Below, in pieces: positions 1-64,000 of a stretch of 64,000 bases of DNA. Positions within the stretch are counted from its first letter, which is position 1; every line of letters starts with the position of its first letter. The DNA lies in the NCBI GenBank assembly GCA_038062115.1, contig JBBTXS010000007.1:5448-69447 (forward strand), read 5' to 3'. This DNA is from Patescibacteria group bacterium. Its GTDB lineage: Bacteria > Patescibacteriota > Microgenomatia > Levybacterales > UBA12049. The translations under genes were made by a program, and so were the position numbers. Below the pieces are notes generated by a model that worked only from the letters and a program-made list of their open reading frames with translations, had not been told where the DNA came from and searched no databases.

Positions 1-633
1 CCTGATAAATATACTTCTTCCCATCATTTAGTTAAAACCTCTTATGGGTACCAACTGGGTGTTGCTAAGAACAATGGTTTAGAAACAACCAATCTTGCAA
101 CATTCTGTGGCGCAGGAGGTATAGATAATTGTACTTTATCTCCTAGTCTAGCACACGATATTTATCTAGCAGATGGCAATCTAAATCTTAACTCATACAC
201 GTTTCCTAGTGGGCAAAACTATGTAATCCTTGTTAATGGAAACTTAAGAATATTTGGAAACATAAACATTCCAGTTGGTTCAACCGCTACCTTCTCTGTT
301 TGGGGAAATATCTATGTAGCTAAGACTGTTGGAGAAACAGATCATTCAAAAACTACAACTACTATTAATGGTTTCTACTCTACAGACAAAAGCTTTATAG
401 TAGAAGGAACTAATGATTGTAGTATAGGAGTAGATAAGAGATTAAATATTGGAGGATCGGTAGTAGTAAACGCAGGTTTACTAGGAGGATCATTCCAAAA
501 CCAAAGAGACATTTGTGGAGGAAACATAAACTACCCAAGTGTTTATTTTACAGAGAGACTTGATCTAATACTCAATGCCCCACGCATTATTCAACACGCA
601 ACTAAAACATACAGAGAAGTCCCGCCGAAGTAA
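1..633 (+). CDS. hypothetical protein, C-terminal part (ORF runs off the left edge)
   Basis: Own translation: frame 1 is stop-free from base 1 to TAA 631-633 (...GQNYVILVNGNLRIFGNINIPVGSTATF...FYSTDKSFIVEGTNDC...). No family recognised. Confidence 0.45.
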   Translation, partial: PDKYTSSHHLVKTSYGYQLGVAKNNGLETTNLATFCGAGGIDNCTLSPSLAHDIYLADGNLNLNSYTFPSGQNYVILVNGNLRIFGNINIPVGSTATFSVWGNIYVAKTVGETDHSKTTTTINGFYSTDKSFIVEGTNDCSIGVDKRLNIGGSVVVNAGLLGGSFQNQRDICGGNINYPSVYFTERLDLILNAPRIIQHATKTYREVPPK

Positions 634-669
634 GGCTAAGGCAAATTTTATCATTGTGATATAGTTTAA

Positions 670-1554
670 GTGATGCCTTCTCAAAAACCACATTATCAGC
701 ACTTAAGAGATAAATGGACAGCCCGACATAGGGAATTGCAAGGAACGCTTTGGAGTAAGCATAAAGATTCACTTAGCTGGTTGGTGGATAAGTCAAAACA
801 ATTGGCAATTGGTTCTTCTTTGGGAGGGCTAATTATTTTTGGATTACCTCAAGTTCAACCTGTTTCTACCTCTAATTCTTTAACATTTAATGAGCAAATA
901 GCTCAAGATATAGACAAAAGTGTTTTTTTAATTTCAGACCTTTATAATGTTTTGCCAAAAGAAGTAAAGCCTTTAACATTTGGCGAAGAACAAAAAATTT
1001 CGGACATAATCTTTAGAAGTTTTGGCATTAAAGCAACGGCAGTATTTAATGGTAGAAAGCTTAATAGGAGTTATGGACTGATAGGTTTAGAGCAACATTT
1101 AGCGCGTTTTCCTGGAGATAATATGTATTCACATTTTGGTACTCAAGAGGAAGCGAAAAAGTTTTGGTCATCTGGCATGGCGCCTGGTGTTGGAGCATGG
1201 GGTTACTTTGCGCCGTCGAAAGATAAGCTTTTCGAAAAAGATAAATTGCGAGAAAAATATTACATTGCAGTACAAACTTTTTTAGCACCCGGATTTAATG
1301 AACACTTTGCTAAGTTTCGAGATTTTTTTAAATACAGAAAAATGTTGGTGGTTAACCCAAACAACGGAAAGGCAGTTGTTGCTGTAATTGGTGATGCAGG
1401 GCCTGCAGAGTTTACCGGTAAGCACATTGGAGGATCGCCAGAAGTTATGCATTATTTAGAGCGGGTTGATGGATCGCTAAAAGGACCGGTTATTTACTTT
1501 TTTATCGATGATCCAAATGATACAATTCCTTTAGGACCAATTGCCTTATCTTAA
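670..1554 (+). CDS. membrane-anchored hypothetical protein; C-terminal region weakly RlpA/DPBB-like
   Basis: ORF track 294 aa. Hydrophobic segment LAIGSSLGGLIIFGL. KMLVVNPNNGKAVVAVIGDAGPAEFTGKHIGGSPEVMHYL resembles a double-psi beta-barrel motif (by eye only). Confidence 0.5.
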   Translation: MMPSQKPHYQHLRDKWTARHRELQGTLWSKHKDSLSWLVDKSKQLAIGSSLGGLIIFGLPQVQPVSTSNSLTFNEQIAQDIDKSVFLISDLYNVLPKEVKPLTFGEEQKISDIIFRSFGIKATAVFNGRKLNRSYGLIGLEQHLARFPGDNMYSHFGTQEEAKKFWSSGMAPGVGAWGYFAPSKDKLFEKDKLREKYYIAVQTFLAPGFNEHFAKFRDFFKYRKMLVVNPNNGKAVVAVIGDAGPAEFTGKHIGGSPEVMHYLERVDGSLKGPVIYFFIDDPNDTIPLGPIALS

Positions 1555-1885
1555 TATTATGAAAAAGCATTTCTATAGCCATCTTATCGAAACATCAATA
1601 TTGTCTTTGGAGTTAGGGGATATGGATTTGTCTAAAGAAGAAAGAATCCATCTAGGCTTGCTGATTGATTCCAATATTCATAGCGTTATTTTAGATGCTA
1701 TTTTGTCTGAACTTTCAGAAAAAGATAAAAGGATATTTTTAGCTCACTTAGCAACCAACGATCATAATAAGATATGGACACATCTGAAAGCAAAGATTGA
1801 GAATATAGAAGAAAAAATCAAGAAAGCAGCGGAATCAATAAAACAAGAACTTCATCGAGATGTTAAGGAAGCGAAACGCAAGTAA
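1541..1885 (+). CDS. hypothetical protein (114 aa; alternative start 1559)
   Basis: ORF track; same strand and tightly packed with the upstream gene. No family recognised. Confidence 0.4.
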   Translation: MPYLNIMKKHFYSHLIETSILSLELGDMDLSKEERIHLGLLIDSNIHSVILDAILSELSEKDKRIFLAHLATNDHNKIWTHLKAKIENIEEKIKKAAESIKQELHRDVKEAKRK

Positions 1886-1904
1886 TTAGGTGTCGAAATT
1901 TAGC

Positions 1905-2342
1905 TTAAATGCGAATTTTGTAGCGTTTGAGAAGAGTTTTGCCAGATTTAAGTTTGGCTGTTATCTCGAATCTCATATTGGTTATATTGGTGTGATATCG
2001 GCAAACGTTTTTGGAGCATGTGCCAAACAAAAGTTCTCTAGTTGCCGTATTTCCTTGAGCCGGGTTTACTGATCCACCAGCTCCTTCTTCTTGACCGTTT
2101 GTTTGATATATAAGCATATACGAAACGCTTTGTGCGTTTTGTAAGTTGCCAAAATATATGCTGAGTGCTTTTCGATCGCTTCTTAGTTTTGGCGAGACAC
2201 TGATTCCTTTGGTCGAAGATTTTTGGGGCGTTATTGCTTTTTTGCTTACTTTTGATTGTGGAAGTACTTTTGCAGCATTAACAGCTTCGGTATAAAAAGA
2301 AAAAAGGAAAATTAAAGCAGTAAGAAATAATAGTTTTTTCAC
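1905..2342 (-). CDS. secreted hypothetical protein
   Basis: ORF track 145 aa. N-terminal signal-peptide-like MKKLLFLTALIFLFSFYTEAVNA. The overlapping + strand 60-aa ORF is ignored. Confidence 0.55.
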   Translation of the reverse strand: MKKLLFLTALIFLFSFYTEAVNAAKVLPQSKVSKKAITPQKSSTKGISVSPKLRSDRKALSIYFGNLQNAQSVSYMLIYQTNGQEEGAGGSVNPAQGNTATRELLFGTCSKNVCRYHTNITNMRFEITAKLKSGKTLLKRYKIRI

Positions 2343-2372
2343 TTATAATTAAATATAGCAAATAAAAATACT

Positions 2373-3056
2373 TTGGTCAAAAACATGTTATACTTTTATA
2401 GTATGACGAGGCTTTCGAGTTTTAAAATAATTATTATAATTATAATAGTTATAATTACAGTTCTAAGTATTGTTGTTTTTCTTGTTCAACCCAAAAAAAC
2501 AATTTCTCCTATTTCTTATAACCCTCAAGAAAACAAAACTATTGTAGCTTCTGATATAGCTTCTGAAAAACAGCCTCCAACAACTCTTAAAGAATACACA
2601 GATGAGGCTGGATTTAGTTTTAAGTATCCAGACGATGTTCTTGTAACTAAAAAAGAAGCAAATGATTCTACTATTTATGCAAATTTAGAACTTACTTCTA
2701 ACCAAAAAGGTAGCATATCGATTAAAATTGCAGATAGCAAACTTAAGTCTATTGATGATTGGTTTAAAAAAAGCAAGTTAGGCTCAGAAATGACAAATAA
2801 AAAAGAAATAAAAATTGGTGAAATTCCTGGTAGTGAAATGCAAGTGGATAATAAACTATTGGTAGTTGCACTAGATCAAGATATTCTATTTACAATAGAA
2901 GTTTCTCCACAAGATCAAAAGTATTGGCTTAATATATACGATACTATACTTTCAAGTTTTAATTTTGTTCCTCAGCCATCAAAACAGGAAACAGAAACTT
3001 TACCTTTGGACGATTCAAATACAGATGCTGTATTAGAAGAAGAAACTATAGAGTAA
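2373..3056 (+). CDS. membrane-anchored hypothetical protein
   Basis: ORF track 227 aa. Poly-Ile TM segment FKIIIIIIIVIITVLSIVVFLV. The start is uncertain (several in-frame Met). Confidence 0.5.
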   Translation: MVKNMLYFYSMTRLSSFKIIIIIIIVIITVLSIVVFLVQPKKTISPISYNPQENKTIVASDIASEKQPPTTLKEYTDEAGFSFKYPDDVLVTKKEANDSTIYANLELTSNQKGSISIKIADSKLKSIDDWFKKSKLGSEMTNKKEIKIGEIPGSEMQVDNKLLVVALDQDILFTIEVSPQDQKYWLNIYDTILSSFNFVPQPSKQETETLPLDDSNTDAVLEEETIE

Positions 3057-3064
3057 AAGAAGTT

Positions 3065-4264
3065 CTATTTTCTAATAAATAAAACCGCGTTTGGGATATT
3101 GCGGCCCGGACCAACTTTGTAGCCGTTGTACCAAAGGGCAGTAGAGCCACCATCATCAAGATTAAGTGCATTTTCAAGTCCAAGCGCTTTTAATGCGTGT
3201 GCAGCTTCCGCCACCGTTGCGTTGTGAACCACGCCTATATATGCGCTACTCCCCTTATTTCCTACAAAACTTCTTCCACCCTTGCTTCCTTTCTTGGGAT
3301 CACCATCTCCTCCAAAGATAATATTTCCTTTAGAGAGTAGTAATCCTTGGTTAGCAATCACTGCATTTACTCCAGTATCTCTCCCCCATTCTAAAGATTG
3401 ACCTCTTATTCCGGCAGAATTACCGGAGAAATATATAAGCGGAATGGTGCTATATTTATTGTTATCAGAATTAAAGTAAACTTTATTTTTATTCATAAGA
3501 AGAATATCAAAAGAATTTGCCTTGCCAGCACAAGTTGGGTATGATGCTGGGCAAAAGTACGATCCATTTACACCTCCATAAGCATTGCTTCTTGAGGCAT
3601 ACTCGCTTAGAGATAAGACTGGGCAATTGTCGCGACAGTCGGAGTCGGATGCTGTATCTACAATTACTCGAGTCGAATTTAGATCGGCTGTAATAATGTC
3701 AACCAAGAATGTGCCTATATCGGCTTTTACTTGTTGGCGGCTGTATCCTGAGGCAGGCGGCAAATTTTTGGTTGGAACATTTTGAGGAATAACAAATTGA
3801 GATACAAGTTTTTCTTGCTGTTGCCTTATCTGATTGTTAAGGCTTTCTAACAAGGCTTCCGAGGAAGCGTAATTTCGCTGTGAAAGTAAAACAATAGCAT
3901 CTGTAAAAAGGTTATCAAATTTTTCGGTTTTTTTGTCAATTTCTTTTAAAGACAAGAGTTTTTCGTAAGAGTCAACTCCTTTTTTGTAGGTTTTTTGGAT
4001 ATTGTCAATTTCTTCTTGAAGATTTTTATTATAAACGAATTGATCTTGCGTCTTTAAAAACTTTAGTTCTTTTTGCACAACTTCAAGGGCATTTTCTGCA
4101 CTTTGTTTTTGTGTAGTTAGAAGTGCAATTTGAGATTTTGTGCTTTTTATGTAACTAACTAAGAAAGACGCCAACACAACTAAGGCTATGCTTGCAATAA
4201 TAAAGTAGGTAGTAAAATATGGGTTTTTAACAACAGTTTTTGTAAGATGCGAAATTAAAGTCAT
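3065..4264 (-). CDS. phosphodiester glycosidase (DUF2233/NAGPA-like) family protein with N-terminal TM and coiled coil
   Basis: ORF track 399 aa. C-terminal LNLDDGGSTALWYNG motif is typical of the family. N-terminal TM helix. Confidence 0.65.
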   Translation of the reverse strand: MTLISHLTKTVVKNPYFTTYFIIASIALVVLASFLVSYIKSTKSQIALLTTQKQSAENALEVVQKELKFLKTQDQFVYNKNLQEEIDNIQKTYKKGVDSYEKLLSLKEIDKKTEKFDNLFTDAIVLLSQRNYASSEALLESLNNQIRQQQEKLVSQFVIPQNVPTKNLPPASGYSRQQVKADIGTFLVDIITADLNSTRVIVDTASDSDCRDNCPVLSLSEYASRSNAYGGVNGSYFCPASYPTCAGKANSFDILLMNKNKVYFNSDNNKYSTIPLIYFSGNSAGIRGQSLEWGRDTGVNAVIANQGLLLSKGNIIFGGDGDPKKGSKGGRSFVGNKGSSAYIGVVHNATVAEAAHALKALGLENALNLDDGGSTALWYNGYKVGPGRNIPNAVLFIRK

Positions 4265-4310
4265 GTTCTATAATTTAACATGTTAAACAAGAATAGAAAT
4301 GTCCGCTTTT

Positions 4311-4413
4311 TTGTCATTCCGAGTGCAGTGAAACGGAGTCGAGGAATCTCTCTCAACAGGCTCAGGTCAAACAGATCCCTCCACTCCGCTATCGCTACGG
4401 TCGGGATGACAAA
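4311..4413. repeat. TGTCAT...ATGACA hairpin repeat, copy in a divergent intergenic region
   Basis: TTGTCATTCCGAGTGCAGTGAAACGGAGTCGAGGAATCTC...GGTCGGGATGACAAA. Flanked by an 18-bp perfect IR at 4287-4304 / 4442-4459. Confidence 0.75.
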
Positions 4414-4515
4414 CCATGTAACTTATTGTGTCTCTTAAATAGGACATTTCTATTCTTGTCTGACAGTTCTATATTTAACATATCACACGTAATCAATATT
4501 TGCTACAATAGCTTT

Positions 4516-4932
4516 ATGGAAAGGCGAGAAAGCATAGAAACTTGGAATAAGAAAAAGATTTTTATAACTTTACTAATTGTTGTTGCAATAGTGGGATTTG
4601 GAGTAAAGACTTTTGTTTTAAGTAAGAATAAAGATTTTTTTAGTATGCATACGGTGCCAACTTTCTTGAAATCTGTTATGGGTGTAAATACGCAAAAAGA
4701 TAAGGAAAAAACTGCAAGCTCAACAAAAAAAACTACATCATCTTTGCCAATTCAGGCAGTTATTAAAGAGAAACTAGATGATTTAAAAAAAGAAGTAAAT
4801 AGCCTTAATGTTGTAGATATTGCCTCATCGTCTCCGCAGATTCAAAAAATAATTAACGACCTTAATTCACTTAGACAGTATCCAGTTAATGAAGCAAAAG
4901 ATATTTGTCAAAAGATTTGTGGCACGCTATGA
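4516..4932 (+). CDS. membrane-anchored hypothetical protein
   Basis: ORF track 4426..4932 starts at a non-ATG codon inside the repeat region. The first ATG is at 4516 (MERRESIETWNKKK + TM). Its stop overlaps the prfB start as ATGA. Confidence 0.5.
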   Translation: MERRESIETWNKKKIFITLLIVVAIVGFGVKTFVLSKNKDFFSMHTVPTFLKSVMGVNTQKDKEKTASSTKKTTSSLPIQAVIKEKLDDLKKEVNSLNVVDIASSSPQIQKIINDLNSLRQYPVNEAKDICQKICGTL

Positions 4933-5930
4933 ACGATATAAAAGAACAGGCTAAAAAGATTTTAGAAAAATTAAATATAGATAGCAAAGGGCAAAAAGTA
5001 AGGCAAATAGAGGCCGAGAGTGCACATCCTAATTTTTGGATTGATCATAAGATGGCTTCGGCAAAAATGAAGGAGTTAGCAAGTCTTCAGAAAGAAATAG
5101 AGGAGGCAGAATTATTGCAGGAATTTATTGGAAGTGGTCGCTATGATGAGGCTGAGGCGTTATTAAAAAAGCTTGAGATTTTACTTTATTTATCAGGCTA
5201 CTATGATAATAAAGACGCAATATTATCAATCCATGCAGGTCAAGGAGGGGTTGAGGCAATGGATTGGACCCAGATGCTATTTAGAATGTATATAAGGTAT
5301 TGTGAGAGAGAAGGGTTTAAATCTGAAATAATTGACGAAGCATTTGGGGAGGAAGCAGGATATAAAAGTGTTACCATAACGGTTGTGGGCAAATATGCTT
5401 ATGGATATTTAAAAGGCGAGGCAGGCGTGCATAGGCTCGTTCGCCAGTCGCCATTTAATGCTGATAATTTGCGCCAAACATCGTTTGCTTTAGTTGAAGT
5501 TTTGCCCCAGATTCAAGATAAGGAGGTAGAGTTAAAAGAAGACGATTTAGAATGGGATTTTTATAGAGCAAGTTCTCATGGGGGACAAAACGTACAGAAG
5601 GTTTCCTCAGCTGTTCGTCTAAAACATAAACCTACAGGTATTGTGATAACTGCTCAGTCAGAACGATATCAGGCTCAGAATCGCGAATATGCCCTGAAGA
5701 TTTTGCGAGGAAAACTTTGGACGCTTAAGGAAGAGGCAAGAAAAAAAGAGGAGCAAAAATTAAAAGGGGGATATAAAACCCCGGGCTGGGGAAATCAGAT
5801 CAGATCCTATGTTTTGCACCCATACCATATGGTAAAAGATTTGCGTACCAATTACGAGACGTCAAATACAGAGAAAGTTTTGGATGGAGAGCTGGATGGG
5901 TTTATAGAGGAAGAGCTAAGAAAATTGTGA
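4929..5930 (+). CDS. prfB: peptide chain release factor 2
   Basis: SPF tripeptide (RQSPFNAD) and GGQ motif (SSHGGQNVQK). The single uninterrupted ORF has no +1 frameshift site. Start 4929 gives an ATGA overlap with the upstream stop. Confidence 0.9.
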   Translation: MNDIKEQAKKILEKLNIDSKGQKVRQIEAESAHPNFWIDHKMASAKMKELASLQKEIEEAELLQEFIGSGRYDEAEALLKKLEILLYLSGYYDNKDAILSIHAGQGGVEAMDWTQMLFRMYIRYCEREGFKSEIIDEAFGEEAGYKSVTITVVGKYAYGYLKGEAGVHRLVRQSPFNADNLRQTSFALVEVLPQIQDKEVELKEDDLEWDFYRASSHGGQNVQKVSSAVRLKHKPTGIVITAQSERYQAQNREYALKILRGKLWTLKEEARKKEEQKLKGGYKTPGWGNQIRSYVLHPYHMVKDLRTNYETSNTEKVLDGELDGFIEEELRKL

Positions 5931-5978
5931 AATTAGTTATTGCGTCTGATGAGAAAAATTGCTAAAATGCAATAAGAT

Positions 5979-6245
5979 ATGCAAATTACAAGTACCATTT
6001 CGCTTCCCAAAAATTTAGCTCAAGAAGTAGAAAAGCAAGTAGAGAGAGGTAGATTTACCTCAAGCTCTGAGTTTGTCCGCTCTGCAATAAAAACGTATCT
6101 TCTTTTTCAAAAAGGAGAGCTTTCTTGGGAAATTCTGGCAGCTCCATTTAGGGCATACGCTAAACAAAAAAATTTGACGGAGAAAGATATATTAAGTATT
6201 GTTAAGAAAGGACATCATGCCAAAGCTTTCAAGGGTAGTAAGTGA
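5979..6245 (+). CDS. ribbon-helix-helix (CopG/ParD-like) antitoxin
   Basis: 88 aa. ISLPKNLAQEVEKQVERGRFTSSSEFVRSAIKTYL is a typical RHH pattern. Followed by a PIN fragment. Confidence 0.6.
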   Translation: MQITSTISLPKNLAQEVEKQVERGRFTSSSEFVRSAIKTYLLFQKGELSWEILAAPFRAYAKQKNLTEKDILSIVKKGHHAKAFKGSK

Positions 6246-6354
6246 CACGAATGTTTGGCTTTCTGCATTGTACTTCTTTGGTAAACCAGCACAAATAATT
6301 CATCTAATTGAAGAGAAAAAGATTATTTCTGTAAAGCCAGAACAGTTTCTGTAA
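6217..6354 (+). pseudogene. truncated PIN-domain toxin remnant (45 codons)
   Basis: Own translation MPKLSRVVSDTNVWLSALYFFGKPAQIIHLIEEKKIISVKPEQFL*. This matches only the N-terminal part of PIN toxins (compare the intact PIN at 60823..61254). It overlaps the RHH gene end and is followed by a hairpin repeat. Confidence 0.5.
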
Positions 6355-6377
6355 CTATTCAGTTCTTACCAACGGAT

Positions 6378-6447
6378 TTGTCATTGCGAGCGTAGCGAAG
6401 CAATCTCATGAGATCGCCACGGCTACTTCGTAGCCTCGCGATGACAG
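6378..6447. repeat. TGTCAT...ATGACA hairpin repeat
   Basis: TTGTCATTGCGAGCGTAGCGAAGCAATCTCATGAGATCGCCACGGCTACTTCGTAGCCTCGCGATGACAG. Outer IR at 6357-6371 / 6453-6467. Confidence 0.75.
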
Positions 6448-6563
6448 CTTACTGGTAAAAACTGAATACTTACCCATTTTCTGCTTGACATAATGTACAT
6501 AATTCTGTAATATTTATCCAGGACCTTTCAAAACCCCGCAGAAAAAAGGTGCTGGATTTACCT

Positions 6564-6839
6564 ATGACGCATACATTACCTATCACAAAAGCAAGAGAAG
6601 AACTAACGAATTTAGTTGAAAATGCTAAAAAGCGACTAGATGAGTATGTTATTACTGTAAATGGAAGGCCTGCTGCAGTTCTTATCTCTGTTGCTGAATA
6701 TGAGTCATGGAAAGAAACCATGGAAATTATGGTAGATCCGGAGCTTTTGAAAGCAATAAAAGAAGGCGAAGAAGACATAAAAAAAGGTCGTTATATCACG
6801 CTTGATCAGCTCAAAAAAGAGCTCAAGTTAGATGTTTGA
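6564..6839 (+). CDS. Phd/YefM family antitoxin
   Basis: LPITKAREELTNLVENA...VITVNGRPAAVLISVAEYESWKET. Overlaps the downstream RelE gene by 8 nt. The ORF track start 6549 is GTG; the ATG is at 6564. Confidence 0.8.
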   Translation: MTHTLPITKAREELTNLVENAKKRLDEYVITVNGRPAAVLISVAEYESWKETMEIMVDPELLKAIKEGEEDIKKGRYITLDQLKKELKLDV

Positions 6840-7083
6840 AGTTCGCATTTCCTCGAAGGCAGAAAAACAGATAAAACAAATTAAAAAGTTGTATCAGACA
6901 GCTATCCTTTCTGCTTTAGAAGAACTAAGAGAGGATCCTTTTGCAGGTAAACCTTTATCCAAAGATCTAACCGGTAGATTTTCCTATAAAATAAGCGTAT
7001 ATAGAATTATTTATAAAGTTGATCAACGGGATAAAGTTGTTGACATTATATTTGCCGGACACAGATCAATTATTTATGAATAG
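6832..7083 (+). CDS. RelE/ParE family toxin
   Basis: 83 aa with YRIIYKVDQRDKVVDIIFAGHRS. Operon with the Phd antitoxin. Confidence 0.8.
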   Translation: MFEVRISSKAEKQIKQIKKLYQTAILSALEELREDPFAGKPLSKDLTGRFSYKISVYRIIYKVDQRDKVVDIIFAGHRSIIYE

Positions 7084-7288
7084 TTTTAAATAGAAACACT
7101 AGATAAATTAAAAACTATTTTAGAGAAGGATGAAGCATGAAAAGTTTGAAATGGAATATAGGGAAAGTTGAGATTTTTCAAATTAACCAGCTGGCGAAGC
7201 TAGTCTACATCTAAGGTGGACGATTTTCATTCTCTTCGGGGTTGTCAAAATGCTTGAAATGTGATTTACTTATCTTAAGAAGTATGGA

Positions 7289-7771
7289 GTGAGATATCAA
7301 AGTATGGATGATAAATCAAATTCTACATCGCTATCGAATAATCTAGTTAAAAACTTAAATATTTCTAGTTCTTCTATTTTTACTTCAAAATTAATTATTG
7401 CATTAATTGTTGTAATTATACTTGGGGTTGGTACGGGTTATGTTTTTAGAAAAAAAGAGTCAATCAATAATACAGGCGTTGTAAAGGAATCTGTAAGCAC
7501 CTCTTTAGAGTCAAGGGAAGTTGTGGGGTCAAGTGATACTAAAACTTTTAAAGATACTGCGACTGGTAATTTAAAGGTAGGTGGAATCGGAGGAGAGGGA
7601 GCTTATCATTTAGTAAGGCCAGGCGGAGATAGCCAGAATGTATATCTTACTTCTTCCATAGTTGATCTGTCTATATATGTAGGCAAAAAGGTTACAGTAT
7701 GGGGGCAAACACAAAAAGCTCAAACTGCCGGTTGGCTAATGGATGTTGGGAGAGTAGAAGTTTTAGAATAA
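7289..7771 (+). CDS. membrane-anchored hypothetical protein
   Basis: ORF track 160 aa. TM segment LIIALIVVIILGVGTGYVF. Confidence 0.5.
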   Translation: MRYQSMDDKSNSTSLSNNLVKNLNISSSSIFTSKLIIALIVVIILGVGTGYVFRKKESINNTGVVKESVSTSLESREVVGSSDTKTFKDTATGNLKVGGIGGEGAYHLVRPGGDSQNVYLTSSIVDLSIYVGKKVTVWGQTQKAQTAGWLMDVGRVEVLE

Positions 7772-7774
7772 AGC

Positions 7775-8461
7775 ATGATAAAGTTAGAAAAAGTCTCAAA
7801 AAAATTTGCAACTGGAGCTTTTGGGCTTTCTGATATTAGCGTTGCAGTAGATAAAGGAGAATTTGTATTTTTGGTAGGGCCAACTGGTGCTGGCAAAACA
7901 ACAATTTTTAGATTAATCACTCGAGAAATGCTTCCGACATTAGGAACAATAATAGTAGATAATTGGGATGTCGTAAAGCTGCCTCATAGTAAGATCAATC
8001 ATCTTAGAAAAAAAGTGGGTGTGGTATTTCAGGATTTAAAACTTTTAATGGATAGGACAATATTCGAAAACACTATTTTGCCTCTTGAAGTTGCGGGAGC
8101 AAAGTCAACGGAGAGAGACAGGAAAACAGAAGAAGTGCTAGAAAAGGTTGGCATAATTAACCATAGAGATAAATTTCCAGTTCAACTTTCTGGCGGAGAA
8201 TTGCAACGGGCTGCAATTGCAAGGGCATTAGTTCTAACTCCCGAGATTGTTTTAGCAGATGAGCCAACTGGAAATTTAGATTCCGAAACCGCATTTGGAA
8301 TAGTAAAACTTTTAGAAGACATAAATAAAAAAGGGACAACAATTATTATGGCGACTCATAATACAGAAATTATTAAAAATCTTCCCAGAAGAGTTATTGG
8401 TTTAGACAAAGGAAGATTAGTTCGCGATGATAAGACTAAAAAAGAAGAAAAGAAAGGATAA
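7775..8461 (+). CDS. ftsE: cell division ATP-binding protein FtsE
   Basis: Walker A GPTGAGKTT, signature LSGGELQR, Walker B VLADEPTGNLD. Followed directly by ftsX. Confidence 0.9.
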   Translation: MIKLEKVSKKFATGAFGLSDISVAVDKGEFVFLVGPTGAGKTTIFRLITREMLPTLGTIIVDNWDVVKLPHSKINHLRKKVGVVFQDLKLLMDRTIFENTILPLEVAGAKSTERDRKTEEVLEKVGIINHRDKFPVQLSGGELQRAAIARALVLTPEIVLADEPTGNLDSETAFGIVKLLEDINKKGTTIIMATHNTEIIKNLPRRVIGLDKGRLVRDDKTKKEEKKG

Positions 8462-8472
8462 GAGGAAAAGAA

Positions 8473-9336
8473 ATGACATTTAAGACAACTTGGCGGAACA
8501 TCAGACGCTCTCCGTATCAGGCATTTGCGGCGATTCTTATTATGATGTTAACTTTTCTTGTAGCATCTTTTTTTACTTTTCTTTTGGTAGGCTCGTCAAA
8601 GGTTATTACCTATTTCGAGTCGAAACCAACCTTGACTTCCTTTTTTCGAAACGAAGCTAAACAGGAAGATATAGAATCTTTAGAAAAAAAATTGAAGTCA
8701 ACTGGAAAAGTTGCTGCGGTTAAATTTGTATCTAAACAAGAAGCCCTCAAGATATATCGCCAACAAAACAAGAACGATCCACTGCTTTTAGATTTAGTAA
8801 CAGAGGATATTTTGCCTGCTTCTCTTGAAATATCTGCAATTAAAATTGATGATTTACCCTCGATTCATAGCATATTAAAAAGTTCGCCAAATGTTTCCGA
8901 AGTAATCTACCAAAAAGAAGTGGTGTCTGCTTTGACATCTTGGACAAACGCTTTACGAAAAATAGGAATAGGTTTGATAGTTATTCTTGGGTTAGTTTCG
9001 GTATTTATTATAGTAACAATAATTGGAATTAAAATTTCGCAGAAGAAAAACGATATTGAAATTATGCGGCTCATTGGAGCAAGTAGTTGGTATGTTCGTT
9101 GGCCGTTTATAATTGAGGGAATTTTTTATGGCATCGTTGGAACGTTTCTTGGTTTCGGAATAGCAACTGGTTCCATTTGGTATTTAGCGCCATTCTTGTC
9201 TGATTTTCTGAAGGGTATACCAATCTTTCCAGTTTCTCCAATTTTTCTGTTTGCGCTATTAGGCGCAGAACTCGCGATTGCTATTGTGCTTGGCGCTTTT
9301 TCGAGTTTTTTGGCAGTCCTTAGATACTTGAAATAA
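8473..9336 (+). CDS. ftsX: cell division permease-like protein FtsX
   Basis: 287 aa. N-terminal TM, periplasmic domain and three C-terminal TMs. Position immediately after ftsE. Confidence 0.85.
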   Translation: MTFKTTWRNIRRSPYQAFAAILIMMLTFLVASFFTFLLVGSSKVITYFESKPTLTSFFRNEAKQEDIESLEKKLKSTGKVAAVKFVSKQEALKIYRQQNKNDPLLLDLVTEDILPASLEISAIKIDDLPSIHSILKSSPNVSEVIYQKEVVSALTSWTNALRKIGIGLIVILGLVSVFIIVTIIGIKISQKKNDIEIMRLIGASSWYVRWPFIIEGIFYGIVGTFLGFGIATGSIWYLAPFLSDFLKGIPIFPVSPIFLFALLGAELAIAIVLGAFSSFLAVLRYLK

Positions 9337-9362
9337 TATTTTTTCTTTGCTATTTATTATGT

Positions 9363-10601
9363 ATGATTTTAAGGATAAAAAAATATGGCGCTTATCTAAT
9401 TTTAACTGTTGTATTAACATTAGTTCTTACAATCGTTAGCAATAATTTTACATACGCCGAAGATTCTCCAACCCCAACCCCTACTCAAATCCCCAATCAA
9501 GTTCATGTAGAAGGATGTCCTTACAATAATTTAAGTAAATGCGTTCAATTTTTTCAAGAAAAAGTTAGTGAGTTAAATAAGCAGGGAAAAACGCTTGCAT
9601 CCCAGATTGCTGTGATGAGTAATCAGATTCAATTAACCGAGGCAAGAATTAAAGCAACAAAACAAGAAATTTCTGATCTAACTTTAGACATAGACACGAC
9701 AACAAAAAAAATATCACATCTTCAAAATTCATTAAATAGCCTGACAGAAGTTCTTTTAAATAGAATTGTTGCAACATATGAAACTAGCAGGGTTCAGCCT
9801 TTTGAAATTCTTTTGTCATCTAACAATTTTTCTAATTTTTTTTCTCGCTTAAACTATCTTAAGATCGCACAAGCCCACGATAAGAAGCTTATATATGCAA
9901 CCCAGCAAGCAAAAAATGATTATGCAAATCAAAAAGAAATTTTTGAAAACAAAAAGAAAAAAGTTGAAGCTCTTAAAAATCAACTAGAAGCATATACTAA
10001 CCAACTTGCTCAGGAGAAAAAAGATAGGGAATCACTTTTAGAGGTTACTCAAAGTGATGAAAAAAGATACCAGACATTGTTGGAGAAAGCAAGAGCAGAA
10101 CGAGAGGCAATTGAGAGAGTCCTTACTTCTATTCAGCTTAAAGATGGGAGCCCCATTAAAGAAGGAGAAGCAATTGCTGTTGTTGGCAATACTGGCTATC
10201 CACACTGTTCAACTGGACCACACCTTCATTTTGAGGTTAGGAAAAATGGAGTCTCTGAGAACCCAAACAATTATTTAAAAGCTGGAATATCACTTAAATA
10301 TAGCTACGGAGAAGATAAGTATTATTACTACGGCACGATTAATCCGCAAGGCAATTGGAACTGGCCGCTTAAGGAAACGATACAAATTAATCAAGGATAT
10401 GGTTCTCATGGATATGCAAAGTCTTTTTATCCAGATGGAATACACCATGGGATTGATATGGATTCTGACTCTTCTATTATTAAAGCTCCAAAAGACGGAA
10501 CCCTTTATAAAGGGACGACAACTTGTAAAGGAGCAGCTATAAATTATGTAGCAATTGATCATGGAGATGGTATTGTTTCTTGGTATTGGCACGTACAATA
10601 A
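9363..10601 (+). CDS. coiled-coil M23/LytM metallopeptidase (EnvC/PcsB-like FtsEX partner) with swapped motif order
   Basis: Long coiled coil. GNTGYPHCSTGPHLHFEV (HxH block) precedes HHGIDMD...NYVAIDHGDGIVSWYWHVQ* (HxxxD block). Confidence 0.8.
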   Translation: MILRIKKYGAYLILTVVLTLVLTIVSNNFTYAEDSPTPTPTQIPNQVHVEGCPYNNLSKCVQFFQEKVSELNKQGKTLASQIAVMSNQIQLTEARIKATKQEISDLTLDIDTTTKKISHLQNSLNSLTEVLLNRIVATYETSRVQPFEILLSSNNFSNFFSRLNYLKIAQAHDKKLIYATQQAKNDYANQKEIFENKKKKVEALKNQLEAYTNQLAQEKKDRESLLEVTQSDEKRYQTLLEKARAEREAIERVLTSIQLKDGSPIKEGEAIAVVGNTGYPHCSTGPHLHFEVRKNGVSENPNNYLKAGISLKYSYGEDKYYYYGTINPQGNWNWPLKETIQINQGYGSHGYAKSFYPDGIHHGIDMDSDSSIIKAPKDGTLYKGTTTCKGAAINYVAIDHGDGIVSWYWHVQ

Positions 10602-10614
10602 GCATTTTAAATTT

Positions 10615-11466
10615 ATGCTCAGGCAGGTATTTATTCTTATATTTCTCATATTTTTATTTATTTTATTTCATAAGCCTGCATTTGCCGCATTAACCATCAC
10701 AGATGTTTCCCCTGTAAGTATAAGTTCACCAGAAAATGTTATTACCATAACAGCAACGGCATCTGGTCTTCAGAACACAACTCAATACCTACAAGTAGGG
10801 TTAACCAAAGGAGGAGAAGTATCTAATTACTTTGGTTTTACTAAAAATCAAAGTGAGGAATGGTTTAAGTATAAATCTTTGCCCTCGCCTTCGGATCTAA
10901 GTTCATATTTTTATAAATTTACTCCCGTAGGCGGCGCGTGGTCTGGTCAAATACTTGCTAAAGTTGATATAGAAGATACTGGCTATAAGGGTTCGGGAAA
11001 TTACACAATAAAATTAATTAAATATATAACCTCATCGGCTTCGTATTCATCAAATTCAGCTACAATTACAGTCAATATTGCTCCAACATCTACACCTATT
11101 CCGACAAATACGCCAACACCATCACCTACAAATACACCTGTTCCGACAAAAACACCTACGCCCTCTCCTACAAAATCTCCAACTCCTACACTAAAACCAA
11201 CGTCTGCGCTTGTTATTCCAACAAGCATAGAGCCAACGGATGAAGCTATACCAACATCGGTGTTGGGCGAGAGTACGGAAAGCGAAATTAAAGAGGATGA
11301 CAAACCCTCCAAAACAAAACCCGTTGAAGAAGCAAAAATATTGGGAATTCAAGCTGATAATCTCTCGAAAATTCTGATAAGTATTGGAGCTATTCTTCTT
11401 CTTGCTTGTGGTATACTCATTTTTCGAACCTATATGAGAAGCAAAAAAGATAGCGGAGAAGTCTAG
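10615..11466 (+). CDS. secreted Pro/Thr-rich surface protein with C-terminal membrane anchor
   Basis: Signal peptide MLRQVFILIFLIFLFILFHKPAFA. PT linker PTSTPIPTNTPTPSPTNTPVPTKTPTPSPTKSPTPTLKPT. C-terminal TM plus a basic tail. Confidence 0.6.
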   Translation: MLRQVFILIFLIFLFILFHKPAFAALTITDVSPVSISSPENVITITATASGLQNTTQYLQVGLTKGGEVSNYFGFTKNQSEEWFKYKSLPSPSDLSSYFYKFTPVGGAWSGQILAKVDIEDTGYKGSGNYTIKLIKYITSSASYSSNSATITVNIAPTSTPIPTNTPTPSPTNTPVPTKTPTPSPTKSPTPTLKPTSALVIPTSIEPTDEAIPTSVLGESTESEIKEDDKPSKTKPVEEAKILGIQADNLSKILISIGAILLLACGILIFRTYMRSKKDSGEV

Positions 11467-11490
11467 AGCTCATTTCAAAACTTCCCCATC

Positions 11491-11546
11491 GTGTCATTCC
11501 CAGCTTGACTGGGAATCTAGATTCCCGCTTTCGCGGGAATGACGTG
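11491..11546. repeat. TGTCAT...ATGAC hairpin repeat (two-hairpin short form)
   Basis: GTGTCATTCCCAGCTTGACTGGGAATCTAGATTCCCGCTTTCGCGGGAATGACGTG. Outer IR at 11463-11487 / 11548-11568. Confidence 0.75.
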
Positions 11547-11574
11547 AGGGTTTTGAAATAGCTTCTAGTTAAAC

Positions 11575-12102
11575 ATGAAAATCAAAAAAGAAATTTTTAT
11601 CACAGACAGTTTTGAGGAAACCCAAAGACTAGGGGAGAAATTTGCTAAAGATCTGAGGCTACACCTTCGAGGTGCAGCCTTAAATATTGCTTTATATGGA
11701 GATTTGGGAAGCGGGAAAACGACTTTTGTACAAGGTTTGGCAGAAGGATTTGGAATAACAAGAAGAATTATATCGCCAACATTTATTATTATTAGACAAT
11801 ATAAGCTCAGCTCTCAAATGTCAAATCTCGCGTCGTCGCCAAAGCGGCTATGGCGCGTCGGCGACAAATCCACGTCTCAAATATTAAAACTGTTTTATCA
11901 TATAGACTTATATAGAATAAAAAACGATGAAGGTATTGAAGAACTAGGAATAGAAGAGATTATAAAAGATTCGCAGAATATTGTAGCAATAGAATGGGCA
12001 GAAAAAATGGGAGATTTATTGCCGAAGGAAAGGTGGGATGTGAGATTTGAGTATGTGGGAGAAGATAAAAGGAGGATAACAATTAAAAATGGAAGAAATT
12101 AG
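11575..12102 (+). CDS. tsaE: tRNA t6A biosynthesis protein TsaE (carries a 21-aa in-frame insertion)
   Basis: GDLGSGKTTFVQG P-loop, SPTF, HIDLYR motifs. A GC-rich insert sits between them. Confidence 0.8.
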   Translation: MKIKKEIFITDSFEETQRLGEKFAKDLRLHLRGAALNIALYGDLGSGKTTFVQGLAEGFGITRRIISPTFIIIRQYKLSSQMSNLASSPKRLWRVGDKSTSQILKLFYHIDLYRIKNDEGIEELGIEEIIKDSQNIVAIEWAEKMGDLLPKERWDVRFEYVGEDKRRITIKNGRN

Positions 12103-12688
12103 AGAAGGTATAAAAGTATTAAAAGAAGGCGGGATTGTAATTTTCCCAACAGATACTGCATTTGGGATAGGATGCAGAATTGACGATGAGAAAGCAATTG
12201 AGCGTCTTTTTGAGATACGAAAAAGACCAAAGACTCAAGCGACACCAGTTTTGCTAAATTCAGTTGAAATGGCAAGAAAGTATCTTGAAAAAATTCCCAA
12301 AGATGCCGAAGAAAAACTTATGAAAAAATATTGGCCCGGAGCACTTACTATAATACTGCGCTGTAATATAGTGAAAGTGCCATCGCTTGTGAGGGGCGGA
12401 GAAGCAACTTTGGGGGTTCGAATTCCCAATCATCCAATAACTCTTGGCTTAATTAGAGGAGTGGGAGTGCCTCTTGTTGGTCCTTCGGCAAATTTTCATG
12501 GAGAACGAACACCGTACGAAGCTGGCGACTTAAATAAAAAACTTATAAAATTGGCTGATTATGTGGTTTGGGGAGACTGTACATTAAAACAACATTCAAC
12601 TGTAATTGATTGCTCGGAAAAACCCTGGAAAATAATTCGCCAAGGCGCAATAAAATTAAAGCTTCATCATTTGTCATCCTCGACCTGA
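12089..12688 (+). CDS. tsaC: L-threonylcarbamoyladenylate synthase (Sua5/YrdC/TsaC)
   Basis: FPTDTAFGIGC, LGVRIPNH, GPSANFHG motifs. The last 7 codons and the stop lie inside a hairpin repeat. Confidence 0.8.
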   Translation: MEEIREGIKVLKEGGIVIFPTDTAFGIGCRIDDEKAIERLFEIRKRPKTQATPVLLNSVEMARKYLEKIPKDAEEKLMKKYWPGALTIILRCNIVKVPSLVRGGEATLGVRIPNHPITLGLIRGVGVPLVGPSANFHGERTPYEAGDLNKKLIKLADYVVWGDCTLKQHSTVIDCSEKPWKIIRQGAIKLKLHHLSSST

Positions 12689-12725
12689 TCGAGGATCTAG
12701 ATTCCCGCTTTCGCGGGAATGACAC
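12671..12725. repeat. TGTCAT...ATGACA hairpin repeat (short form) bridging tsaC and tsaB
   Basis: TTGTCATCCTCGACCTGATCGAGGATCTAGATTCCCGCTTTCGCGGGAATGACAC. The right half is identical to copy 11491..11546. Confidence 0.75.
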
Positions 12726-12733
12726 AGGAGTCT

Positions 12734-13018
12734 ATGAAGAAAATACTTTTAATTGATATTTCAAACAATAGAGAAATAAAAGTTGGTTTAAGAATTGATA
12801 CAAAAGAATATATAATTAAAGAAAAAATTGGGCGTCAGAAAGCCCAAGTAGTACTACCCCTTATTGATAAGCTTCTAAGGAAGAAAGGATTAGAAATTAC
12901 AGATATAAACGGCATTGAAATTTATTCAATCAATGGATCTTTTACTGGAATAAGAGTTGGGATGTCTATTGCCAATGCTTTATCTTTTGCCTTAAAGATT
13001 CCAGTTAAAACGATTTGA
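12734..13018 (+). CDS. tsaB: short TsaB-like protein (N-terminal half only)
   Basis: GSFTGIRVGMSIANALSFALKIPV motif. Only about 95 aa. The ORF track start 12719 uses the ATG of the repeat terminus ATGACA. Confidence 0.55.
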   Translation: MKKILLIDISNNREIKVGLRIDTKEYIIKEKIGRQKAQVVLPLIDKLLRKKGLEITDINGIEIYSINGSFTGIRVGMSIANALSFALKIPVKTI

Positions 13019-13066
13019 TATTAACAATCATTGACTAAAAACAATAAATGATATCTAATATTAAGT

Positions 13067-13906
13067 ATGAGGGATTTATTTCATCATCTCCTTGTTCCCA
13101 ACCATACTAATAATTTTCGAGCAAAGCTTTTGCACCATAAGAATATATTGTTGGCTACCTTACTTCTCTTTTTTGGTGGTTTGTTTCTTTCTATAATAAG
13201 AACTAATTATCCGTCTGTCCTTGGTGTATCTGTTGATATTCAGGTTCAAAAGCTTTTGCTATTGACCAATAAAGAGAGGCAGGAGAATAACCTTTCTCCT
13301 CTAACTTTAAACCCCAAACTATCCTTAGCAGCAGCAAAAAAAGCAGAAAACATGTTTGAGCAAAACTATTGGGCTCATAATTCTCCAGATGGTAAAACGC
13401 CATGGGTCTTTATAAGAGATGCTGGATATAATTATATTTATGCGGGTGAAAACTTAGCAAGAGGATTCGATACGGCTGATAAGGTTGTAGGTGCATGGAT
13501 GGCAAGTCCCAAGCACAGGGCAAATGTTCTCTCGGAAAACTTTAGAGAAGTTGGGTTTGCTGTAAAAAAGGGTAAACTAAATAATGAGGAGACTGTATTG
13601 GTAGTTGAAGAATTTGGAGATCAAGGCGTAGTTGGGAGGCAGGAAGTTTCTTCAAGTACCGATAATGCCTTGAGCCAAGCATTTTCGGAGACTAATGGCT
13701 ATAACTCTTTTATAAAAAGCTTATCTTTAACCTTGAGTGTTGATAAAATAATATTATCTGTTTTCATATTAGTTTTAATATTGGATATGGTAGTTGTAGA
13801 AAGAAAAAGAATTATTCGATTTGTAGGGCATAATATAGACCATATATTCTTTCTGGTGCTTGTACTATTAATTATTGGCGTTTTGAGTAAAGGAGCAATT
13901 CTTTAA
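13067..13906 (+). CDS. CAP/SCP (YkwD-like) domain protein with membrane segments
   Basis: YWAHNSPDGKTPW...AGENLARG...WMASPKHRANVL motifs. Confidence 0.7.
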   Translation: MRDLFHHLLVPNHTNNFRAKLLHHKNILLATLLLFFGGLFLSIIRTNYPSVLGVSVDIQVQKLLLLTNKERQENNLSPLTLNPKLSLAAAKKAENMFEQNYWAHNSPDGKTPWVFIRDAGYNYIYAGENLARGFDTADKVVGAWMASPKHRANVLSENFREVGFAVKKGKLNNEETVLVVEEFGDQGVVGRQEVSSSTDNALSQAFSETNGYNSFIKSLSLTLSVDKIILSVFILVLILDMVVVERKRIIRFVGHNIDHIFFLVLVLLIIGVLSKGAIL

Positions 13907-14178
13907 TGATTGAAAAAGGCAAAAATCACATTGGTCATTATCTTGTACTTATATTGATACTAGGTAGCGGGTTTTTTATGACTGTCTTGGCAACACCTCA
14001 TAAACAGCTACAAATGGTTGCTACCGTGATGACAACATTTTTTTATATTGCTTGGGGAATATTGCATCATTTGATAAACCACGATCTAACTGCCAAAATT
14101 GTGATAGAATATGTTCTTATTGGTAGTTTTGGGCTGTCGGCAATATTTTTTTTATTGAAAGGAGGTTTTGGGATGTGA
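13906..14178 (+). CDS. small integral membrane protein
   Basis: 90 aa with three hydrophobic helices. ATGA-type packing with neighbours. Confidence 0.5.
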   Translation: MIEKGKNHIGHYLVLILILGSGFFMTVLATPHKQLQMVATVMTTFFYIAWGILHHLINHDLTAKIVIEYVLIGSFGLSAIFFLLKGGFGM

Positions 14179-14921
14179 AGGGAGTTATCTTAGCAGGAGG
14201 ATTAGCAACGAGGCTAAGACCTTTGACTTGGGTTACAAATAAGCATTTATTGCCTATTTACAATAAGCCAATGATCTATTATTCACTTGAGGCAATTGTT
14301 AGAGCTGGCATAAAAGAAGTATTGTTGGTAAGTTCCCCAGATCATGCAGGAGATTTTGCAAACTTGCTAAAATCCGGAGACGATTTTGGTTTAAGGCTAT
14401 ACTATGCTATTCAAAAAAACCCAACAGGAGGTATTGCCGATGGTCTTTCACTTGCTGCAGAATTTGCAAAAGACGAAAAGATTTTGGTTATATTAGGAGA
14501 TAATATTTTTAACTTTAACCTTAAGAAAATAGTTGATAGATTCAAAAATAAAAAAAGAGGGGCTGTGGTTTTTGGAATAGAAATGGATACAGCGTCAAGA
14601 CAATATGGAGTTGTAGAGATAGGTAAAACAGGCAAAGTGTTGTCTATAGAAGAAAAGCCGGAATTTCCCAAATCAAAGATTGCCCAAACTGGAATTTATA
14701 TGTATGACGCGCGAGTTTTTGAGTTTGCAAGAAAACTTGAGCCATCTGCGAGAGGTCAACTTGAGGTAACTGATTTAAACAACTGTTATCTTAGAGAAGG
14801 AACACTGGAATGCGAAATAATTAATTGGTGGATTGATGCTGGTACTTCTTATGATGAACTTTTGCGAGCAAATAATTTAGTCGCAGAAAAAGTAAAAAGA
14901 GGAGAATTTAGTAATAAGTGA
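14175..14921 (+). CDS. rfbA: glucose-1-phosphate thymidylyltransferase-like sugar nucleotidyltransferase (short form)
   Basis: MKGVILAGGLATRLRPLTWVTNKHLLPIYNKPMIYY. GTG start overlapping the upstream stop. Confidence 0.75.
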   Translation: MKGVILAGGLATRLRPLTWVTNKHLLPIYNKPMIYYSLEAIVRAGIKEVLLVSSPDHAGDFANLLKSGDDFGLRLYYAIQKNPTGGIADGLSLAAEFAKDEKILVILGDNIFNFNLKKIVDRFKNKKRGAVVFGIEMDTASRQYGVVEIGKTGKVLSIEEKPEFPKSKIAQTGIYMYDARVFEFARKLEPSARGQLEVTDLNNCYLREGTLECEIINWWIDAGTSYDELLRANNLVAEKVKRGEFSNK

Positions 14922-15934
14922 AAATACTAGTAACAGGGGGAGCAGGGTTCATTGGATCAAATTTTATACTCTATTGGATGAAACGTTACTCCAATGACAA
15001 AATTGTGAATCTTGATTGTTTAACTTATTCTGGCAATCTAGAAAACTTAAAAGAAGTTGCCAATAACAAAAACTATACATTCATTAAAGGTAAGATTGAG
15101 GATCCAATCATTGTTGATAAGGCCACACAAGGGATTGATGTTGTTGTTCACTTTGCCGCAGAAAGCCATGTGGATAGATCTATCAAAAAACCAGCAGAGT
15201 TTGTACTTTCAAATGTAGTAGGTACCCAAGTATTGTTAGATGCAGCAGTGAGACATAACATTAAAAAATTTCACCATGTTTCTACAGATGAGGTTTTTGG
15301 AAGCCTAGAGCTTAATAATACGAATAAATTTAATGAACGAACAAATTATAGCCCCAGAAGCCCATATGCAGCCACAAAAGCAGCCTCAGACCATTTAGTA
15401 CGATCATATTTTATAACCTATGGATTACGAATCACAATTACCAACTGTTCTAATAACTTTGGGCCATATCAATTCCCTGAAAAAATGATTCCTTTAGCAA
15501 TAACTAATATTTTGGAGGGGAAAAAAGTGCCAGTTTACGGAGACGGCCTTTACGTTAGAGACTGGCTTTATGTGAAAGATCATTGCAGAGCAATCGATTT
15601 AGTTTTGCAAAAAGGTAAAGTTGGAGAAACATATTGTGTAGGAGGACTAACAGAAGATATAAATAATCTAGCAGTAGTCAAAAAGATTATTCAAATTCTA
15701 GGCAAAGAGGAATCAATGATCGAATTTGTCAAAGATAGGCCAGGGCACGATAGGAAATATGCAATAGATTGGTCAAAAATTAAAAACGAGCTTGACTGGG
15801 AACCCCTACATAGTTTTGACGAGTGGCTCGAAAAGACCGTTGAATGGTACAAAACGAATGAAAGTTGGTGGAGGAGGTTAAAGAGTAAAGAGTACCAAGA
15901 ATATTACAAAGAACAGTATGGAGATTTAGACTAA
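14918..15934 (+). CDS. rfbB: dTDP-glucose 4,6-dehydratase
   Basis: GGAGFIGSNF, YSPRSPYAATKAASD, PGHDRKYAID motifs. Confidence 0.9.
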   Translation: MKILVTGGAGFIGSNFILYWMKRYSNDKIVNLDCLTYSGNLENLKEVANNKNYTFIKGKIEDPIIVDKATQGIDVVVHFAAESHVDRSIKKPAEFVLSNVVGTQVLLDAAVRHNIKKFHHVSTDEVFGSLELNNTNKFNERTNYSPRSPYAATKAASDHLVRSYFITYGLRITITNCSNNFGPYQFPEKMIPLAITNILEGKKVPVYGDGLYVRDWLYVKDHCRAIDLVLQKGKVGETYCVGGLTEDINNLAVVKKIIQILGKEESMIEFVKDRPGHDRKYAIDWSKIKNELDWEPLHSFDEWLEKTVEWYKTNESWWRRLKSKEYQEYYKEQYGDLD

Positions 15935-15989
15935 TTTGGTAGTTGAATTTTGTTTTTTACTGTGCTACACTGACACTGTTTACAAAAAT

Positions 15990-16772
15990 ATGACAGCAGA
16001 AAGCAGACCAGAGCTTAGATTAAATGTTGTATCGGAAGTTTCTTCTGTTGTAGATGCAGAGCAAAGAGAGGCTGTAGATTGGTACAACGAGCAACTTAGG
16101 AATCTTCCCGAAATGAAGGTCGAGCCTTTTAATTTAACTGGGGCGGGAGGATGGGAAGCTAAATTTACACCTGAAGGTCAAGTAGAAGCTGTAACTGGAA
16201 GACATTTTGACATTGAGGGAAGAAAAGTTACCACACCAAACTTTGGATGGAATCAACCAGTAATTGTTCAAAGAAGCGAAGAATTAATTACTAACGAGGG
16301 AGAAATTGATAGAATTTCTGGAATAGTTCTATTGCTTGAGAATCCACGGGGTCAAATCTTTGTTTCAGTTGCTCAAGAACCAGGCATTAAGGCTCAAACA
16401 GTTGAAGGAAAAGAAATTCATCCAGTTGTTCGTACGCCATTTCAAGCAAGCGTTGAAAAACTTCAGCAGCTTGCTAGTGGAAACGAAGAGGTAGATCCTA
16501 TTCTTTACGGTGTACTTAACATATTATCAAAAGACAGTGGTAGAAATTTATCTTCAATGGTACAAGACATGCCATTAAATAGAGTCCCAACCGATGGAAA
16601 TAGAATAGATTCAAACGTCCTTTATGGCGCATTGCAGCTTACTCAAGAAGCAGCAAATCTAGTTGCCGAGAAAGTCCCTCAAGGAAGATTTCTTTCCCCC
16701 AATCAATTAAAGGTGTTGCCTCTTAACGGACATCTTCATATAGCTCTATCGGCTACAGGCAATTGGGCGTAA
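15990..16772 (+). CDS. single-domain NDP-hexose 2,3-dehydratase-like protein
   Basis: GRHFDIEGRKV...WNQPVIVQ...GIVLLL...VSVAQEPGI...PFQAS resembles the Hexose_dehydrat (EvaA) pattern, by eye. Sits in the sugar cluster. ATG at 15990. Confidence 0.45.
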   Translation: MTAESRPELRLNVVSEVSSVVDAEQREAVDWYNEQLRNLPEMKVEPFNLTGAGGWEAKFTPEGQVEAVTGRHFDIEGRKVTTPNFGWNQPVIVQRSEELITNEGEIDRISGIVLLLENPRGQIFVSVAQEPGIKAQTVEGKEIHPVVRTPFQASVEKLQQLASGNEEVDPILYGVLNILSKDSGRNLSSMVQDMPLNRVPTDGNRIDSNVLYGALQLTQEAANLVAEKVPQGRFLSPNQLKVLPLNGHLHIALSATGNWA

Positions 16773-16872
16773 TGGTGTTTATCGTGCGGCGACCCGTGGG
16801 GTCGAGCCTCGAATATAGTTTTATAGAGCTTGAGGTCAATTAATTTTCCCAGAATGCTGTATAATCTTCTTA

Positions 16873-17733
16873 ATGAAAATCTTAGGGACTGGACTTTTGG
16901 GGCTTGTAGGGTCAAGGATCACTGCGCTACTTAAAGATCGCTACGAGTTTGAATCATCAGATGTAGATATAACAGATAGACAAGGTATTATTGAGAGAAT
17001 CAAAAACTCAAATGCTTCGACAGTTCTCCATTTGGCTGCTAAAACAGATGTGGATGGTTGTGAAAAGGATAAACTTTTAGGAGAAAATGGCGATGCATGG
17101 AAAGTTAACGTGAATGGAACAAAGAATGTTACTGATGCGTGTCAAGAAGGTAATAAAAAATTAATTTATATTTCAACAGACTTTGTTTTTGACGGCGAAA
17201 AAACCTTACAATATACAGAAGAAGATACTGCCAATCCAATTAACTGGTATGGAAAGACAAAACTTGAGGGAGAAAAAATTGTGCAAAATGCTTCAATTCC
17301 TTGGGTAATTGCTCGAATTGCTTATCCATACCGCGCTAACTTTGTAAGAAATGACTTTCTAAGAACTATTCTCAAACGATTGCAAGGTCGTAAGAAAGTC
17401 GTGGCAATAACCGATCATATTTTTACACCAACTTTTATAGATGACATTGCGTTTGCAATCGATAAACTAATAAAAAAAGAAGCTTTGGGAGTATTCCATG
17501 TAGTTGGCAACGAACCTTTAAGTCCTTACGATGCAGTAATAGCGATAACAAAGGCATTCGGTTTTGACCAAAAGGATATTACTAAAACCACTCGATCAGA
17601 ATTTTTCCGAAATCGAGCGCCAAGACCTTTCCATTTGGCGCTTAAAAATGATAAAATAGGAAAACTTGGTGTAAAAATGAGAACATTTGAGGAAGGAATA
17701 CAGGAAATAAGAAGACAAATTTCTAATTTCTAA
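16873..17733 (+). CDS. rfbD: dTDP-4-dehydro-sugar reductase (RmlD-like)
   Basis: STDFVFDG...PINWYGKTKLEGE motifs typical of RmlD substrate-binding proteins. Confidence 0.75.
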   Translation: MKILGTGLLGLVGSRITALLKDRYEFESSDVDITDRQGIIERIKNSNASTVLHLAAKTDVDGCEKDKLLGENGDAWKVNVNGTKNVTDACQEGNKKLIYISTDFVFDGEKTLQYTEEDTANPINWYGKTKLEGEKIVQNASIPWVIARIAYPYRANFVRNDFLRTILKRLQGRKKVVAITDHIFTPTFIDDIAFAIDKLIKKEALGVFHVVGNEPLSPYDAVIAITKAFGFDQKDITKTTRSEFFRNRAPRPFHLALKNDKIGKLGVKMRTFEEGIQEIRRQISNF

Positions 17734-17856
17734 TTAACCTAATTGACCTAATTTCTAAACAATGACCCAAGCACCAATTATTAAAATATTTAGACATTTG
17801 GTTTTGGGATTTACTTAGGTCAATTAGAAATTAGAATAATTAGAAATTTTATTGAT

Positions 17857-19149
17857 ATGACTATCACATTTATCGGTCATGGATATGTAGGACTTGTGTC
17901 AGCAGCAGCTTTTGCAGATTTGGGCAACACAGTTTGGGTAATTGGGCATACAAAAGAAAAGATTGAAAATCTTAAAAAAGGAATTCTTCCAATTTTTGAG
18001 CCAGGACTTGAAGAGATTGTTAAACGCAATATTAAACCAAAACGGCTAATTTTTACACTCGATTATACAAAAGCTATCCCTTCTTCTAGTGTTGTTTTTA
18101 TAGCTGTTGGTACTCCTCCAAAAACTAATGGCGAAGCAGATTTATCGATTGTATTTAAGGTAGCAGAAAAAATTGGAAGAAATCTTGGTAAATACACTGT
18201 TGTTGCAACAAAAAGCACTGTGCCAGTTGGGACAAATAAAAAAATAAAAAAAATTATTGCAGAAGCTATGCCAAAAAACGCAGATTTTGATATAGCCTCT
18301 ATTCCTGAATTTTTGCGAGAAGGACAGGCAATCTCCGACACGCTTCACCCAGATAGGATCGTAATAGGAACAGATTCCCAGAAAGCACTAGACATTTTGT
18401 TGGAATTGCACAAGCCGATTAATAGTAATAATGTTTTAACAAATATAGAGACAGCAGAAATGATTAAATATGCTGCAAACTCATTTCTTGCAACAAAGAT
18501 TTCATTTGCTAATGCTATTGCGCATTTATGCGAACTAACAGATGCAGATGGATTAAAAGTATTAGAAGGAATTGGATTTGATAAAAGAATTGGAAGCTCC
18601 TTTCTTAAACCTGGGGCTGGATTTGGAGGAAGTTGTTTTCCAAAAGACTTAAAAGCATTAATTGCGATTGCGAAAAAACAAGGTTACGATTTTGAACTTC
18701 TTAAAACAGTAGAAAAAATTAATTGTATGGCAACGGTAAATATTGTAACTAAAGCACGAAGACTTCTAGGCGGAAGCATTGAGAGGAAAACAATCGGAGT
18801 TTTGGGACTATCATTTAAGCCTGATACAGATGACATGAGAGATGCGCCATCAATAACAGTAATTAAAAAGCTTCAGGAAAGCAAAGCTATTATAAAAGGA
18901 TATGACCCAATTGCAATTAATAACGCTAAAAAGATTTTAAAAAATGTTGAATTTTGCAATGATTCTTATTCGGTTGCTAAAGATAGCGATATTTTGATTA
19001 TCATGACGGAATGGAATGAGTTTAGACAACTTGATTTACAAAAAATAAAAAACCTTATGAAAAAACCTATACTTCTTGATGGAAGAAACATATATGATCC
19101 TCAAACCGCCTCTCGAATTGGATTCACTTATATAGGAGTTGGACGATGA
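17857..19149 (+). CDS. ugd: UDP-glucose 6-dehydrogenase
   Basis: GHGYVGLVSAAAFADLG Rossmann start and the catalytic GFGGSCFPKD. Confidence 0.9.
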   Translation: MTITFIGHGYVGLVSAAAFADLGNTVWVIGHTKEKIENLKKGILPIFEPGLEEIVKRNIKPKRLIFTLDYTKAIPSSSVVFIAVGTPPKTNGEADLSIVFKVAEKIGRNLGKYTVVATKSTVPVGTNKKIKKIIAEAMPKNADFDIASIPEFLREGQAISDTLHPDRIVIGTDSQKALDILLELHKPINSNNVLTNIETAEMIKYAANSFLATKISFANAIAHLCELTDADGLKVLEGIGFDKRIGSSFLKPGAGFGGSCFPKDLKALIAIAKKQGYDFELLKTVEKINCMATVNIVTKARRLLGGSIERKTIGVLGLSFKPDTDDMRDAPSITVIKKLQESKAIIKGYDPIAINNAKKILKNVEFCNDSYSVAKDSDILIIMTEWNEFRQLDLQKIKNLMKKPILLDGRNIYDPQTASRIGFTYIGVGR

Positions 19150-20105
19150 AAAGAGTTCTTATCACTGGTATTACCGGATTTGCGGGTAGTCATCTTGCAG
19201 AATATTTATGTTCTAAAAAAGAATACGAGATTAGTGGAACATATTTATTGAATAAAAGCTTAGAGAATGTAGACGCAATAAGAGACAAGATACATCTTAT
19301 AAAAGTAGATTTAACAAACGCAAAAAAAGTATTAGAGCTGGTAGAAATAACAAAGCCAGATTTAGTTTTCAATATGGCTGGTTTGCCGTCTACAGCAGAT
19401 AGTTTTAAAAACCCAGCAGAGACGTTAATAAATAATATCTCTTTAGAAATAAATTTATTATCTGCAATAAAAGAGAATAAATTGCTAGATGCAAAGATTT
19501 TAATTATATCTTCGGCAGAGATATATGGACTGGTTAAAAAAGAAGATTTACCTATTGACGAGGAAACAAGACTCATGCCTACTAGTCCTTACTCTGTTTC
19601 TAAAATTGCACAGGATTTTTTGGGACTTCAATATTTTTTGTCTTACAATTTAAAAATAATTAGAGTAAGACCGTTTAATCATATAGGTCCTAGGCAATCA
19701 TCGCATTTTGTTGTAGCAGCAATAGCAAAAAAAATAGCAGAAATAGAAAAGGGAAAGAGAAAACCGATTTTGGCTGTTGGAAATCTTGAATCAAAGAGAG
19801 ATTTTACAGATGTAAGAGATATGGTTCGTGCTTATGCTATTACGCTTGAAAAAGGACAGTTGGGACAAGTTTATAATATAGGATCTGGCGTATCGCATAG
19901 AATTTACGATATATTGCATAAATTGCTTTTGCAATCCAGAGCAAAGATAACGGTGAAAAGTGATAAATCTTTATTTAGGCCGATAGATAATCCAGAATTA
20001 GTTTGTGATGCTAGTAAATTTAAAAGACTTACAAATTGGAAACCCGAGATTGAGCTTGCCGTTACTCTTAAAGATACGCTAGATTATTGGAGAAATATAG
20101 TTTAA
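19146..20105 (+). CDS. NAD-dependent sugar epimerase/reductase (GDP-4-dehydro-6-deoxy-D-mannose reductase-like)
   Basis: MKRVLITGITGFAGSHL, SPYSVSK. Adjacent to gmd. Confidence 0.7.
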   Translation: MKRVLITGITGFAGSHLAEYLCSKKEYEISGTYLLNKSLENVDAIRDKIHLIKVDLTNAKKVLELVEITKPDLVFNMAGLPSTADSFKNPAETLINNISLEINLLSAIKENKLLDAKILIISSAEIYGLVKKEDLPIDEETRLMPTSPYSVSKIAQDFLGLQYFLSYNLKIIRVRPFNHIGPRQSSHFVVAAIAKKIAEIEKGKRKPILAVGNLESKRDFTDVRDMVRAYAITLEKGQLGQVYNIGSGVSHRIYDILHKLLLQSRAKITVKSDKSLFRPIDNPELVCDASKFKRLTNWKPEIELAVTLKDTLDYWRNIV

Positions 20106-20114
20106 TATAAATAT

Positions 20115-21083
20115 ATGAAAAGAGCGTTGATCACTGGAATAACTGGACAAGATGGATCGTATTTAGCAGAGTTGTTATTATCAAAAGGATACAAAGTATA
20201 TGGTTTAACTAGAAGAACTAGCACGGTTAATAACGAAAGAATTGCACATATTGAAGACAAAATAGAACTTATCCAAGGAGATTTACTAGATCAAAGTTCT
20301 CTTTCCTCAGCTCTGGTTGCGTCTATGCCGGACGAAGTGTATAACCTAGCTGCACAATCTTTTGTCCGAACCTCTTGGAATCAGCCAGTTTTAACAGGGG
20401 AATTTACTGCGCTTGGAGTAACAAGGCTTTTGGAGGCAATTCGAGTAGTAAATCCCAAAATAAAATTTTACCAAGCATCGTCATCGGAAATGTTTGGAAA
20501 AGTAACAGAGAGTCCCCAAAAAGAAACGACACGCTTTCATCCAAGAAGCCCCTATGGCGTGGCAAAAGTTTATGGTCATTATATTACCGTTAACTACAGA
20601 GAAAGTTTTGATCTTTTTGCTTGTTCGGGAATTCTTTTTAACCACGAGTCTCCTAGACGCGGGCTAGAATTTGTTACCAGAAAAATAACTCATGCAGCAG
20701 CAAAAATTAGCTTGGGGCAACAGAAACAACTAGAACTTGGACCTCTTGAACCCAAAAGAGATTGGGGGTTTGCCGGAGATTATGTAGAGGCAATGTGGCT
20801 TATGCTGCAAAGACCTAAGGCTGACGATTACGTTATAGCAACAGGCGAGAACCACAGCGTTTTAGAGTTTGTTAAACTAGCTTTTAAGACAGTTGGGATA
20901 GACGATTGGAAAAAATATGTGGTAACAAATAAGCCCCAACATATGAGGCCCGCAGAAGTTGATTATTTGGTTGGGGATGCAAGTAAAGCAAGGAAGATTT
21001 TAAGCTGGAAACCAAAAACAAACTTTAAACAATTGGTAGAGATGATGGTGAAGGCAGACCTAGAAATGGAGAAAGATAGATAG
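20115..21083 (+). CDS. gmd: GDP-mannose 4,6-dehydratase
   Basis: [39 protein letters not shown] motifs. Confidence 0.9.
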
Positions 21084-21086
21084 GAT

Positions 21087-21257
21087 ATGCAAACTGTGGT
21101 TGTAGCAGGTGGCGCTGGATTTATAGGGTCTTCTTTATGCAAGTCGCTTCTCACCGATGGATATCAAGTTGTATGTATAGATAATCTAATCACAGGCGAT
21201 AAAAGGAATATTCAAGAGTTATTAAAAAATCCTCATTTAAACTATAGAATATTTTAA
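21087..21257 (+). pseudogene. N-terminal fragment of a UXS-like short-chain dehydrogenase (56 codons)
   Basis: Own translation MQTVVVAGGAGFIGSSLCKSLLTDGYQVVCIDNLITGDKRNIQELLKNPHLNYRIF*. This is only the Rossmann start of a normally ~310-aa enzyme. Confidence 0.5.
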
Positions 21258-21269
21258 GAATACAAGTAT

Positions 21270-22436
21270 ATGAAAGTTGTAATAATAATTCCTACATATA
21301 ACGAAAAGGGTAATATAGAACGTTTGATTGAGATTTTGGAAAATAAGATTTTTCCAACAATTAGAAATCACGACATGAATATATTAGTTGTAGATGATAA
21401 TTCACCTGATGGGACAGATAACGAGGTTAGAAAATTAATGAGGAAGTGGAAAAATATCAATATTATTCAAGGCGAAAAACATGGCTTAGGAGAAGCTTAC
21501 GTAAGGGGAATGACTTTTGCAAGCCAAAATTTGGGAGCAGAAATTATGTTTGAAATGGATGCCGACCTCTCCCATGATCCTAATAAAATTCCAGAATTTC
21601 TAAAAAACATAGAAGATGGTTATGATATGGCAATTGGGACACGGTACAGTGGAGGTGGTTCAATTCCCTCGAATTGGGGCTTAAGTAGAAAGCTTTTCTC
21701 AATTTTTGGAAACCTGCTAGTAAGAGCTATACTCATGCGCTTTAAAATTCACGACTGGACAGGAGGGTTTAGGGCAATGCGAAAAGAAGTATTTTTGAAA
21801 GAAAAAAATGAACTCACAGCATTTAGAGGATACACATTTCAAGTTTCTTTTTTGCATAAAATAGTTAGAGACGGCTTTAAAATTGCAGAAGTACCAATTC
21901 ACTTTACAGACAGAACCTTAGGTCGATCAAAAATTGCACCAAAAGAATACATTATAGATCTTCTTAAATATATAATTATTGCCCGCACGATAGAACTTAT
22001 TCATTCGCCATTTCTAAAATATGCAATTACTGGTTTTACTGGATATGTTATTAATGCTGTGGCTCTTGAAATTTTTAAAAGTAAATTAGGCTTTCACTCG
22101 GGTCTTGCAGCATCAAGTGGTGCCGAAATGTCAATTATCTGGAATTTTCTTGTAAATAATTTCTGGAGTTTCTCATCCCAAAGAATAAAATCGAGAGTTA
22201 AGTTTTTTTATAAGTTTTTACAGTTTAATTTAATTTCGTTTGGCTCACTTGTTATTATCGGGGTGGTTGTTAGTATTGGCACTCATTTATTTGGTGATAT
22301 TGGAATTATTAGACAAATATTTCTAGTTGTTGCAATAGGTTTAGTAATTCCATATAGCTATACAATGTATAATATATTTATATGGAAAAGGTGGCGCATT
22401 TCTTTGCTGACAAAACTCCAAGCAGCACTTGGATAA
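21270..22436 (+). CDS. polyprenol-phosphate mannose synthase-like GT2 fused to a GtrA-like membrane domain
   Basis: IIIPTYNE, VVDDNSPDGT, EMDADLSHDP. C-terminal 4-TM GtrA-like region. Confidence 0.8.
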   Translation: MKVVIIIPTYNEKGNIERLIEILENKIFPTIRNHDMNILVVDDNSPDGTDNEVRKLMRKWKNINIIQGEKHGLGEAYVRGMTFASQNLGAEIMFEMDADLSHDPNKIPEFLKNIEDGYDMAIGTRYSGGGSIPSNWGLSRKLFSIFGNLLVRAILMRFKIHDWTGGFRAMRKEVFLKEKNELTAFRGYTFQVSFLHKIVRDGFKIAEVPIHFTDRTLGRSKIAPKEYIIDLLKYIIIARTIELIHSPFLKYAITGFTGYVINAVALEIFKSKLGFHSGLAASSGAEMSIIWNFLVNNFWSFSSQRIKSRVKFFYKFLQFNLISFGSLVIIGVVVSIGTHLFGDIGIIRQIFLVVAIGLVIPYSYTMYNIFIWKRWRISLLTKLQAALG

Positions 22437-23935
22437 GCGGGATTTTACTTTTGGCTTCATTTCTGCGTCTGTATAGAATCCAAGACTATCTGACCTTTTT
22501 GGGAGATGAGGGGCGCGATGTTTTGGTTGTATACAAGATCTTGCATGGCCAACCAACGCTTCTTGGTCCGACTGCCTCTGTAGGAGGATTTTTCTTAGGT
22601 CCTATTTATTACTACCTAATGACTCCTTTTCTTTGGCTTTCTAATTATAATCCAGTTGGTCCTGCAGTGATGGTAGCATTTTTTGGAGTTGCTACAGTTT
22701 TTCTTGTTTATAAGATTGGAAGTGAATTTTTTAATAAGGGCGTTGGGTTGATTACAGCTTTTTTATACAGCATTTCTCCCCTTGTTATCGCGCATTCTCG
22801 TTCGTCTTGGAATCCCAATCTTATGCCCTTTTTTTCGCTTCTTACGCTTTATATTCTCTATAAAGCAATAAGCAAGAATAGTCTTAAATTGTTTATTTTT
22901 TGTGGAATTTTACTTGGAATTACTATGCAGATTCATTATCTAGCAACTTTTTTAGGCGTCATAATCGCAATATACGTTTTGCTATCAAGGAGTATCCTTG
23001 TACAAGGATACTCCTTGCAAAAAACAATAGTTAGAGCTTTAAAAGATTATTTTTATATTTTAGTAGGATTTATAATAGGATGGTCTCCATTTTTGGCATT
23101 TGAGGTTAGACACGGTTTTCCAAATATACAAAGCATTTTATCTTTTGTGTTTTCATCAAAAGACGCAGGAGCCAATAACCATTTTTTTCAAACGATTTAC
23201 GATGTTTTTTTTCGTCTTTTTGGTAGGCTTGTAACTTATTTTCCTCCGCCCGAACAAGTGGCAATCGACGCTCACAAAAATATCACACTTTGGTATTACG
23301 CAACATTGGCTTTAGGAATTGCAAGTTTGGTTGCAGTCCTTCGCTCAAGAAATAATCCTGCGAGAACACTTCTTATGACTTGGTTTATCTTAGGGGTCGG
23401 GCTTTTTGGATTTTACAAAAAATCCATTTATGATTATTACTTTGGTTTTATGTTTCCATTGCCTTTTATTCTTGTTGGCATTTTTCTTTCAAGCTTATAT
23501 AAAACTAGAATTGGAAAGATTTTGACCATAAGCATTTTTGTGGGTTTGACTTTGATTAATCTTAAAGGAATTCCGTTTCAATTCATTCCCAACAGACAAC
23601 TTGCCCAAGTTGAGGGAATTTCAAAATTTGTGATTGAGAAGACGGATAACAAGCCATTTAATTTTGCTCTGATCACTGGTGGAAATTCTGATCACGCATA
23701 CCGTTATTTTTTTACAGTTTGGGGTAAATCGCCTATAACAATAGAAAATCCTAAAAAAGATCCAGAAAGAAAAACAGTTGCAAATCAATTGCTTATTGTC
23801 TGCGAAGTTAACCCCTGTCATCCGCTTGGCAATTCTCTTTGGGAAGTTGCTGGGTTTGGAAGGGGGGAAATAGAGAGCCAATGGGACGTATCAGTAGTGA
23901 AGGTTTATAAACTAAGACACTATAAAGGAAATTAA
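22382..23935 (+). CDS. GT39/ArnT-like membrane glycosyltransferase
   Basis: 517 aa, polytopic. N-terminal RLYRIQDYLTFLGDEGRD loop is typical of PMT_2-type enzymes. Overlaps the upstream gene by 55 nt. Confidence 0.7.
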   Translation: MEKVAHFFADKTPSSTWISGILLLASFLRLYRIQDYLTFLGDEGRDVLVVYKILHGQPTLLGPTASVGGFFLGPIYYYLMTPFLWLSNYNPVGPAVMVAFFGVATVFLVYKIGSEFFNKGVGLITAFLYSISPLVIAHSRSSWNPNLMPFFSLLTLYILYKAISKNSLKLFIFCGILLGITMQIHYLATFLGVIIAIYVLLSRSILVQGYSLQKTIVRALKDYFYILVGFIIGWSPFLAFEVRHGFPNIQSILSFVFSSKDAGANNHFFQTIYDVFFRLFGRLVTYFPPPEQVAIDAHKNITLWYYATLALGIASLVAVLRSRNNPARTLLMTWFILGVGLFGFYKKSIYDYYFGFMFPLPFILVGIFLSSLYKTRIGKILTISIFVGLTLINLKGIPFQFIPNRQLAQVEGISKFVIEKTDNKPFNFALITGGNSDHAYRYFFTVWGKSPITIENPKKDPERKTVANQLLIVCEVNPCHPLGNSLWEVAGFGRGEIESQWDVSVVKVYKLRHYKGN

Positions 23936-24342
23936 TATTTCTAAAAGTATGCTACTACATAGTGACATACTTTAGCAAAATATTTATAGATACAAATATG
24001 AGTTTAGCTTTAAAAGACGACTCAGTATCAAAAAGTCGCTGTAGATAGTAGCGATGAGGAGAATACAGGAATAGAAAAATTACCAAAAGCAAGAAAACGC
24101 AAACAATAGTTAAATGATCAAATCATTGAACCATACTCCGCGTCATTCTGAGGATTCGCCAGATGACGGATCGCTTGCAATGGCAAATTTAAGCCTAAAG
24201 TACAGCGCTATGTAGTAATGGACTTTAGCGTAAATCCAAAGCTTCTGCAACCTCATTACATCAATCTGCTATAGCATGTTATTGTACAGACAGAAAACAA
24301 AAGAATTTAGGCTTTCTTCTCGTGTTATAATTACCTAAAGAT

Positions 24343-25098
24343 GTGAAAATAAAGTTTGTTACGCTAAATATTTGGGAAGGTGGGAAATTATTTGATTCTG
24401 TTACCTCTTTTATAAAAAAAGAAGATTCAGATATTATCGTAATGCAGGAGGTGAAAAATGGCAGAAATCCTAATTTTGAAAAGAATTCTAGAACAATGGA
24501 TGCTTTTAAGGAGGACTTAAAATATCCTTATTTTGTTTTTTCTCCAGCATTTCTCAATAAACTGTCTGTAGGCGATGTTGACGAAGGGAATGCAATATTT
24601 TCAAGATTTCCAATTGTCAGCAACAATGTTACATTTTTTGATAATCAATATGGTGAGTTTAATAGTCTAGATTCAAAATATTTTGAACTTATTCCAGGTA
24701 TCCTTCAGCATGCAGTAATTGAAATTGAGAATTTGAAGCTTAATATTTTTAATGCGCACGGGATTTGGGGATTTGATGGAAGAGATAATGAAAGGCGTTT
24801 GAAAATGAGCGAAACAATTGTTAATAAAATTAAAGATAAAGAAAATGTTGTTTTGGCTGGAGATTTTAATATACAACCCAACACAAAAACAATACAAAAT
24901 ATCGAGCACCATCTCAAAAATGTGTTTAAAGATGAATTAGCCACAACGTTTAACATGACGCGAAAGATTAACGGTGGTTATGCAAAAGCAGTAGTTGATA
25001 TGGTTTTTGTGAGCAAAAATATAAAGGTCCAAGAGCATTTTTGTCCAAATGTCGATATCTCTGATCATTTGCCCCTTGTTTGTACCCTAGAGCTATAA
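24343..25098 (+). CDS. endonuclease/exonuclease/phosphatase (EEP) family protein
   Basis: VTLNIWEG...IIVMQEV...GDFN...SDHLPL motifs. Confidence 0.75.
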   Translation: MKIKFVTLNIWEGGKLFDSVTSFIKKEDSDIIVMQEVKNGRNPNFEKNSRTMDAFKEDLKYPYFVFSPAFLNKLSVGDVDEGNAIFSRFPIVSNNVTFFDNQYGEFNSLDSKYFELIPGILQHAVIEIENLKLNIFNAHGIWGFDGRDNERRLKMSETIVNKIKDKENVVLAGDFNIQPNTKTIQNIEHHLKNVFKDELATTFNMTRKINGGYAKAVVDMVFVSKNIKVQEHFCPNVDISDHLPLVCTLEL

Positions 25099-25103
25099 AA
25101 AGT

Positions 25104-25135
25104 AAAAACCCCTGGACTTTACAGCAGGGGTTTTT
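25104..25135. terminator. bidirectional intrinsic terminator
   Basis: AAAAA-CCCCTG-(10 nt)-CAGGGG-TTTTT between convergent genes 24343..25098 (+) and 25168..25311 (-). Confidence 0.7.
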
Positions 25136-25167
25136 ATTGGTGAAGGATATTTGTCCTTCGGAGAATA

Positions 25168-25311
25168 TTAGGCTTTCCCAATCTTGTACATTCCAGTACC
25201 ACAAACTGGGCACTTTCCCTTCATTGCTGGTTTGCCATTTTTCATGGTAACCGCTTGAGCATTTGGATCTTCTCTTTTTGCTCTGCATTTAACGCAATAC
25301 ATGGATGCCAT
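25168..25311 (-). CDS. small zinc-ribbon protein (47 aa, DUF5679-like), absent from the ORF track
   Basis: Own translation MASMYCVKCRAKREDPNAQAVTMKNGKPAMKGKCPVCGTGMYKIGKA* with CxxC...CxxC. The terminator lies downstream. Confidence 0.55.
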   Translation of the reverse strand: MASMYCVKCRAKREDPNAQAVTMKNGKPAMKGKCPVCGTGMYKIGKA

Positions 25312-25321
25312 ACTTTTATTT

Positions 25322-25421
25322 CACCCCCTTTCACCCCGCGAAGCTACGTTCAGCTTCATGAACGTAGCGAAGTGGGGCTTCGCTTTCAGCTTCGGTGGAC
25401 AAGTCGGGGAACAAGCCCCCT
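25322..25421. repeat. GC-rich palindromic element related to the hairpin-repeat family
   Basis: CCCCGCGAAGCTACGTTC-agcttcat-GAACGTAGCGAAGTGGGG, followed by GCTTCGCTTTCAGCTTCGG. Shares the GTAGCGAAG theme with copy 6378..6447. Confidence 0.5.
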
Positions 25422-25720
25422 CAATAACTCAGCATTGGTAGTACTATCATTTTATTTTTCAAAATAACAAAAAGAATAAGTTGCACAGCAATAATAGATA
25501 TTGTTAAAATTCCAGTTTTTAAAATATCGTGCAATAGGTAAGGGTATTTATTTACGCTTGTAATTGAAATTGAATCATTTTTCATTTCGGAAAAAGCTTT
25601 GGTATTTAAAGAAGGAATATTTTTGCTATCGAAACCGCGTCTGACGCGGTCCAAACCGTAAAACTTATGGCGAAGATCGGCAATCTTTTTCTGTTCTAAA
25701 GTTTTTCTGTGTTTAGCCAT
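25421..25720 (-). CDS. hypothetical protein with C-terminal TM
   Basis: ORF track 99 aa. Basic N-terminus and a hydrophobic C-terminus. Confidence 0.4.
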   Translation of the reverse strand: MAKHRKTLEQKKIADLRHKFYGLDRVRRGFDSKNIPSLNTKAFSEMKNDSISITSVNKYPYLLHDILKTGILTISIIAVQLILFVILKNKMIVLPMLSY

Positions 25721-25779
25721 TTCAATATTGCTTAGACTACACTATTGACACAAAGCTGTCAAGAGGCTAGTATAATTTT

Positions 25780-26256
25780 ATGATGCTCAATTTAGAATTT
25801 GTTGCATTTGTGGCTATCGTTATTTGGATTCTTATTCTTTCTATAATTTTGTGGAAAGCGCTATCGCATTATAATAAATTAACAAAAGGACTCACAAATA
25901 AAGGACTTAAGTCAGTACTTGAAAATATTATAAAAGATGTAAATCAGAGAAAATTAGATATTGATTACTTAAAAACATATTGTGATACAATACAAAAAGA
26001 AGGGCTTTTGCATATCCAAAAAATTGGGCTTTTACGCTTTAACCCTTTTAAAGATACGGGAGGGAATCAAAGTTTTATATTGTCTTTAGTAGATGGTGAA
26101 GATACAGGAGTAATAATCTCTGGGCTTTATTCGCGTTCGGGCACAAGATGGTATGCCAAGAGAATAGTAAAAGGTAAGGCTTTGGAGCATGAATTATCCG
26201 AGGAGGAGAAAACAGCTCTGGAAATAGCACGTAAACCGCGTACAATAAGGGATTAA
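25780..26256 (+). CDS. DUF4446 family protein
   Basis: N-terminal TM. GLLRFNPFKDTGGNQSFILSLVDGEDTGVIISGLYSR pattern. Confidence 0.65.
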   Translation: MMLNLEFVAFVAIVIWILILSIILWKALSHYNKLTKGLTNKGLKSVLENIIKDVNQRKLDIDYLKTYCDTIQKEGLLHIQKIGLLRFNPFKDTGGNQSFILSLVDGEDTGVIISGLYSRSGTRWYAKRIVKGKALEHELSEEEKTALEIARKPRTIRD

Positions 26257-26268
26257 TAGCGTGAATTT

Positions 26269-27450
26269 ATGGGAAATAAGAAATCTATAGGTATTATTAT
26301 ACTGTTGGTTGTTATTTATATTATTTCATCAGCTACTTCATATGCATTATTCTCGCAAGGAAAAAATGCTAAAGCACAAAATGCTCAAGTGCCTAGCCCA
26401 TCAACTGCAACCAACGCAAAGGATAGTAAGGTAGTGTTTAACCAAACTCTTCCAAAAACAGAAGCCTGTCCACTAAACGGTGCTCTTTATTCTAGTCCAC
26501 AAAGAGAGTGGTGGGAAAAACATAGACCATTGGGAGTAATGATAGAGAATCACAAAGAAGCACGTTCTCAATCGGGACTATCTTTTGCAGATGTTATTTA
26601 TGAGGCAGTGGCAGAGGGAGGAATTACAAGATTTTTGGCTATGTATTACTGTCAAGATGCAGGCACTATAGGACCTATTAGGAGCGCACGGACTTACTTT
26701 ATAGATTTTGTTTCCGAATATGGTAGTGATCCTTTGTACGTGCATGTAGGGGGAGCAAATACGCCTGGCCCTGCTAATGCACTGGGACAAATTAATGATT
26801 ATGGGTGGACTGGATATAACGATATAAATCAGTTTTCGATAGGGTTCCCTACATTTTGGAGAGATTATGATAGATTGGGTCATCCTGCTGCAACAGAACA
26901 TACAATGTACTCAACAACAGAAAAACTTTGGAAATTTGCCACTACACGCGGTCTAACAAATGTTGGTAAAGATGAAACACCTTGGACAAAAGGTTTTGTC
27001 CCTTATGCGTTTAAAGATGATGTCTTCTTATCAGAGCTCCCAAAAAAGCAGACTGTTCACCTTGAGTTTTGGTCAAGAGACCCAGATTATTATGTTGATT
27101 GGATCTTTGATCCATCTACTAATTTGTATAAACGAAATAATGGTAAAGTTGTCCATATAGATCGCGATAATAATCAGACCTTGACTACAAAAAATATTGT
27201 TGTATTATTTATGCAGCAATATAACGCAAATGATGGGTACGAAGACAATGTTCATCTTTTGTATAAAGATAAAGGAGTAGGTAAAGCTATAGTGTTTATG
27301 GATGGAACAAGGATTGATGGTACATGGAGAAAAGATAAGAGAGTCTCAAGAACTCTTCTTTTCGACTCAAACGGTACTCCAATAAAATTTAATAAGGGAA
27401 CTATCTGGTTTAGCATCCTGCCCACAGATGGTATAGTGACCGTTCAATGA
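26269..27450 (+). CDS. DUF3048 domain protein
   Basis: RPLGVMIENHKEARSQSGLSFADVIYEAVAEGGITRFLAMY pattern. N-terminal TM. Confidence 0.65.
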   Translation: MGNKKSIGIIILLVVIYIISSATSYALFSQGKNAKAQNAQVPSPSTATNAKDSKVVFNQTLPKTEACPLNGALYSSPQREWWEKHRPLGVMIENHKEARSQSGLSFADVIYEAVAEGGITRFLAMYYCQDAGTIGPIRSARTYFIDFVSEYGSDPLYVHVGGANTPGPANALGQINDYGWTGYNDINQFSIGFPTFWRDYDRLGHPAATEHTMYSTTEKLWKFATTRGLTNVGKDETPWTKGFVPYAFKDDVFLSELPKKQTVHLEFWSRDPDYYVDWIFDPSTNLYKRNNGKVVHIDRDNNQTLTTKNIVVLFMQQYNANDGYEDNVHLLYKDKGVGKAIVFMDGTRIDGTWRKDKRVSRTLLFDSNGTPIKFNKGTIWFSILPTDGIVTVQ

Positions 27451-27554
27451 AGAGGATTAGACCTCTCTTCATATAAATGAAGAATTTAAGTATTCTTTAT
27501 TATTATTTCATCTTAGTGCTATAATACGAAATAACAATAACTAAGGGGTAGGAT

Positions 27555-28130
27555 ATGTTTTCTGATTTAATTACATCGAAGTCTCGGGTAAAATTACTTG
27601 ATGTTTTTCTTGTAGATCCTTTAGAAATGTACCACGTGAGAGAGTTTGTGCGTAGGACAGATGATGAGATTAACGCTGTAAGACGAGAACTTTTGTTTTT
27701 GGAAAAGAAAGGAATTTTAGCAAAAGAAGCACGGGGAAATAGAGTCTATTATTCATTGTCAAAAAATTATCCATTTTATTTCGATTTGCTAAGATTAGGA
27801 GCAAAAACCGTAGGGCTAGGCAGAGAAGTATTAAAAAATCGAGCTAAGATCGGCAAAATAAAATATGCAATGTTTTCTGGGAGATTTGCTAGACGTCTTA
27901 AAAAAGAACCAAATCATGTAGATTTTTTGATAGTTGGAGTGGTGGTTTTGCCGGAACTTGCTCTTTTAATAAGAGAGGAAGAAAAAAGATTGAATACAGA
28001 AATTAATTATACAGTTATGACTGAGGAAGAATTTTCTTTTAGGAAGAAGAAAAGAGACCCTTTTATTCTATCTATTTTAAGCGGCTCAAGAATTATGTTA
28101 TTGGGAGATGAAGAAAGCATGCTTGCATGA
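27555..28130 (+). CDS. winged-helix regulator-like protein with C-terminal nucleotidyltransferase-like fold
   Basis: SRVKLLDVFLVDPLEMYHVREFVRRTDDEINAVRRELLFLEKKGIL is wHTH-like. Overlaps the secD start. Confidence 0.5.
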   Translation: MFSDLITSKSRVKLLDVFLVDPLEMYHVREFVRRTDDEINAVRRELLFLEKKGILAKEARGNRVYYSLSKNYPFYFDLLRLGAKTVGLGREVLKNRAKIGKIKYAMFSGRFARRLKKEPNHVDFLIVGVVVLPELALLIREEEKRLNTEINYTVMTEEEFSFRKKKRDPFILSILSGSRIMLLGDEESMLA

Positions 28131-29461
28131 GAAAAAACAGACGTCTTCCACGAGTGATTCTTTGCTTCATTGTTGCTTTATACCTTGCTGCAGTTTTAAT
28201 TAATCTGCCGACACTTGAGTTTTTGCATATAAAAAAAACGTTATCTTTTAGAAAAGGTTTGGATTTAGCCGGAGGAACTAGCCTTACCTATAAAGCTAAT
28301 ATGTCGGGAATAGATAAGGATAGAAAAGAAGAGGCATTAAACGCTGTCAGGACTATAATTGAGAAAAGAATTAATCTTTTTGGCGTATCAGAACCTTTAA
28401 TTCAAACTGCAGTTGGGAAAGACGATTACAGAATTATAGTTGAGTTGCCTGGAGTAAATATTACCCAAGCAAAAAGCATAATTGGTACAACTGCTCAGCT
28501 TTCTTTTTGGGAGAGAAGTGCAACAAGTTCTGCGATTTCAGTTACATCAAAATCTGATCTTGGGATGCTATTTGCTACGCAGTCTGCATATCCGATTAGT
28601 GTTGTGGAGGTGCTGGGAACAAACCCCAATAAGACCAATCTTGATGGTCGCGACCTTCGTGAAACAAGCGTAACATTTGATTCAAATACTGGCAAACCAC
28701 AAGTTCAATTAAATTTTACAACGGATGGAGCAGAGAAATTTGCAGATATTACGAAAAGAAATATTAATAAAATCGTTGCAATTGTGTTAGACGACATGGT
28801 TATAGAGGCTCCTCGAGTTAATCAGCCCATACTTGAAGGTAATGCTGTAATAACTGGAGGCTTTACTTATGATACAGCAAAGGTTTTAAGTACACAGCTT
28901 AATGCCGGCGCACTGCCGGTACCCCTTATTCCTTTGCAACAACATGCGGTTGATCCAACTCTTGGAAGCGTCTCTTTGCAAAAAAGTCTTTTTGCAGGGT
29001 TTTTGGGATTTGCAATAATAGTTATTTTTATGATGGTTTTGTATGGCAAATTAGGAATTGCTGCAAGCCTAGCGTTAACTTTATATACTTTACTAGTTTT
29101 GTCTATTTTTAAACTGAGCAATTTAACTCCATATGGTATAACCCTTACTCTTTCGGGAATTGCTGGATTTATTTTGTCCATTGGAATGGCAGTTGATGCA
29201 AACATTTTGATTTTTGAGAGAATGAAAGAAGAAATTCGACTTGGAAAAAGTAAAGAGTTAGCATTAGATCTTGGTTTCTTGCGAGCTTGGTCATCAATTA
29301 GAGACTCGAATGTTGCAACTCTTATAACATGCGCAGTGCTTTACAATTTTGGCAATGGAATGGTTAGAGGGTTTGCGCTTGTGTTGGCAATTGGTGTTTT
29401 GATTTCCATGTTTTCGGCGATTGTGGTAACTAGAACATTACTGAGATTTATTTATCGTTAA
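28127..29461 (+). CDS. secD: protein translocase subunit SecD
   Basis: LDLAGGTSLTY and a C-terminal 5-TM block with SIGMAVDANILIFERMKEE. Confidence 0.9.
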   Translation: MRKNRRLPRVILCFIVALYLAAVLINLPTLEFLHIKKTLSFRKGLDLAGGTSLTYKANMSGIDKDRKEEALNAVRTIIEKRINLFGVSEPLIQTAVGKDDYRIIVELPGVNITQAKSIIGTTAQLSFWERSATSSAISVTSKSDLGMLFATQSAYPISVVEVLGTNPNKTNLDGRDLRETSVTFDSNTGKPQVQLNFTTDGAEKFADITKRNINKIVAIVLDDMVIEAPRVNQPILEGNAVITGGFTYDTAKVLSTQLNAGALPVPLIPLQQHAVDPTLGSVSLQKSLFAGFLGFAIIVIFMMVLYGKLGIAASLALTLYTLLVLSIFKLSNLTPYGITLTLSGIAGFILSIGMAVDANILIFERMKEEIRLGKSKELALDLGFLRAWSSIRDSNVATLITCAVLYNFGNGMVRGFALVLAIGVLISMFSAIVVTRTLLRFIYR

Positions 29462-29532
29462 TGTCATGCCGAATTTATTTCGGCATCTAGTTCCTGAAAA
29501 GAGGAGATGCTGAAACAAGTTCAGCATGACAA
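29462..29532. repeat. TGTCAT...ATGACA hairpin repeat between secD and secF
   Basis: TGTCATGCCGAATTTATTTCGGCATCTAG...GGAGATGCTGAAACAAGTTCAGCATGACAA. Starts right at the secD stop. Confidence 0.75.
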
Positions 29533-29544
29533 CGAAGGACGATT

Positions 29545-30447
29545 ATGGATATTATTGGTAAAAAATATTTTTATTTTGCATTATCGCTTTTGGTTGTTGT
29601 GCCAGGATTAATTTCTCTTATTTTGTTTGGCCTTAATCTTTCGATAGACTTTGCTGGTGGATCAAGGATTACGCTTGCTTTTTCGAAAAAGATTGATGAA
29701 TCAACAAGAGAAAGAATAAAAAATATTCTAGCAACTCAGAAGGTGCATACTACAACAATAGTAACTTCTGATAGGTTGGCTTTTGTTCGCACAAGTCCAA
29801 TAGATCAAGACCAAAACAATAAATTTATAACCTTATTGGCCAGCGAGTTTAAAGGAGTCAAACAAACAGAATTCGAAACAATAGGGCCAACTATTGGAAA
29901 AGAAACAACAGCTAACGCAATTAAGGCAGTAATATTAGCATCAATATTAATTGTTTTGTACATTACATGGTCTTTTCGCAAAGTTCCAAAACCAGCAAGT
30001 AGTTGGCGATTTGGCATTTGCACAATTGTTGCTTTAATCCACGATGTGTTAGTAGTAGTTGGTATTTTTTCAATACTTGGACATTTTTTTAAAGTTGAAA
30101 TTGATAGCCTTTTTGTTACAGCGCTTCTTACTATTATTGGATTTTCTGTTCATGATACTATTGTTGTTTTTGATAGAATTCGTGAAAATCTAAAAAGAAT
30201 GGTAGGCGTTCCTTTTGCAACTATTGTGAATGACTCAATTCTCCAAACACTTGCACGTTCTCTTAATACCTCTATAACTACACTTCTTGTTTTATTTGCA
30301 CTCTATATTTTTGGTGGCGAGAGCACAAAGTGGTTTATTGTGGCGCTTCTTATTGGTATTACAAGCGGCACATACTCATCAATCTTTAACGCCGCACCCT
30401 TGTTGGTAGTGTGGAACGAATGGCGTGAGAAGAGAAACTCTTCTTAA
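29545..30447 (+). CDS. secF: protein translocase subunit SecF
   Basis: GLNLSIDFAGG, IGFSVHDTIVVFDRIREN. Confidence 0.9.
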   Translation: MDIIGKKYFYFALSLLVVVPGLISLILFGLNLSIDFAGGSRITLAFSKKIDESTRERIKNILATQKVHTTTIVTSDRLAFVRTSPIDQDQNNKFITLLASEFKGVKQTEFETIGPTIGKETTANAIKAVILASILIVLYITWSFRKVPKPASSWRFGICTIVALIHDVLVVVGIFSILGHFFKVEIDSLFVTALLTIIGFSVHDTIVVFDRIRENLKRMVGVPFATIVNDSILQTLARSLNTSITTLLVLFALYIFGGESTKWFIVALLIGITSGTYSSIFNAAPLLVVWNEWREKRNSS

Positions 30448-30450
30448 CGG

Positions 30451-30536
30451 TGTCATCCTAAACTTTTTTGCAGGATCTTGTTTCAGGATATTATCTGTCG
30501 AAAAAGGAGATGCTGAAATAAATTCAGCATGACAAA
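30451..30536. repeat. TGTCAT...ATGACA hairpin repeat after secF
   Basis: TGTCATCCTAAACTTTTTTGCAGGATC...GGAGATGCTGAAATAAATTCAGCATGACAAA. The right half is nearly identical to copy 29462..29532. Confidence 0.75.
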
Positions 30537-30542
30537 TCGTGT

Positions 30543-30995
30543 TTAGTTATGTAGCGTTTCACGCACAATTTTGCTTATTACGCTTCCATCTGCTTTGCCT
30601 TTGACTTTTGACATAAGTGTTCCCATAACTTTTCCAATATCTGCCATTGACTTGGCTCCAGTTTGCTTAATTGCCTCAATTACCAATTTCTTAATTTCTT
30701 CCACACCCATTTGCTCTGGTAAGTATTTTTGAAGCATTTCAAGCTCTTTTTTTTCTTTATCAACCAAATCTTGCCGATTTCCCTTTTGGAATTGTTCAAT
30801 AGAATCTTTTCTTTGCTTAACTTCTTTTTGAATTACAGTAAGAACATTCTCGTCCGTTGCTTCATATCCCGCGCCGCCTTTTTGGATTTCATAATAGTTG
30901 ATCGCCGAAAGAAGTAGTCTCAGAACAGAGGTTTTTAATTCATCTCTTGCCAGCATTGACTGTTTTAGTTCTTCTTGAAGTTGTTGTTTTAACAT
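30543..30995 (-). CDS. GatB/YqeY domain protein
   Basis: LKQSMLARDELKTSVLRLLLSAINYYEI...VIQKEVKQRKDSIEQF pattern. Confidence 0.8.
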   Translation of the reverse strand: MLKQQLQEELKQSMLARDELKTSVLRLLLSAINYYEIQKGGAGYEATDENVLTVIQKEVKQRKDSIEQFQKGNRQDLVDKEKKELEMLQKYLPEQMGVEEIKKLVIEAIKQTGAKSMADIGKVMGTLMSKVKGKADGSVISKIVRETLHN

Positions 30996-30996
30996 G

Positions 30997-31254
30997 CTAA
31001 TTTTTGTATACGCCTTGTCTTGATCGTATGCGAGAGACGATAATAATTTTATCTTTTGGATAATACTTGTAGACTATTCTGTAATCTCCTATTCGTATCT
31101 TGCGATATGTCTTAAACTCTCCGCTTAATGGTATTCCTATAAGTGGTTCTTGTTTTAATTTTTCAAGACTTTCGAAGAATCGAGTTTTTATAATTGCTGG
31201 AATCTTCTTTAAATCTTTTTCAGCTCTATTATCCAGTAAAACTCGTATTTGCAT
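30997..31254 (-). CDS. RelE/ParE family toxin
   Basis: 85 aa with YRIVYKYYPKDKIIIVSRIRSRQ. Downstream of the Phd gene. Confidence 0.75.
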   Translation of the reverse strand: MQIRVLLDNRAEKDLKKIPAIIKTRFFESLEKLKQEPLIGIPLSGEFKTYRKIRIGDYRIVYKYYPKDKIIIVSRIRSRQGVYKN

Positions 31255-31258
31255 GCAT

Positions 31259-31543
31259 TTATTGCGCTTTTAGTCTTTTCTTTAGCTCCTCAAGAGTTAT
31301 AAATTTTTTGCTTTTTTTTATTTGTTGTATGCTCATCTTATTTATTTCTCTTGCTCTTTCCAAACTTTCTGGATCTTGGTATTCTTCAATTGTTTCCATC
31401 CAACTTTCAAATTCTTCAGCGGACATAAGAACCGCTTTCGCTTTCCCGCCTTTGGTAATAAAAAGCCTTTCAAATCGAGCATCAATCTCGTCAATTAGTT
31501 TCGGGAGATTTTGTCTAACTTGTGAAACGCCCAAAGTCATCAT
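31259..31543 (-). CDS. Phd/YefM family antitoxin
   Basis: VSQVRQNLPKLIDEI...FITKGGKAKAVLMSAEEFESWMET. Confidence 0.75.
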   Translation of the reverse strand: MMTLGVSQVRQNLPKLIDEIDARFERLFITKGGKAKAVLMSAEEFESWMETIEEYQDPESLERAREINKMSIQQIKKSKKFITLEELKKRLKAQ

Positions 31544-31609
31544 ATAAAAGTATGGTACAAAAAATTGTACAATCTGTCAAGCATTGATTTACAGCAAAAA
31601 TATATTTAT

Positions 31610-32395
31610 TTAGTACACCTTAACAAGCCCAATCTTAAGCACCTTATTGAAACTCTTTTTTAAGAAAATCAAAGACAAAACTATATAAATAGCGTTTAAT
31701 AAAAAGCTTAGGTATAGCTTATTTGGATCAAGGATTCCTCTTTCAATAACTTCTCTTGCTCCTTCAAACACATAGCTTGTGGGGATAAGTAATGCAATTG
31801 TTTGTGCCCATTCAGGTAGAGAAGAAACTGGGTAGTAAATTGCAGAAAATGGTGCAATAATCCATGGTGCAGTCCAGGCCAATGTTTGTATTTTAGTTCC
31901 AAATCTAAGGATAAGACCCGCAATAAAAAATCCCATCCACCAACCAGTCATAATTAAAAGAAGAGATAATGGAATCAAATATAAACCATATGCAAACACC
32001 TCAATTTTATAGAGGATAAAAGCAACAAGTAATCCAAAAGAAAAACTCATTACAGCTTTAATTACTCCTAATGTAACTAGAGAAACAACCCATTCGGAAA
32101 ATTTTAGCGGGGAAACAAAAATATTAACTAGGTTTCTATTCCATAAATCTTCTAAGATGCCAACGGTAATTTCGTATTGACCTCGCCACACAATAATCCA
32201 CAAAAGGATTCCTCCGAGAATAACTAAAACAATTTGAGAGGTTTGTGGAAGATATGACCTAAAATAGGAACTCGTGATTCCCCATAGCAGAAGATCTAAA
32301 GTTGGCCAATAAAAAGCATCGCTTAGTCTATCCAAGCTATGTCTAAACAAATACATAAATCTTAAAATAATTGCATAGATACGATGCAGTTTCAT
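31610..32395 (-). CDS. ABC-2 type transporter permease
   Basis: 261 aa with six TMs. Translationally coupled to the ATPase gene (4-nt overlap). Confidence 0.75.
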   Translation of the reverse strand: MKLHRIYAIILRFMYLFRHSLDRLSDAFYWPTLDLLLWGITSSYFRSYLPQTSQIVLVILGGILLWIIVWRGQYEITVGILEDLWNRNLVNIFVSPLKFSEWVVSLVTLGVIKAVMSFSFGLLVAFILYKIEVFAYGLYLIPLSLLLIMTGWWMGFFIAGLILRFGTKIQTLAWTAPWIIAPFSAIYYPVSSLPEWAQTIALLIPTSYVFEGAREVIERGILDPNKLYLSFLLNAIYIVLSLIFLKKSFNKVLKIGLVKVY

Positions 32396-33312
32396 AATCT
32401 TGTTTTATCAGCTATATATAAAAAATAATCTTCAAGAGTTGGCTTCTCAATACTTATTTCATCGTAATAAATTTTTTTACTCGTTAAATCTCGTAAAAAT
32501 TCAGGGATATTTTTTTCTTTTACATCAACAATTAAGTATCGGCCTTGAATTTTAAATGAGAAATTTTTTTCTTTGCAAAGCTCAATTATGTTTTTGAATC
32601 CATCGCTGATTAAGAGTTCTATATGGGACGTCTTAATCGATTTAGCAAGATTTTTTGGTATGTCATCTGCAATAATTTCTCCCTTGTTGATAAATATGAC
32701 TCTATCGCATACTTCCTCAACCTCGGCCATATTGTGAGAAGTAAGGATAATAGAGACTTTAAATTCTTTCTGTTGGTTTAACAAGAAATCACGGATATAG
32801 CGTGCTATATCTGGGTCTAGTGATGCAGTTGGTTCATCTAAAAGCAAAATTTTTGGAAAGTTAAGGAACGCTTTTGCTAAGTTGACTCTAGTAAGCTGTC
32901 CTGATGAAAGCTCATGAATTTGTTTGTTTATAAGCTCGCTAAGTCTAAATATTTCTTCAATCTTTCGTAACCTTGATCTTCGATCATTAATTATATATAG
33001 GTAAGACATGTAAGTTAAAACTTCTCTAACGGTTAAGTTCCATGGGAAATTAGTATAGCTAGAAGAAAAGTTTACCTGCTCAAGAATCTCTTCGCGATTT
33101 TCAGTTAGTTTTTTATCAAAATATTTTATATCGCCCGATGTCGGCGTTAGGACTCCGAGCAGCATTTGAATTGTCGTAGTTTTTCCGGCACCGTTTGGGC
33201 CTAAAAGACCAAGAATCTCTCCTTCTTTTAGAGAAAAAGAAATGTTATCAACTGCTGTGAATTCGCCGAATTTTTTGGTGAGATTTTTTACTTCTAAAAT
33301 TTGATTACTCAT
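32392..33312 (-). CDS. ABC transporter ATP-binding protein
   Basis: GPNGAGKTT, LSSGQLTR, LLLDEPTASLD. The real start is MSNQILEV at 33312. The ORF track extension to 33345 reads into a half hairpin repeat. Confidence 0.85.
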   Translation of the reverse strand: MSNQILEVKNLTKKFGEFTAVDNISFSLKEGEILGLLGPNGAGKTTTIQMLLGVLTPTSGDIKYFDKKLTENREEILEQVNFSSSYTNFPWNLTVREVLTYMSYLYIINDRRSRLRKIEEIFRLSELINKQIHELSSGQLTRVNLAKAFLNFPKILLLDEPTASLDPDIARYIRDFLLNQQKEFKVSIILTSHNMAEVEEVCDRVIFINKGEIIADDIPKNLAKSIKTSHIELLISDGFKNIIELCKEKNFSFKIQGRYLIVDVKEKNIPEFLRDLTSKKIYYDEISIEKPTLEDYFLYIADKTRL

Positions 33313-33313
33313 T

Positions 33314-33347
33314 TTGTCGTTGCGAGGAACGAAGTGACGAAGCAATC
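33314..33347. repeat. half copy of the hairpin repeat
   Basis: TTGTCGTTGCGAGGAACGAAGTGACGAAGCAATC, similar to the left half of copy 34798..34879. Confidence 0.55.
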
Positions 33348-33350
33348 TTT

Positions 33351-33768
33351 TTACTTGATTAGATTTATGTGCAAATCATTAAATGACGAATTATCTTTTC
33401 TAATAAGCTCAAGCTTCTTTATTCGTGAACCCGCTTTAATTTGTTTTTCTCTTCGTATAGCTTCATATATTGTATCAAATATTTCAAGATATACTAGCTT
33501 AGTTACATTATGACTGGGTCATAATTGTCATTTCGAGCTTGCCGAGAAATCTCCTTCAAAGAGATTCCTCGACTCGCTACACTCGCTCGGAATGACAAAT
33601 GAGTATTTATGTCCCAGTCACAGTTACATTATAGCGTGAAGTAAAACTAGATACCATTTTGTCTTTATGTTCGTACATGCGTCTTATTAGATTATTAGTG
33701 ACGCCTGTATATAAGACAGTATTTGTAAAATTCGTAGCAATATACACAAAATATTTTCTTGTATACAT
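33351..33768 (-). pseudogene. GIY-YIG nuclease (UPF0213-like) gene split by a 111-bp MITE
   Basis: The N-part MYTRKYFVYIATNFTNTVLYTGVTNNLIRRMYEHK...SRYNVT ends in the insert. The C-part KLVYLEIFDTIYEAIRREKQIKAGSRIKKLELI...HINLIK* (own translation, stop 33351-33353) resumes in a frame shifted by 1. Removing 121 bp restores one 98-aa ORF. Confidence 0.75.
33511..33621. mobile_element. MITE copy with TIRs and 10-bp target-site duplication
   Basis: TSD AGTTACATTA at 33501-33510 and 33622-33631. TIR TGACTGGGTCATAA (33511-33524) versus TTATGTCCCAGTCA (33607-33620), 13/14 complementary. The core is TTGTCATTTCGAGC...GGAATGACAAA. Confidence 0.8.
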
Positions 33769-33785
33769 TTTTATTGTTTCTTTAA

Positions 33786-33817
33786 GATTGCTTCGCTTCG
33801 GAGCTCGCAATGACAAA
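33786..33817. repeat. half copy of the hairpin repeat
   Basis: GATTGCTTCGCTTCGGAGCTCGCAATGACAAA. This is the right-half type. Confidence 0.55.
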
Positions 33818-33821
33818 TGGA

Positions 33822-35270
33822 TTAAGATATAATTTCTTTTATTCTCTCAAGCAAATACTCCTTATTATTTTTGGATAAATCTTCATCAACCTCTTCAAAA
33901 AGTTTTTGTAAAATTTCGCCAACTTTTGGTCCAGGTTTGATATTTAGCTCTTTCATAATATCGTTTCCATCAACTGAAAGGTCGTTGATAGAAAAAGGCG
34001 CTGGCTTTAATTGCTCTTCTATTCTTTTTTTGAAAAGTTTTAGTCTCCAACTTTCGGCAGTTTGAGTTCCTCCTCCTAGCCTATCGCCAATTCTTAAATC
34101 CATCATGTCTTTTACGCTCGTAATCCCTACTCTTCGAATAAATCTTCTAACTGCCGCATCTGTTATTTTTTCATCCACAGTAAACATATGCCAGCGTATA
34201 AGATTAACTATTTTATCGCGGTCTTTTCTTGAGAATCTTAGTCTATTGCATATTTCACCCACCATGTGCGCTCCTACAATTTCGTGGTTATGAAATATCA
34301 CAAGGCCCTTTTCATCCTTTTTTTCAACCTTTGGTTTCCCAACATCATGAAGAAGAGTCGCGAATCTAACGATTGGATCAACTGATGGGCAGAATTTTAA
34401 AGAAAGGATGTTATGCATGAAGACGTCAGATGTATGGTGTCTGCCGGGACGAACTTGCGAAACCCCAATTCCTTCCAAAAGTTCTGGCAGAATGTATTGT
34501 AAAAGAGAAGAGTTTTTTAGAAGCATTATTCCGTCGTATGGATGCTTGCTTGCTAAGATTCTTAATAGCTCAATTCTTACTCTTTCTCCGGAAATTTCTC
34601 TGATAAGCTGAGCATCGGAAATAATTTCTTCCCAAGTTTTGTTCTCGATAGTAAAACCGTGTTCGGTTGCAATTCTTATTGCCCGAATAAGCCTTAATGC
34701 GTCTTCTTTGAATCTTTGTTTTGGATCTCCAACGGAGCGAATAATTTTGTCTTTAATATCTTGCTGACCGCCAAAAGGATCAACAATAATACTTTTATTG
34801 TCATTGCGAGGAACCCGCTGAGCGGGTGACGAAGCAATCCCATCCTTCGGAGATTGCTTTGCTTTGCTCGCAATGACAGAGGCTGTATATTCAATTTTTA
34901 GTGCTATGGCGTTGACAGTAAAGTCGCGGCGAGATAGATCTTCTTCGATAGATTTTCCCCACTTAACGATCTTAGGATGTCTTCTATCAAAGTATTCGTG
35001 CTCGGTTCTAAACGTTGTAACTTCGACAGTATGCTTTTTTCCAAATAGCTCTACTGGAATGCCAACAGTTCCAAATTTGTTGTCATAAAACCCATTAGGA
35101 AAAAGATTTAGTATTTGTTCCGGAGTTGCATTTGTTGTAAAGTCCCAATCTTTAATCTCCTTTTCCATCAAAAGATTTCGGACACAACCACCAACAAAAT
35201 AAACTTCAAAACCAGCATCTTGGAATTTGTTATAAATTTCTAAAATTTCCTTTGGAATATGTTCAGTCAT
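33822..35270 (-). CDS. cca: CCA-adding enzyme / tRNA nucleotidyltransferase with HD domain
   Basis: GGCVRNLL, DWDFTT, RRDFTVNA, LLHDVGKP motifs. Contains one in-frame repeat insertion. Confidence 0.85.
   Translation of the reverse strand: MTEHIPKEILEIYNKFQDAGFEVYFVGGCVRNLLMEKEIKDWDFTTNATPEQILNLFPNGFYDNKFGTVGIPVELFGKKHTVEVTTFRTEHEYFDRRHPKIVKWGKSIEEDLSRRDFTVNAIALKIEYTASVIASKAKQSPKDGIASSPAQRVPRNDNKSIIVDPFGGQQDIKDKIIRSVGDPKQRFKEDALRLIRAIRIATEHGFTIENKTWEEIISDAQLIREISGERVRIELLRILASKHPYDGIMLLKNSSLLQYILPELLEGIGVSQVRPGRHHTSDVFMHNILSLKFCPSVDPIVRFATLLHDVGKPKVEKKDEKGLVIFHNHEIVGAHMVGEICNRLRFSRKDRDKIVNLIRWHMFTVDEKITDAAVRRFIRRVGITSVKDMMDLRIGDRLGGGTQTAESWRLKLFKKRIEEQLKPAPFSINDLSVDGNDIMKELNIKPGPKVGEILQKLFEEVDEDLSKNNKEYLLERIKEIIS
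34798..34879. repeat. hairpin repeat inserted in frame inside cca
   Basis: TTGTCATTGCGAGGAACCCGCTGAGCGGGTGACGAAGCAATCCCATCCTTCGGAGATTGCTTTGCTTTGCTCGCAATGACAG. Read as ...SVIASKAKQSPKDGIASSPAQRVPRND... on the minus strand. Confidence 0.75.
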
Positions 35271-35350
35271 ATCTGTTATAGTATAACAGAAGGGGTTAAG
35301 TTCTGAAATGATTTAACTTTAAACGACGGCCGTCGAAAGAAATTAAATGT

Positions 35351-37120
35351 ATGAAGGGGTGGAAAATCATTAGTGAATCGGGAATAAAGAATCAGGAATC
35401 AGGCATTAAGGACTTGATAGAAATTTTATTAAGCAATAGAGGGCTAAAGACAAAAAAGGAAATAGAAGAGTTTTTAAATCCTAAATTGGAAAATGTAACA
35501 ATTAAGAATGTTGGGATCGATAAAAGACAACTTCGGAAAACAATTGGGAGAATTCAAAAATCCATAAAAAATAAAGAGAAAATTGTTGTTTTTGGCGACT
35601 ATGATGTGGATGGGATTTGCGGATCAGCAATTCTTTGGGAAACTCTTAATGGTTTGGGAGCAAGTGTTATGCCGTATATACCGCATAGGATGGATGAAGG
35701 ATACGGGCTTTCTATGAAAGCAATTCAAAATTCAGAATTCAGAATTCAGAATATCAAATTGATTATAACAGTAGATAATGGAATTGTTGCAAATGAGGCG
35801 GTTAAATATGCTAAAGATCAAGGTATTGATGTTATTATTACCGATCACCATGTTCCATCTAAGAAACTTCCCGATGCTTTTGCTATAGTTCACACGACAA
35901 AACTTTGTGGAGCAGGAGTTGCTTGGGTTCTCTCTTCTGTCATTCTGAATTCATTTCAGAATCTCAATATTTTGGAGAACAAGACCCTGAAACAAGTTCA
36001 GGGTAACAATAATAAAAATAATCTTTTAGAATTGGTAGCACTTGCTACGATTGCAGATCTTGTTTCTCTTTTGGGAGCAAATAGAATACTTGTTAAGTTT
36101 GGACTTGAAGCCCTCCGAAGAACAAAAAGGGTTGGTCTTTTGGAGCTATTAAAAGAAGCAGTATTGGAAAAAGATAAAATTGGAGTTTATGAAATAGGAC
36201 ATATAATTGCGCCAAGATTAAATGCAATGGGGCGATTAGAGTATGCAATGGATAGTTTAAGGTTATTATGTACAAAAAACAGAGACAGAGCAAGAATGTT
36301 GGCTCAAACTTTAGGAAGTACAAATAGGGAGCGACAGGCACGGACATTAACTACTGTTAAGCATGCAAAATCAGCAATTCAGAATTCAGAATTCAGAATT
36401 CAGAATTTATTGTTTGTTGCACACGAGAGTTATCAACAAGGGGTTATTGGGCTAGTTGCTGGGAAATTGGTAGAAGAATATTATCGACCTACAATTGTAG
36501 TTTCAAAAGGAGAGATTTACAGCAAGGCATCAGCTAGATCAATTAACGGTTTTAATATTATTGAATTTATACGAAGTGCATCTGAATATTTAGTGGATGC
36601 TGGGGGCCATCCAATGGCTGCTGGTTTTACAGTTGAAACTTCTAAACTTGCTTTAGTTCAGAAAACTCTCGAGAATAAAGCAGAGTCTTTACTTGACGAG
36701 GAAAAATTGACAAGAACTCTTAGGATTGACTGTGAGCTAGATTTATCATTAGTAAACAATAAGTTATATGACGCAATTCAAAAACTTGCACCTTTTGGAA
36801 TGGGGAATCCTGAACCAACGTTTGTTGGTAGAGGCGTTGAGATTCAAGATATAAGAACTGTTGGAAGAGAAGCAAAGCATTTAAAGCTGCAATTAGTGTG
36901 TCATCCTGAGGCTTTAGCCAAAGGATCTCATGAGATTCTTCGCTTCGCTCAGAATGACAAGGGAATGATTGATGGGATTGCGTTTGGGATGGGAGAGAAG
37001 TATTCTCAATTTCATGTTGGGGATGCGGTTGATATAGCTTATACGGTTGATGAAAATAAGTGGAATGGAAATAAAAAGTTGCAGTTAAAGATAAAGGATT
37101 TAAAGCTATCGAGGTCTTGA
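35351..37120 (+). CDS. recJ: single-stranded-DNA-specific exonuclease RecJ
   Basis: FGDYDVDGICG, IITVDNG, ITDHH, GGHPMAAG motifs. Four repeat-derived in-frame insertions. Confidence 0.85.
   Translation: MKGWKIISESGIKNQESGIKDLIEILLSNRGLKTKKEIEEFLNPKLENVTIKNVGIDKRQLRKTIGRIQKSIKNKEKIVVFGDYDVDGICGSAILWETLNGLGASVMPYIPHRMDEGYGLSMKAIQNSEFRIQNIKLIITVDNGIVANEAVKYAKDQGIDVIITDHHVPSKKLPDAFAIVHTTKLCGAGVAWVLSSVILNSFQNLNILENKTLKQVQGNNNKNNLLELVALATIADLVSLLGANRILVKFGLEALRRTKRVGLLELLKEAVLEKDKIGVYEIGHIIAPRLNAMGRLEYAMDSLRLLCTKNRDRARMLAQTLGSTNRERQARTLTTVKHAKSAIQNSEFRIQNLLFVAHESYQQGVIGLVAGKLVEEYYRPTIVVSKGEIYSKASARSINGFNIIEFIRSASEYLVDAGGHPMAAGFTVETSKLALVQKTLENKAESLLDEEKLTRTLRIDCELDLSLVNNKLYDAIQKLAPFGMGNPEPTFVGRGVEIQDIRTVGREAKHLKLQLVCHPEALAKGSHEILRFAQNDKGMIDGIAFGMGEKYSQFHVGDAVDIAYTVDENKWNGNKKLQLKIKDLKLSRS
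35722..35752. repeat. tandem AATTCAG heptamer array (about 4.4 units) inside recJ
   Basis: aattcaaaattcagaattcagaattcagaat, encoding AIQNSEFRIQN. Confidence 0.8.
35938..36009. repeat. hairpin repeat inserted in frame inside recJ (72 nt)
   Basis: TGTCATTCTGAATTCATTTCAGAATC...CCCTGAAACAAGTTCAGGGTAACAA, encoding VILNSFQNLNILENKTLKQVQGNN. Confidence 0.7.
36376..36407. repeat. second tandem AATTCAG heptamer array (about 4.5 units) inside recJ
   Basis: aattcagaattcagaattcagaattcagaatt, again encoding AIQNSEFRIQN. Confidence 0.8.
36899..36960. repeat. hairpin repeat inserted in frame inside recJ
   Basis: TGTCATCCTGAGGCTTTAGCCAAAGGATCTCATGAGATTCTTCGCTTCGCTCAGAATGACAA, encoding CHPEALAKGSHEILRFAQNDK. 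Confidence 0.7.
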
Positions 37121-37369
37121 TTTATTTAAACTCTCTTGCCGCCATCTTTCGCCGTCAATAGCTTGTCTCAAATCTTGTATATATTTTTCAGCATCTCCAA
37201 ATAAGCCCACCTTATTTCTGCCTTCTCTTCTAGCAGCATCTCCTGCTTTCAAGGTTATTCCTGTGGGATCAAGACCTAATTTTAAAGCCTTTACGACTAA
37301 ATCCCGTGTTCCCTTAGAGGGAGTGAGTCCTCCAAACATTGCCGTATGACGACCGTTTTCTTTATTCAT
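37106..37369 (-). CDS. hypothetical protein (87 aa)
   Basis: ORF track. Convergent with recJ, overlapping its 3' end by 15 nt. No family recognised. Confidence 0.4.
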   Translation of the reverse strand: MNKENGRHTAMFGGLTPSKGTRDLVVKALKLGLDPTGITLKAGDAARREGRNKVGLFGDAEKYIQDLRQAIDGERWRQESLNKSRPR

Positions 37370-37471
37370 AATTTAGATATTTTAAGGTTATAAGCTGAGT
37401 CTCGCTTGACAATTTGCTGACAAATTCCTGACACAACAAAGTGCTTGTCAAGAGAAGAAAACCAATGTATT

Positions 37472-38875
37472 ATGTATCAAGTATTAAGTATTATGTATCA
37501 AGTATTGAAAAGGACACTTGTAAGCGAAACGCCAACTCTAAGAAATAAAGAAGTTTTAGTGAAAGGCTGGGTTAGAATACGGAGAGATCATGGAAAGTTG
37601 ATTTTTCTTGACATTCGCGATAGGTCGGGTTTAATACAGGTGGTTGTCAATCCAAAAGTTTCAAAAAGCGCTTACCAAGTTGCACAAACCATAAGATCAG
37701 AATTTGTGGTTGAGATTGTTGGAAGAGTAAATAAAAGACCAAAAGAAGCTGTTAATAAGAATTTGCCAACAGGAGGAGTTGAGGTTGAAGCAACAGGAAT
37801 CGTTATACTTTCAAAAGCAGAAACTTTGCCTTTTGATATGGGAGGAGAAGATTTAAAGCTTGAATTGCCAACTCTTTTAGATCATAGATCTTTAACTCTG
37901 CGTCATCCAAAAATAGCTGCCATATTTAAAGTACAGAATGTTATTGTCGATTCTTTCAGAAGATTTATGCAACAGAATGACTTTTTTGAATTCCAATCGC
38001 CACTGATTATTCCAGCTGCTCCAGAGGGAGGAGCAGATGTTTTTGCAGTATCATATTTTGGGCAAAAAGTATACCTTGCGCAAAGTCCCCAGCTTTATAA
38101 GCAAATTTTGGTCGGAGCATTCGAGCGCGTGTTTACAGTTACACAGATTTTTCGGGCGGAACCATCCGTTACTACACGACATTTAGCAGAAGTTACAGTT
38201 TTGGATGCGGAGATGGGATTTATAGAAAGTTGGAAAGATGTAGAAAAAATGGCGGCAGAAACAATTATGTTTATACTAAAGGATATTCAAGAAAAATGCG
38301 CACAAGAACTTAAAATGTACAAAGTGGAGAATCCAAAAGTAAAAGATGAAATCCCATCCCTAAAACTTAGAGAAGCGCAGGAAATTATTTTCAAGCGGAC
38401 AGGGAGAGATAATAGGAGGGAAAAAGATTTATCTCCAGATGATGAGCGAGAAATTTGCAAATGGTCGCTTGAGGAAAAAGAATCAGATCTAGTTTTTGTT
38501 TCGCATTATCCAACTAAATCAAGGCCATTTTATACGTACCCAGACGATGAGGATCCTAAGTTTAATCAAGGCTTTGATTTGTTGGGTAGAGGGTCTGAGT
38601 GGTTGACTGGGGGCAGAAGAATTAATGACTACAAAACACTGATTAATCACGCCATCGAATGGGGGATAGATCCAAAGAAAATAAAACTATATTTAGATTC
38701 ATTTAAATATGGTATGCCGAGAGAGGGAGGATTCTCTTTTGGGACGGAGAGAATTACAATGCAAACGTTAGGACTTGCAAATATTCGGGAAGCAAGTCTT
38801 TTTCCACGAGACATGGAGCGGGTCGATGAAAGATTTTCAAAAATTGATCAAAAAAGCAAAAAGACTTCTACATAA
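37472..38875 (+). CDS. aspS: aspartyl-tRNA synthetase, archaeal/eukaryotic type
   Basis: OB-fold GWVRIRRDHGKLIFLDIRDRSG, QSPQLYKQ, FRAEPSVTTRHLAEV, GGFSFGTERI. The start is ambiguous (ATG 37472 or 37493) because of a 21-bp tandem duplication. The ORF track start 37445 is TTG. Confidence 0.85.
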   Translation: MYQVLSIMYQVLKRTLVSETPTLRNKEVLVKGWVRIRRDHGKLIFLDIRDRSGLIQVVVNPKVSKSAYQVAQTIRSEFVVEIVGRVNKRPKEAVNKNLPTGGVEVEATGIVILSKAETLPFDMGGEDLKLELPTLLDHRSLTLRHPKIAAIFKVQNVIVDSFRRFMQQNDFFEFQSPLIIPAAPEGGADVFAVSYFGQKVYLAQSPQLYKQILVGAFERVFTVTQIFRAEPSVTTRHLAEVTVLDAEMGFIESWKDVEKMAAETIMFILKDIQEKCAQELKMYKVENPKVKDEIPSLKLREAQEIIFKRTGRDNRREKDLSPDDEREICKWSLEEKESDLVFVSHYPTKSRPFYTYPDDEDPKFNQGFDLLGRGSEWLTGGRRINDYKTLINHAIEWGIDPKKIKLYLDSFKYGMPREGGFSFGTERITMQTLGLANIREASLFPRDMERVDERFSKIDQKSKKTST

Positions 38876-39794
38876 GCCGGTGGAAGCAAAAGGCATACTT
38901 CAACACGCAGTACTACCGATTTATGCTATTGTTTTATTTGTAATTCTTGTTATAGATATTAGTGTACAGCAATATAATTACTCTAATAAAATAATTCCAT
39001 CGCCAATTTACCCTGAGGTTTCGTATTATCCAATTCTAACGGAGAGTTTAAAACCAAATATTTCTGCAAAAGCAGCAATTGTTATGGATAATGACTCGAA
39101 AGTTATATTATTTGCTAAAAATCCAAAATTGTTGTTTTCTATGGCGTCCACTACAAAAATAATGACAGCATTAGTTGCTATGGATTACTATAGTTTGGAC
39201 GACGTATTAACTGTAAAAACAACAGGAGCCGGCGGAATAACAATAGGTCTTAAAAAAGGACAAAGAATATTATTTAAAGACTTATTGCATGCAATGCTTC
39301 TGCCTTCAAGCAATGACGCAGCTTTAACTTTGGCTCAAAATTATAGTGGCGGCGAAAAAGCATTTATAAATAAAATGAACGAATATGCGAGACTTTTACA
39401 CCTTTTTAATACTAGCTTTGCTGATCCTGCCGGTTTACTAGATGGAGAGGATTATACAACGCCTCTAGATCTAGCAAGACTGGCATCAATTGCTTTAAAA
39501 AACAAAATGTTTGCTCAAATAGTTGCTACAAAACATAAAATAATTTCTGACGTTGACGGATTTAATTATTCCATTTTTAATTTAAATAAGTTGTTGGGAA
39601 TAGATGGAATAAATGGAGTAAAAACTGGATTTACAGATGAAGCAGGAGAAGTTTTGGTTACATCAAAAAAGACTCGTGATGGACATATGCTTATTGCTGT
39701 TGTTATGAACAGTGAAGATAGATTTTTGGATACAAAAATACTGTTAAATTATGTTTCGGGAAATATTAAGTATTTAGACACACACAATTTTTAA
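38826..39794 (+). CDS. D-alanyl-D-alanine carboxypeptidase (peptidase S11)
   Basis: SxxK (SMASTTK), SxN (PSSND) and KTG (VKTGFT) motifs. ATG 38826 overlaps the aspS 3' end. Confidence 0.75.
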   Translation: MKDFQKLIKKAKRLLHKPVEAKGILQHAVLPIYAIVLFVILVIDISVQQYNYSNKIIPSPIYPEVSYYPILTESLKPNISAKAAIVMDNDSKVILFAKNPKLLFSMASTTKIMTALVAMDYYSLDDVLTVKTTGAGGITIGLKKGQRILFKDLLHAMLLPSSNDAALTLAQNYSGGEKAFINKMNEYARLLHLFNTSFADPAGLLDGEDYTTPLDLARLASIALKNKMFAQIVATKHKIISDVDGFNYSIFNLNKLLGIDGINGVKTGFTDEAGEVLVTSKKTRDGHMLIAVVMNSEDRFLDTKILLNYVSGNIKYLDTHNF

Positions 39795-39816
39795 TTTCTT
39801 GTAACTTCAATGGGAA

Positions 39817-40872
39817 TTATCTCCCATCTTCATTTACCCATTCCTCTTTAACCGCAGAAATATATGCAAAAAAATCGTTATCTCCTTCAAAAATAATTAT
39901 TGGCATTAGATATTTTTGCTCTTCTTTTCCTAAATAGTAGGCAAGAGCCATATTTTTTATAGCAACATTTATGTCTTTTCCAGCAAAGGAAGAAATATAT
40001 GCTTTTCCCTGTTTTAATTCCAAAAAAGCGTTGGATGCAGACTTAATTGGATATGTGGCAGATTCATTTGATATATTTTTGTAAGAATATAAAGCCTCAA
40101 CAACTTGAGGGTTATCCTGTCCTCCAGAAATTAGTAAATTAATGGTTGATGATATAGGCTTAGGATAATATATGGGCAGTTTATCTATGTTGTTCTGAAA
40201 AAAATCAACCCTTATTATTTGTGCTTTAGAAATACTGGTTGAAGGTATAATTGTATAGTTTTTAATTGTATGATAGCTCGTTTTTGTTTTTGTAGTGTTA
40301 ATGTCGTTTGGAAAAGACGACAGACTCTCAAGGAACGTTTTGGCAATATTTATAGCCTCACTCTCGTTTGGAAGATTTATGCCTGATTGAATTGTTGGAT
40401 CTGTAACAAATGACGAAGAGAATGTAAAATCAGAAGATAGGATATTAAATGCTATTTTTCTAAGTAGTGTAGTTCTGTCTATCCACTGATAAGTGTTTTC
40501 CGAAATAAGAGACTTTTGAGTGCCAAAACCAAGCTTAGAAACTTTGTCTTGAGCCTTTTCTAGAGAAAGAAAATCTGCTCTGTTGGGAGTAATTTTGTAT
40601 ATTTTTGCCCTATCTGGAAATATAGGGAGAGTCCCAGAAATTGTGTCGAGTGTATACTTTAATACTTTATCGGTTGCATTTGTTGGAAATTTAAGCGCTT
40701 CAAGTTTGCCAAAAGACACAGTTGGCGGAGGGGGTGGGGTTGGATAAAATTTTTCCTTAATTACAGGCCCAATTTTTGCAACTATAAAAACAATAAGCAG
40801 TGTTGATATTATGATAGAGCCCCATTTAATTATAAATTTTGTTTCTGAGGTAACTTTACTTAGAGTTGCCAT
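39817..40872 (-). CDS. membrane-anchored hypothetical protein
   Basis: ORF track 351 aa. N-terminal TM followed by PPPPP. Confidence 0.5.
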   Translation of the reverse strand: MATLSKVTSETKFIIKWGSIIISTLLIVFIVAKIGPVIKEKFYPTPPPPPTVSFGKLEALKFPTNATDKVLKYTLDTISGTLPIFPDRAKIYKITPNRADFLSLEKAQDKVSKLGFGTQKSLISENTYQWIDRTTLLRKIAFNILSSDFTFSSSFVTDPTIQSGINLPNESEAINIAKTFLESLSSFPNDINTTKTKTSYHTIKNYTIIPSTSISKAQIIRVDFFQNNIDKLPIYYPKPISSTINLLISGGQDNPQVVEALYSYKNISNESATYPIKSASNAFLELKQGKAYISSFAGKDINVAIKNMALAYYLGKEEQKYLMPIIIFEGDNDFFAYISAVKEEWVNEDGR

Positions 40873-40886
40873 AACTTAAATACTAA

Positions 40887-40971
40887 TTTGTCATTCCGAG
40901 CGAGCCAAGTCTGACTTGGCGAGTCGAGGAATCTCTTTGCAGGGGATTTCTCGACAAGCTCGAAATGACAA
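40887..40971. repeat. hairpin repeat, close relative of the 33511..33621 MITE core
   Basis: TTTGTCATTCCGAGCGAGCCAAGTCTGACTTGGCGAGTCGAGGAATCTCTTTGCAGGGGATTTCTCGACAAGCTCGAAATGACAA. Also shares flanking AAATACT.A and ATTAT with the 33.5-kb copy. Confidence 0.8.
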
Positions 40972-41023
40972 TTATTCCCAATCATACCTTGAGTATAGGG
41001 AAAAGTTGAGGTACAATGCAAGT

Positions 41024-42256
41024 ATGATTAGAGTAAGAATAGCGCCAAGTCCAACAGGCATTCCTCATATTGGCAATACAAGAACTGCACTTTTTAATTA
41101 TTTGTTTGCTAGACGCAATAAGGGTAAATTTATTTTGCGTATAGAAGATACCGATCAAAAAAGGGTCGTTCCTGGTGCAGAAGAGGCAATTTATGAAATT
41201 CTTGAATGGTTGGGATTACATGTTGATGCGAAATTTAAACAATCAGAAAGGCTAGATCTCTACAAAGAAGCCTCACAGATTTTGCTTAGACAAAAAAATG
41301 CGCGAATGGAGGAAGGTGCAGTTCGATTCATTGTTCCAAAGGGACGGGTTATCGAGTGGGTAGACATGGTTGGCAATAAGAATATTTCATTCAAAAGTGA
41401 CGATATCGAAGATTTTATTGTTCTTAAATCCGATGGTTATCCAACGTACCATTTAGCAAATATAGTTGATGATCATTTAATGGAGATATCTCATGTTATA
41501 CGAGGGGACGAATGGATTTCTTCAACCCCCAAACATATTTTGCTTTATGAATCTTTAGGCTGGGATCAGCCTATATTTGCCCACCTTCCTGTTATTTTAG
41601 GTCCAGATAAAACTAAATTATCTAAACGACACGGTGCCAAATCGGTTCTTGATTATAGAAATGAAGGAATTCTTAAAGAAGCGCTTTTAAATTTTATGGC
41701 TTTTTTGGGCTGGGCGACTAAGGGAGACAAAGAAATATTGTCAATTGCTGAGATTATAGCTCTTTTTGACTTGAAAGATGTAAATACAAATCCTCCAATT
41801 TTTAATATCGATAAACTTTTGTGGTTTAATGGCCATTATATTCGAACAATGCCTGTTCACAAATTAGTATCAAGCATTAAGCATCAGGTATTAAACATGA
41901 GGGATAAAGATAATGAATTGATTAAAAAAATTGTTCCTTTAGCTCAAACACGCATGAAAACGTTGAAAGATTTTGTTCAACTCGCAGCACATTTTTTTGA
42001 AGAGCCAAAGACAGAGTTAAGTCAGAAAGAGAAAATGATTGCAGACCAACTTACAAAGCGTTTTTCAACAATGGAACAATGGAACAATGGAACAATTCTT
42101 GTAGCAATAAAAAATGTTATGGCAAGCGAGAATGTACGAATGCCAATTATTTACAAAATAATCACTGGTCAAGATAGGGGTTTACCACTGCCCGAGTCAA
42201 TTGAGATTTTAGGAAAAGAGAAAACTTTAGAAAGACTTAAAAGATTAATATCATGA
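41024..42256 (+). CDS. gltX: glutamyl-tRNA synthetase
   Basis: RIAPSPTGIPHIGNTR (HIGH) and KLSKRHG (KMSKS). The ORF track start 40916 (TTG) lies inside a hairpin repeat; the real ATG is at 41024. Confidence 0.9.
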   Translation: MIRVRIAPSPTGIPHIGNTRTALFNYLFARRNKGKFILRIEDTDQKRVVPGAEEAIYEILEWLGLHVDAKFKQSERLDLYKEASQILLRQKNARMEEGAVRFIVPKGRVIEWVDMVGNKNISFKSDDIEDFIVLKSDGYPTYHLANIVDDHLMEISHVIRGDEWISSTPKHILLYESLGWDQPIFAHLPVILGPDKTKLSKRHGAKSVLDYRNEGILKEALLNFMAFLGWATKGDKEILSIAEIIALFDLKDVNTNPPIFNIDKLLWFNGHYIRTMPVHKLVSSIKHQVLNMRDKDNELIKKIVPLAQTRMKTLKDFVQLAAHFFEEPKTELSQKEKMIADQLTKRFSTMEQWNNGTILVAIKNVMASENVRMPIIYKIITGQDRGLPLPESIEILGKEKTLERLKRLIS

Positions 42257-42840
42257 TTTATTTTGCAAAAGCAGTTTCTATCATTTTTCATCCTGCTATA
42301 CTTATTTTGTTTCTTCCTTTTTTAGTAGTTTATAGACAGACAGAAAGTAGTTTTTACGCTTTAAAATGGCAGATTTTTTCTGCGCTTTTTGTCTTTTTAG
42401 CTGGACTTTTGGTTTTTTTAGGTGAAGCCGCAGGAGTTTTTTCGGATTCAGATTTAACAAAAAGAAATGAGAGAAATAAATTTTACACAATGGTTATTAT
42501 TTTATTGGCTTTATATATTGTTGCTGTTGTGTTTTTTAAAGGAATATTTTCGCCGCTTGTTATTATTTCTTTCGGAATCCTTTTTGGGGTAGTGCTTTTT
42601 ACTATCGCAAACCATCTTATTAAAATTAGCATTCACTCTGGCGCGGTTTGTGCTTTTGTAATAAGTTTAGGTATTCTTTATGGAATAAACATTTTTTTTG
42701 CTGTAGTATGGATTGTGCCCCTTACGATATGGGCAAGAATAATGCTAAAAAGACATACCATTTATGAGGCTATTTCGGGAGGTACTCTTGGTGGAATTAT
42801 TACAATTGTTACTTATTTAATAGGTAAAAATTTTTTATAA
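42253..42840 (+). CDS. integral membrane protein (about 6 TM)
   Basis: ORF track 195 aa, polytopic. Overlaps the gltX stop. Confidence 0.5.
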   Translation: MIYFAKAVSIIFHPAILILFLPFLVVYRQTESSFYALKWQIFSALFVFLAGLLVFLGEAAGVFSDSDLTKRNERNKFYTMVIILLALYIVAVVFFKGIFSPLVIISFGILFGVVLFTIANHLIKISIHSGAVCAFVISLGILYGINIFFAVVWIVPLTIWARIMLKRHTIYEAISGGTLGGIITIVTYLIGKNFL

Positions 42841-42844
42841 AGAT

Positions 42845-43213
42845 ATGATTAATCACAAAACATTGCTTAAGTCCTTTATATATTCTTTTGAAGGCGTATT
42901 TCACGCAATTCGTTACAACCAAAACATGAGAATCCATATTATAGCTGCAATACTTGTTATTATAGCAAGTTTAATACTTAAGGTTACTCCGTTTGAAATG
43001 GGAATTCTTGGAATTATGATTTTACTTGTTATAATGGCAGAAATGATAAATACAGCAATTGAAGAGATGGTTGATCTTATTGTTACCGAGCATAAGCGGC
43101 AAGCAAAGATTGCCAAAGATGTTGCATCGGGCATGGTTTTGGTGGCAGCGATGGGATCAGTTATAGTTGGCATCCTTATATTTACTCCATATATATTAAA
43201 GATATTTAGATAG
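42845..43213 (+). CDS. dgkA: diacylglycerol/undecaprenol kinase family protein
   Basis: 122 aa. FEGVFHAIRYNQNMRIH and AEMINTAIEEMVDL motifs. Confidence 0.8.
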   Translation: MINHKTLLKSFIYSFEGVFHAIRYNQNMRIHIIAAILVIIASLILKVTPFEMGILGIMILLVIMAEMINTAIEEMVDLIVTEHKRQAKIAKDVASGMVLVAAMGSVIVGILIFTPYILKIFR

Positions 43214-43214
43214 T

Positions 43215-44096
43215 TTATTTCGATCGAATATGCTCTCGAACAATAAAAAAAGAGGTAAACATTACTATTATCGCCCCAAGTATCTGAACAAAGCTTAGGC
43301 TTTCTTTAAGAAGAAGGTAGGCAACTGGAGCGCCAAGAATTGGGCCAATGTATCTTAATGCCGATACTATCCATCCTTTTACAGTTTTTAAAGATGTATA
43401 CCATAGAGTTAAGCCAATTACATTAAATAAAATTACATATACTAGAAGATAAACCCACCCTAATGGATTAACAAGTTTGTTTACAGAGGAAAACGCCATC
43501 AGTGGCAATAAGATTAAGCCTGCTATTCCCATAGAAATAGCATTGCTGTAGATTGGTCCAATATTTTCTGCCAAACGTTTCCCAAAACTATAAGAAGAAG
43601 CAAATAATGCCATGGAAACAATAATAAATAAATCGCCAATTTGAGCTCTATTTACAATACTTAAATTTCCTCCAGTCGATAGAATAATTGCTCCAACTAA
43701 GTGCACTAGTAATAAGAAAAGATGCTTTGGCTTAACCTTTTCTTTATAGACAATCCAAGCAAGAATTAAAACAAAATAAGGTTCAATCTTTGTAAGAAAA
43801 ATTGCTTTTACTGCTTGAGTTTGGCTAAGCCCAAAAGTCAAAAATATCTCTCCAAGCAAACCTCTAAATAATACTACTAGTAAAAGATCTTTTCTGTTTG
43901 CTTTAAGTTTTTGAACAGTAATTTTCTCCTGAAATAATTTGGCAAGAAAGAATAGAATAGTGCTTCCGATTATTCCTCCAAGAACAATTACAACAAGAGG
44001 CGACAAAGCTTTGGCAGCACCAGTTTTAAAAATGGTTGCAACGCTTGAGAAAAATGGAGAAAGAATAGCAAAAAGAATTCCGTAATGTTTATTCAT
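43215..44096 (-). CDS. EamA/DMT family transporter
   Basis: 293 aa, 10 TM, two EamA-like halves. Confidence 0.75.
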   Translation of the reverse strand: MNKHYGILFAILSPFFSSVATIFKTGAAKALSPLVVIVLGGIIGSTILFFLAKLFQEKITVQKLKANRKDLLLVVLFRGLLGEIFLTFGLSQTQAVKAIFLTKIEPYFVLILAWIVYKEKVKPKHLFLLLVHLVGAIILSTGGNLSIVNRAQIGDLFIIVSMALFASSYSFGKRLAENIGPIYSNAISMGIAGLILLPLMAFSSVNKLVNPLGWVYLLVYVILFNVIGLTLWYTSLKTVKGWIVSALRYIGPILGAPVAYLLLKESLSFVQILGAIIVMFTSFFIVREHIRSK

Positions 44097-44233
44097 TCAG
44101 TTCTTTATTATAGCAGCATGGAAAGAAGCATAAAAATTCTAGTGCATTCCTTAGACAACTTTTTTATGCGATCGCATAAAAAAGTTGTCACAAGAATTGT
44201 AGTTAATTGGCATATTTGATAGAATTAAAACCT

Positions 44234-44256
44234 ATTGCCGGATCATCTAATGGTAG
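44234..44256 (+). other. pseudo-tRNA: duplicated 5' fragment of tRNA-Gln
   Basis: ATTGCCGGATCATCTAATGGTAG versus the genuine ATTGCCGAGTCGTCTAATGGTAG at 44981-45003 (20/23). The D-stem can no longer pair. Confidence 0.55.
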
Positions 44257-44285
44257 TCAGATCATTTTTATGATAAAATTACAGC

Positions 44286-44975
44286 GTGAATCATGATAGT
44301 CTTAATTCTTTAAGATCAAAGAAGATATCAGAAACATTTAGGAAGAGGAAAATTGACAATTTTAAAAAGTGGCGTGAAGAAATGAAAAGGACAGGCAGAA
44401 CGCCTAGATACCTATCATTTATTAGATCAAAAGATTTAGCTGAATATATTGGTGTCGTACTTGGAGACGGCAATATTAGTAGCTTTCCAAGAACTGAAAG
44501 GCTCATAATAGTTGGTAATCTTAATAATGCTGGTTTTATTCGACAGTATAGTTTATTGACTGAAAAAATTTTTGGAAAAATTCCAACAGCTACAAAGATA
44601 TCAGGCAGTAACGCTATTAGAATAAGTATTTATCAAAAATTCATATCGAAAAGGTTAAACATTCCATCAGGAGATAGGGCAAAATATATTTTTAAAATTC
44701 CTGCATGGATATTAGGCAATAAGAATTATATAGTTAGTCTTTTGAAAGGTTTATTTGAAGCGGAAGGGTCCTTGTCTATCCATAAAAAAACATGCACGTA
44801 TAACTTTCAGTTCAAGAATAGTAATCAAAGTTTACTAAAGACAGTTGCAGATAGCTTAATATATTTAGGGTTTCACCCTGAAATAAGAACAAACTGCACT
44901 AGATTAAGAAGAAAAAAAGAAGTAGAATCCTTTAAGTACTTAATTAAATTCAGAGAATATCGATCATCCATCTAA
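44286..44975 (+). CDS. free-standing double-motif LAGLIDADG homing endonuclease
   Basis: LAEYIGVVLGDGNIS and LLKGLFEAEGSLS motifs. GTG start. Ends 7 nt before tRNA-Gln. Confidence 0.75.
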   Translation: MNHDSLNSLRSKKISETFRKRKIDNFKKWREEMKRTGRTPRYLSFIRSKDLAEYIGVVLGDGNISSFPRTERLIIVGNLNNAGFIRQYSLLTEKIFGKIPTATKISGSNAIRISIYQKFISKRLNIPSGDRAKYIFKIPAWILGNKNYIVSLLKGLFEAEGSLSIHKKTCTYNFQFKNSNQSLLKTVADSLIYLGFHPEIRTNCTRLRRKKEVESFKYLIKFREYRSSI

Positions 44976-44982
44976 TTAAGAT

Positions 44983-45056
44983 TGCCGAGTCGTCTAATGG
45001 TAGGACACGACCCTCTGGAGGTCGCTATTGGGGTTCGAATCCCTGCTCGGCAGCCA
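44983..45056 (+). tRNA. tRNA-Gln (anticodon CTG), CCA encoded
   Basis: Hand-folded cloverleaf: acceptor TGCCGAG/CTCGGCA, anticodon arm CGACC-CTCTGGA-GGTCG, T arm TGGGG-TTCGAAT-CCCTG, discriminator G, then CCA. Confidence 0.85.
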
Positions 45057-45084
45057 GTAAAGAGAGGAAAGCCGTTGAGAGGTA

Positions 45085-45116
45085 GCGCTTTCCGCGCCCA
45101 CCTCCGCGGAAAGCGC
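45085..45116 (+). terminator. 12-bp perfect GC-rich hairpin downstream of tRNA-Gln
   Basis: GCGCTTTCCGCG-cccacctc-CGCGGAAAGCGC with a T-run 10 nt later. Could be a terminator or part of the element-end homology. Confidence 0.4.
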
Positions 45117-45208
45117 GTCAAATCCGCCTTTTTTGAAACTTGCGGACAGCCGCCGGAAAAAGAAGGAAGAAAAAACGCAAAAATTTTAAATAACTTTCTA
45201 TTAACTCA

Positions 45209-45297
45209 AATGGCCGCTCTGGTTGTACTCAACTCGGATTGCTCCAAATTGTCCAAAGCGGCCATTAAAAAAGCAATCCGAACAAGTTGAGTACAAC
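45209..45297 (+). ncRNA. candidate structured RNA / nested inverted repeat
   Basis: 21-bp stem 45222-45242 / 45273-45297 with a 4-nt bulge. The 10-nt AATGGCCGCT (45209-45218) is complementary to AGCGGCCATT (45257-45266) in the apical loop. Confidence 0.35.
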
Positions 45298-45375
45298 TAC
45301 AATATACAAAATTGTTGAAACAAAAACAACACCAACACTTGCACAAATTTAGAAAAATTGATAAAATACAAGCAT

Positions 45376-45807
45376 ATGACGCAAGCTGATGAATTAACAA
45401 ATAAGTTTGTAGCTGTACTCAACAAGAAAATTCCTGTTGGCGTTTTAATGAATGCGTTGGGGCATATGTCAGCCGGTCTTTCAGCTATCTTTCCTAATTT
45501 GGCTGAAATGCGATTTGATTCTTACTTCGACCAAAATGGCGGCGAGCATAAAAGTATATCCGATCACCCATTTATTATCCTTTCCGCGGATAATTCAAAC
45601 CAAATTAGAGTACTCAGGAAAGAGCTAATTTCAACAAACATTCATTTTGTTGATTTTACAAACACAATGACTGTTGGAACATATGCGGAACAAAAAGAAA
45701 GAACAAAAAATACCCCTGAGGAACAACTGGAGTATTACGGTATTTGTATGTTTGGTAACATAGCAACACTTAACCAGCTCAATCGAAAATTTTCTCTTTG
45801 GAAATAA
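45376..45807 (+). CDS. DUF2000 domain protein
   Basis: KFVAVLNKKIPVGVLMNALGHMSAGL pattern. ATG at 45376 (the ORF track start 45358 is TTG). Confidence 0.6.
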   Translation: MTQADELTNKFVAVLNKKIPVGVLMNALGHMSAGLSAIFPNLAEMRFDSYFDQNGGEHKSISDHPFIILSADNSNQIRVLRKELISTNIHFVDFTNTMTVGTYAEQKERTKNTPEEQLEYYGICMFGNIATLNQLNRKFSLWK

Positions 45808-45810
45808 TTT

Positions 45811-46167
45811 ATGAAAAATATTGCAAAAGACATCTTTCGCCAAAGACTTCTGATGGAAGGGTATTATGAAATTCCTGTAGACGAGTCCGTAATAGAAAAA
45901 TATTTTATAGAAATTTGTAGCCATCTCAATTTAAGAATGTATGGAAAACCGATAATTTTTTCTCCTGGTGGCGAAGGGAAAAAAGAAAATCAAGGCTATG
46001 ATGCTTTTGTGCCACTCATTGATTCAGGAATTTCAGTTTATGTATGGACGAACAAAAAATTTGTTTCCATTATTCTTTACACCTGCAAAGGTTTTAACTC
46101 CGATGAGGCGATGGCATTTACGAAGAACTTTTTCAAAGTTAAAGAATTAGTTTCGGAAGAATTTTAA
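45811..46167 (+). CDS. S-adenosylmethionine decarboxylase-related protein
   Basis: 118 aa. PLIDSGISVYVWTNKKFVSIILYTCKGFN resembles the (E)SHxxxHTWPE...D.F.C core of SpeH-type proenzymes (by eye). Confidence 0.45.
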   Translation: MKNIAKDIFRQRLLMEGYYEIPVDESVIEKYFIEICSHLNLRMYGKPIIFSPGGEGKKENQGYDAFVPLIDSGISVYVWTNKKFVSIILYTCKGFNSDEAMAFTKNFFKVKELVSEEF

Positions 46168-46168
46168 T

Positions 46169-46405
46169 ATGAACAAATGGTTTGTAACATGGAATAGACC
46201 GAATTATTTCGAATGGGCAAAAGCTAATAAGAATGGGTATAGGTTATTAGTAATACATCCAGAGAGTGATGGAAGATATTTAGCTGTGGATGCTCAATTG
46301 GAGATGCTTCCGCAAGGGTTGCCAAAGTTTACTGTTACCGAGCAGAAATACATAGGTGATCTGAAATCTGCTAAACAACAGGTTGCTGAGTGGCAAAATA
46401 AATAA
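46169..46405 (+). CDS. hypothetical protein (78 aa)
   Basis: ORF track. Tightly packed behind 45811..46167. Confidence 0.4.
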   Translation: MNKWFVTWNRPNYFEWAKANKNGYRLLVIHPESDGRYLAVDAQLEMLPQGLPKFTVTEQKYIGDLKSAKQQVAEWQNK

Positions 46406-46575
46406 GCGATTGCGGAGCAATCGCAAAATCGCGCGCGCAAAAAATAGCGGAGGCGCGGCGGGTGGGGGCGCCGCGCCGGCCTGTCCGCCGAAGCCTCGGC
46501 GAAGGCGGGAGCAAGCGAGCCGAGCGGAGCGAGGCGACCTAACACATTGAGGTTCGACATTTTTTGTAAACCGCC
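46406..46575. repeat. GC-rich hairpin block ending in a W'-like element-end sequence
   Basis: GCGATTGCGGAGCAATCGC and GGCGCGGCG...CGCCGCGCC hairpins. GAGGTTCGACATTTTTTGTAAA (46549-46570) matches GAGGTTCGAATTTTTTCGTATA at 58933-58954. Confidence 0.5.
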
Positions 46576-46665
46576 AGCCAGTCTGGAAGGGTGTGTGAAG
46601 CTATATCACATCCGATGCGATGTGTGGTAATACTTATAAAAGATTAATGGTAAGATAAGTATGGG

Positions 46666-47571
46666 ATGATAACAAAAAGAGTTTCCCTGCTTTTTCTTAG
46701 TGGGGTTTTGCTTATTGGTATAGGGTTTTTTATTGGAAGGTTGTCGAAAGAAAACCCAATAATAGAGAGTTATTCTTTGTCAGAAAGGATAATATCAAGG
46801 ACGGCTTCAATTTTGGGAGAACGGAGCGTAGCAGAAGTTAAGATTACTAAAATTTTTGATGGAGATACTGTTGAGACAGAAACTGGGGAAAAGATTCGTT
46901 ATCTTGGTATTAACGCACCGGAGAAAGGCGAACCCTTTTTCGAAGAGGCAACAAAATTTAACGAAAGTTTGGTATTGAGAAAGAACGTGGTTTTGGAGCT
47001 TGACGCTGAGAAAAACGACAGATACAGAAGAACGATTGCGTATGTTTTTGTTTCGGATAAGTTGGTGAATCTTGAGATGGTCAAAAGCGGTTGGGCAGTA
47101 TTACAAACTATTCCACCCAATGTAAGATATCAGGATAAACTTGTTGCGGCTCAGAACGAATCAAAAGAGAAATGTTTAGGGCTTTGGGCTGGTTTATGTA
47201 AAGATGGGGTAAAGATTTCAAATGATTCGTCAAGCTGCGTAAAAATATCATCAATTTACGCGGATGCGTCTGGGAATGATAACGAGAATAAAAACGGAGA
47301 GTGGATAGAAATAACAAGCTCATGTTTGGAATCCGTGTCGTTAAACGGTTGGCTCTTAAAAGACAGTTCGGCTTCAAATAGGTATCGGTTTAAAGACTTT
47401 AGTTTGGATAGGGGTCAAAGCGTTATTATTTATTCGGGATGTAGTCAGGATTCAGAAGACAGACTATATTGGCAATGCCCTGAGGGAAAATATGCAATCT
47501 GGAATAATTCAGGAGACCATGCGTTTTTATACAACGATAAAGGAAAACTGTCAGCAGATTATCAATACTGA
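46666..47571 (+). CDS. thermonuclease (SNase-like) fused to a lamin-tail domain
   Basis: FDGDTVE...IRYLGINAPE...RTIAYVF for SNase. C-terminal NGEWIEITSSC...LNGWLLKD for the LTD. Confidence 0.75.
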   Translation: MITKRVSLLFLSGVLLIGIGFFIGRLSKENPIIESYSLSERIISRTASILGERSVAEVKITKIFDGDTVETETGEKIRYLGINAPEKGEPFFEEATKFNESLVLRKNVVLELDAEKNDRYRRTIAYVFVSDKLVNLEMVKSGWAVLQTIPPNVRYQDKLVAAQNESKEKCLGLWAGLCKDGVKISNDSSSCVKISSIYADASGNDNENKNGEWIEITSSCLESVSLNGWLLKDSSASNRYRFKDFSLDRGQSVIIYSGCSQDSEDRLYWQCPEGKYAIWNNSGDHAFLYNDKGKLSADYQY

Positions 47572-47579
47572 TTCAGAAA

Positions 47580-48635
47580 CTAAAACCAGCGTTTTAATCT
47601 AAATACAAAAAGCATACCGCCACCTATAATAAACATAATGGTTAATAGAATAACAAACGAGGAATTACCTTGCGCATAAGGCAACCCTTGGATGTTCATT
47701 CCGTAAATGCTTGCAACTAAATTGAGAGGAAGTACAATTGCGGAAAAGATTGTTAAAACTTTAATAATTTGGTTTGTTTTAGATGCTATAAGCCAATCAT
47801 TGCTTTGTGCTATTCCTTCAATAAGCTCTCGGCTATCCTCAAGCCGGTGCCCTATTTTCATTAAATGGTCAAGGATATTACTCCAGTAAGGCAACATATC
47901 ACCATTTAGAGTCTTGTGTTTTCCTTCTTCAAGCTGTTTAAAAAGAGGCATGCTTGGCTTTATCATAGTTTGAAGGAAAACGATATTTCGTCTTGTAACA
48001 GAAATTTCCTCAAGAGCTGTTTGAGATTTTTTGTTTTCTATTTCCTGATCAATTTTTTCAATCATGACAATAAGCTCATTTATTACTGGAAAACATGAAT
48101 CTACCAACGCGTCAATTATTTTATATGCAAGAAACACAGCGCCCTGACCCATAAACTTGTTTCTATTGCCTAATGTTTTTTGGCATAAAGAAAAAATTTC
48201 GTTAATAGGAGACAGAACTCCTTCGTGTAGGACAACTAAGTATTCTTTTCCAATAAATAAGTTAACATGGGACGTAATAATTCTTCTTTTTTCAGGTAGA
48301 GAGAATTGGAAAATAGGGATAGAAGAGAGGGTTGCATGGGAAATATTTAGCAGGCGTGATAGTGTAGTTCTGTCTGCTTTTTCTTGGCCGTTTGAATTTA
48401 CATGATTGCCGTTTTGTTTAAAGAAAGGAAAATCTAACACAACAAGGCTGTAATCTTTGAACGTTTCAATCTTTGGTATTTGTGTTCTGTGGGTATAGTC
48501 TTCAAGATCAAGAGGGTTAAAGCCGAAATTTCTTTTGAGATCTTTAATTTCTAGCTCATGTGGATTAGTTACATTAACAAATGATAACCCGTTAAAACTA
48601 ACCGTTTGAATGTTCACATATTGTATTGTAGCCAA
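47580..48635 (-). CDS. corA: CorA family magnesium transporter
   Basis: YGMNIQGLP (GMN motif) followed by two C-terminal TMs. Confidence 0.85.
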   Translation of the reverse strand: MATIQYVNIQTVSFNGLSFVNVTNPHELEIKDLKRNFGFNPLDLEDYTHRTQIPKIETFKDYSLVVLDFPFFKQNGNHVNSNGQEKADRTTLSRLLNISHATLSSIPIFQFSLPEKRRIITSHVNLFIGKEYLVVLHEGVLSPINEIFSLCQKTLGNRNKFMGQGAVFLAYKIIDALVDSCFPVINELIVMIEKIDQEIENKKSQTALEEISVTRRNIVFLQTMIKPSMPLFKQLEEGKHKTLNGDMLPYWSNILDHLMKIGHRLEDSRELIEGIAQSNDWLIASKTNQIIKVLTIFSAIVLPLNLVASIYGMNIQGLPYAQGNSSFVILLTIMFIIGGGMLFVFRLKRWF

Positions 48636-48782
48636 CAGAATTTATTTGTCAAGTCCAGGCAAATATTGGGGGTTGACCTAAGGAGTGTAGAATGGTTTAA
48701 TGAGAATTAAAGAGACTCTTGACAATTAGCAGATGATATGGTAGGTTGCCAATAGTAGTTCGACAAGCTCACTATTAAAATT

Positions 48783-51158
48783 ATGGAAAAACTTGTTCCA
48801 CTAATACCAATTCGAGACGGAGTTATTTTCCCAAACACTGATTCTGTTTTAACTTTTGGTAGACCAAAAAGTTTAGCAGCACTTGAATCCTCTTTTAATA
48901 ACGAAAGAATTATCTGTTTTGTTCTTCAGAAAAATTCAAAGCTAAATGATCCTACTCCCACAGATCTTTATAATGTCGGTACTCTTTCTCGAATTGAGCG
49001 CATGATTAAAACCGATAGAGAGATAAACGCTCATGTAAGGGGAATTTCTAGAGTTAAGGTTTTGACAATTGAAGAACACGATTCTTTTCTTTTGGCAAAA
49101 GTTATAGAAATGCCCGATATAGTAGATAATGATCCAGAAATTAAGGCTCTTTGTAACCATCTGACAAATGAGTTTAGGCGCGCAATGAATTATGGAAAAT
49201 CAGTAGACTTTTTGGTGTTTATGAACATCATGTCCGAGAGCTCCCCTTCGGAGTTGTCAAATCTTATAGGTTCGGTTCTAGATATAAAGCCAGGAGAACG
49301 CCAACTTCTTTTAGAGACAAGCAATGTAAAAGAAAGGCTTGAGAAAATTACAGAACTTCTGGCGAAGGAGCTAAAGGTTTTAGAGCTTGAAAGACGAATT
49401 GCCTCAAAAACTCAAGAAAGATTTGAGAAAGGGGCGCGAGAAGCAATGCTTAGAGAAAGGCTTAAAACTATAGAGAGAGAGCTTGGGGAAAATGAAGAAG
49501 ATGGCGAAATTCGAGAGTTAATGGATAAAATAAAGAAGGCTGGGATGCCAGAAGAGGTTGAGGAGAAAACAAAAAAAGAAGTGAAAAAACTTTCTCAAAT
49601 GACCCAATTTAATCCAGAGGCTGGTTATATTAGGAATTACTTAGATTGGTTGGTAAGTCTTCCATGGAGCAGGGAAAGTAAGAACAATATAGACATAAAA
49701 GTAGCCCAAAAAATTCTTGATGAGGACCATTTTGGTTTAAAAAAAGTCAAGGAGCGTATTGTTGAGTATTTAGCAGTCCATAAATTAGCAGGCAAAATGA
49801 AAGGGCCAATTCTTTGCTTTGTTGGACCTCCCGGAGTTGGAAAGACGTCAATTGGTAAGTCAATTGCTCGTTCGCTTGGAAGAAAATTTGTTAAGGTTTC
49901 CCTTGGAGGAATTAGAGACGAGGCAGAAATTAGAGGACATAGGCGTACTTATGTGGGCGCATTGCCTGGACGCATAATTCAAGGAATAAAAAATGCGGAT
50001 ACAAAAAATCCAGTGTTTATGTTGGATGAGATAGATAAAGTTGGTACAGATTTTAGAGGCGACCCATCCTCGGCTCTTCTTGAGGCATTGGATCCAGAAC
50101 AAAATAACCAATTTTCCGATCACTATCTTGAGGTTGCATTTGATTTGTCGGATGTAATGTTTGTAACAACTGCAAATATACTAGATACTATTCCACCAGC
50201 ACTTCGCGATAGGCTGGAGGTTATTCACTTTGCTGGATACACAGAGGATGAGAAATTTAAGATAGCGCGTGAATTCTTGGTTAAAAAGCAAATGGAAAAT
50301 CATGGATTGAATCAAGACTTAGTTGAGATAACCGATGATGGTCTTCATTTTGTGATACAACATTATACAAGAGAGGCTGGGGTTAGAAGTCTTGAGCGTC
50401 AAATAGCAGCAATATTTAGAAAAGTTGCCAAGATGATAGCTGAAGGGAATAATAAAAAAGTAATAATTTCCCCAAAAAATGTTCCTAAGTTTTTGGGACC
50501 CATTAAAATTAGCTCAACAATCCTTGAGAAAAAAGATGAGATTGGAATGGCAACGGGTCTTGCTTGGACAGAGGCAGGGGGAGACATTTTGTTTATCGAA
50601 GTTGCTCTTATGCCAGGAAAAGGCCAACTTATTCTTACTGGTCAGTTAGGCGAGGTTATGAAAGAGTCATGTACAGCAGCAATGTCTTATATTAGAGCTA
50701 AAGCTCATCAACTGGGACTTTCTGAAAAATTCTATCAAAAGATTGATGTGCATATTCATGTTCCAGAGGGCGCTGTTCCTAAAGACGGTCCATCCGCTGG
50801 AATTGCAATTACAACAGCAATTGTATCGGCTCTTACAAAGATTCCAGTAAAAAGAATTGTTGGAATGACAGGGGAAATAACATTAAGAGGTCGAGTTTTA
50901 GAAATTGGCGGGCTAAAAGAGAAAGTTATTGCAGCTCATAGATCTAAGCTTAAAACAATTATTGTGCCAAAAGAGAACAAAAAAGACCTAGAAGATATAC
51001 CAAAAGAAGTTTTGGAAGACCTAAGGTTTATGTTTGTTTCGCACATGGATGAGGTTTTAGACATTGCACTTTCTAAGCAATTAAAAAAGCGCGAGACAGA
51101 AATAATTACTGCGCACCATCCACTTCTCCACGCGCCCTCTCCTTACCCTATTGACTAA
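48783..51158 (+). CDS. lon: ATP-dependent Lon protease
   Basis: GPPGVGKTS Walker A. Proteolytic PKDGPSAGIAITTAIVSAL (catalytic Ser) and LKEKVIAAHR. Confidence 0.95.
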   Translation: MEKLVPLIPIRDGVIFPNTDSVLTFGRPKSLAALESSFNNERIICFVLQKNSKLNDPTPTDLYNVGTLSRIERMIKTDREINAHVRGISRVKVLTIEEHDSFLLAKVIEMPDIVDNDPEIKALCNHLTNEFRRAMNYGKSVDFLVFMNIMSESSPSELSNLIGSVLDIKPGERQLLLETSNVKERLEKITELLAKELKVLELERRIASKTQERFEKGAREAMLRERLKTIERELGENEEDGEIRELMDKIKKAGMPEEVEEKTKKEVKKLSQMTQFNPEAGYIRNYLDWLVSLPWSRESKNNIDIKVAQKILDEDHFGLKKVKERIVEYLAVHKLAGKMKGPILCFVGPPGVGKTSIGKSIARSLGRKFVKVSLGGIRDEAEIRGHRRTYVGALPGRIIQGIKNADTKNPVFMLDEIDKVGTDFRGDPSSALLEALDPEQNNQFSDHYLEVAFDLSDVMFVTTANILDTIPPALRDRLEVIHFAGYTEDEKFKIAREFLVKKQMENHGLNQDLVEITDDGLHFVIQHYTREAGVRSLERQIAAIFRKVAKMIAEGNNKKVIISPKNVPKFLGPIKISSTILEKKDEIGMATGLAWTEAGGDILFIEVALMPGKGQLILTGQLGEVMKESCTAAMSYIRAKAHQLGLSEKFYQKIDVHIHVPEGAVPKDGPSAGIAITTAIVSALTKIPVKRIVGMTGEITLRGRVLEIGGLKEKVIAAHRSKLKTIIVPKENKKDLEDIPKEVLEDLRFMFVSHMDEVLDIALSKQLKKRETEIITAHHPLLHAPSPYPID

Positions 51159-51283
51159 GGCAAGAGTTATATAGTAGCATAAATACTGCTTTTTAATACA
51201 AACACATTATAATGTTGTAAAGTAGAGCTATGCAAAGGGGAAAAGAGACAGATTATCGATCCGTAGAACCGCCAAAAGAGAAC

Positions 51284-52228
51284 ATGATGCTTGGGGGGAA
51301 AGTTGCATCTGTCTTTCCAGGACAAGGATCGCAATTTGTAGGTATGGGTTTTGAGTTGTATCAAAACTCAAGATCAGCAAGAGACGTATTTGACGAGGTG
51401 GATCAGGCTTTGAGATTTAAGCTCTCAAGACTGATTTTTGAAGGATCAGACAAGGATCTTACAGATACAATTAACTCTCAGCCGGCGATAACGGCTGTTA
51501 GCATAGCAAGCGTTAAAGCATTAGAAGAAACTTTAGGAAATAAAATACCACAATCTGAAGTGGTGGCTGGTCATAGCTTGGGATTCTATACATCTCTGGT
51601 TGTGGCAGGCGTTATACCTCTTAGCGATGGAGTGAGGTTAGTAAGAGAACGGGGTAGGTTGATGAAGGAGGAGTCAGCAAAACGGCCAGGAGGAATGGTT
51701 GCTATAATTGGACTCGATCAATTGACGTTGGAAGAAATATGCCAAGAGGTAGGGGCTGAGATTTCAAATATTAATTCTCTTAATCAGTTAATAATCAGTG
51801 GGGATAGAATTGCTCTTGCACGAGCAACGGATCTTGCGTCTGCCAGAGGAGCAAGAAAAGCTGTTTCTTTGGCTGTGAGCGGAGCTTTTCATTCTTCTCT
51901 AATGGGGGGAGCAAGAGACGAATTAGCTAGAATAATTAATGCGATGGAATTTAATGACCCAAAAATTCCAATAGTGGGGAATTCGAATGCAAAATTCTTA
52001 ACTACAGCACAGGAAGTTAAAGAAGAATTAATAGATGGATTGTGCAATTGTGTTCAATGGCATAAGTCGGTACTCAATATGGTTAACTTTGGTGTATCCC
52101 ACTTTATTGAATTTGGGCCGGGCAGGGTGCTTAGCGGTTTGATTAGGCAAATAGACGAAAGTGTTCAAGCTTTTAGTATTAATTCTCCAGGTTCTATTCA
52201 AAAGCTAGCAAACGCAATGGCGCCCTAA
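51284..52228 (+). CDS. fabD: malonyl-CoA:ACP transacylase
   Basis: VFPGQGSQFVGMG, GHSLGFYTS (GHSxG), SGAFHS. Start chosen at MMLGGK. Confidence 0.85.
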   Translation: MMLGGKVASVFPGQGSQFVGMGFELYQNSRSARDVFDEVDQALRFKLSRLIFEGSDKDLTDTINSQPAITAVSIASVKALEETLGNKIPQSEVVAGHSLGFYTSLVVAGVIPLSDGVRLVRERGRLMKEESAKRPGGMVAIIGLDQLTLEEICQEVGAEISNINSLNQLIISGDRIALARATDLASARGARKAVSLAVSGAFHSSLMGGARDELARIINAMEFNDPKIPIVGNSNAKFLTTAQEVKEELIDGLCNCVQWHKSVLNMVNFGVSHFIEFGPGRVLSGLIRQIDESVQAFSINSPGSIQKLANAMAP

Positions 52229-52261
52229 GAAGTAATTCCTGTTCTAATTAGTCGCTTATTT

Positions 52262-52366
52262 TAGTAGACCTATACGAAAAAATTCGAACCTCTTTCATAT
52301 TAAAAAGGTAGTCGCTCTCTTCGTTCGCTCCTTCTATTTTATATTGCTCGGCCTTCGGCCTCGCTC
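52262..52366 (+). repeat. island left junction (core TAGTAG) plus arm W
   Basis: tagtagACCTATACGAAAAAATTCGAACCTCTT...ATTTTATATTGCTCGGCCTTCGGCCTCGCTC. An inverted copy lies at 58866-58962; the first ~31 and last ~32 nt are identical and the middle has diverged. Confidence 0.8.
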
Positions 52367-52947
52367 TTTTGTATTTTTTGCGATTGGACCGACGACTATG
52401 TGCGCGATTTTTTTTGGAACTCCAAAATGGATTATATCAGGTTTTTCTTTAATCCGTTTCAACCCACCCACCCGATTATGGTGGCGGCGACCCCGCCTTT
52501 GGGCGCTAGGTCCCGCTTGGGCGGGACTCGCCAATGTTTTTACTTTTCTAAAATCCTATACAGTCTCTTCCCAACTCCAGACCAATTTAGTATCGTTGCG
52601 CCGTCGGCGGGGTACTTCCGCTTTTCGCCCCCGCCGCTGTTATTTTACCCCTTCCTGTTCATGAAGCATCGTCCCGCCCTTGGCGGGACTTGTGGTAGCT
52701 CGGTTGGCTCACCCGCCTGTTTTCTAAAACCATAGTATGATTTCGGCGGGTTCGCGTTGGTCGGGCTACCTATCCAAAACATATCTTACGTTAAAGTTTT
52801 TCTGACGGTAGCCCTCCCTTTAGCAAAGATTCCATGATGGGGCGGGGTCGGCGGACGCCGCCAAAACTAATCGGCCAGAATGGTGGAAATTGGCCGTCCG
52901 TCTTTAATATTTCCCATGAAAGTGCTAGAATTCAAAGTAAACAAGAT
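52367..52947. ncRNA. GC-rich, hairpin-dense non-coding block (candidate structured RNA)
   Basis: Repeated GTCCCGC(C)-YTTGG-GCGGGAC hairpins at ~52510-52528 and ~52671-52689. A 9-bp stem GGTAGCTCG/CGGGCTACC (52694-52702 / 52762-52770) encloses CCCGCC...GGCGGG. Only overlapping low-complexity ORFs on both strands. Confidence 0.35.
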
Positions 52948-53787
52948 ATGGGAAAAGTTATTTCAAAAATAGATGCCATAAAGTTGTCAGGTCTTGACGA
53001 TAAAACATTTGATAACTATTTTAAAAATGCAGGTGAATTTGCTTGTCTTCCAAGAGAGGGAAAGACACGATTTCTTTTTGACGAAGACAAATTAAAAAGA
53101 TGGAAGGAAGATTACGAATGGAGGACTGTAGAGCTTGATTTTCAAGATTATGCTCTTTGCTTGGACTTTGCGCTAGCACAGCATTTTCGAGGGTATGTTT
53201 TATCTGATTGGGGTACTGGCCGCCAAAGAGAGTTTGGGCAGAAAATAACAAACTGGATAAAGGGTCAGCTGGGCGAAGTTGCTGTTAAGAAGTTTTTTAA
53301 AAAAGAGTTTGGAGTTGAAATAGAACTTGATTTTGATATCTATTCAAAAATTGTTCCGCAGGATATTATTGGAGTCTTTGAAAATGGGAAAATGAGGAAA
53401 CCTAAAACAGGAGTTGGCATAAAATCATCAAAGCCAAAAAGCGCATTTCTAGTGTTGGGATCAAACGAAATAAAACTTCCTGAAAGGAGATCGGATATTT
53501 ATGTCTATTGCAGACCAGATATTCCAGACGACCATCTGCTTAGATTAACAAAAGATCTGATAGTAAAAGCAGTAAAAGATAAGCCCCATTTCTCAAGGTA
53601 TAAAGATCAGTTGCCTGATTTTACAAATATTCCTTGTGAAATAGTCGGGTGGTGTAGGCCAGCAGAGTTAGAAGAGGTTTCAGGAATACCTGGACAAGAA
53701 TTCGATAATGGAACAAGATTTGTCAAAAAGTCCGGTTTACTCCATCGAAACAAGGACGAATGGAAAAAGCTTATACGAATGCTGTAG
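52948..53787 (+). CDS. putative type II restriction endonuclease (partner of the adjacent C5 methyltransferase)
   Basis: Convergent with dcm, overlapping by 17 nt. ELDFDIY...PQDIIGV...GVGIKSSKPKS is PD-(D/E)XK-like by eye. The ORF track N-terminal 38 aa fall in the GC-rich block; the ATG is at 52948. Confidence 0.45.
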   Translation: MGKVISKIDAIKLSGLDDKTFDNYFKNAGEFACLPREGKTRFLFDEDKLKRWKEDYEWRTVELDFQDYALCLDFALAQHFRGYVLSDWGTGRQREFGQKITNWIKGQLGEVAVKKFFKKEFGVEIELDFDIYSKIVPQDIIGVFENGKMRKPKTGVGIKSSKPKSAFLVLGSNEIKLPERRSDIYVYCRPDIPDDHLLRLTKDLIVKAVKDKPHFSRYKDQLPDFTNIPCEIVGWCRPAELEEVSGIPGQEFDNGTRFVKKSGLLHRNKDEWKKLIRML

Positions 53788-54916
53788 CTTGAGGAAAGTT
53801 AAATATCTCAATTTGCCTAATTTGGCGGTTTAATACGTTTCCATTTGTGAGTTTTGCAGGAATCCATTCGTATTTAACTCCGGCAAATGTTTTTAGCACG
53901 GCTTCAACTATACCTTTAGCGGCTTTAGGAGATACAGCCATTCCTATTTGTTTCCTAACACTTTCTTTTGATCCCTCAAAAACAAAAGTGTCAGGGAAAG
54001 TCTGTATCCTAGCTCTTTCTCTATTTGTTAATGCTCTGTTTTCTTTCCAATGGTAGCCATGAGTGCCGCCCCCGCCGCTGCCAGTTAATGTATAGGACGG
54101 TTTGTCTGGATGAAGCCTTTTATATATCTGGCTCATTCTAGCTCCTTTGACATTTAGTCTTAAATGTTCAGGCAATCCTTCGAACCAGACATTCTCACCG
54201 GGCGGGATATACTTTAGTCTTTCAACAACCATTTTACCTTGAGCCGTAATTTCATTATTCGAAGCGTCTTGCGGAATAGGAGGATTGTCTATAGCTTCTC
54301 TTGCAGAAACATATCTGCCAGCAGTTGTAGGAATTGGTACTTTAAACTCTAATCCAAGATCTTTTCTAATTCCTATAATTACAACTCTATGGCGGGCTTG
54401 CGGAACCCCGTACTCTTCAAATTTATATAGGTGGGGAGTTAGCCTATATCCTTTACCGGCATTTTCTAAATCTTTAAGAATTTTATTAAAAGCTCCGCCG
54501 CTGTTGGCGCTTTGCAGACCGCTTACATTTTCGGCAATGAACCATTTTGGATTGTGAATATTTATTGCTTTTACGCCGTAAGTATAAAGAGGACCGTATT
54601 TTCCGTTAAAGCCTTTTTGTTCTCCCACTATGCTGAAATCATTGCATGGAAATCCAAAAGCCAAAACATCAAAGGATGGCACTTTTTTGAAATCAATTGT
54701 TTCTACAGGAGCGCAGACGACATTTTTTAAATTTCCTCCGTGAATATTTCTTGCGTAAGTTCTGCAGGTGTCTTCATCGATATCATTAGCCCAGACAGGC
54801 ATCATTTTGTATAAATTGTTGTTAGAGTCTTTTACAGCGGCAAGCATTGCTCCCAGAGATAGTCCCCCTGGTCCGCAAAATAACTCGGCAAGTTTAAATA
54901 TCTTTGTATTTTTCAT
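53771..54916 (-). CDS. dcm: DNA (cytosine-5)-methyltransferase
   Basis: Motif I FCGPGG, motif IV GFPCNDFS, motif VI AENV, motif VIII QARHRV, C-terminal RIQTFPD. Confidence 0.9.
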   Translation of the reverse strand: MKNTKIFKLAELFCGPGGLSLGAMLAAVKDSNNNLYKMMPVWANDIDEDTCRTYARNIHGGNLKNVVCAPVETIDFKKVPSFDVLAFGFPCNDFSIVGEQKGFNGKYGPLYTYGVKAINIHNPKWFIAENVSGLQSANSGGAFNKILKDLENAGKGYRLTPHLYKFEEYGVPQARHRVVIIGIRKDLGLEFKVPIPTTAGRYVSAREAIDNPPIPQDASNNEITAQGKMVVERLKYIPPGENVWFEGLPEHLRLNVKGARMSQIYKRLHPDKPSYTLTGSGGGGTHGYHWKENRALTNRERARIQTFPDTFVFEGSKESVRKQIGMAVSPKAAKGIVEAVLKTFAGVKYEWIPAKLTNGNVLNRQIRQIEIFNFPQATAFV

Positions 54917-55310
54917 AGGCAGTTCTTAATATAAGATAACATCGTTTTGCATTATTTGCTATTTCATGCTCCCAAAATCTTAATACTTTAATATTTCCAT
55001 TTTTTAGTTCTAGATTTATCTTTTTGTCTCTGCTGACATTATTTTTAATTTTTCTGTCCCAATAATCATTTTGCGATTTAGGTCTGATAAAATCAATGGG
55101 ACATTTGTGCCAGAAACAGCCGTCAATAAATACAGCTAATTTTTGTTTCGGAAAATAAATATCCGGTTTTCCTGTAATTTTTGATTTTATCCTATATCCT
55201 TTTAACCCTTTTTTCCATATAAATTTTCTAAATTTTAGCTCAACTAGAGTGTTTGAGCTTTTTATCCGAGACATATTATATTTTCTCTGCTTCGGCGTAT
55301 GGGTATCCAT
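54894..55310 (-). CDS. vsr: very short patch repair endonuclease
   Basis: 138 aa. MSRIKSSNT, GKPDIYFPKQKLAVFIDGCFWH, LRFWEHE motifs. Overlaps dcm by 23 nt. Confidence 0.85.
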   Translation of the reverse strand: MDTHTPKQRKYNMSRIKSSNTLVELKFRKFIWKKGLKGYRIKSKITGKPDIYFPKQKLAVFIDGCFWHKCPIDFIRPKSQNDYWDRKIKNNVSRDKKINLELKNGNIKVLRFWEHEIANNAKRCYLILRTAYEKYKDI

Positions 55311-55342
55311 GCCGAAATTATAGACAAAAAGCTTATTAAAAA

Positions 55343-55966
55343 CTAGTTCTTTCTTAGCAAATCTATAAATTTACCCTGTATTACGAATTGTTTTCCAATT
55401 TTGGGTTGATAAGCTGGATCATCACTTTCTGGTAAAAGCATAACGTAATCCTGTAGTCGTTTAAATCTTTTTAGCGTTGCTGTTTCGTCATCTGGGTCAA
55501 AAGCGACTACGATATCTCCATTGTTAGCACTATTTTGCGATGCGATTATAGCTAAATCGCCTGGATTTATTCCCGCTTTTAGCATACTTGTTCCTTTGAC
55601 TCGAAGTATGAAGACATCTCTTTGGCCTTTTGCTAAGAGTAGGGGAATCTTTTTATAACCTTCAATACTCTGTTCAGCTAAAGAACCATATCCAGCCCTT
55701 ATCTCGCCAAGAATAGGAACATTAATCATAGTTTCTTTATTAATCTTTGTGGGCTTACGTAGTATTTTAATTGCCCGGCGAGAATTTTTTTCACGCTGAA
55801 TATAGCCTAGTCTCTGCAGTTTATCTAATTGCAAAACAATTCCGCGCGTGGACTTATTCCCAATGATGGTCTTGAGCTCTGTTATTGAAGGGGAATAGCC
55901 ATTTTTATTTTGGAATTGAATAATAGTTTGTAAAACTTTTTCTGTTTTTGAAAGTAAATACTGCAT
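55343..55966 (-). CDS. lexA: LexA-like repressor (wHTH + S24 autopeptidase)
   Basis: LexA DNA-binding domain NGYSPSITELKTIIGNKSTRGIVLQLDKLQRLGYI. Cleavage-site-like GEIRAGYG, catalytic VKGTSML and TLKRF. Confidence 0.8.
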   Translation of the reverse strand: MQYLLSKTEKVLQTIIQFQNKNGYSPSITELKTIIGNKSTRGIVLQLDKLQRLGYIQREKNSRRAIKILRKPTKINKETMINVPILGEIRAGYGSLAEQSIEGYKKIPLLLAKGQRDVFILRVKGTSMLKAGINPGDLAIIASQNSANNGDIVVAFDPDDETATLKRFKRLQDYVMLLPESDDPAYQPKIGKQFVIQGKFIDLLRKN

Positions 55967-56055
55967 AATAAGTGGTTATTATTTACCACCTTGCAAATAG
56001 TACCACTATCTGTAATAATATGTCAATAAGCAAAATAAAGGCAGGTGAATAAAAG

Positions 56056-56322
56056 ATGGTTTACGCAATAACATATGATTTAAACAAGCCTGGACAGAAT
56101 TATCCTAGTTTATATAGTACCATAAAAAGACTAGGCCACTGGATATGGCCACTACAAAATCTTTGGTTCATAGATTCAGAGAATGGAGCACAAGAAATAG
56201 CAAATGAAATACATACAGTTATTGATCAAAATGATTCTGTTTTTGTAGTAAGAGTTTATCGTGGTCAATGGGGTTCGTGGATGTCAAGTGAAACAAATCA
56301 ATGGATTAATGCAAGGACATGA
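56056..56322 (+). CDS. small alpha/beta hypothetical protein (88 aa), divergent from the lexA-like gene
   Basis: MVYAITYDLNKPGQNY...LQNLWFIDSENGAQEIANEIHTVIDQNDSVFVVRV. The beta-alpha-beta-alpha-beta pattern is reminiscent of ferredoxin-like/Cas2-like small proteins (weak). Confidence 0.4.
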   Translation: MVYAITYDLNKPGQNYPSLYSTIKRLGHWIWPLQNLWFIDSENGAQEIANEIHTVIDQNDSVFVVRVYRGQWGSWMSSETNQWINART

Positions 56323-56568
56323 GGATGTAAATAAATAATGGGATTGTCACAATATTAAATAACAAAACAAGGAAGTTTCCGTCAAGTCAAGCGAGAGGGA
56401 TGAGCTTACCAGCAACTTAGCAAAAGATTGTCCTGAATTTAATAAAGTTAGATCTAGTACAAAGTTAGAAGCTTTAAGAAAAAGATTCGATGTTGCTTCT
56501 ATAAACAATGTTAGAGAGGAATTGAGAAGGTTGGATGAATAGAATTTTTCTCTTGGCGGTTTCTTTCA

Positions 56569-56592
56569 TTTTAATTTGACTTCCTATCCACA
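56569..56592 (+). repeat. 24-nt direct repeat DR1 upstream of the RT gene
   Basis: TTTTAATTTGACTTCCTATCCACA versus DR2 TTTTAATCTGACTTCCTAGTCACA (21/24). Contains TTGACT followed 17 nt later by TATTTT, a possible promoter. Confidence 0.6.
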
Positions 56593-56616
56593 GAAGAGTA
56601 TTTTATCAACTAGTTT

Positions 56617-58014
56617 ATGGATAATTTCAATGAGTTCAGAAAATACTTTAATAAAACCTTTTGGAAAGTTTTTAGTAATAAAAATATTTTTATAGATAAC
56701 CCATCTAATAAAGAAAAGTTTACAAAAAGTGTTTTTAAGGAAATCTATTTTAAAAAATATTACCCTTCCATCCCTCAACTATATATAGATATTAATAAAG
56801 GCAACGGTGTAACAAGAATAATTCCAGTTTTTTCACTTAAGGACTATTGTGTTTATTATTATTGTATAAAAAAATTAGAAACGAAAATTGCATTTAATAG
56901 AATTCCAAATACTTTTGGAGGATGGACATTAGGCGGTTTAATCAGAAAAAACGAAGAAGACGAAATGATAAAAAGAAGAATGGATTACAATAAATTTGAA
57001 GATTTTATGGCTGAGCTAAACGGTATTTCCGTTAGTCAACATTCATTTAATCCTTTAGCGTGGGCTAAGGCATACGGCGATTTGAACTCTAAACTATACG
57101 CCTCTTCTAAAGAAAAAAAATATAATTTTGTTGCTGAGCTGGATATATCAAACTTTTATGATTCTATTCGTTTAGATATTTTAGAGCTTAAGATAAGAGA
57201 GATTTCTGATGATAAATATTCAGAGATTATTGCTATACTTTTCCTATTTTTAAATTATTGGAATCGAAAAACTAATTCATACAATAAACAAACAGTGGGA
57301 ATACCGCAAGATGCTCTTGGAGATTGTTCTCGAATTTTGGCAAATTTTTATTTGCAGTCTTACGACAAATTCGTTTATGAAATTTGCAAAAAAACGGGAT
57401 GTAAATACTTAAGATATGCAGATGACCAATTTATTTTTTCTAATAGCCAAGAAGAATTAAAATATCTGATATATATGATGTCTAAAAAATTAAATAGTAT
57501 GGGCCTTTCTGTGAATCAAAAGAAAGTCAGAATTTTTCCCACGGCAGGGTTAATAGAATATCGTGCTTTTAAAATATTCGATATTGTGAAGTCTAGCAAA
57601 GATAAGAATGATAAGGTAAAAGTTGAAACGCTTGTCAATAAGTATATTGAGCTAGTCAAGGAGAACAAGTTGGCAAAGATTAAGGATAATGGAAAATCTA
57701 TTTTAACCAGAATTTTATTTTGTCCTGCTCTTAAGAGAATTGATGTGAGCAAAAGAAATACTATTGTCAATTTCTTAATAGACGAAAACTACTTAGAGTT
57801 TTGCAGAACTAACCATTTGCTAAAAATATATGATTTACTAGAAAAAAATCAAAAAGGAAAATTTGTTCTTAAATTGAAAAAACTTACTAAAAAATTAATG
57901 CACAACTCTTTTCATTATGAGGTTTTAGGCTTTTTTGATAAATATAGCATTCATACTAAGCTTATAAAGACAAGATTGAAAAAATTAGAACAAGATCTCA
58001 ATCTTTTAATCTGA
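56617..58014 (+). CDS. stand-alone reverse transcriptase (Abi/UG-like, not group II or retron by visible features)
   Basis: RT motifs GVTRIIPVFSLKDY (1/2), ELDISNFYDSI (A), GIPQDALGDCSRILANFYL (B), LRYADDQFIF (C, YADD), GLSVNQKKVRIF (D/E). A ~150-aa helical C-terminal extension. No maturase or endonuclease domain. Confidence 0.85.
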   Translation: MDNFNEFRKYFNKTFWKVFSNKNIFIDNPSNKEKFTKSVFKEIYFKKYYPSIPQLYIDINKGNGVTRIIPVFSLKDYCVYYYCIKKLETKIAFNRIPNTFGGWTLGGLIRKNEEDEMIKRRMDYNKFEDFMAELNGISVSQHSFNPLAWAKAYGDLNSKLYASSKEKKYNFVAELDISNFYDSIRLDILELKIREISDDKYSEIIAILFLFLNYWNRKTNSYNKQTVGIPQDALGDCSRILANFYLQSYDKFVYEICKKTGCKYLRYADDQFIFSNSQEELKYLIYMMSKKLNSMGLSVNQKKVRIFPTAGLIEYRAFKIFDIVKSSKDKNDKVKVETLVNKYIELVKENKLAKIKDNGKSILTRILFCPALKRIDVSKRNTIVNFLIDENYLEFCRTNHLLKIYDLLEKNQKGKFVLKLKKLTKKLMHNSFHYEVLGFFDKYSIHTKLIKTRLKKLEQDLNLLI

Positions 58015-58027
58015 CTTCCTAGTCACA
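58004..58027 (+). repeat. 24-nt direct repeat DR2 overlapping the RT stop, upstream of the nuclease gene
   Basis: TTTTAATCTGACTTCCTAGTCACA. TATAAT at 58043-58048 lies 8 nt before the nuclease ATG. Confidence 0.6.
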
Positions 58028-58056
58028 AAATTTTCTTAGTGGTATAATCATTATTA

Positions 58057-58734
58057 ATGTCACAACTATACAAATTGAGTCCCTCGGATTTTGCCTATTT
58101 GTGGGAAGATTGTAAGCATTGTTATTACCAGAAAGTAAAATTTGGCATTACCTATTCTAGTCCGTTTCCTGCGATGTTTGGTAGGATTAATAAATTGCTT
58201 CAGACTTCAATCATGGGAATGAATCTTCAAGATGTTCATCCCGATCTTCCGAGCGGAATCATTACGGTTCAGGAAGGATTTATGAAATCAAAACAAATTC
58301 CGGGGACAAACACTTATCTAAGCGGAAGGTTTGATATTTTGACAAAACTAGACGATGGGACACACGCTATTATTGATTTCAAAATTACCAGCCCTGATGA
58401 AGAAAAAATCCTCAAAAAGTATTCGAGTCAACTGCACGCTTATAAATTCGCATTGGAAAATCCACTGGAAGGAGAACCGATTAAAATTTCAAAAATGGGG
58501 GCTGTAAGCATAAATCCTGATGAGATGAAGTTAGTTAATGGAAAAGTAGTTTTTACAGCTACGCCTACATGGTATCCGATTGAGGAAAATATGGATAATT
58601 TCTACAATCTTATTCACGAAATTTCGACAGTTCTAAGCGGGCCGTTACCTCCAACAGCTGATACTTGTAATTTATGTATTTACAGAAAATCTTTTGAACC
58701 AAAAGCTAAAATTGTAGACGATATTCCTTTTTAA
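58057..58734 (+). CDS. Cas4/RecB-like PD-(D/E)XK nuclease with four Cys
   Basis: GRFDIL...HAIIDFKIT (D...DxK), QLHAYKFAL (QxxxY), CKHC near the N-terminus and CNLC near the C-terminus (possible Fe-S or Zn site). Confidence 0.7.
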   Translation: MSQLYKLSPSDFAYLWEDCKHCYYQKVKFGITYSSPFPAMFGRINKLLQTSIMGMNLQDVHPDLPSGIITVQEGFMKSKQIPGTNTYLSGRFDILTKLDDGTHAIIDFKITSPDEEKILKKYSSQLHAYKFALENPLEGEPIKISKMGAVSINPDEMKLVNGKVVFTATPTWYPIEENMDNFYNLIHEISTVLSGPLPPTADTCNLCIYRKSFEPKAKIVDDIPF

Positions 58735-58865
58735 TCCGCTATTGATATAGAAAATCTCAGTTGAAATCTTCTTTGGAACTGCTATATTAAAATCGTAGAG
58801 TGGACATTTGAATTTTGGAAAAATTTTTGCGTTTTTTACCTTGCGGGAACGAGCCGACAGTTTTT

Positions 58866-58962
58866 GAGCGAGGCCGAAGGCCGAGCAATATAAAATAGTA
58901 GGAGCGGAAGCGACTACCGCTTTAGAATAAAAGAGGTTCGAATTTTTTCGTATAGGTCTACT
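58866..58962 (-). repeat. inverted copy of arm W plus core (hybrid junction B)
   Basis: The reverse complement reads CAGTAGACCTATACGAAAAAATTCGAACCTCTT...ATTTTATATTGCTCGGCCTTCGGCCTCGCTC. Continuous with the X arm at 58958-59056. Confidence 0.8.
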
Positions 58963-59056
58963 GAAACAGATTTCTCTGAAGCCAGAGCTGGGGAGGTCGG
59001 GGCAGAAGGGCGGGAATGGAGCTCCGCAAAGCCCAATTTGAAAGAAACGGAAAGCT
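58958..59056 (-). repeat. left copy of a 99-bp perfect inverted repeat (arm X)
   Basis: Exact reverse complement of 60515-60613 by manual comparison. Imperfect homology extends about 20 nt further (59057-59073 vs 60494-60514). Confidence 0.85.
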
Positions 59057-59106
59057 ACCGGTAAAAAGAAGTGAAAAAACGCAAAAATTAAGGAACAAGA
59101 ACTACT

Positions 59107-60723
59107 ATGAAATATATAGCATATTGCAGGAAATCAACGGACGAGAAAAACAAACAAGTTCTCTCGATTGACCAGCAAATAGCAGAATTAAAAGAATTTG
59201 CTACCAGAGAACATTTAGAAGTAGTTGATTTTGTAACAGAAGCAAAAACTGCAAAAGTTCCGGGGAGAGAAAAATTCGCGCAGGTTTTAAAAAGAATAGA
59301 AAAAGGAGAAGCTCAGGGAGTTGTCTCATGGCATCCGGACCGTCTGGCAAGAAATTCTATCGACGGCGGAAAAGTTATTTATCTTTTAGATACCGGAAAA
59401 CTTTTGGACTTAAAATTTCCGTCTTTCTGGTTTGAAAGTACTCCTCAAGGAAAATTCATGTTGTCAATCGCATTTGGACAATCCAAGTATTACGTTGATA
59501 ATCTTTCCGAGAATGTTAAAAGAGGCATGAAACACAAGCTACGTGTCGGTTTATGGCCGTTAAAAGCTCCTTTAGGATACATAAATGATTCGAACACAAA
59601 AACAATTCAAATACATCTGGAAACCTCTCGGATTATAAAGAAAGCATTCCAGCTTTTTGCAGAAGGTAATAAATCCTTCAGAGAGATATCTCTTTTTCTT
59701 AGTAAATTCAAAATTGATCGAGGATGGAAAGGTAAAGACGATAGGCCATTTCGTATAACACGAATTAAGAACATGTTTACAAACAGATTTTACATCGGAA
59801 TTATGAAGTACAACGGTGAATACTATCAGGGATCGTATAAATTATTCATTACGAAGAAATTATTTGACGAAGTTCAAAAGCAAGTAGACCGAATAGAGAG
59901 ACCAAGATATAGAGGGCATAATTTTGCATTTAGCGGATTTGCGCGTTGCGGAGAATGCAAAGCTTCTATTACATCAGAACAACACTTAAAGAAATATAAA
60001 AATGGAACTTCCCAGACGTTTATGTATTACCGCTGTACAAAAAAATTAAAACCCTGTACTCAAAAATATGTTACGGAGGATAAATTAGAAAATCAGATAA
60101 GGGAAATGCTGGAAAAAGTATCGTTTCCGCAAGAATGGGCTGCTGATTGGTATAGTTGGTTAGACAGAGACGAAAAAGAAGAATTAACTGTAGCCGAGGA
60201 TAATATTGGAAAGTTAAGGGTTGAAGTGGAAAAAGTAGACAAAAGACTGAATTTTCTTTTGGATAGTTTTCTTGATCAAGTTATTGATTCCGAGATTTAC
60301 AAGAAAAAGAAGAACGAATTATTCGAAGAAAAATTAAAAATAACTGAGGAAATTGAAAAAATAAAAGAGAGTGGCTCAAGTTGGCTCGAACCTATGAGAG
60401 AGTTCGTAGATAGGGCTCTGCAGAGCCAAAAAATCGCACGTGCAAAAAATACAAAAGAAGATTTGGCAATCTTCGCAAAAACTGTCGGCTCGAACTTCTT
60501 TTTAACCGATCGGCAGCTTTCCGTTTCTTTCAAATTGGGCTTTGCGGAGCTCCATTCCCGCCCTTCTGCCCCGACCTCCCCAGCTCTGGCTTCAGAGAAA
60601 TCTGTTTCAGTAGCCCCAAGGGGAGTCGAACTCCTGCCTGCGGCAAGCGAAGGACCGATCTTCACCTTAACCTGCCCGCCGCTTGTGCCCCCAAGGGGAT
60701 TCGAACCCCTGTTACAAGGTTGA
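59107..60723 (+). CDS. large serine recombinase
   Basis: Resolvase catalytic start YCRKSTDEKNKQVLSIDQQ...VSWHPDRLARN, recombinase domain, zinc ribbon CGECK...YYRCTKK, coiled coil. The last ~70 codons read through arm X, a pseudo-tRNA and into antisense tRNA-Glu, so the true C-terminus is uncertain. Confidence 0.85.
   Translation: MKYIAYCRKSTDEKNKQVLSIDQQIAELKEFATREHLEVVDFVTEAKTAKVPGREKFAQVLKRIEKGEAQGVVSWHPDRLARNSIDGGKVIYLLDTGKLLDLKFPSFWFESTPQGKFMLSIAFGQSKYYVDNLSENVKRGMKHKLRVGLWPLKAPLGYINDSNTKTIQIHLETSRIIKKAFQLFAEGNKSFREISLFLSKFKIDRGWKGKDDRPFRITRIKNMFTNRFYIGIMKYNGEYYQGSYKLFITKKLFDEVQKQVDRIERPRYRGHNFAFSGFARCGECKASITSEQHLKKYKNGTSQTFMYYRCTKKLKPCTQKYVTEDKLENQIREMLEKVSFPQEWAADWYSWLDRDEKEELTVAEDNIGKLRVEVEKVDKRLNFLLDSFLDQVIDSEIYKKKKNELFEEKLKITEEIEKIKESGSSWLEPMREFVDRALQSQKIARAKNTKEDLAIFAKTVGSNFFLTDRQLSVSFKLGFAELHSRPSAPTSPALASEKSVSVAPRGVELLPAASEGPIFTLTCPPLVPPRGFEPLLQG
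60515..60613 (+). repeat. right copy of the 99-bp perfect inverted repeat (arm X + core AGTAG), inside the recombinase 3' end
   Basis: AGCTTTCCGTTTCTTTCAAATTGGGCTTTGCGGAGCTCC...CAGAGAAATCTGTTTCAGTAG. Confidence 0.85.
60614..60645 (-). other. degenerate tRNA-Glu-like 3' fragment (T arm + acceptor)
   Basis: The minus strand GCAGGCAGGAGTTCGACTCCCCTTGGGGCTA resembles the tRNA-Glu 3' end GTAACAGGGGTTCGAATCCCCTTGGGGGCA. No matching 5' acceptor strand. Confidence 0.45.
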
Positions 60724-60757
60724 GAACCTTGCGTCCTAACCGCTAGACGATAGGGGC
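60686..60757 (-). tRNA. tRNA-Glu (anticodon CTC), no encoded CCA
   Basis: Hand-folded: GCCCCTA/TGGGGGC acceptor, CAAGG-TTCTCAA-CCTTG anticodon arm, AGGGG-TTCGAAT-CCCCT T arm. 72 nt. Confidence 0.85.
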
Positions 60758-60822
60758 GGCTCTATTCTATTTTACCGCAATAGGCTTTATATCACAAGGA
60801 GTTTTTGGATTACACAAGACAA

Positions 60823-61254
60823 CTATTTTTTATTGGGCAATTGGTCTAAGAAGTCTCTCGCTTTTACAATTTTGATTTCTTGATATTCTCCAAGCGACAA
60901 AAGATGTTTTTTGTCTCCTGTTACGATATAAGAGGCTGAACCTTCGATTGCGCAAGCAATAATCTTGTTATCATCAGGATCGTCTTTTATTACATCAACC
61001 TCAAGTGTTCCAGCAGTAACAAATGCTTTTGTAGAAAGAGCATCAATAACCCCATTAATCTCACTAGAGGTAAGAGAAAACTGCTTTTTAATTTCAGGCC
61101 GTTCTAATACATCCTTTACCTCTTGAATTATTGGAGGAGAAGTTACAAGTATATACTCGCCATTTTTCCATGCTTCGAGAAGTTGATAGGGGGTTGTGGT
61201 TACAGTGCCCGCTCCTGAAATAATGAGGTTAGTATCAACTACGGCCCTGTACAC
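60823..61254 (-). CDS. PIN-domain toxin
   Basis: AVVDTNLIISG...LLEAWKNGEYILVTSPPIIQEVKDVLERP...IVTGDKKHLL. Confidence 0.8.
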   Translation of the reverse strand: MYRAVVDTNLIISGAGTVTTTPYQLLEAWKNGEYILVTSPPIIQEVKDVLERPEIKKQFSLTSSEINGVIDALSTKAFVTAGTLEVDVIKDDPDDNKIIACAIEGSASYIVTGDKKHLLSLGEYQEIKIVKARDFLDQLPNKK

Positions 61255-61549
61255 GTTTTCCTCTCCTTACTTTTTCGACTGCATCACCCACCACTTTCTC
61301 GATTTGTCTGGGAGGGATACTTTTGGTTTTTGCTCTTATCTTGTCAAATACCACAAATCCTTTTTTCCATTCCCCATCAGTAAATCGGAGACGTGGATTC
61401 ATTAGGCGATCGTATTCCTTATAATCTATAATTACCGCCTGCGGTTTATTAAATCGAGTGATCACCACATTAGTTCTACCATATATTGCGGTGTTTAAAA
61501 TTTCGGCAAATTTGTTTCTTACATCTTGTGCGGCGACCTTTATTGTCAT
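61235..61549 (-). CDS. Phd/YefM-like antitoxin
   Basis: MTIKVAAQDVRNKFAEILNTAIYGRTNVVITRFNKPQAVIIDYKEYDRL. Overlaps the PIN gene by 20 nt. Start chosen at MTIKV. Confidence 0.65.
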   Translation of the reverse strand: MTIKVAAQDVRNKFAEILNTAIYGRTNVVITRFNKPQAVIIDYKEYDRLMNPRLRFTDGEWKKGFVVFDKIRAKTKSIPPRQIEKVVGDAVEKVRRGKRVQGRS

Positions 61550-61716
61550 ATCAATCTCCTTTCTTAGATTATAATAAAAGAAGTTATAAAATGTCAATAA
61601 GTTACATACTGTATGTTTAATAACTATTCCTTACGGAAAATAGAGCGAGAGAAAAACGTCAAGCTGAGCTTGGCGCAAAAAATTTTAAAGAACTTCTATT
61701 TTGCAAAATTAATGGA

Positions 61717-62493
61717 GTGGTATATAATCTTTTTGTGAGTAAAGTTTTTCTTTCGGTTGTAATTCCTTCATACGATGAAATGGCAAATCTGCAAAAAGGA
61801 GTACTTGATAAAGTCGAGCATTTTCTAAGTAAGAAAAAATACAAATACGAGGTAATTATAGTAGACGATGAGTCAACAGATGGAAGCGTTGAGTTTGTAA
61901 AAAGATTTATAAAAGATAATAATAGTAGTTTTAAACTTATCGAAAATCCTCATCTTGGCAAAGCAGGAACAGTTACCACTGGGGTACTTAATGCACAAGG
62001 AAAATATATTCTGTTTACCGACATGGATCAAGCAGCACCAATAGAAGAGCTTGATAAACTTTTTCCTTATTTTGATAAGGGTTACGACATTGTAATTGGC
62101 TCAAGAAATAGCAAGCGAAAAGGTGCTCCATGGACTAGAATTCTCATGGCAAGAGGTATGATCTTTTTAAGGAGATTTATGGTTGGGATTAAAGGCATTT
62201 CCGATACTCAGTGTGGGTTTAAAATGTTTCGCCACGATGCTGCCAAAAAACTTTTTACAAAGATCAATAATCTCCATTCTGATATTAAAAGGGCTTCTGG
62301 ATCAAGCGTTTCTGCTGGATTTGATGTTGAGCTTTTATATCTTGCACAAAAAATGGGTTATAAAATTAAAGAGGCAAGCGTGAATTGGCTTTACGTAGAA
62401 ACAAGAAGAGTAAACCCAATTAAAGATTCAATCGAGGGTTTATTGGATCTAGTGAGAATAAAAATTAATGATTTGCGAGGGGTTTATAAATAA
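61717..62493 (+). CDS. GT2 glycosyltransferase (dolichyl-phosphate glucosyltransferase-like)
   Basis: VVIPSYDE, IVDDESTDGS, FTDMDQA motifs. Confidence 0.8.
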   Translation: MVYNLFVSKVFLSVVIPSYDEMANLQKGVLDKVEHFLSKKKYKYEVIIVDDESTDGSVEFVKRFIKDNNSSFKLIENPHLGKAGTVTTGVLNAQGKYILFTDMDQAAPIEELDKLFPYFDKGYDIVIGSRNSKRKGAPWTRILMARGMIFLRRFMVGIKGISDTQCGFKMFRHDAAKKLFTKINNLHSDIKRASGSSVSAGFDVELLYLAQKMGYKIKEASVNWLYVETRRVNPIKDSIEGLLDLVRIKINDLRGVYK

Positions 62494-62580
62494 TAAATTT
62501 AACCAAGTCAATAATAAGAAAATCTTAATCTCCCCACCCGCTATATTTTGCTTCAGTTTTGTGATAAAGTTATAGAGAAA

Positions 62581-62832
62581 ATGTTATTGAACGAAGCAGA
62601 TAGAAGAGCAGAACTGATTGACCCAAAATTGAAAGGTGCAGACTGGACAGATGAAATTATCCAGCGAGAATTTCAAATCACAGCTGGGAAAGTTAATATA
62701 TTTGGTGATCGTGTAGAGTGGGAAGATAAAAAAATTGCGGATTACCTCCTAACTAACGGTCTATGCCCACCACTTCAGTGGTGGGTTGGTGGGGTACTGT
62801 CCAGTGAAAAAATTAGAAGTATATGTAGTTGA
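62581..62832 (+). pseudogene. N-terminal fragment of a type I/III restriction enzyme R subunit
   Basis: MLLNEADRRAELIDPKLKGADWTDEIIQREFQITAGKV...KIADYLL matches only the HSDR_N-type N-terminus. The ORF then degenerates and stops. Confidence 0.5.
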
Positions 62833-63061
62833 CGCATTTTTAATATTATTTGCGTTCCTATTTTTTAATAAGTCTCAATTTGTTGAATCTTTAACATCCT
62901 TGATTTTGCTGGTAGTTTTATTAAAAATCGATGAGGTTAAAAAACTGCAAAAAGAAACACAACAAGAATTAGAACTTTTAAAACAATCAGTCCTCTATCA
63001 ATCTTTTCAAGGAGAATTAGCAGGTGAAAAGAATAAAGAGAAAGACCAAACCAAAGCTTAA
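62786..63061 (+). pseudogene. possible type I R-M specificity-subunit C-terminal remnant
   Basis: ELELLKQSVLYQSFQGEL resembles the conserved HsdS C-terminal helix (LKQSILQKAF.GEL). Nothing else of the protein is present. Confidence 0.3.
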
Positions 63062-63168
63062 GGTGATTTCCTAGTCCGGATGCTGAGGAAAGAGTTGAAA
63101 GGACATTTGATATGATTTTTGATAAAATTAAAAAGTTACCAAAGTAGTTTACGAATTGGAAGGTTGAT

Positions 63169-63675
63169 ATGAGAAAACACAAAAGGAAGAAAATATTTGC
63201 TTTTATAGATAGTCAAAACTTAAATCTCGGCGTACAATCACAGGGATGGCGGCTCGATTTTGCCAGATTTAGAGTTTATCTAAAGGATAAATATGGTGTA
63301 AGCAAGGTATTTTTATTTATAGGTTTTATTCCCAAATATAAATCCCTTTATACCTTTCTTGAAAAAGCAGGTTATACACTTATTTACAAACCAGTGCTAG
63401 AATCAAAAAAACCTCATAAACCAAAAGGTAATGTCGATGCAGAGCTCGTGCTTCATGCAATGATAGAGTTTCCTAAGTATGATAAAGCGATTATTGTTTC
63501 AGGAGATGGTGATTTTTACTGCCTCATAGAGTATTTATTGAGTAAAAAGAAATTGGAACGGATTATTGTGCCGAATTATTACAAATATTCTGCTCTACTG
63601 AGAAGATTTGGCGAGGATATTGATTTTTTGAATAGTCTTAAAAAGAAGTTAGAACAAAAAAAGGAGGGGCATTAA
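63169..63675 (+). CDS. NYN/LabA-like domain protein
   Basis: IFAFIDSQNLNLG...KGNVDAELVLHAM...AIIVSGDGDFYCL motifs. Confidence 0.75.
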   Translation: MRKHKRKKIFAFIDSQNLNLGVQSQGWRLDFARFRVYLKDKYGVSKVFLFIGFIPKYKSLYTFLEKAGYTLIYKPVLESKKPHKPKGNVDAELVLHAMIEFPKYDKAIIVSGDGDFYCLIEYLLSKKKLERIIVPNYYKYSALLRRFGEDIDFLNSLKKKLEQKKEGH

Positions 63676-63733
63676 CCTTCGGACGAAACCTTAGGCGTGT
63701 CCCCTCATCGTGATTGATACTAATTTACCATAT

Positions 63734-64000
63734 ATGAAACAAAAAGTCAATACTATTAGTAGATTGCTACAGATCGGCTATTTGATTGTAGTAGTTGGAT
63801 TATTCTTATATTCCTTCACCCAAGTTGATCTTAGTTTGACGCTATCTGAATGGTCGATTTGGCAAATAGTGCAAAAGTTTTTTCAGAATATTGGATATTT
63901 CCAAAGACCTCTTTCAACCCTTTTTTATATTGTTATTATTTTGCTGCTTTATATCTTTTATTTTGCATTTCTCTTCTTAGCGCACAAAAAGAAGATCACT
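63734..64000 (+). CDS. membrane protein, N-terminal part (runs off the right edge)
   Basis: Own translation from ATG 63734: MKQKVNTISRLLQIGYLIVVVGLFLYSFTQVDLSLT... Stop-free to the window end. Confidence 0.4.
   Translation, partial: MKQKVNTISRLLQIGYLIVVVGLFLYSFTQVDLSLTLSEWSIWQIVQKFFQNIGYFQRPLSTLFYIVIILLLYIFYFAFLFLAHKKKIT

What the first reader, a model, noticed from the sequence alone, without database searches (positions are those of the whole stretch)
52262..60613. 8.4-kb integrative island between fabD and tRNA-Glu with attL/attR-like junctions plus an internal, inverted attP-like hybrid junction
Three junctions share the core (T/C)AGTAG.
- **A (52262-52267):** host side Z (fabD trailer ...GTCGCTTATTT) joins arm W (ACCTATACGAAAAAATTCGAACC...).
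- **C (60609-60613):** arm X (...GAGAAATCTGTTTC) joins Y (CCCCAAGGGGAGTCGAACTCC..., a tRNA-Glu-like 3' fragment 46 nt from the real tRNA-Glu).
- **B (58958-62, read on the minus strand):** this is X|core|W, exactly the hybrid expected for attP if A=attL and C=attR of an element whose attB was Z|Y.

The serine recombinase gene reads into X|Y. Both W and Y start with T-arm-like TTCGA(A/C) sequences. This is consistent with targeting of tRNA 3' ends.

An attP-type junction retained inside the integrated element, in inverted orientation, is not the textbook picture. It implies nested or tandem integration followed by inversion, or an additional recombination site.
Basis: partly seen in the sequence, partly recalled or inferred. 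Interest (0 to 1): 0.75.

Follow-up and report, generated by a model that had tools for sequence, protein, structure and literature searches.

The report
tRNA-targeting recombinase island with spare attP
The 8.35-kb segment is a real mobile defence island, inserted by a large serine recombinase at the end of a tRNA-Glu gene, and its odd internal inverted copy of the attachment site is the standard, apparently undescribed design of a large family of such elements in ultra-small (CPR) bacteria.

Summary
Junctions A (52263-67), B (58958-62, inverted) and C (60609-13) share the core AGTAG. They also share two abutting inverted-repeat pairs of about 100 nt: W (52259-52366 / 58866-58966) and X (58955-59060 / 60511-60616).

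A and C are true insertion boundaries. A related contig (L100) has the fabD trailer joined directly to the tRNA-Glu 3' end.

The internal site B is not a one-off nested integration. Of 159 related recombinase loci from Microgenomates genomes and metagenomes, 127 have the X repeats around the recombinase gene. 61 also show the abutting W pair upstream, and none shows it downstream. A tRNA 3' end sits at the recombinase 3' end in 102 loci.

W mimics the tRNA T-arm, with its TCGAA motif 4-5 bp further from the core. This matches the known attP-versus-attB half-site geometry.

Rare variants show that the sites can recombine:
- L144 has the cargo inverted.
- L086 has the W half of B replaced by a second tRNA.
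- A recombinase-less derivative lies at tRNA-Gln in this same window.

B lies in the recombinase leader, downstream of a conserved pseudoknot RNA. What B does is unresolved. I favour a retained recombinase-binding control site that is also a second recombination site.

The parts
51230..52228 (+). fabD (malonyl-CoA:ACP transacylase), left host flank
   Evidence: Pfam Acyl_transf_1, E 3.8e-35. Lon-FabD synteny is kept in the empty-site contig L100.
52229..52262 (+). Z: fabD trailer, the host half of attL
   Evidence: Homologous trailer in L100 runs straight into tRNA-Glu.
52263..52267 (+). Core AGTAG at junction A (attL)
   Evidence: Close relatives L020 and L101 define the shared core as GTAG.
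52268..52366 (+). W arm, A copy (P'-type half-site plus about 75 nt)
   Evidence: Inverted repeat with 58866-58957. TCGAA starts 16 nt from the core.
52365..52381 (+). F: 17-nt exact inverted copy of recombinase codons 60442-60458
   Evidence: The same relation holds in 33 of 37 family loci against 0 of 37 for the control region.
52440..52860 (+). 'E': conserved GC-rich non-coding region, candidate structured RNA of about 430 nt
   Evidence: Conserved in 7 other elements, with tblastx hits in shifting frames. RNAalifold gives 64 pairs, 21 with compensatory changes. No Rfam hit.
52834..53787 (+). Cargo: type II restriction endonuclease-like protein
   Evidence: PADLOC REase_II, E 1.8e-19.
53771..54916 (-). 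Cargo: C5 cytosine DNA methyltransferase
   Evidence: Pfam DNA_methylase, E 5e-71.
54894..55310 (-). Cargo: Vsr mismatch endonuclease
   Evidence: Pfam Vsr, E 8e-24.
55343..55966 (-). Cargo: LexA-like repressor / S24 peptidase
   Evidence: Pfam Peptidase_S24 and LexA_DNA_bind.
56056..56322 (+). Cargo: 88-aa protein, weakly Cas2-like
   Evidence: Pfam and PADLOC Cas2, E about 1e-3, below cut-off.
56617..58014 (+). Cargo: defence-type reverse transcriptase (UG13b class)
   Evidence: PADLOC RT_UG13b, E 2.6e-130; Pfam RVT_1.
58057..58734 (+). Cargo: PD-(D/E)XK, Cas4-like nuclease
   Evidence: Pfam PDDEXK_1, E 4.6e-8; PADLOC Cas4.
58761..58788 (+). Promoter-like site (TTGAAA-16-TGCTATATT) pointing through B to the recombinase gene
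   Evidence: Same place and -10 type as the conserved TTTGTATAKT that heads the P RNA in relatives.
58822..58842 (+). V: inverted repeat of V' (59069-59089). Together they bracket B.
   Evidence: (I15). V is present left of W' in 32 of 37 loci and never on the A side.
58850..58866 (+). s: 17-nt exact inverted copy of recombinase codons 60476-60492
   Evidence: Holds in 30 of 37 family loci against 0 of 37 for the control region.
58866..58957 (-). W arm, B copy (W')
58958..58962 (-). Core at junction B (CTACT on the + strand)
58963..59060 (-). X arm, B copy (X')
   Evidence: 99-106 nt, 98-100% inverted repeat of 60511-60608.
59069..59089 (+). V': motif GAAAAAACGCAAAAATT about 20 nt upstream of the recombinase ATG
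59107..60723 (+). Large serine recombinase gene (538 aa). The last 33 codons before the core are encoded by X. The tail after the core is encoded by Y and the antisense of tRNA-Glu.
   Evidence: Pfam Resolvase, Recombinase and Zn_ribbon_recom. The N-terminus MKYIAYCRKST carries the catalytic Ser. Homologues are typically 505-517 aa and cover about 94% of the query.
60511..60608 (+). X arm, C copy
60609..60613 (+). Core AGTAG at junction C (attR)
60614..60684 (-). Y: decayed tRNA-Glu copy whose 3' T-arm and acceptor end form the B'-type half-site
   Evidence: 91% identity to the tRNA-Glu 3' end over 23 nt. Shares the anticodon-arm string gatcttcacctt with the L100 tRNA-Glu. Not called by ARAGORN.
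60685..60757 (-). Intact tRNA-Glu(CTC)
   Evidence: ARAGORN and Rfam.
45051..46578 (-). Second, recombinase-less element of the same family at the tRNA-Gln 3' end. Layout: CAGC core, X', V', P RNA (45171-45313, minus strand), cargo (DUF2000, AdoMet decarboxylase-like, 78 aa), W', CAGC core.
   Evidence: Cargo annotation.

Best explanation
**What it is.** The segment 52263-60613 is an integrated mobile element. It moves by a large serine recombinase (LSR) and carries defence genes as cargo:
- a type II restriction-modification set with Vsr;
- a LexA-like regulator;
- a UG13b reverse transcriptase with a Cas4-like nuclease.

**How it integrated (inferred from the anatomy).** A circular form carried attP = X|GTAG|W. 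It recombined with attB = fabD trailer|GTAG|tRNA-Glu 3' end. This gave attL (A) and attR (C).
- The recombinase recognises the universal T-loop sequence of the tRNA as its B-type half-site.
- W carries the same TCGAAC motif 4-5 bp further out, as a P-type half-site.
- X restores the sequence just 3' of the tRNA.

**What B is (shown).** B is a complete second copy of attP in inverted orientation. It sits between a conserved promoter and leader RNA and the recombinase start codon. It is a fixed part of the family design.

**What B does (my inference).** B is a permanently intact, high-affinity recombinase-binding site in the recombinase's own leader.
- It would work as an operator or control site, in the way the Tn3 res site lies upstream of its resolvase gene.
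- It remains recombination-competent.
- Only the inverted orientation is evolutionarily stable. Direct repeats of the 100-nt arms would delete the recombinase or the cargo.
- Occasional recombination at B gives cargo inversion, recombinase inversion, or exchange with a second tRNA.
For: **Boundaries**
- The empty site in L100 joins the homologous fabD trailer directly to tRNA-Glu.

**Recombinase**
- Resolvase, Recombinase and Zn_ribbon_recom domains, with the catalytic Ser motif.

**Family design**
- X repeats flank the recombinase gene in 64 of 80 genome loci and 63 of 79 metagenome loci.
- An abutting W pair lies upstream in 38 and 23 of them, and downstream in none.
- A convergent tRNA sits exactly at the X end in 55 and 47 loci, covering at least ten tRNA species.
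- Cargo is unrelated between elements and no cargo gene is shared by all.

**Half-site geometry**
- TCGAA starts 12 nt from the core in the tRNA half in most of 26 loci.
- It starts 16-17 nt from the core in W in most of those loci.
- This matches the 4-5 bp attP/attB shift reported for LSRs (PMC11722253).

**B lies in the leader**
- The P promoter and pseudoknot RNA lie on the recombinase-sense strand, 250-450 nt upstream of the ATG, in about 65 loci.
- Covariation test on the pseudoknot: 91% of cells paired against 74% in shuffles, 0 of 500 shuffles as high.
- The V/V' repeat brackets B in 32 of 37 loci.

**B can recombine**
- L086: the W' half is replaced by a second tRNA-Glu.
- L144: the cargo arc is inverted.
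- The window's tRNA-Gln element has a P-V-X joint. Its simplest derivation is inversion of the recombinase arc followed by a deletion.
- L003: Z is joined to the B-version of W in a 98.9%-identical strain.
Against: - No excised circle, empty-site variant or alternative orientation was found for this island itself in any assembly.
- No circle-type junction was found in 159 related loci.
- If B were an equivalent attP, integration through it should sometimes put the recombinase 5' end next to the tRNA. This was seen 0 times.
- An operator needs only about 50 bp, yet both arms are kept at about 100 nt and about 98% identity. Mismatches are spread evenly along the arms rather than depleted near the core.
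- The operator idea does not explain the extra co-varying repeats F/F' and s/s'.
- No recombination directionality factor candidate is conserved, so how excision happens is unknown.
- A few relatives (L107, L056) lack B.
- Binding and repression are untested.
Confidence: 0.6

Rival explanations
1. Programmed inversion switch. A, B and C are crossover sites of a double invertible system, in the manner of Hin/Gin or multiple-inversion systems. Flipping the cargo arc (A x B) uncouples the P promoter from the recombinase gene. Flipping the recombinase arc (B x C) places the gene behind the tRNA promoter and changes its C-terminal tail from Y-encoded to W-encoded.
For: - Each arc is flanked by inverted repeats that contain the core, as in invertible segments whose recombinase lies inside.
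- L144 is a cargo-flipped state.
- The window's tRNA-Gln element implies a past flip of the recombinase arc.
- L003 joins Z to the B-version of W.
- Many contigs break at the repeats.
Against: - Orientation is almost invariant in assemblies. V/P lies on the B side in 32 of 37 loci and on the A side in 0 of 37.
- Only 1 of about 65 P-bearing loci has the cargo flipped.
- 0 of 159 loci have the recombinase flipped.
- LSRs are not known to recombine attP with attL or attR.
- Homologous recombination between 100-nt repeats could produce the rare flips.
Confidence: 0.17
2. Two-attP life cycle. The excised circle carries two inverted attP sites separating a recombinase arc and a cargo arc, a layout like the yeast 2-micron plasmid. 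B is used for an alternative integration or transposition route, such as moving to a second tRNA, cassette exchange, or movement without a directionality factor.
For: - B is a complete P/P' site with both arms.
- L086 is the product expected from B recombining with a second tRNA attB.
- No conserved directionality factor is present in the cargo.
- In the circle, the F'/F repeats would bracket attP1 just as V/V' bracket B.
Against: - No circle was seen.
- Integration through B was never seen (0 of 159 loci).
- Recombination of B with a tRNA inside a chromosome gives inversions or deletions that should usually be harmful, and only one such product was found.
Confidence: 0.12
3. Single-strand fold. 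The nested co-evolving repeats (W/W', X'/X, F/F', s/s', V/V') exist to fold a single-stranded form of the element. This could be the recombinase mRNA with its 5' leader paired to its own 3' end. It could also be ssDNA taken up by competence, in which W:W' and X':X stacked on the continuous W'-core-X' strand rebuild a duplex attP.
For: - F/F' and s/s' co-vary between subfamilies although F' and s' are coding.
- The arms are GC-rich (50-60%) in loci of about 40% GC.
- Arm identity is uniform along their length.
- B lies inside a transcribed leader.
Against: - Arm mismatches show no G.U bias on either strand: 28 vs 22 for X and 23 vs 23 for W.
- Serine recombinases need duplex sites and cut both strands.
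- Fold-back stems would give hairpin-capped products.
- Cargo genes lie on both strands, so one transcript spanning A to C is unlikely.
Confidence: 0.07
4. One-off accident or neutral relic. B arose from a nested or tandem integration plus inversion, or from an ancient duplication that persists only through gene conversion.
For: - Gene conversion between 100-nt inverted repeats could keep them alike.
- Mismatches are uniform along the arms.
- A few relatives lack B.
Against: - The same layout, arm lengths, orientation and flanking motifs recur in more than 60 elements with 50-84% identical recombinases. They sit at different tRNAs in different CPR classes.
- A neutral duplication would be lost or vary in size and position.
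Confidence: 0.04

Closest known systems
Large serine recombinase (serine integrase) elements: phiC31, Bxb1, A118/LI, SPbeta prophages; Tn4451/Tn5397 (TnpX/TndX); SCCmec (Ccr)
   Same: - Same three-domain recombinase architecture.
- attL and attR hybrids of attP and attB around a short core.
- The recombinase gene lies next to attP.
- The P-type versus B-type half-site offset is 4-5 bp.
   Different: - The target is the 3' end of many different tRNA genes, read through the T-loop. To my knowledge tRNA targets are typical of tyrosine integrases, not serine integrases.
- attP has about 100-nt arms.
- A second complete attP is kept inverted upstream of the gene.
- No directionality factor is apparent.
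- Sequence is remote from solved LSRs. The only PDB hit is the 3g13 catalytic domain, E 6e-8.
Serine invertase systems (Hin, Gin, Cin, Pin; Min multiple inversion)
   Same: The recombinase gene lies inside a segment flanked by inverted crossover sites. Adjacent segments share a middle site.
   Different: - The recombinase here is a large, not a small, serine recombinase.
- The repeats are 100 nt rather than 26 bp.
- Orientation is essentially fixed in about 160 assemblies.
- The outer sites are also element-host junctions.
Tn3/gamma-delta res site
   Same: A serine-recombinase crossover site placed upstream of the recombinase gene, where bound recombinase also represses transcription (my knowledge of Tn3). 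This is the model for my reading of B.
   Different: - res acts in resolution between direct repeats and has three subsites.
- B is an inverted duplicate of an integration site.
- Repression at B is untested.
Yeast 2-micron plasmid (FLP/FRT inverted repeats)
   Same: The predicted circle would have two inverted recombination sites that divide it into two unique arcs, one of which encodes the recombinase.
   Different: - FLP is a tyrosine recombinase.
- The 2-micron plasmid replicates and uses inversion for copy-number amplification.
- No replication genes and no circle were seen here.
Tycheposons of Prochlorococcus (10.1101/2020.12.28.424599)
   Same: Small cargo-carrying integrative elements at tRNA genes that build defence and adaptation islands. 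A minority encode LSRs.
   Different: - 910 of 937 use tyrosine recombinases.
- They are flanked by partial tRNA direct repeats.
- A term search of that preprint found 'attP' nowhere and 'inverted repeat' only in its reference list.
Folded single-strand recombination sites (integron attC, CTX phage attP)
   Same: Inverted repeats that can rebuild a duplex recombination site from one strand. Compare the W:W' and X':X geometry here.
   Different: Those systems use tyrosine recombinases, exchange one strand, and have short spacers. Here the spacers are 1.5-9 kb and the enzyme is a serine recombinase.

Membership tests
Large serine recombinase (serine integrase) | N-terminal resolvase-type catalytic domain with nucleophilic serine | tested here: met
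   PF00239, E 7e-21, residues 4-148. N-terminus MKYIAYCRKST read directly from the sequence.
Large serine recombinase (serine integrase) | Recombinase domain (DBD1) followed by a zinc-ribbon domain (DBD2) | tested here: met
   PF07508 at residues 172-261 and PF13408 at residues 275-335.
Large serine recombinase (serine integrase) | Coiled-coil inserted in the zinc-ribbon domain | tested here: inconclusive
   Only a weak SMC/JetC-like match at residues 355-460. No structure was predicted.
Large serine recombinase (serine integrase) | attB half-sites carry the DBD2 motif 4-5 bp closer to the centre than attP half-sites | tested here: met
   TCGAA is at +12 in the tRNA half (Y) and at +16/17 in W, in most of 26 loci and in the window. 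The rule is taken from PMC11722253. The X half is less clear.
Large serine recombinase (serine integrase) | Unidirectional attP x attB reaction, reversed by a directionality factor | not testable with these tools
   No cargo gene is shared by all elements. Biochemistry is needed.
tRNA-targeting integrative island | Inserted at a tRNA gene, with a core repeat at both ends | tested here: met
   AGTAG at 52263-67 and 60609-13. C abuts a tRNA-Glu 3' end copy. In relatives, a tRNA sits at the recombinase 3' end in 102 loci.
tRNA-targeting integrative island | An unoccupied site exists in relatives | tested here: met
   L100 has Lon-FabD-trailer|tRNA-Glu-GT2 with no island.
tRNA-targeting integrative island | Excised circular form or attP junction detectable | tested here: not met
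   No circle-type context (recombinase 3' end followed by X, core, W) in 159 loci, and no variant contigs for this island. Raw reads were not available.
Serine invertase / invertible segment | Inverted crossover sites flank the segment | tested here: met
   W/W' flank the cargo and X'/X flank the recombinase gene.
Serine invertase / invertible segment | Both orientations occur in populations | tested here: not met
   0 of 159 loci have the recombinase flipped. 1 of about 65 has the cargo flipped, L144. Within-sample read data were not tested.
Serine invertase / invertible segment | Small serine recombinase with a C-terminal HTH, dependent on an enhancer and Fis | tested here: not met
   The protein is a 538-aa LSR.
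Recombination site acting as operator (Tn3 res-like) | Site lies between the promoter and the recombinase gene | tested here: inconclusive
   A promoter-like site at 58761-58788 and the conserved P promoter/RNA lie upstream of B on the sense strand. The transcription start was not measured.
Recombination site acting as operator (Tn3 res-like) | Recombinase binding represses its own transcription | not testable with these tools
   Needs EMSA and reporter assays.

The most novel reading that the evidence does not exclude
The element family may use a new kind of attachment-site logic. Five nested inverted-repeat pairs co-evolve: W/W', X'/X, F/F', s/s' and V/V'. Together they would let a single-stranded copy of the integrated element rebuild a complete duplex attP (X|core|W on the continuous W'-core'-X' strand). 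That single strand could be ssDNA imported by the competence system of CPR bacteria, or a long RNA. A serine-recombinase element could then move or regulate itself without classical excision and without a directionality factor. The two conserved RNAs (P and E) would be part of that machinery.
Probability: 0.07. Interest if true: 0.9.

Novelty: new variant of a known kind. Interest (0 to 1): 0.72.

Why it matters
**Mobile DNA in CPR bacteria.** Mobile elements of CPR/Patescibacteria are poorly known. This defines an abundant family:
- thousands of recombinase homologues;
- about 160 loci examined here;
- single genes to 9-kb defence and resistance-like cargo delivered to the 3' ends of many different tRNA genes.

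**Serine integrase biology and tools.**
- Reading the universal T-loop explains how one recombinase family can use many tRNA targets. This is directly testable.
- It offers a natural set of attP/attB pairs with clear P-type and B-type half-sites.
- The conserved internal attP, with no visible directionality factor, bears on an open question: how such elements control direction and expression.

**New RNAs.** Two candidate structured RNAs, the P pseudoknot and the roughly 430-nt E region, travel with the elements.

Tried and rejected
- **Exact-protein look-ups** of FabD, PIN, the PD-(D/E)XK nuclease, the REase and the recombinase. Every long contig has the same arrangement. Short Logan contigs simply break inside the repeats. 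No empty, circular or flipped variant of this island was found.
- **L003.** Z is joined to the B-version of W. This is suggestive of inversion or gene conversion, but the contig ends inside W and cannot decide.
- **FabD homologue P0126.** No DNA was available.
- **Viral contigs.** No relative of the recombinase, so there is no phage link.
- **Rfam.** Nothing for the arms, P or E.
- **RNA-pairing selection on the arms.** No G.U bias on either strand.
- **Site-wise selection on the core-proximal 25 nt.** Mismatch rate is flat at about 2% along the arms.
- **A conserved cargo gene as a directionality factor.** None found.
- **Circle-type long inverted repeats** (W'-core-X' against X-core-W around the recombinase gene). 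None found.
- **V' as the recombinase promoter.** I first read it this way. I dropped that once the P promoter upstream was seen, and because V/V' form a 25-nt inverted repeat on the same transcript.
- **Literature.** Seven searches found no description of this architecture.
- **PDB sequence search.** Only a remote catalytic-domain hit.

Full report
**1.

- A: fabD trailer (Z) | TAGTAG | ACCTATACGAAAAAATTCGAACC (W).
- B, on the minus strand: ...GAGAAATCTGTTTC (X) | AGTAG | W.
- C: X | AGTAG | CCCCAAGGGGAGTCGAACTCC (Y).

The shared sequences are not short motifs. They are two inverted-repeat pairs that abut at B.

- X: 58955-59060 vs 60511-60616, 106 nt, 98% complementary.
- W: 52259-52366 vs 58866-58966, about 108 nt, 87-90% with a 7-nt indel.

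The layout is therefore Z-core-W-[6.5-kb cargo]-W'-core'-X'-[recombinase gene]-X-core-Y.

The window matches Hainich groundwater metagenome contigs. The recombinase's closest genome-collection relative is a Candidatus Daviesbacteria MAG. The same arrangement is found in independent assemblies from several wells.

**2. Gene content**

The 538-aa ORF at 59107-60723 has Resolvase, Recombinase and Zn_ribbon_recom domains. Its N-terminus is MKYIAYCRKST. It is a large serine recombinase (LSR).

- Its last 33 codons before the core are encoded by X.
- It then runs through Y into the antisense of tRNA-Glu.
- Homologues are mostly 505-517 aa and cover about 94% of the query, so the true protein probably ends near the core.

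The cargo is a defence set:

- a restriction endonuclease-like protein, a Dcm methylase and Vsr;
- a LexA/S24-like protein;
- a weakly Cas2-like 88-aa protein;
- a UG13b-class reverse transcriptase and a Cas4-like PD-(D/E)XK nuclease.

**3. A and C are insertion boundaries**

L100 is a contig from a related organism whose FabD is 70% identical. It keeps Lon-FabD and then reads gtaattcctattctaattactcgctcattatTGGCAG|ccccaaggggattcgaacccctg... This is the homologous trailer running directly into tRNA-Glu(CTC), followed by the same glycosyltransferase that lies right of the island here.

- In the window, Y is a decayed copy of that tRNA-Glu. It keeps the T-arm, the acceptor end and part of the anticodon arm.
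- An intact tRNA-Glu(CTC) lies immediately next to Y.
- The closest relatives of the recombinase (L020 at 84%, L101 at 81%) sit at intact tRNA-Glu genes with the core GTAG.

**4. The internal attP is the family norm**

I fetched 80 genome loci and 79 metagenome loci that encode relatives of the recombinase (49-84% identity). They come from Daviesbacteria, Levybacteria, Woesebacteria, Gottesmanbacteria, Shapirobacteria, Collierbacteria, Beckwithbacteria and others.

| Feature | Genome loci (80) | Metagenome loci (79) |
|---|---|---|
| Inverted repeats, mostly 80-130 nt, flanking the recombinase gene | 64 | 63 |
| Second repeat pair abutting the left arm, other arm 0.6-9 kb upstream | 38 | 23 |
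| Second repeat pair downstream | 0 | 0 |
| tRNA gene on the opposite strand with its 3' end at the right arm | 55 | 47 |

- The tRNAs include Glu, Lys, Leu, Val, Arg, Gln, Trp, Tyr, Asp, Gly, Met, Ile and Ala.
- The core (GTGA, GTGC, GCTG or GTAG) covers the last two acceptor-stem bases, the discriminator and the next base.
- Z differs in every locus, as expected of host DNA.
- Cargo is unrelated between elements: MFS and EamA transporters, Erm-like and other methyltransferases, GNAT acetyltransferases, peptidases, restriction-modification genes and others. No gene is shared by all.

B is therefore a designed-in site. It is not the scar of a nested integration.

**5. Half-site logic**

Measured from the end of the core, TCGAA starts at +12 in the tRNA half (the T-loop) in most of 26 loci. 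It starts at +16 or +17 in W in most of those loci. The window shows the same offsets.

LSR attB half-sites carry the DBD2 motif 4-5 bp closer to the centre than attP half-sites (PMC11722253). On that rule:

- Y behaves as a B-type half-site;
- W behaves as a P-type half-site that mimics the T-arm;
- A is attL, C is attR, and B is a full attP.

The X half is less clear.

**6. What surrounds B**

A conserved element of about 145 nt, which I call P, lies just left of W' in about 65 loci. It is on the recombinase-sense strand in all but the inverted cases noted below: L144, the window's tRNA-Gln element and a partial hit in L162.

- P begins with an extended -10-like TTTGTATAKT.
- It then forms an H-type pseudoknot.
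- On 44 sequences, 91.3% of cells pair against 74.1% in shuffles (0 of 500 as high).
- 20 of 30 pairs show double changes. Slid controls give 33-46%.
- A conserved U.G pair fixes the strand.

P ends in GTTCTTTAAAATTTTTGCGTTTTTC (V). V is an inverted repeat of V', which lies 20-30 nt before the recombinase ATG. V is on the B side in 32 of 37 loci and never on the A side.

The recombinase is therefore probably transcribed through B. This is an inference.

The island studied here keeps the promoter-like site (58761-58788) and V, but has lost the pseudoknot.

Two further short repeats co-vary with the recombinase's own 3' coding sequence.

- F is the first 12-25 nt inside the A-side W arm. It matches in 33 of 37 loci.
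- s is the last 12-17 nt before W'. It matches in 30 of 37 loci.
- The control region matches in 0 of 37 loci.

In a circle, F'/F would bracket the 3' attP just as V/V' bracket B. I cannot explain these repeats.

**7. Do the sites recombine?**

Orientation is almost fixed, but there are informative exceptions.

- **L086.** The recombinase gene lies between two convergent tRNA-Glu genes. The W' half of B is replaced by a tRNA. This is the expected product of B recombining with a second attB, and homologous recombination cannot explain it.
- **L144.** The cargo arc is inverted, with P and V now at the A side.
- **The tRNA-Gln element in the window.** A 1.5-kb recombinase-less element of a sister subfamily (core GCTG) follows tRNA-Gln at 45051-46578. 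Its order, read in the recombinase-sense frame (the reverse complement of the window), is Z-core-W-cargo-P-V-X-core-tRNA. Its P-V-X joint is most simply derived by inversion of the recombinase arc followed by deletion between the then-direct V copies.
- **L027.** It has another relic in which the recombinase was deleted between the X arms.
- **L003.** In a 98.9%-identical strain, Z is joined to the B-version of W. This fits inversion or gene conversion.

Arm mismatches average about 2% and are flat along the arms. They show no G.U bias. This points to homogenisation rather than site-wise or RNA-level selection.

**8. Interpretation**

- **Secure:** this is an LSR integrative element at tRNA-Glu, and a member of a large CPR family with a tripartite att layout.
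- **Inferred:** integration occurred by X|W x trailer|tRNA recombination, with T-loop recognition.
- **Unresolved:** the purpose of B.

I favour a retained, intact recombinase-binding site in the recombinase leader. It would act as an operator or control site in the manner of Tn3 res. It is still able to recombine, and only the inverted orientation survives because direct 100-nt repeats would delete the recombinase or the cargo.

The rivals are:

- a programmed inversion switch;
- a two-attP life cycle;
- a single-strand fold;
- a neutral relic.

The long, uniformly identical arms and the F/s repeats are not explained by my favoured model.

**9. Novelty**

Seven full-text searches found no description of this architecture.

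- Tycheposons are the nearest ecological analogue, but they are mostly tyrosine-recombinase elements.
- No Rfam family matches P or E.
- The recombinase is remote from solved LSRs.

I rate this a new variant of a known kind.

Noticed in passing
window 45051-46578 (next to tRNA-Gln 44983-45056): A second, recombinase-less element of a sister subfamily (core GCTG/CAGC). Layout: tRNA-Gln, core, X', V', P RNA (minus strand), three cargo genes (DUF2000, AdoMet decarboxylase-like, 78 aa), W', core. Its X' and P are 88-95% identical to elements in other CPR lineages (L093, L097, L098). This suggests recent horizontal spread and possible mobilisation in trans.
   Followed up: partly
window 45171-45313 (minus strand); about 65 related loci, e.g. 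L097:1374-1515: 'P': a conserved element of about 145 nt with an extended -10-like start and an H-type pseudoknot. Covariation support is strong: 91% of cells paired against 74% in shuffles, 20 of 30 pairs with double changes, and a conserved U.G pair. It lies just upstream of the internal attP of these elements. No Rfam match. It could be a leader or a small RNA of unknown function.
   Followed up: partly
window 52440-52860: 'E': a GC-rich non-coding region of about 430 nt just inside the attL-side arm. It is conserved in at least 7 other elements (L087, L091, L064, L060, L071, L041, L033). RNAalifold predicts 64 pairs, 21 with compensatory changes, including a long-range closing helix. No Rfam match. 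It is a candidate large structured RNA, present mainly in the larger elements.
   Followed up: partly
window 52365-52381 / 60442-60458 and 58850-58866 / 60476-60492: Two 17-nt exact inverted repeats link the inner flanks of both W arms to conserved codons near the recombinase 3' end. The same relation, with different sequences, holds in 30-33 of 37 family loci against 0 of 37 for a control region. This is co-variation between coding and non-coding DNA that lies kilobases apart in the integrated form but about 250 nt apart in a circle. Unexplained.
   Followed up: partly
window 60614-60757 and 60823-61597: The tRNA-Glu hit by the island has decayed. Its 5' half is lost and it carries a 20-nt insertion. 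An intact tRNA-Glu(CTC) with a different anticodon stem, plus a PIN/PhdYeFM toxin-antitoxin pair, lies beside it. Both are absent from the empty-site contig L100. This may be a separate small insertion that replaced the tRNA.
   Followed up: no
L086:9796-11582: A recombinase gene sits between two convergent tRNA-Glu genes, with attR-type junctions on both sides. This is the predicted product of the internal attP recombining with a second tRNA. The partner cargo module was not located.
   Followed up: partly
L144:1-1530: The only locus found with the cargo arc inverted. The P RNA and V motif lie at the attL side, and the attL-type inner flank lies next to the internal attP.
   Followed up: partly
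one search hit list (P0003-P0011 and others): Proteins of about 870-930 aa that match the recombinase at 45-54% identity over most of its length, with very high bit scores. They may be fused or duplicated recombinases. Not examined.
   Followed up: no
window 51230-52228: This FabD has no close CPR relatives. The best is 70% identical, and most hits at about 60-65% lie on Mb-scale contigs. The gene may have been acquired horizontally in this Daviesbacteria-like lineage.
   Followed up: no
L090:1-1162: A 448-nt perfect inverted duplication of the recombinase 5' region at a contig end. It is either a fold-back assembly artefact or a real head-to-head structure.
   Followed up: no

Follow-up and report, generated by a model that had tools for sequence, protein, structure and literature searches.

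A UG13b reverse transcriptase as the probable stand-alone defence unit of a mosaic serine-recombinase island

The window, a stretch of 64,000 nt of DNA from a Patescibacteria group genome, carries four adjacent genes that a preliminary description had joined into a candidate undescribed defence module: a LexA-like repressor, an 88-aa ORF, a reverse transcriptase (RT) and a Cas4-like nuclease. The four-gene RT–nuclease system is a chance neighbourhood and not a new defence module, because the RT is a self-contained cassette between unrelated island genes. The locus is probably a mosaic of three independent units within a serine-recombinase island beside tRNA-Glu, with the solo UG13b RT as the defence unit. 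The lexA-type repressor and the divergent 88-aa Cas2-fold gene would form a derepression switch of the prophage or integrative-element kind. The cassette at 56571-58017, with its own predicted promoter and one gene, would act alone in defence, and the Cas4-like PD-(D/E)XK nuclease, under a promoter of its own, would be a widespread gene of the lineage that is RT-free elsewhere. The features are as follows.

52259-52366, no strand: left island repeat, inverted copy of 58866-58966 (58 nt at 90%, 41 nt at 98%)
52834-53787, plus: type II restriction endonuclease (PADLOC REase_II 1.8e-19)
53771-54916, minus: Dcm methylase (PADLOC MTase_II 4.8e-114; Pfam DNA_methylase 5e-71)
54894-55310, minus: Vsr (PADLOC Vsr 1e-13; Pfam Vsr 8e-24)
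55343-55966, minus: LexA-like repressor, 207 aa, wHTH and S24 self-cleaving domain
55972-55989, no strand: perfect palindrome GTGGT-N8-ACCAC between lexA and the 88-aa gene, candidate operator
56056-56322, plus: small Cas2-fold ORF, 88 aa, PHROG 1090 family
56571-58017, plus: RT cassette, the sole stretch with DNA homology to locus L071 (blastn)
56576-56604, plus: predicted sigma70-like RT promoter, TTGACT-17 nt-TATTTT (promoter scan)
56617-58014, plus: UG13b RT, 465 aa, palm/fingers and C-terminal helical domain
58020-58048, plus: predicted promoter-like site of the nuclease, TAGTCA-17 nt-TATAAT with TG extension (promoter scan)
58057-58734, plus: Cas4/RecB-like PD-(D/E)XK nuclease, 225 aa, 2+2 cysteines
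58866-59060, no strand: internal att-like junction (repeat search and sequence reading)
59107-60723, plus: large serine recombinase (Pfam Resolvase, Recombinase and Zn_ribbon_recom; PHROG 95 integrase 3.5e-72)
60511-60616, no strand: right island repeat, 106-nt inverted copy of 58955-59060 (98%)
60614-60636, no strand: tRNA 3' fragment, after the right island repeat
60685-60757, minus: tRNA-Glu(CTC) (ARAGORN and Rfam)

The earlier reading of the individual genes was sound: the coordinates of the four ORFs match, and Pfam, PADLOC and fold comparison agree on LexA, a Cas2-fold 88-aa protein, a YADD RT and a Cas4-like PD-(D/E)XK nuclease. The RT, which contains KYLRYADDQFIF in its ORF translation, is separated from the small ORF by 294 nt of non-coding DNA, and 42 nt lie between its stop and the nuclease start. 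The island setting was likewise recognised correctly, with the type II R-M genes and Vsr (52834-55310) upstream, which are neighbouring defence cargo, and the large serine recombinase and tRNA-Glu downstream, the tail of the recombinase ORF overlapping the tRNA in antisense. By blastn, the left island repeat aligned at 86% across 108 nt, and the reverse complement of the att-like junction corresponds to 60511-60616 joined to 52259-52366. Sequence related to this junction lies downstream of the nuclease in loci L073 and L074, in the opposite orientation. The reported lack of retron, group II intron, DGR or CRISPR features was borne out by Rfam and repeat searches of the window, in which tRNA-Glu was the sole Rfam family matched, no CRISPR-like, template/variable (TR/VR) or tandem repeats were found, and Cas1 was absent.

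The RT was matched by the PADLOC profile RT_UG13b with an E-value of 2.6e-130 and 433 bits (residues 3-458 on profile positions 2-428 of 430), whereas the second-ranked model, UG21, scored 101 bits, the RT region of Cas1_IIIb reached 3.5e-18 and Drt6 just 8.7e-15; Pfam RVT_1 gave 4e-18. By these profile scores it is a full-length member of an already catalogued family, so the label "undescribed" had to be dropped: UG13b is catalogued, and predicted from its loci to be defensive, in Mestre et al. 2022 (NAR; PMC9226505). Our literature search returned no experiment on any UG13b enzyme. The catalytic residues D176 and Y267/D269/D270 are invariant among 68 homologues, and the relatives range across bacterial phyla and archaea. 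In the AF2 model (pLDDT 89, pTM 0.85), an all-helical C-terminal domain spans approximately residues 327-464, with 10 helices beyond 327, and the match to the UG15 HMM extends through residues 261-440. The best full-length Foldseek matches were DRT6 (9wy8; TM 0.52) and DRT4/UG15 (9vdv, 9l9s; TM 0.53-0.55), followed by AbiA (TM 0.49) and AbiK (TM 0.45-0.51), compared with TM 0.36-0.41 for group II intron RTs, retron RTs, DRT9 and DRT2. Taken together, the ranking of HMMs and the fold matches point to a class-1-type UG/Abi enzyme, at TM values of ~0.5 that are moderate. The preliminary view of a DRT-like UG/Abi enzyme in a defence or mobile island, distinct from retron, group II intron, DGR and CRISPR-associated RTs, is upheld.

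The closest folds, DRT6, DRT4, AbiA and AbiK, make single-gene, protein-primed and untemplated synthesis with abortive infection likely. AbiK performs protein-primed untemplated synthesis at Tyr44 (PMC9508834), as does the single-gene system DRT4 at Tyr125 (PMC12783706), and the same chemistry holds generally for class 1 UG/Abi enzymes (PMC13174585, PMC12632851). By analogy with AbiK, Abi-P2, DRT4 and DRT6, we infer protein priming, untemplated synthesis, a trigger and a defence phenotype for the UG13b RT: an oligomeric enzyme would prime DNA synthesis on its own Tyr or Ser residue and release untemplated single-stranded DNA, whose accumulation or stabilisation upon phage infection would be toxic and lead to abortive infection.

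The cassette borders were defined by comparison of the window with loci carrying close relatives of the RT. Against L071, whose RT is 88% identical, blastn returned 56571-58017 only, at 87% identity, and L072 aligned over 56573-57945; homology to both begins 46 nt ahead of the RT ATG. The cassette content is the RT ORF plus its own promoter, which is kept at an identical offset in L071, L072, L087 and L207, and its GC content is 0.29-0.30 versus ~0.35 across the window. The DNA match to L086, which covers the surroundings of the 88-aa gene, stops at 56343, and homology to RT-free nuclease loci starts at 58015 (L076) or 58032 (L073-L075). Judged by these homology breakpoints, the RT is a separate insertion of ~1.45 kb. 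The terminator scan found none in the stretch separating the RT from the 88-aa gene, and transcription from the LexA-controlled promoter might run on into the cassette.

The LexA-like protein was matched by Pfam Peptidase_S24 (2e-23) and LexA_DNA_bind (3e-9) and scored 153 bits against the NCBIfam lexA equivalog TIGR00498 (cut-off 111). The 88-aa protein showed weak, full-length matches to Cas2 (Pfam 0.004, under the gathering score; PADLOC 6.8e-4) and a strong one to PHROG 1090 (5.6e-24). Its AF2 model (pLDDT 90) has a ferredoxin-like beta-alpha-beta-beta-alpha-beta topology, and the top Foldseek PDB matches were Cas2 proteins at TM 0.5-0.63, in agreement with the fold first proposed for it. 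An exhaustive search gave 4,632 cluster representatives for this family, and none of the 127 family loci inspected, including 119 further ones, had an RT. S24/LexA-like genes sit divergent to 88-aa homologues in L079-L081 and L086, without an RT, and in L082-L084 an ImmR/ImmA-type analogue faces the homologue. By this recurrence, lexA and the 88-aa gene are a separate conserved divergent pair of other mobile elements, and LexA is the island's regulatory gene, outside the RT unit. No second perfect copy of the palindrome between them exists in the 64 kb, and the RT and nuclease promoters have none nearby.

The nuclease was matched by Pfam PDDEXK_1 (4.6e-8) and PADLOC Cas4 (6.8e-7), and the Cas4-like assignment stands. 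It has ~965 homologues, the best 120 of which are 66-90% identical, and these occur in the candidate-phyla-radiation (CPR) lineages Levy-, Davies- and Gottesmanbacteria; an RT was looked for at six nuclease loci (L073-L078) and was absent from all. On sequence grounds it is a lineage-conserved gene with its own predicted promoter and not an RT partner.

The census of RT neighbourhoods, in which many loci derive from MAGs and short contigs, gave a concordant picture. The preliminary description had named loss of the RT–nuclease pairing in relatives as evidence against its module, and the pairing is not kept: a tblastn search of 73 independent RT loci found none with the nuclease, LexA or 88-aa protein of the window, and the nuclease-family HMM recovered one distant relative, in L007, among 47 immediate downstream neighbours. 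The four-gene grouping also fails from the other side, with the RT missing from the 6 nuclease loci and the 127 loci of the 88-aa family and isolated by the DNA breakpoints. RT neighbours are heterogeneous, subunits of type I and III R-M systems being over-represented, and the immediate neighbour differs even at the 88%-identical RT of L071. At several loci where the RT is embedded among hsd genes, it overlaps the preceding gene or lies at most 10 nt from the following one, so that an ncRNA could not fit alongside. In four further, independent CPR contexts the RT has a Cas4-like gene from a different family nearby: 9 nt downstream in L007 (PDDEXK_1 7e-14), directly after the RT in L207 and L208 (DUF2779), two genes downstream in L071, with GmrSD intervening, and at a distance of 5.6 kb in L013/L014. 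Since such genes recur near the RT and were found in 0 of 119 control loci, a set not taxon-matched to CPR, an RT acting "alone" may be an incomplete account in CPR bacteria.

This recurrence bears on the proposal that the RT works together with the Cas4-like nuclease as a two-gene system, whether or not LexA and the Cas2-like protein control it, in which, for example, the exonuclease processes or restrains RT-made DNA and the CPR partnership is kept through non-orthologous nuclease replacement. The shared strand, the 42-nt spacing with no intervening terminator found, the four other contexts and the dependence of DRT4 immunity on the balance between ssDNA product and host exonuclease (PMC12783706) all favour it. 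However, of 48 genes immediately downstream of an RT, 46 show no relation to any Cas4-like protein, and the Cas4-like genes that do occur differ in spacing, order and orientation. GmrSD intervenes in L071, whose 88%-identical RT does not share the window RT's immediate neighbour, and the window's nuclease family, with its own conserved promoter, is numerous elsewhere without an RT. Moreover, the positives are all CPR, where such nucleases and FtsK-like backbone genes are common, and the controls do not match that taxon. We consider such a system unlikely.

The unusually long 294-nt non-coding gap and the use of adjacent ncRNAs by several UG RTs (PMC12632851) would suit an RNA-templated RT of class 2 DRT2/DRT9/DRT10- or retron-like type, with the ncRNA drawn from the gap or from the RT's own transcript, as would AATTTGACTTC at both cassette ends in four independent contexts. 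Yet the gap shows no more folding than shuffled sequence (z +0.43), has no Rfam match and lacks a conserved counterpart in L071 and L072, many relatives have almost no intergenic space on either side of the RT, and the modelled fold is nearer to the untemplated enzymes of class 1 than to DRT2/DRT9, which together render RNA templating very unlikely. The end motif itself reads as a promoter, present as the full TTGACT-17-TATTTT in L207, and in L072 it occurs in six copies at gene junctions, within and downstream of the RT. Another idea is that the RT is not defensive and instead drives a small retro-mobile cassette copying itself between islands, which would account for the sharp homology borders and short terminal direct repeats and would fit the distribution across bacterial phyla and archaea. 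The window's RT ORF lies between two copies of a 27-nt direct repeat (23/27 identical), and shorter versions surround the RT in L071, L072 and L207, but the repeat is absent from 55 other UG13b loci, in which scores equal those of the shuffled null, and its most natural reading is a promoter element, one also found ahead of neighbouring genes. Furthermore, the RT has no endonuclease or integrase domain, and its neighbours are consistently R-M or defence genes, the type of locus from which Mestre et al. (PMC9226505) predicted defence; we regard self-copying as most improbable.

The solo UG13b defence unit in a mosaic island can be compared with several known systems. RT-Cas1/Cas2/Cas4 CRISPR adaptation modules resemble the window in placing an RT close to Cas2-fold and Cas4-like genes, but the window lacks Cas1 and a CRISPR array, its RT belongs to UG13b and not to the CRISPR-associated clade, and both the Cas2-like and the Cas4-like gene have distributions of their own, without RT or CRISPR. 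Prophage and ICE switches (CI/LexA-type S24; ImmR/ImmA) likewise set a lexA-type gene divergent from a small first gene, and in relatives of the window the small gene faces an S24 repressor or an HTH plus M78 (ImmA-like) pair; it differs in its Cas2-like fold, unlike Cro, Xis or antirepressors of known type, and the window repressor scores as a bona fide LexA. AbiK, Abi-P2 and AbiA share a similar RT fold (TM 0.45-0.51 to AbiK and AbiA), although AbiA has a HEPN domain that the RT lacks and AbiK, at ~600 aa, is longer than the 465-aa RT. The invariant Y48 in an N-terminal loop positionally recalls AbiK Tyr44, as a lead only. DRT4 (UG15) and DRT6 (UG12) are like the RT in their RT plus C-terminal helical architecture and single-gene organisation but are 12-15% identical to it in structural alignment. 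The UG13b group itself (Mestre et al. 2022; PADLOC PDLC03750) has the same length class, an intact RT motif set and defence islands beside R-M genes, with no family-level difference, the copy described here being set in a CPR (Patescibacteria-type) genome and a serine-recombinase island.

The four open reading frames (ORFs) under study were confirmed, with the following positions and assignments:

55343–55966, minus strand, LexA-like repressor of 207 aa (Pfam S24 and LexA_DNA_bind)
56056–56322, plus strand, 88-aa ORF, predicted Cas2-fold protein
56617–58014, plus strand, reverse transcriptase (RT) of 465 aa containing LRYADDQFIF (Pfam RVT_1)
58057–58734, plus strand, Cas4-like PD-(D/E)XK nuclease of 225 aa, starting 42 nt past the RT stop codon

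The preliminary description had read these genes as one undescribed multi-gene RT–nuclease module, an interpretation that found no support. The cluster of RT, Cas4-like, Cas2-like and LexA genes is an accident of insertion. The RT, which carries the complete palm YADD reported for it, was scored against the PADLOC models, among which RT_UG13b ranked best (433 bits, E = 2.6e-130), with residues 3–458 aligned to profile positions 2–428 of 430. The runner-up models (UG21, UG19, UG23, Drt8 and UG13a) reached at most 101 bits, the score of UG21. By this ranking of HMM scores, on which the assignment rests, the RT is a further member of UG13b, a group already catalogued and with a predicted role in defence. 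Mestre et al. 2022 separated UG13a from UG13b within UG13 (PMC9226505), and UG13b is one of seven groups for which defence was predicted from individual loci (PMC9226505). Our literature search found no other paper mentioning UG13b and no experimental report on any UG13b enzyme. Given the full-length match and this sole mention, the RT is catalogued and experimentally uncharacterised, and the label "undescribed" was not borne out. DRT10 was discarded as a name for UG13, as it denotes UG17.

Other RT classes were considered and rejected. The Rfam search returned only tRNA-Glu, and no regularly spaced repeat families, tandem arrays, CRISPR-like repeats or TR/VR repeats were found, so that the absences reported earlier (group II intron domains, retron repeats, DGR TR/VR, Cas1 and a CRISPR array) hold. 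A retron was dismissed on the lack of an Rfam hit, an unstructured upstream gap (z = +0.43) and far weaker matches to retron models (RT_II-A, 1.3e-19), and a group II intron on the lack of an Rfam intron match and an NCBIfam group_II_RT_mat score of 80 bits against a cut-off of 300, the match being confined to the RT core. No long direct repeat pair that would indicate a DGR was present in 51–62 kb or in the whole window, and an RT-containing CRISPR–Cas adaptation module was excluded by the lack of Cas1 among the neighbours and of a CRISPR array. The 294-nt gap upstream of the RT showed no structure, Rfam hit or conservation, and an ncRNA was therefore rejected there. Most of this gap before the RT cassette is occupied by an open frame (56363–56543, plus strand, 59 codons, ending in LEALRKRFDVASINNVREELRRLDE*), which resembles what is left of the C-terminal part of a lost gene; as a gene remnant it was rejected, the frame having no homologue in any fetched locus.

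Neighbourhood conservation was assessed on 70 fetched loci with RT relatives, taken as one genome per species and spanning CPR/Patescibacteria, Bacteroidota, Cyanobacteria, Proteobacteria, Planctomycetota and archaea. The contexts of the nearest relatives were added, namely L071 (88% identical), L072 (68%), L207 and L208 (66%), and L087 (99%), the last evidently from the same strain as the window genome. The nuclease, LexA and the 88-aa protein were found by tblastn in 0/73 independent RT loci, and one of 47 downstream neighbours, that in L007, was distantly related to the nuclease. The RT was in turn absent from all six nuclease loci, which represent three lineages and in which the nuclease never adjoins an RT, and from all 127 loci of the small ORF. 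Neither the conserved adjacency nor the four-gene module proposed before was thus borne out.

The ORFs flanking the RTs proved heterogeneous upon clustering and Pfam scans, with restriction–modification (R-M) as the only recurrent theme: type I HsdM/HsdS in about 16 loci, HsdR in 13, plus type III-like methylase/helicase pairs. These R-M-rich neighbourhoods agree with the defence role predicted by Mestre et al. 2022. UG13b RTs often lie inside type I R-M operons, in the order hsdR–hsdM/S–RT or hsdM–hsdS–RT–hsdR (L001–L003, L007, L011, L013, L014, L018, L035, L037, L057 and L061). In several hsd-embedded loci, the RT shares bases with the hsd gene before it, or 10 nt or less separate it from the gene that follows; such junctions suggest co-transcription with the R-M genes. 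The RT of L071 is flanked by a ResIII helicase and a GmrSD gene.

The borders of the RT segment were mapped by a blastn comparison of 55300–59100 with all loci. Homology to L071 was restricted to 56571–58017 (87% identity), i.e. from 46 nt before the RT ATG to 3 nt beyond its stop codon. Homology to the RT-free nuclease loci starts at 58015 (L076) or 58032 (L073–L075), and that to L086, around the 88-aa gene, stops at 56343. A putative TTGACT–17 nt–TATTTT promoter lies within the conserved 46 nt before the RT, the predicted TATAAT promoter region of the nuclease is common to the RT-free loci, and GC content falls to 0.29–0.30 over the RT. From these sharp borders, separate promoters and GC drop, we infer that the RT constitutes a discrete, promoter-bearing cassette of ~1.45 kb just upstream of a pre-existing nuclease gene.

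A 27-nt direct repeat (56569–56595 and 58004–58030) falls on the homology borders and is also present in L071, L072 and L207. Its motif, AAT(T/C/G)TGACTTC..., flanks the RT cassette on both sides in four independent contexts and continues as TTGACT–17 nt–TATTTT upstream of each RT, and also downstream in L207. Copies in the relatives are located at the following positions:

L071: 6957 and 8392
L072: 6953, 8400, 9203, 9972, 10398 and 11624
L207: ~1680 and ~3128

The motif may mark the cassette boundary, and the repeat was considered as a recombination or retro-mobility site. As a cassette-specific site of this kind it was rejected on three grounds, namely the absence of the motif from 55 other UG13b loci, the full promoter in L207 and its presence at gene junctions six times in L072. 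Nor does the window genome contain it more often than chance would give (4 matches, 4.07 expected). The motif is probably an island or cassette promoter.

The nuclease matched Pfam PDDEXK_1 (4.6e-8) and, weakly, PADLOC Cas4 (6.8e-7), in keeping with the PD-(D/E)XK Cas4/RecB-type call made for it. Pfam Cas_Cas4 gave no hit, the cysteines are arranged 2+2 versus the 1+3 of the Cas4 Fe–S motif, and the contexts were CRISPR-free in the loci examined; by these signatures, the protein is Cas4-like and not Cas4. Of its 965 homologues, the best 120 share 66–90% identity with it and belong to Levy-, Davies- and Gottesmanbacteria. One RT-free locus has the gene flanked by ksgA and a lysR-type gene, with uvrA and uvrC close by.

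Against an accidental cluster stands the reading that UG13b RTs and Cas4-like nucleases are functionally linked, which we consider improbable. It is prompted by Cas4-like genes, of families other than that of the window's nuclease, near UG13b RTs in several CPR loci, at these sites:

L007: 7399–8172, PDDEXK_1 protein of 257 aa
L207: 3178–3474
L071: 10245–11726
L013/L014: 1–354

In L007, a patescibacterial locus whose RT is 60% identical, a distant homologue of the nuclease follows 9 nt after the RT, with 24% identity to the window's protein and an hhalign probability of 94% upon comparison with the family HMM. In L207/L208, the gene directly downstream of the RT encodes a DUF2779 protein. It shares 58% identity with the DUF2779 protein of L071, whose N-terminal domain is Cas4-like and whose gene comes two genes downstream of the RT there. 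In L013/L014, a DUF2779 gene lies 5.6 kb from the RT on the other strand. Such Cas4-like genes occur in 0/119 control loci; these controls are not taxon-matched, and Cas4-like and FtsK-like genes look like CPR-element backbone. Of 48 immediate downstream neighbours of the RTs, 46 bear no relation to Cas4-like proteins of any kind. FtsK-alpha or FtsK-gamma fragments are found next to both DUF2779 and the window's nuclease (L071, L073 and L074), so that the two look like backbone genes belonging to a single element family.

Were the link real, CPR UG13b RTs would have repeatedly recruited Cas4-like single-strand exonucleases of differing families (PDDEXK_1 in the window and L007, DUF2779 in L207 and L071), which would trim or restrain the protein-linked ssDNA of the RT in a two-component variant, a scenario to which we give little credence. 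For DRT4, a check by a host exonuclease has been described; the RT–nuclease pair, if real, would have such a check built in and, in this island, might also be under SOS input via read-through from a LexA-controlled promoter. Accidental juxtaposition remains our reading.

The LexA-type repressor had been described with a wHTH, an Ala-Gly-like site and a Ser/Lys dyad. This agrees with its full-length match to the NCBIfam LexA equivalog TIGR00498 (153 bits versus a cut-off of 111) and with the IRAG-Y, GTSM and LKRF motifs of its translation, which correspond to the putative Ala-Gly site and Ser/Lys dyad. The 88-aa protein, previously called ferredoxin-like, was modelled by AlphaFold as beta-alpha-beta-beta-alpha-beta (pLDDT 90), and the top twelve PDB matches of this model in Foldseek were all Cas2 (TM 0.50–0.63). 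In sequence, it is sub-threshold for Pfam Cas2 (17.7 bits, below the 23.8 cut-off), and a search with the family against the PDB returned nothing significant, so that the fold comparison alone is informative. Strand 1 ends in an invariant TYDLN motif that is equivalent to the metal-binding Asp of Cas2, and D8 is invariant among the 11 aligned relatives retrieved by word-based search. No Cas1 was found near the gene. The protein matches the phage family PHROG 1090 (5.6e-24), and an exhaustive profile search with the family yielded 4,632 cluster representatives (E ≤ 1e-3). Judged by the predicted fold, it is probably a distant Cas2 homologue, independent of CRISPR, that belongs to a family of its own (PHROG 1090). 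This family is very large, unnamed and of stand-alone Cas2 fold, with no Cas1, CRISPR array or RT association.

Relatives of the 88-aa gene are, as in the window, transcribed divergently from an S24/LexA-type repressor in L079–L081 (52% identity) and L086 (72%), face an HTH plus Peptidase_M78 (ImmR/ImmA-like) pair in L082–L084, and lie near integrases in L085. No RT was found in these loci (L079–L086), and neither RT nor nuclease in 119 further loci of the family from viral and metagenome contigs. In view of this RT-free recurrence with repressors, the lexA/88-aa pair is a module in its own right, which resembles a switch and is of a type usual in mobile elements. Across the wider family, upstream neighbours carried S24 in 9/110 cases and an XRE-type HTH in a similar number; universal repressor pairing was thus rejected, and it holds for the close subfamily. 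The lexA/88-aa intergenic region holds a perfect palindrome, GTGGT-N8-ACCAC (55972–55989), a candidate for the operator that a CPR-type LexA would recognise. As the sole perfect copy in 64 kb is in this region, a LexA operator shared with the RT or nuclease promoters was discarded. The intergenic regions of relatives do not align.

The reported context of an R-M and Vsr system within an integrative island was confirmed, with a type II REase, Dcm and Vsr upstream and a serine recombinase and tRNA-Glu downstream. The segment 52259–52366 is an inverted copy of 58866–58966, the cargo being flanked by ~108-nt inverted repeats, and 58955–59060 is an inverted copy of 60511–60616 (106 nt, 98% identity). 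It follows from both that reverse-complementing 58866–59060 yields the right end of the 52.26–60.62-kb segment fused to its left end, with the crossover of the island ends at TTT(C/T)AGTAG. From its sequence, 58866–59060 looks like an internal inverted attP-like junction just upstream of the serine recombinase gene. The nested inverted repeats thus partition the island and leave this gene between the 106-nt pair, which suggests recombinase-mediated inversion or nested elements. Downstream of the nuclease, L073/L074 carry a sequence related to the att-like one; with respect to the nuclease, its orientation is reversed.

Further observations concern the island's margins and the remainder of the window. 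Within 60614–60757, 23 nt of the tRNA-Glu 3' end are repeated at 60614–60636 (91% identity), at a distance of 75 nt from the intact tRNA-Glu(CTC). The serine recombinase ORF runs through both, antisense to the tRNA, and its annotated C-terminus (after ~residue 480) is therefore probably not real protein. The left end of the island (52370–52830) is GC-rich (0.45) and non-coding, contains near-identical GUCCCGC...GCGGGAC hairpins and folds far better than shuffled sequences (z = -4.9 on the minus and -3.4 on the plus strand); it gave no Rfam match at E ≤ 1, with two chance-level hits (E ~8), and none of the fetched loci contains a homologue. Just outside the island, beside tRNA-Glu, a PIN-domain-like ORF of 143 aa overlaps an upstream 120-aa ORF (60823–61597, minus strand), and the two, judged from their translations, look like a toxin–antitoxin pair. 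Hairpin-containing direct repeats (52–58 nt, 76–83% identical) at 11492–11543/12672–12723 and 29475–29532/30478–30535/35982–36009 may be small repeated intergenic elements.

This analysis removes a false lead, as the cluster could pass for a novel RT system, either serving CRISPR-less adaptation or gated by SOS. What remains of value is a clean, minimal UG13b example of ~1.45 kb with its own promoter, from an ultra-small-genome lineage; to our knowledge, little is known about immunity in such lineages. The embedding of UG13b RTs in type I R-M operons is useful when picking representatives for testing. The unnamed Cas2-fold family and the inverted att-like island architecture may be worth more than the original finding.

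The catalytic residues of the RT, D176 (motif A) and Y267/D269/D270 (motif C), do not vary in a 68-sequence alignment, and with A268 the window protein has a complete YADD. An AlphaFold2 model computed from this alignment showed high overall confidence (pLDDT 89, pTM 0.85), with the RT core followed by ten helices (residues 327–464). This predicted tail resembles the C-terminal alphaRep domain whose fusion to the RT defines class 1 UG/Abi enzymes, and a profile search of PDB sequences aligned UG15 to residues 261–440, into the helical domain. Class 1 enzymes act as oligomers, prime on their own Tyr, synthesise untemplated ssDNA and mediate abortive infection (PMC9508834, PMC12783706, PMC13174585, PMC12632851); AbiK primes on Tyr44 and DRT4, a single gene, on Tyr125 (PMC9508834, PMC12783706). 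With neither a conserved partner nor room for an adjacent ncRNA, the RT most likely works alone, and by analogy its mechanism would most likely be single-gene, protein-primed, untemplated DNA synthesis. Candidate priming residues, as leads only, would be the invariant Y48 or the invariant S138/S143, which sit in a low-confidence loop of the model (136–146). In whole-chain Foldseek searches against the PDB, group II intron RTs, retron RTs, DRT9 and DRT2 were poorer matches (TM 0.36–0.41), and the RT model was closest to the class 1 UG/Abi enzymes DRT6, DRT4/UG15, AbiA and AbiK (TM 0.45–0.55).

Follow-up and report, generated by a model that had tools for sequence, protein, structure and literature searches.

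The recombinase gene and its inverted repeat

The window, by which we mean the whole 64,000-nucleotide stretch of DNA analyzed here, contains a large serine recombinase (LSR) gene at 59107–60723 on the plus strand, identified by Pfam and homologue alignment and encoding, in its integrated-state form, a protein of 538 residues. The N-terminus matches the resolvase family (PF00239, Resolvase; E 7e-21, residues 4–148), with Ser10 in the motif YCRKST providing the context expected of a catalytic serine, and is followed by PF07508 (Recombinase, residues 172–261) and PF13408 (Zn_ribbon_recom, 275–335). HTH_7 gave no Pfam match in the LSR. NCBIfam scores fall below their cut-offs (XisF, 97.6 vs. 375; CcrB, 97.3 vs. 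900; IS607, 38 vs. 110), and the sole PDB match is to the catalytic domain (E 6e-8). By eye, a heptad-rich stretch is also visible at approximately residues 345–430.

The gene is enclosed by a perfect inverted repeat, first noticed in a sequence-only reading of this DNA: 58958–59056 is the exact reverse complement of 60515–60613 (99 nt, 100% identity), as repeat search and blastn of the flanks both confirm. Such a repeat within 64 kb is far beyond chance. The repeat search delimits arms of 106 nt at 98% identity (58955–59060 and 60511–60616), and gapped alignment carries the inward homology to 59072 and 60494 with a 5-nt indel, in agreement with the roughly 20 nt of imperfect inner homology originally reported. 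We refer to the left arm as X (58958–59072, minus strand, with 59057–59072 as its imperfect inner extension) and to the right arm as X′ (60494–60613, plus strand); the arms end in candidate crossover dinucleotides at 58958–58959 (minus strand) and 60612–60613 (AG, plus strand), respectively. A second inverted pair, 58866–58966 against 52259–52366, is indeed diverged, as the same reading had it, with approximately 87% identity and with indels. The copy adjoining X, identified by repeat and family motif comparison, is arm W (58867–58957, minus strand, with codons on that strand for the protein tail described below), and the distant copy is W′.

Three independently assembled whole-locus contigs from three samples carry this arrangement at 99.9–100% identity, and a contig from a fourth sample has the identical right-hand junction and covers the entire right arm. 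The repeat is therefore real: independent assemblies, together with its recurrence across the family, rule out a chimeric join.

Cargo, promoter, and leader

Between W′ and W lies a segment whose left end (52367–52833) is conserved and non-coding, with a GC content of about 45% against about 35% in its surroundings. It begins with a u1/q-like motif, the inverted complement of KIARAKN codons; the relation of u1 as the reverse complement of q′ (60430–60452, plus strand, inside the LSR gene) was found in locus L165. The first 100–450 nt of cargo are conserved in L015, L033, L038, L039, and L045, in one constant orientation. The variable cargo that follows (52834–58734) is a defense island by its ORFs and by Pfam and PADLOC matches: a type II restriction endonuclease (52834–53787, plus; REase_II, 1.8e-19 in PADLOC), a Dcm methylase (53771–54916, minus), Vsr (54894–55310, minus), a LexA-like S24 protein (55343–55966, minus), a weak Cas2-like ORF (56056–56322, plus), a DRT reverse transcriptase of class UG13b (56617–58014, plus; RT_UG13b, E 2.6e-130 in PADLOC), and a Cas4-like PD-(D/E)XK nuclease (58057–58734, plus; Cas4, 6.8e-7 in PADLOC).

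Downstream of the cargo, a promoter-like site with an extended −10 (TTGAAA-16-TGcTATATT, 58761–58788, plus strand; 10/12 in the scan) is directed at W-X and the LSR. The sequence TGnTATAnT also stands 7–9 nt ahead of a structured leader RNA in 17 relatives; in the window, this leader is largely deleted (about 58795–58821). A small minus-strand gene (MAQPV...) was considered for this region, beside the site named attP2 below, and rejected, as covariation and a conserved U-G pair identify it as the plus-strand structured leader, a pseudoknot RNA. At the gathering threshold, Rfam recovers only two tRNAs in the window, so that no known RNA gene lies in the repeat, and a search of the corresponding attP/leader region of L013 returned nothing at E ≤ 1. 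Shorter repeats punctuate the same region. A motif u2 (58822–58837) is an inverted copy of u3 (GAAAAAACGCAAAAATT), which together with the ribosome-binding region occupies 59073–59106 (plus strand). A motif r (58850–58866), abutting arm W, is an inverted copy of r′ (60476–60495, plus strand), which encodes KTVGS, contains TCGAAC, and is kept as a DNA motif in nearly all loci; a second inverted repeat of this kind, perfect over 16–28 nt, is seen in most loci. An irreversible two-step inversion resembling FLEx, through r/r′ and X/X′, was considered and rejected: its predicted end state occurs in no locus.

The C-terminal tail of the recombinase

The right arm encodes the C-terminal part of the recombinase, and the ORF then leaves the element. 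As the sequence-only reading described, it crosses a 23-nt tRNA 3′ fragment (60614–60636), 91% identical to tRNA-Glu, and ends in antisense tRNA-Glu (60685–60757); the last 36 residues of the integrated-form protein are thus antisense-tRNA junk. Read across the left junction instead, the frame ends ...SVSVDLYEKIRTSFILKR*, again as reported. Homologue alignment places the end of the conserved protein around KTVGSNFFLTDR. A native C-terminus after the 17-nt repeat (AKTVGSFPQGKK...) was rejected, since homologues keep ...KTVGSNFFLTDR and continue through X′.

Across attP-type junctions the frame recovers a consensus tail, ...LYEKIRTxF or, more broadly, ...[LVI][YF]E[KQ][IV]RTxF, with a stop about 44 nt past the crossover. 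About 45 of 50 loci keep the tail and have their attP-junction stop between +35 and +50; in the same comparison, stops at integrated junctions scatter from +6 to +474. In an independent metagenome set, the tail motif was in the LSR frame in all 34 of the 34 loci where it was found. Differences between paired copies of W′ point the same way: within the tail ORF, to which the comparison was confined because boundary effects distort counts outside it, 15 are synonymous and 8 non-synonymous across pairs, and in the window all five differences between arm W and the first W′ copy are synonymous. A conserved in-frame tail and stop at the attP junction imply that the supposed alternative C-terminus is the native one. 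Ending in the tail DLYEKIRTSFILKR, the full-length LSR of the window element would have 516 residues, against 538 in the integrated form. Comparison with full-length homologues, suggested at the outset as a way to locate the natural stop, accordingly places the stop about 44 nt beyond the crossover, in what we designate the P′ arm. The proposal of alternative C-termini was therefore meaningful, in that one of them is a conserved native tail; the exchange itself appears to come mainly from integration and excision, and not necessarily from inversion.

Attachment sites and element boundaries

These relations identify 52263–60613, as far as sequence comparison can, as an integrated mobile element, evidently LSR-driven and targeting the 3′ ends of tRNA genes. 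It is bounded by hybrid sites with a short shared core that carry the two halves of one attP, attL (52260–52366) having P′ and attR (60494–60636) having P. The putative attL (B-O-P′, plus strand) was recognized as the inverted match to 58866–58966, and its junction falls directly after the fabD gene, which W′ adjoins. It holds the core AGTAG (52263–52267, plus strand) that it shares with attR, and then the first W′ copy as P′ arm (52268–52366, plus strand), which encodes the tail DLYEKIRTSFILKR with a stop at 52309–52311, beyond which lie a GC hairpin and a T-run. Across the family, this copy keeps its tail frame and its stop, and the P′ motif TACGAAAAAATTCGAAC is likewise conserved. The right arm, as P arm, and the tRNA-Glu 3′ fragment would together form attR. 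Finally, the left arm (P) and W (P′) together make up an apparently complete, inverted, spare attP (P-O-P′, here attP2), set some 50 bp ahead of the LSR start codon and preceded by the conserved promoter. The core common to attL, attP2, and attR is only 2–9 nt.

The LSR frame thus appears to span attP natively and to run into the P′ arm, which doubles as conserved tail codons, and integration would replace the native tail by antisense-tRNA junk. The bacterial half-site B′ (60614–60684, minus strand) consists of the tRNA-Glu-like fragment at 60614–60636, comprising the acceptor 3′ strand and T-arm, and a 48-nt spacer. The fragment is a direct repeat, 91% identical to 60689–60711 within the intact tRNA-Glu(CTC) gene (60685–60757, minus strand; ARAGORN, and 66 bits in Rfam), and itself drew no tRNA call from ARAGORN or Rfam. 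Similar tRNA fragments adjoin attR in L128, L130, L144, L147, and L162.

In family loci the arm ends at the tRNA 3′ terminus, and the LSR most plausibly recognizes T-arm sequence. In the tRNA (B′) half-site, the hexamer TCGAAC begins at +12 (37 of 46 loci). The conserved P′ motif was found in 31 loci, and in 27 of these the hexamer begins at +16 or +17, an outward shift of 4–5 bp. P-type and B-type half-sites are described as differing in domain positioning (PMC5499577), and the observed shift matches that distinction.

Excision would be expected to leave the circle junction CTGTTTCAGTAGACCTATACGAAAAAATTCGAACCTCTTTCATATT and the empty site ...AGTCGCTTATTTTAGTAGCCCCAAGGGGAGTCGAAC. A search by exact matching of the two flanking proteins, FabD and PIN, led only to occupied sites or to contigs broken within the arms, and neither an empty attB nor a circle junction was found among them for the window element; exact lookup in a collection of about 15 billion proteins likewise returned neither its circle-state, full-length-tail protein nor its flipped-state protein.

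A family of elements in Patescibacteria

The sequence-only reading treated the repeat as a possible oddity of this locus or a very recent duplication, which is not borne out. Relatives number more than 580 in each of two collections, among the matches listed, and the window repeat appears to mark a large family of small LSR elements in Patescibacteria that insert at tRNA ends. When integrated, their standard arrangement reads host / W′ – cargo – W-X – recombinase ...X′ / antisense tRNA. Among the testable loci, 52 of 58 from genomes and 51 of 54 from metagenomes have an inverted repeat no shorter than 40 nt; it is perfect in 29 and 22 of these, respectively, and its median length in the genome set is about 98 nt. 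Antisense tRNA (at least 12 identities) adjoins the 3′ arm in 55/64 and 50/60 loci, and in 37 relatives the W/W′ pair lies 0.7–8.9 kb apart, mostly at 96–100% identity. The layout also occurs in megabase contigs and chromosome-level records (L037, L047, L067, L070).

Arms are 99–100% identical within a locus, against a median of 68% between nearest-neighbor loci, for which the LSR gene stands at 71.5%. This combination of identity within genomes and divergence between them is, on present comparisons, apparently concerted evolution. It also settles part of an earlier suggestion: perfect identity had been attributed to ongoing inversion, gene conversion, or recent duplication, and recombination between the arms is upheld by more than 100 loci, while ongoing inversion and recent duplication are not.

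Several loci bear on mobility. L011, L014, L017, and L020 have identical P/P′ arms and lie at tRNA-Arg, tRNA-Leu, or tRNA-Tyr genes; elements form tandem arrays (L104, L167), and one is inserted in the LSR gene of another. Minimal elements have 0.53–0.62 kb of cargo and lack a second conserved protein. In L041 and L149 each of the two arms meets a tRNA, with an unchanged crossover position, from which attP2 appears to be recombination-competent. Two contigs, L164 and L165, are of circle or tandem type, contain the two attP copies, and are free of host DNA; their contig graphs fit tandem repeats equally well, and two isomers would be indistinguishable in the assembly graph. A search for circular contigs by terminal overlap found none. 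L166, whose leader lies directly upstream of the LSR and which has an intact attP downstream, lacks the spare attP, so that this copy can be dispensed with.

Orientation of the recombinase cassette

Every contig that spans an arm, namely the three whole-locus contigs and L178, shows a single orientation, and the gene product is recorded on five contigs, all with the same junction. With this uniformity, and with the flipped protein absent from the collection searched, there is no sign of the ongoing inversion that had been proposed for this locus. Across the family, a tRNA stands at the 3′ end in 105 of 124 loci. A sense tRNA upstream was found in L041 and L071, among the 122 loci whose upstream flank reaches 400 nt or more, and in L149, which has less flank. 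In L071 the sense tRNA upstream is accompanied by X′-O-W′ downstream, the configuration of an inverted cassette. Inversion thus appears structurally possible, as first suggested, and to have been fixed at least once in the family. Cargo and recombinase keep one relative orientation throughout about 50 pairwise comparisons, and frequent free flipping of the cargo was rejected, since every conserved cargo end points the same way with respect to the LSR. Nor is a recombinase inside its own invertible segment unprecedented, as the earlier reading had implied: in Salmonella, the hin gene is itself part of the H segment.

Proposed life cycle and rival explanations

The overall account that we favor, and consider probable though far from assured, is that of an integrated LSR element with attL, attR, and attP2 and a life cycle in which the tail is swapped. 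Under this account, a small circle with two inverted attP copies would express full-length LSR from the promoter through attP2, would integrate through the attP at the 3′ end of the LSR gene, and would excise from that integrated state, with both copies of each arm held identical by mutual recombination or gene conversion. The roles of the parts are more tentative. Our best guess for the spare attP, held at well short of even confidence, is an LSR-binding leader site that autoregulates the enzyme and also serves as a live secondary recombination site. An operator needs only about 50 bp and does not by itself explain the keeping of both arms of about 100 nt; conversion from a selected copy could maintain them. 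It is speculative, and perhaps slightly easier to credit, that the tail swap alters LSR activity or directionality, in which case no separate directionality factor would be needed. In the fullest version, which we regard as doubtful, the family would be a single-protein, self-regulating, tRNA-targeting module of about 2.5 kb, widespread in Patescibacteria: because the site encodes the LSR tail, the circle would make a full-length, integrating enzyme and the integrated copy a tail-less, excising one, with the spare attP acting as operator and/or as flip substrate that restores the native enzyme. The window copy itself may be crippled, given its largely deleted leader, its diverged W/W′ pair, and its position beside a tRNA fragment instead of a tRNA.

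The alternative we take most seriously, while judging it unlikely, develops the inversion first suggested: host homologous recombination or the LSR would invert 59057–60514 between the arms, joining the gene once more to the spare P′ arm and so restoring the native tail and stop, as a regulated on-switch for the recombinase, and placing the inverted gene downstream of the tRNA promoter. Perfect arms of about 100 nt, evolving in concert, would suit RecA; inversion would restore exactly the conserved tail, whose codons remain intact in the spare copy, with five of five differences synonymous; and L071 represents a fixed flipped state. The attL of L170 also has the copy-2 variant of W′, which implies that the W arms of a natural population have exchanged sequence by conversion or inversion, but this is a k=31 assembly whose contig ends inside the arm. 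Against a switch stand the single orientation of all contigs and the missing flipped protein in the window strain, the one clearly flipped locus among about 120 with readable orientation, and the invariant relation of cargo to LSR; further, in a flipped state the conserved promoter would make antisense RNA, and a circle excised from it would have no LSR promoter. The repeat might instead act at the RNA level, the W-O-X leader of the mRNA pairing with the 3′ X′ (and with W′ in the circle) in a perfect duplex of 100–200 bp that would restrain translation of the LSR or invite cleavage by RNase III, with selection for complementarity. The promoter and structured leader upstream of attP2 make it probable that the repeat is co-transcribed with the LSR, and the repeat spans the 3′ coding end and tail region. 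However, an RNA duplex would tolerate mismatches or G-U pairs, which the strictly identical arms do not contain, and neither the end of the repeat exactly at the crossover dinucleotide nor the retention of a full P′ half-site would be explained; we give this little credence.

Somewhat less credible still is a function confined to the circle, in which flipping would amplify copy number, as in the 2-micron plasmid, or single-stranded DNA would fold W′/W and X/X′ into one attP, as in CTX phage. In circle- or tandem-type contigs the two inverted attP copies do split the recombinase from the cargo segment, and both arm pairs are long and perfect, but minimal elements lack a replication gene and integrated copies present only one isomer of cargo to LSR. 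Moreover, serine recombinases make concerted double-strand breaks on duplex DNA, and attP × attP recombination is not known (PMC5499577); replication slippage, cruciform excision, and a folded single-stranded attP fit this chemistry poorly. That 58958–60613 is a stand-alone IS-like transposon, with 99-bp terminal inverted repeats bound by its transposase, is very improbable and largely refuted. A single recombinase gene between long inverted repeats, the right one overlapping the gene's 3′ end, would resemble such an element, and contigs often break at the gene edges, but the repeats do not abut host DNA on both sides: outside the left arm lies the family-conserved P′ motif, with an inverted partner kilobases away. 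No target duplication is present, and the cassette stands alone only between two convergent tRNAs (L041, L149), where it is better read as an attP2 rearrangement. Almost nothing favors an assembly artifact or a very recent local duplication; metagenome assemblers can make inverted joins, and the arms are perfectly identical, but the arrangement recurs in independent assemblies of several samples and at over 100 loci drawn from many studies and different assembly programs, with arm sequences that vary between genomes and are identical within each, so that both readings were rejected.

Comparison with known systems

The integrated-element account places the family near the large serine integrases (phiC31, Bxb1, A118/LI Int, SPbeta SprA; XisF; CcrAB; TnpX), with which it shares the resolvase, recombinase, and zinc ribbon domains with a candidate coiled-coil region, a short quasi-palindromic attP, attL and attR with a small common core, and P-type and B-type half-sites that differ in motif spacing. 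Unlike these systems, to which the window LSR is only distantly related in sequence, the family targets the T-arm and 3′ end of many different tRNAs, has its attP inside the 3′ end of an ORF where it encodes the protein tail, keeps a second, inverted attP upstream, and, in minimal elements, has no evident directionality factor.

SSV1-type archaeal integrases and mycobacteriophage BPs employ tyrosine recombinases, and the affected BPs gene is a repressor. There, too, attP lies within coding sequence, so that integration alters a protein, and tRNA genes are targets; the present family differs in using a serine recombinase, in exchanging only the last 14 or so codons, and in keeping a spare intact site. 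The Hin, Gin, and Cin invertases are small, have a C-terminal HTH, and act at 26-bp sites together with a Fis-dependent enhancer; in these systems both orientations are common. They resemble the family in that a serine recombinase gene lies between inverted repeats containing its sites and that inversion would exchange flank fusions, as with the variable C-termini of the Mu G segment. In contrast, the family enzyme is an LSR, the arms are about 100 nt long, and one orientation dominates: at the contig level the window locus shows only one of the two orientations typical of Hin/Gin populations, and across the family 105 loci have a 3′ tRNA and one is flipped. The yeast 2-micron plasmid carries the FLP tyrosine recombinase, identical sites, equimolar isomers, and origin and partition genes. 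A circle with two inverted attP copies would be built like this plasmid, which is split by two perfect inverted repeats with recombinase targets and has its recombinase in one segment. The family, compared with it from sequence alone, differs in its serine recombinase and in minimal elements without a replication gene. Finally, tycheposons are mostly tyrosine-recombinase elements of Prochlorococcus, a minority having large serine recombinases (bioRxiv 10.1101/2020.12.28.424599). They and other tRNA islands are likewise small cargo elements at tRNA genes, with tandem arrays and defense or adaptive cargo, but neither an internal inverted attP nor a site-encoded tail is described in that work. 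Full-text literature searches found no published description of the architecture of spare attP and tail-coding site.

Implications

For recombinases, an attachment-site arm that doubles as codons for the enzyme's tail, with loss of the tail dependent on integration, is unusual, as is a conserved, inverted spare attP in the leader of an element with no obvious directionality factor. Minimal elements of about 2.5 kb have a single protein; if the tail or the spare site sets direction, they may offer new, compact, and reversible serine-integrase reactions. A target rule based on the T-arm would account for the broad range of tRNAs used. Little has been established about the mobile elements of Patescibacteria, whose genomes are tiny; LSR elements with a spare attP are abundant in these bacteria. 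Given its defense cargo and its siting in tRNA arrays, the family is probably a major route of gene flow among them.

The recombinase locus and its relatives

The 99 nt at 58958-59056 (left arm, X) match the reverse complement of 60515-60613 (right arm, X') exactly (100% by blastn). A repeat search of the window gives 106 nt at 98% identity when the ends are included, and gapped alignment carries the homology inward to 59072/60494, with a 5-nt indel. The open reading frame at 59107-60723 encodes 538 aa with Resolvase, Recombinase and zinc-ribbon domains and is therefore a large serine recombinase (LSR), one member of a very large clade in Patescibacteria. Its frame crosses a 23-nt tRNA-Glu-like 3' fragment and then enters an antisense tRNA-Glu; read through the left junction instead, it terminates in SVSVDLYEKIRTSFILKR followed by a stop. 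The sequence-only reading had described a perfect 99-bp repeat around the gene, imperfect inner homology and a run-on through a pseudo-tRNA, and all three descriptions hold. The tRNA fragment is followed by a 48-nt spacer (together 60614-60684), with the intact tRNA-Glu 75 nt away from the element; comparable fragments occur at the tRNA-side junction of L128, L130, L144, L147 and L162. A second inverted pair is formed by arm W (58866-58966) and its partner W' near fabD (52259-52366). The same layout recurs at 99.9-100% identity in three independently assembled contigs from three Hainich groundwater samples, and a contig from a fourth sample carries the identical right-hand junction across the entire right arm.

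Relatives were sampled from species-representative genomes (80) and metagenomes (80), at 40-73% amino-acid identity. Inverted repeats 40 nt or longer, with one arm lying 50-200 nt ahead of the start and the other at the 3' end of the gene, are present at 52 of 58 testable loci in the genome set and 51 of 54 in the metagenome set; the arms are perfectly identical at 29 of these 52 and 22 of these 51 loci, respectively, and their median length in the genome set is ~98 nt. An antisense tRNA adjoins the 3' arm in 55/64 genome and 50/60 metagenome cases, and the tRNAs involved are those for Glu, Lys, Leu, Arg, Val, Pro, Tyr, Trp, Gly, Gln, Ser, Ile, Ala, Thr, Asn and Phe. In 37 relatives, W, the ~100 nt outside the upstream arm, has an inverted partner 0.7-8.9 kb farther upstream, and most of these pairs are 96-100% identical. 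The general layout runs from host sequence through W', cargo, W-X and the LSR gene ending in X' to the tRNA, in records that include megabase contigs and chromosome-level assemblies; the inverted repeat is family architecture, not a local accident. Many contigs break at or within the arms (L009, L010, L012, L021, L026, L029, L030, L040, L054, L061, L171-L174, L177 and others), so that these elements repeatedly break assemblies of Patescibacteria genomes.

Attachment sites and the recombinase tail

The downstream arm terminates within the tRNA 3' terminus, and outside the upstream arm every locus has a conserved motif, nnnTTTACGAAAAAATTCGAAC in reverse-complement reading. Counted from the arm boundary, TCGAAC starts at +12 in the tRNA (37/46 loci) and at +16 or +17, or 4-5 bp farther out, in the nnnTTTACGAAAAAATTCGAAC-type motif (27 of the 31 loci in which it was detected). 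Work on the LI integrase reportedly puts the difference between B-type and P-type half-sites at ~5 bp. Serine-integrase directionality rests on such half-site differences (PMC5499577). The core common to attL, the internal site and attR is only 2-9 nt and stops at the arm boundary, consistent with a 2-bp crossover. Because of the half-site spacing and this short core, the right arm with the tRNA is assigned to attR (P-O-B'), W' adjoining fabD to attL (B-O-P'), and the left arm with W to attP2, an intact but inverted spare attP (P-O-P'), where P/P' and B/B' are the halves of attP and attB and O is the crossover core. The window element occupies 52263-60613.

At the attP-type junction (X'-O-W') the LSR frame encodes a conserved peptide (for example DLYEKIRTSFILKR, NVFEQIRTYFKG, VIYEKVRTYFL or CAFEKIRTDFAQNL), with the stop 35-50 nt past the crossover in most loci (mode 44); at the integrated junction (X'-O-tRNA) it encodes unrelated junk, with stops 6 to 474 nt past the crossover. 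The metagenome set provides an independent sample: there the strict tail motif lies in the LSR frame at 34/34 loci that have it in any frame, and looser xRTxF variants cover nearly all remaining metagenome loci. Differences between W' copies in the short tail ORF are synonymous at 15 positions vs non-synonymous at 8 (5/5 synonymous in the window), and the P' half-site TAC GAA AAA ATT CGA ACn encodes YEKIRT. Given this conserved in-frame tail, the P' half-site doubles as tail codons, and integration removes the tail. The supposed alternative C-terminus across the left junction is thus meaningful: it is the native one. Among the 120 closest database proteins, six have the native tail, and their contigs are tandem arrays or small and host-free. 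One contig, L165, runs X(inner)-LSR-X'-O-W'-cargo-promoter-leader, with both ends within the repeated attP2, and L164 gives an identical assembly graph in the other isomer; contigs of this type fit circles (or tandem copies) with both attP copies.

Leader region and short repeats

An extended -10 promoter is predicted at 58761-58788 and is conserved upstream of attP2. It is followed 3' in 17 relatives by a pseudoknotted leader RNA of ~95 nt (P1, P2, P3; conserved UUUUUUAAU and GGACA), found at L013 (~9530-9630), L005, L006, L011, L015, L016, L018, L022, L027, L045, L046, L049, L050, L053, L056, L059 and L064. Consequently, attP2 sits in the LSR leader. Covariation in the leader is strong: across 31 pairs, 91% are paired and 21 have changes on both sides, a score reached in 0/500 shuffles, and a conserved U-G pair places the RNA on the plus strand. 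The leader has no match in Rfam and may be a new regulatory RNA; the window copy is largely deleted, leaving a remnant at ~58795-58821.

Short inverted repeats also connect the LSR 3' coding region with the attP flanks: r' (60476-60495; KTVGSN codons, including TCGAAC) pairs with r (58850-58866) at the far end of W, q' (60430-60452; KIARAKN codons) with u1 (52367-52415) after W', and u2 (58822-58837) with u3 (59073-59089). KIARAKN and KTVGSN are the most invariant C-terminal protein motifs; their DNA is conserved too, third codon positions included, and a short, perfect copy of each lies inverted beside the attP copies. The spare attP resembles a circularly permuted 3' end of the LSR gene.

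Mobility and cargo

Members of the family are mobile: P/P' arms of identical sequence adjoin tRNA-Arg, tRNA-Leu and tRNA-Tyr in different genomes, and tandem arrays occur (L104, L167). Newcomers to these arrays appear to insert beside the tRNA; the older element's recombinase is there fused to its neighbour's P' arm and has regained a native-type tail. The ~900-aa "fused" LSRs (P0004, P0005, P0010) are elements inserted in another element's LSR gene, which is thereby disrupted, at the codons AFGQSKYY, where the DNA, GGnCAGTCGAAATAT, resembles a T-loop; L064 and L167 (3416-6151) show this arrangement. Minimal elements have just 0.53-0.62 kb beyond the LSR and sites, with no second conserved protein.

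The cargo in the window is a defence island, in which a UG13b-class DRT reverse transcriptase has a weak Cas2-like ORF on one side and a Cas4-like nuclease on the other (56056-58734). Next to these are a LexA-like protein and a type II restriction-modification system that includes Vsr. The left cargo end (52367-52833; ~470 nt, non-coding, GC-rich at ~45%) is conserved, with unchanging orientation, in several relatives and could be an RNA or origin-like region. At L013, 7810-7942, upstream of the cargo reverse-transcriptase gene, there is a sub-threshold Rfam match to RT-16 RNA (28 bits, E 0.3). Elsewhere in the window are a 57-nt inverted pair (33521-33577/40919-40975; 95%, 7.3 kb span) and hairpin-like direct repeats TGTCATTCC...GGAATGAC (11492-11543/12672-12723 and 29475-29532/30478-30535), all unrelated in sequence to the att arms. 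The ORF at 44286-44975 contains LAGLIDADG-like motifs (LGDGNIS, LFEAEGS) and stops 8 nt short of tRNA-Gln (44983-45056); its sole database match is weak and intein-related.

Role of the spare attP

Arms of nearest-neighbour loci share a median 68% identity (71.5% for the LSR genes of the same pairs), whereas arms within one locus are 99-100% identical; the duplication is therefore ancient and its copies continually homogenised. Of the causes proposed earlier for the perfect repeat, recombination between the arms thus stands, and a very recent duplication gives way to an ancient, family-wide one. In L170 (Logan SRR32696702, same strain background), a k=31 assembly with a contig end inside the arm, the fabD-side attL carries W' in its copy-2 form (vs window 52268-52366, five synonymous differences and some indels), which points to conversion or (cargo) inversion between W arms in nature.

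A life cycle that alternates between an integrated state and a circle of the same isomer, with the attP at the LSR gene 3' end used for integration, would be the simplest to fit all the data. Our leading, still tentative, reading of the spare attP is an LSR-binding operator or secondary site, passively homogenised from selected copies. We think it rather unlikely that it acts as a flip switch for the recombinase cassette. Structurally, the cassette could invert, and doing so would bring back the native tail. L071 has become fixed in the flipped state: its sense tRNA lies upstream, X'-O-W'-r' lies downstream, and its arms have decayed; at L041 and L149 tRNAs are fused to both arms, so attP2 itself is able to recombine with a tRNA. 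However, sense tRNAs upstream occur at only these 3 loci in both sets (L041 and L071 being 2 of the 122 loci whose upstream flank is 400 nt or longer; L149 has less), conserved cargo ends always share the LSR orientation, and flipping would leave the conserved promoter antisense to the LSR gene. The self-inverting segment once proposed here is thus feasible, and fixed once among relatives, but all contigs of the window strain have a single orientation, and the flipped or circle protein of the window element is not in the protein collection. Pairing between the 5' and 3' parts of the RNA is an improbable role beside the preferred operator or secondary site, and a circle-specific one, whether 2-micron-like or a single-stranded fold, is more improbable still.

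The enzyme is an LSR by its domain content, yet far from solved or curated families: its only PDB match is a catalytic domain, and its XisF, Ccr and IS607 family scores are far under the cut-offs. The nearest analogies include phage and ICE serine integrases, SSV1-type elements with attP within the integrase gene, phage BPs with its integration-dependent truncation, Hin-type invertible segments and the 2-micron/FLP layout. Elements of tRNA islands, such as tycheposons (bioRxiv 10.1101/2020.12.28.424599), also belong among them. Full-text literature searches turned up no LSR element described as having an inverted attP inside it or an att arm that encodes the protein tail. For an element without a visible directionality factor, it is attractive to infer that losing the tail upon integration would alter the activity or directionality of its recombinase.
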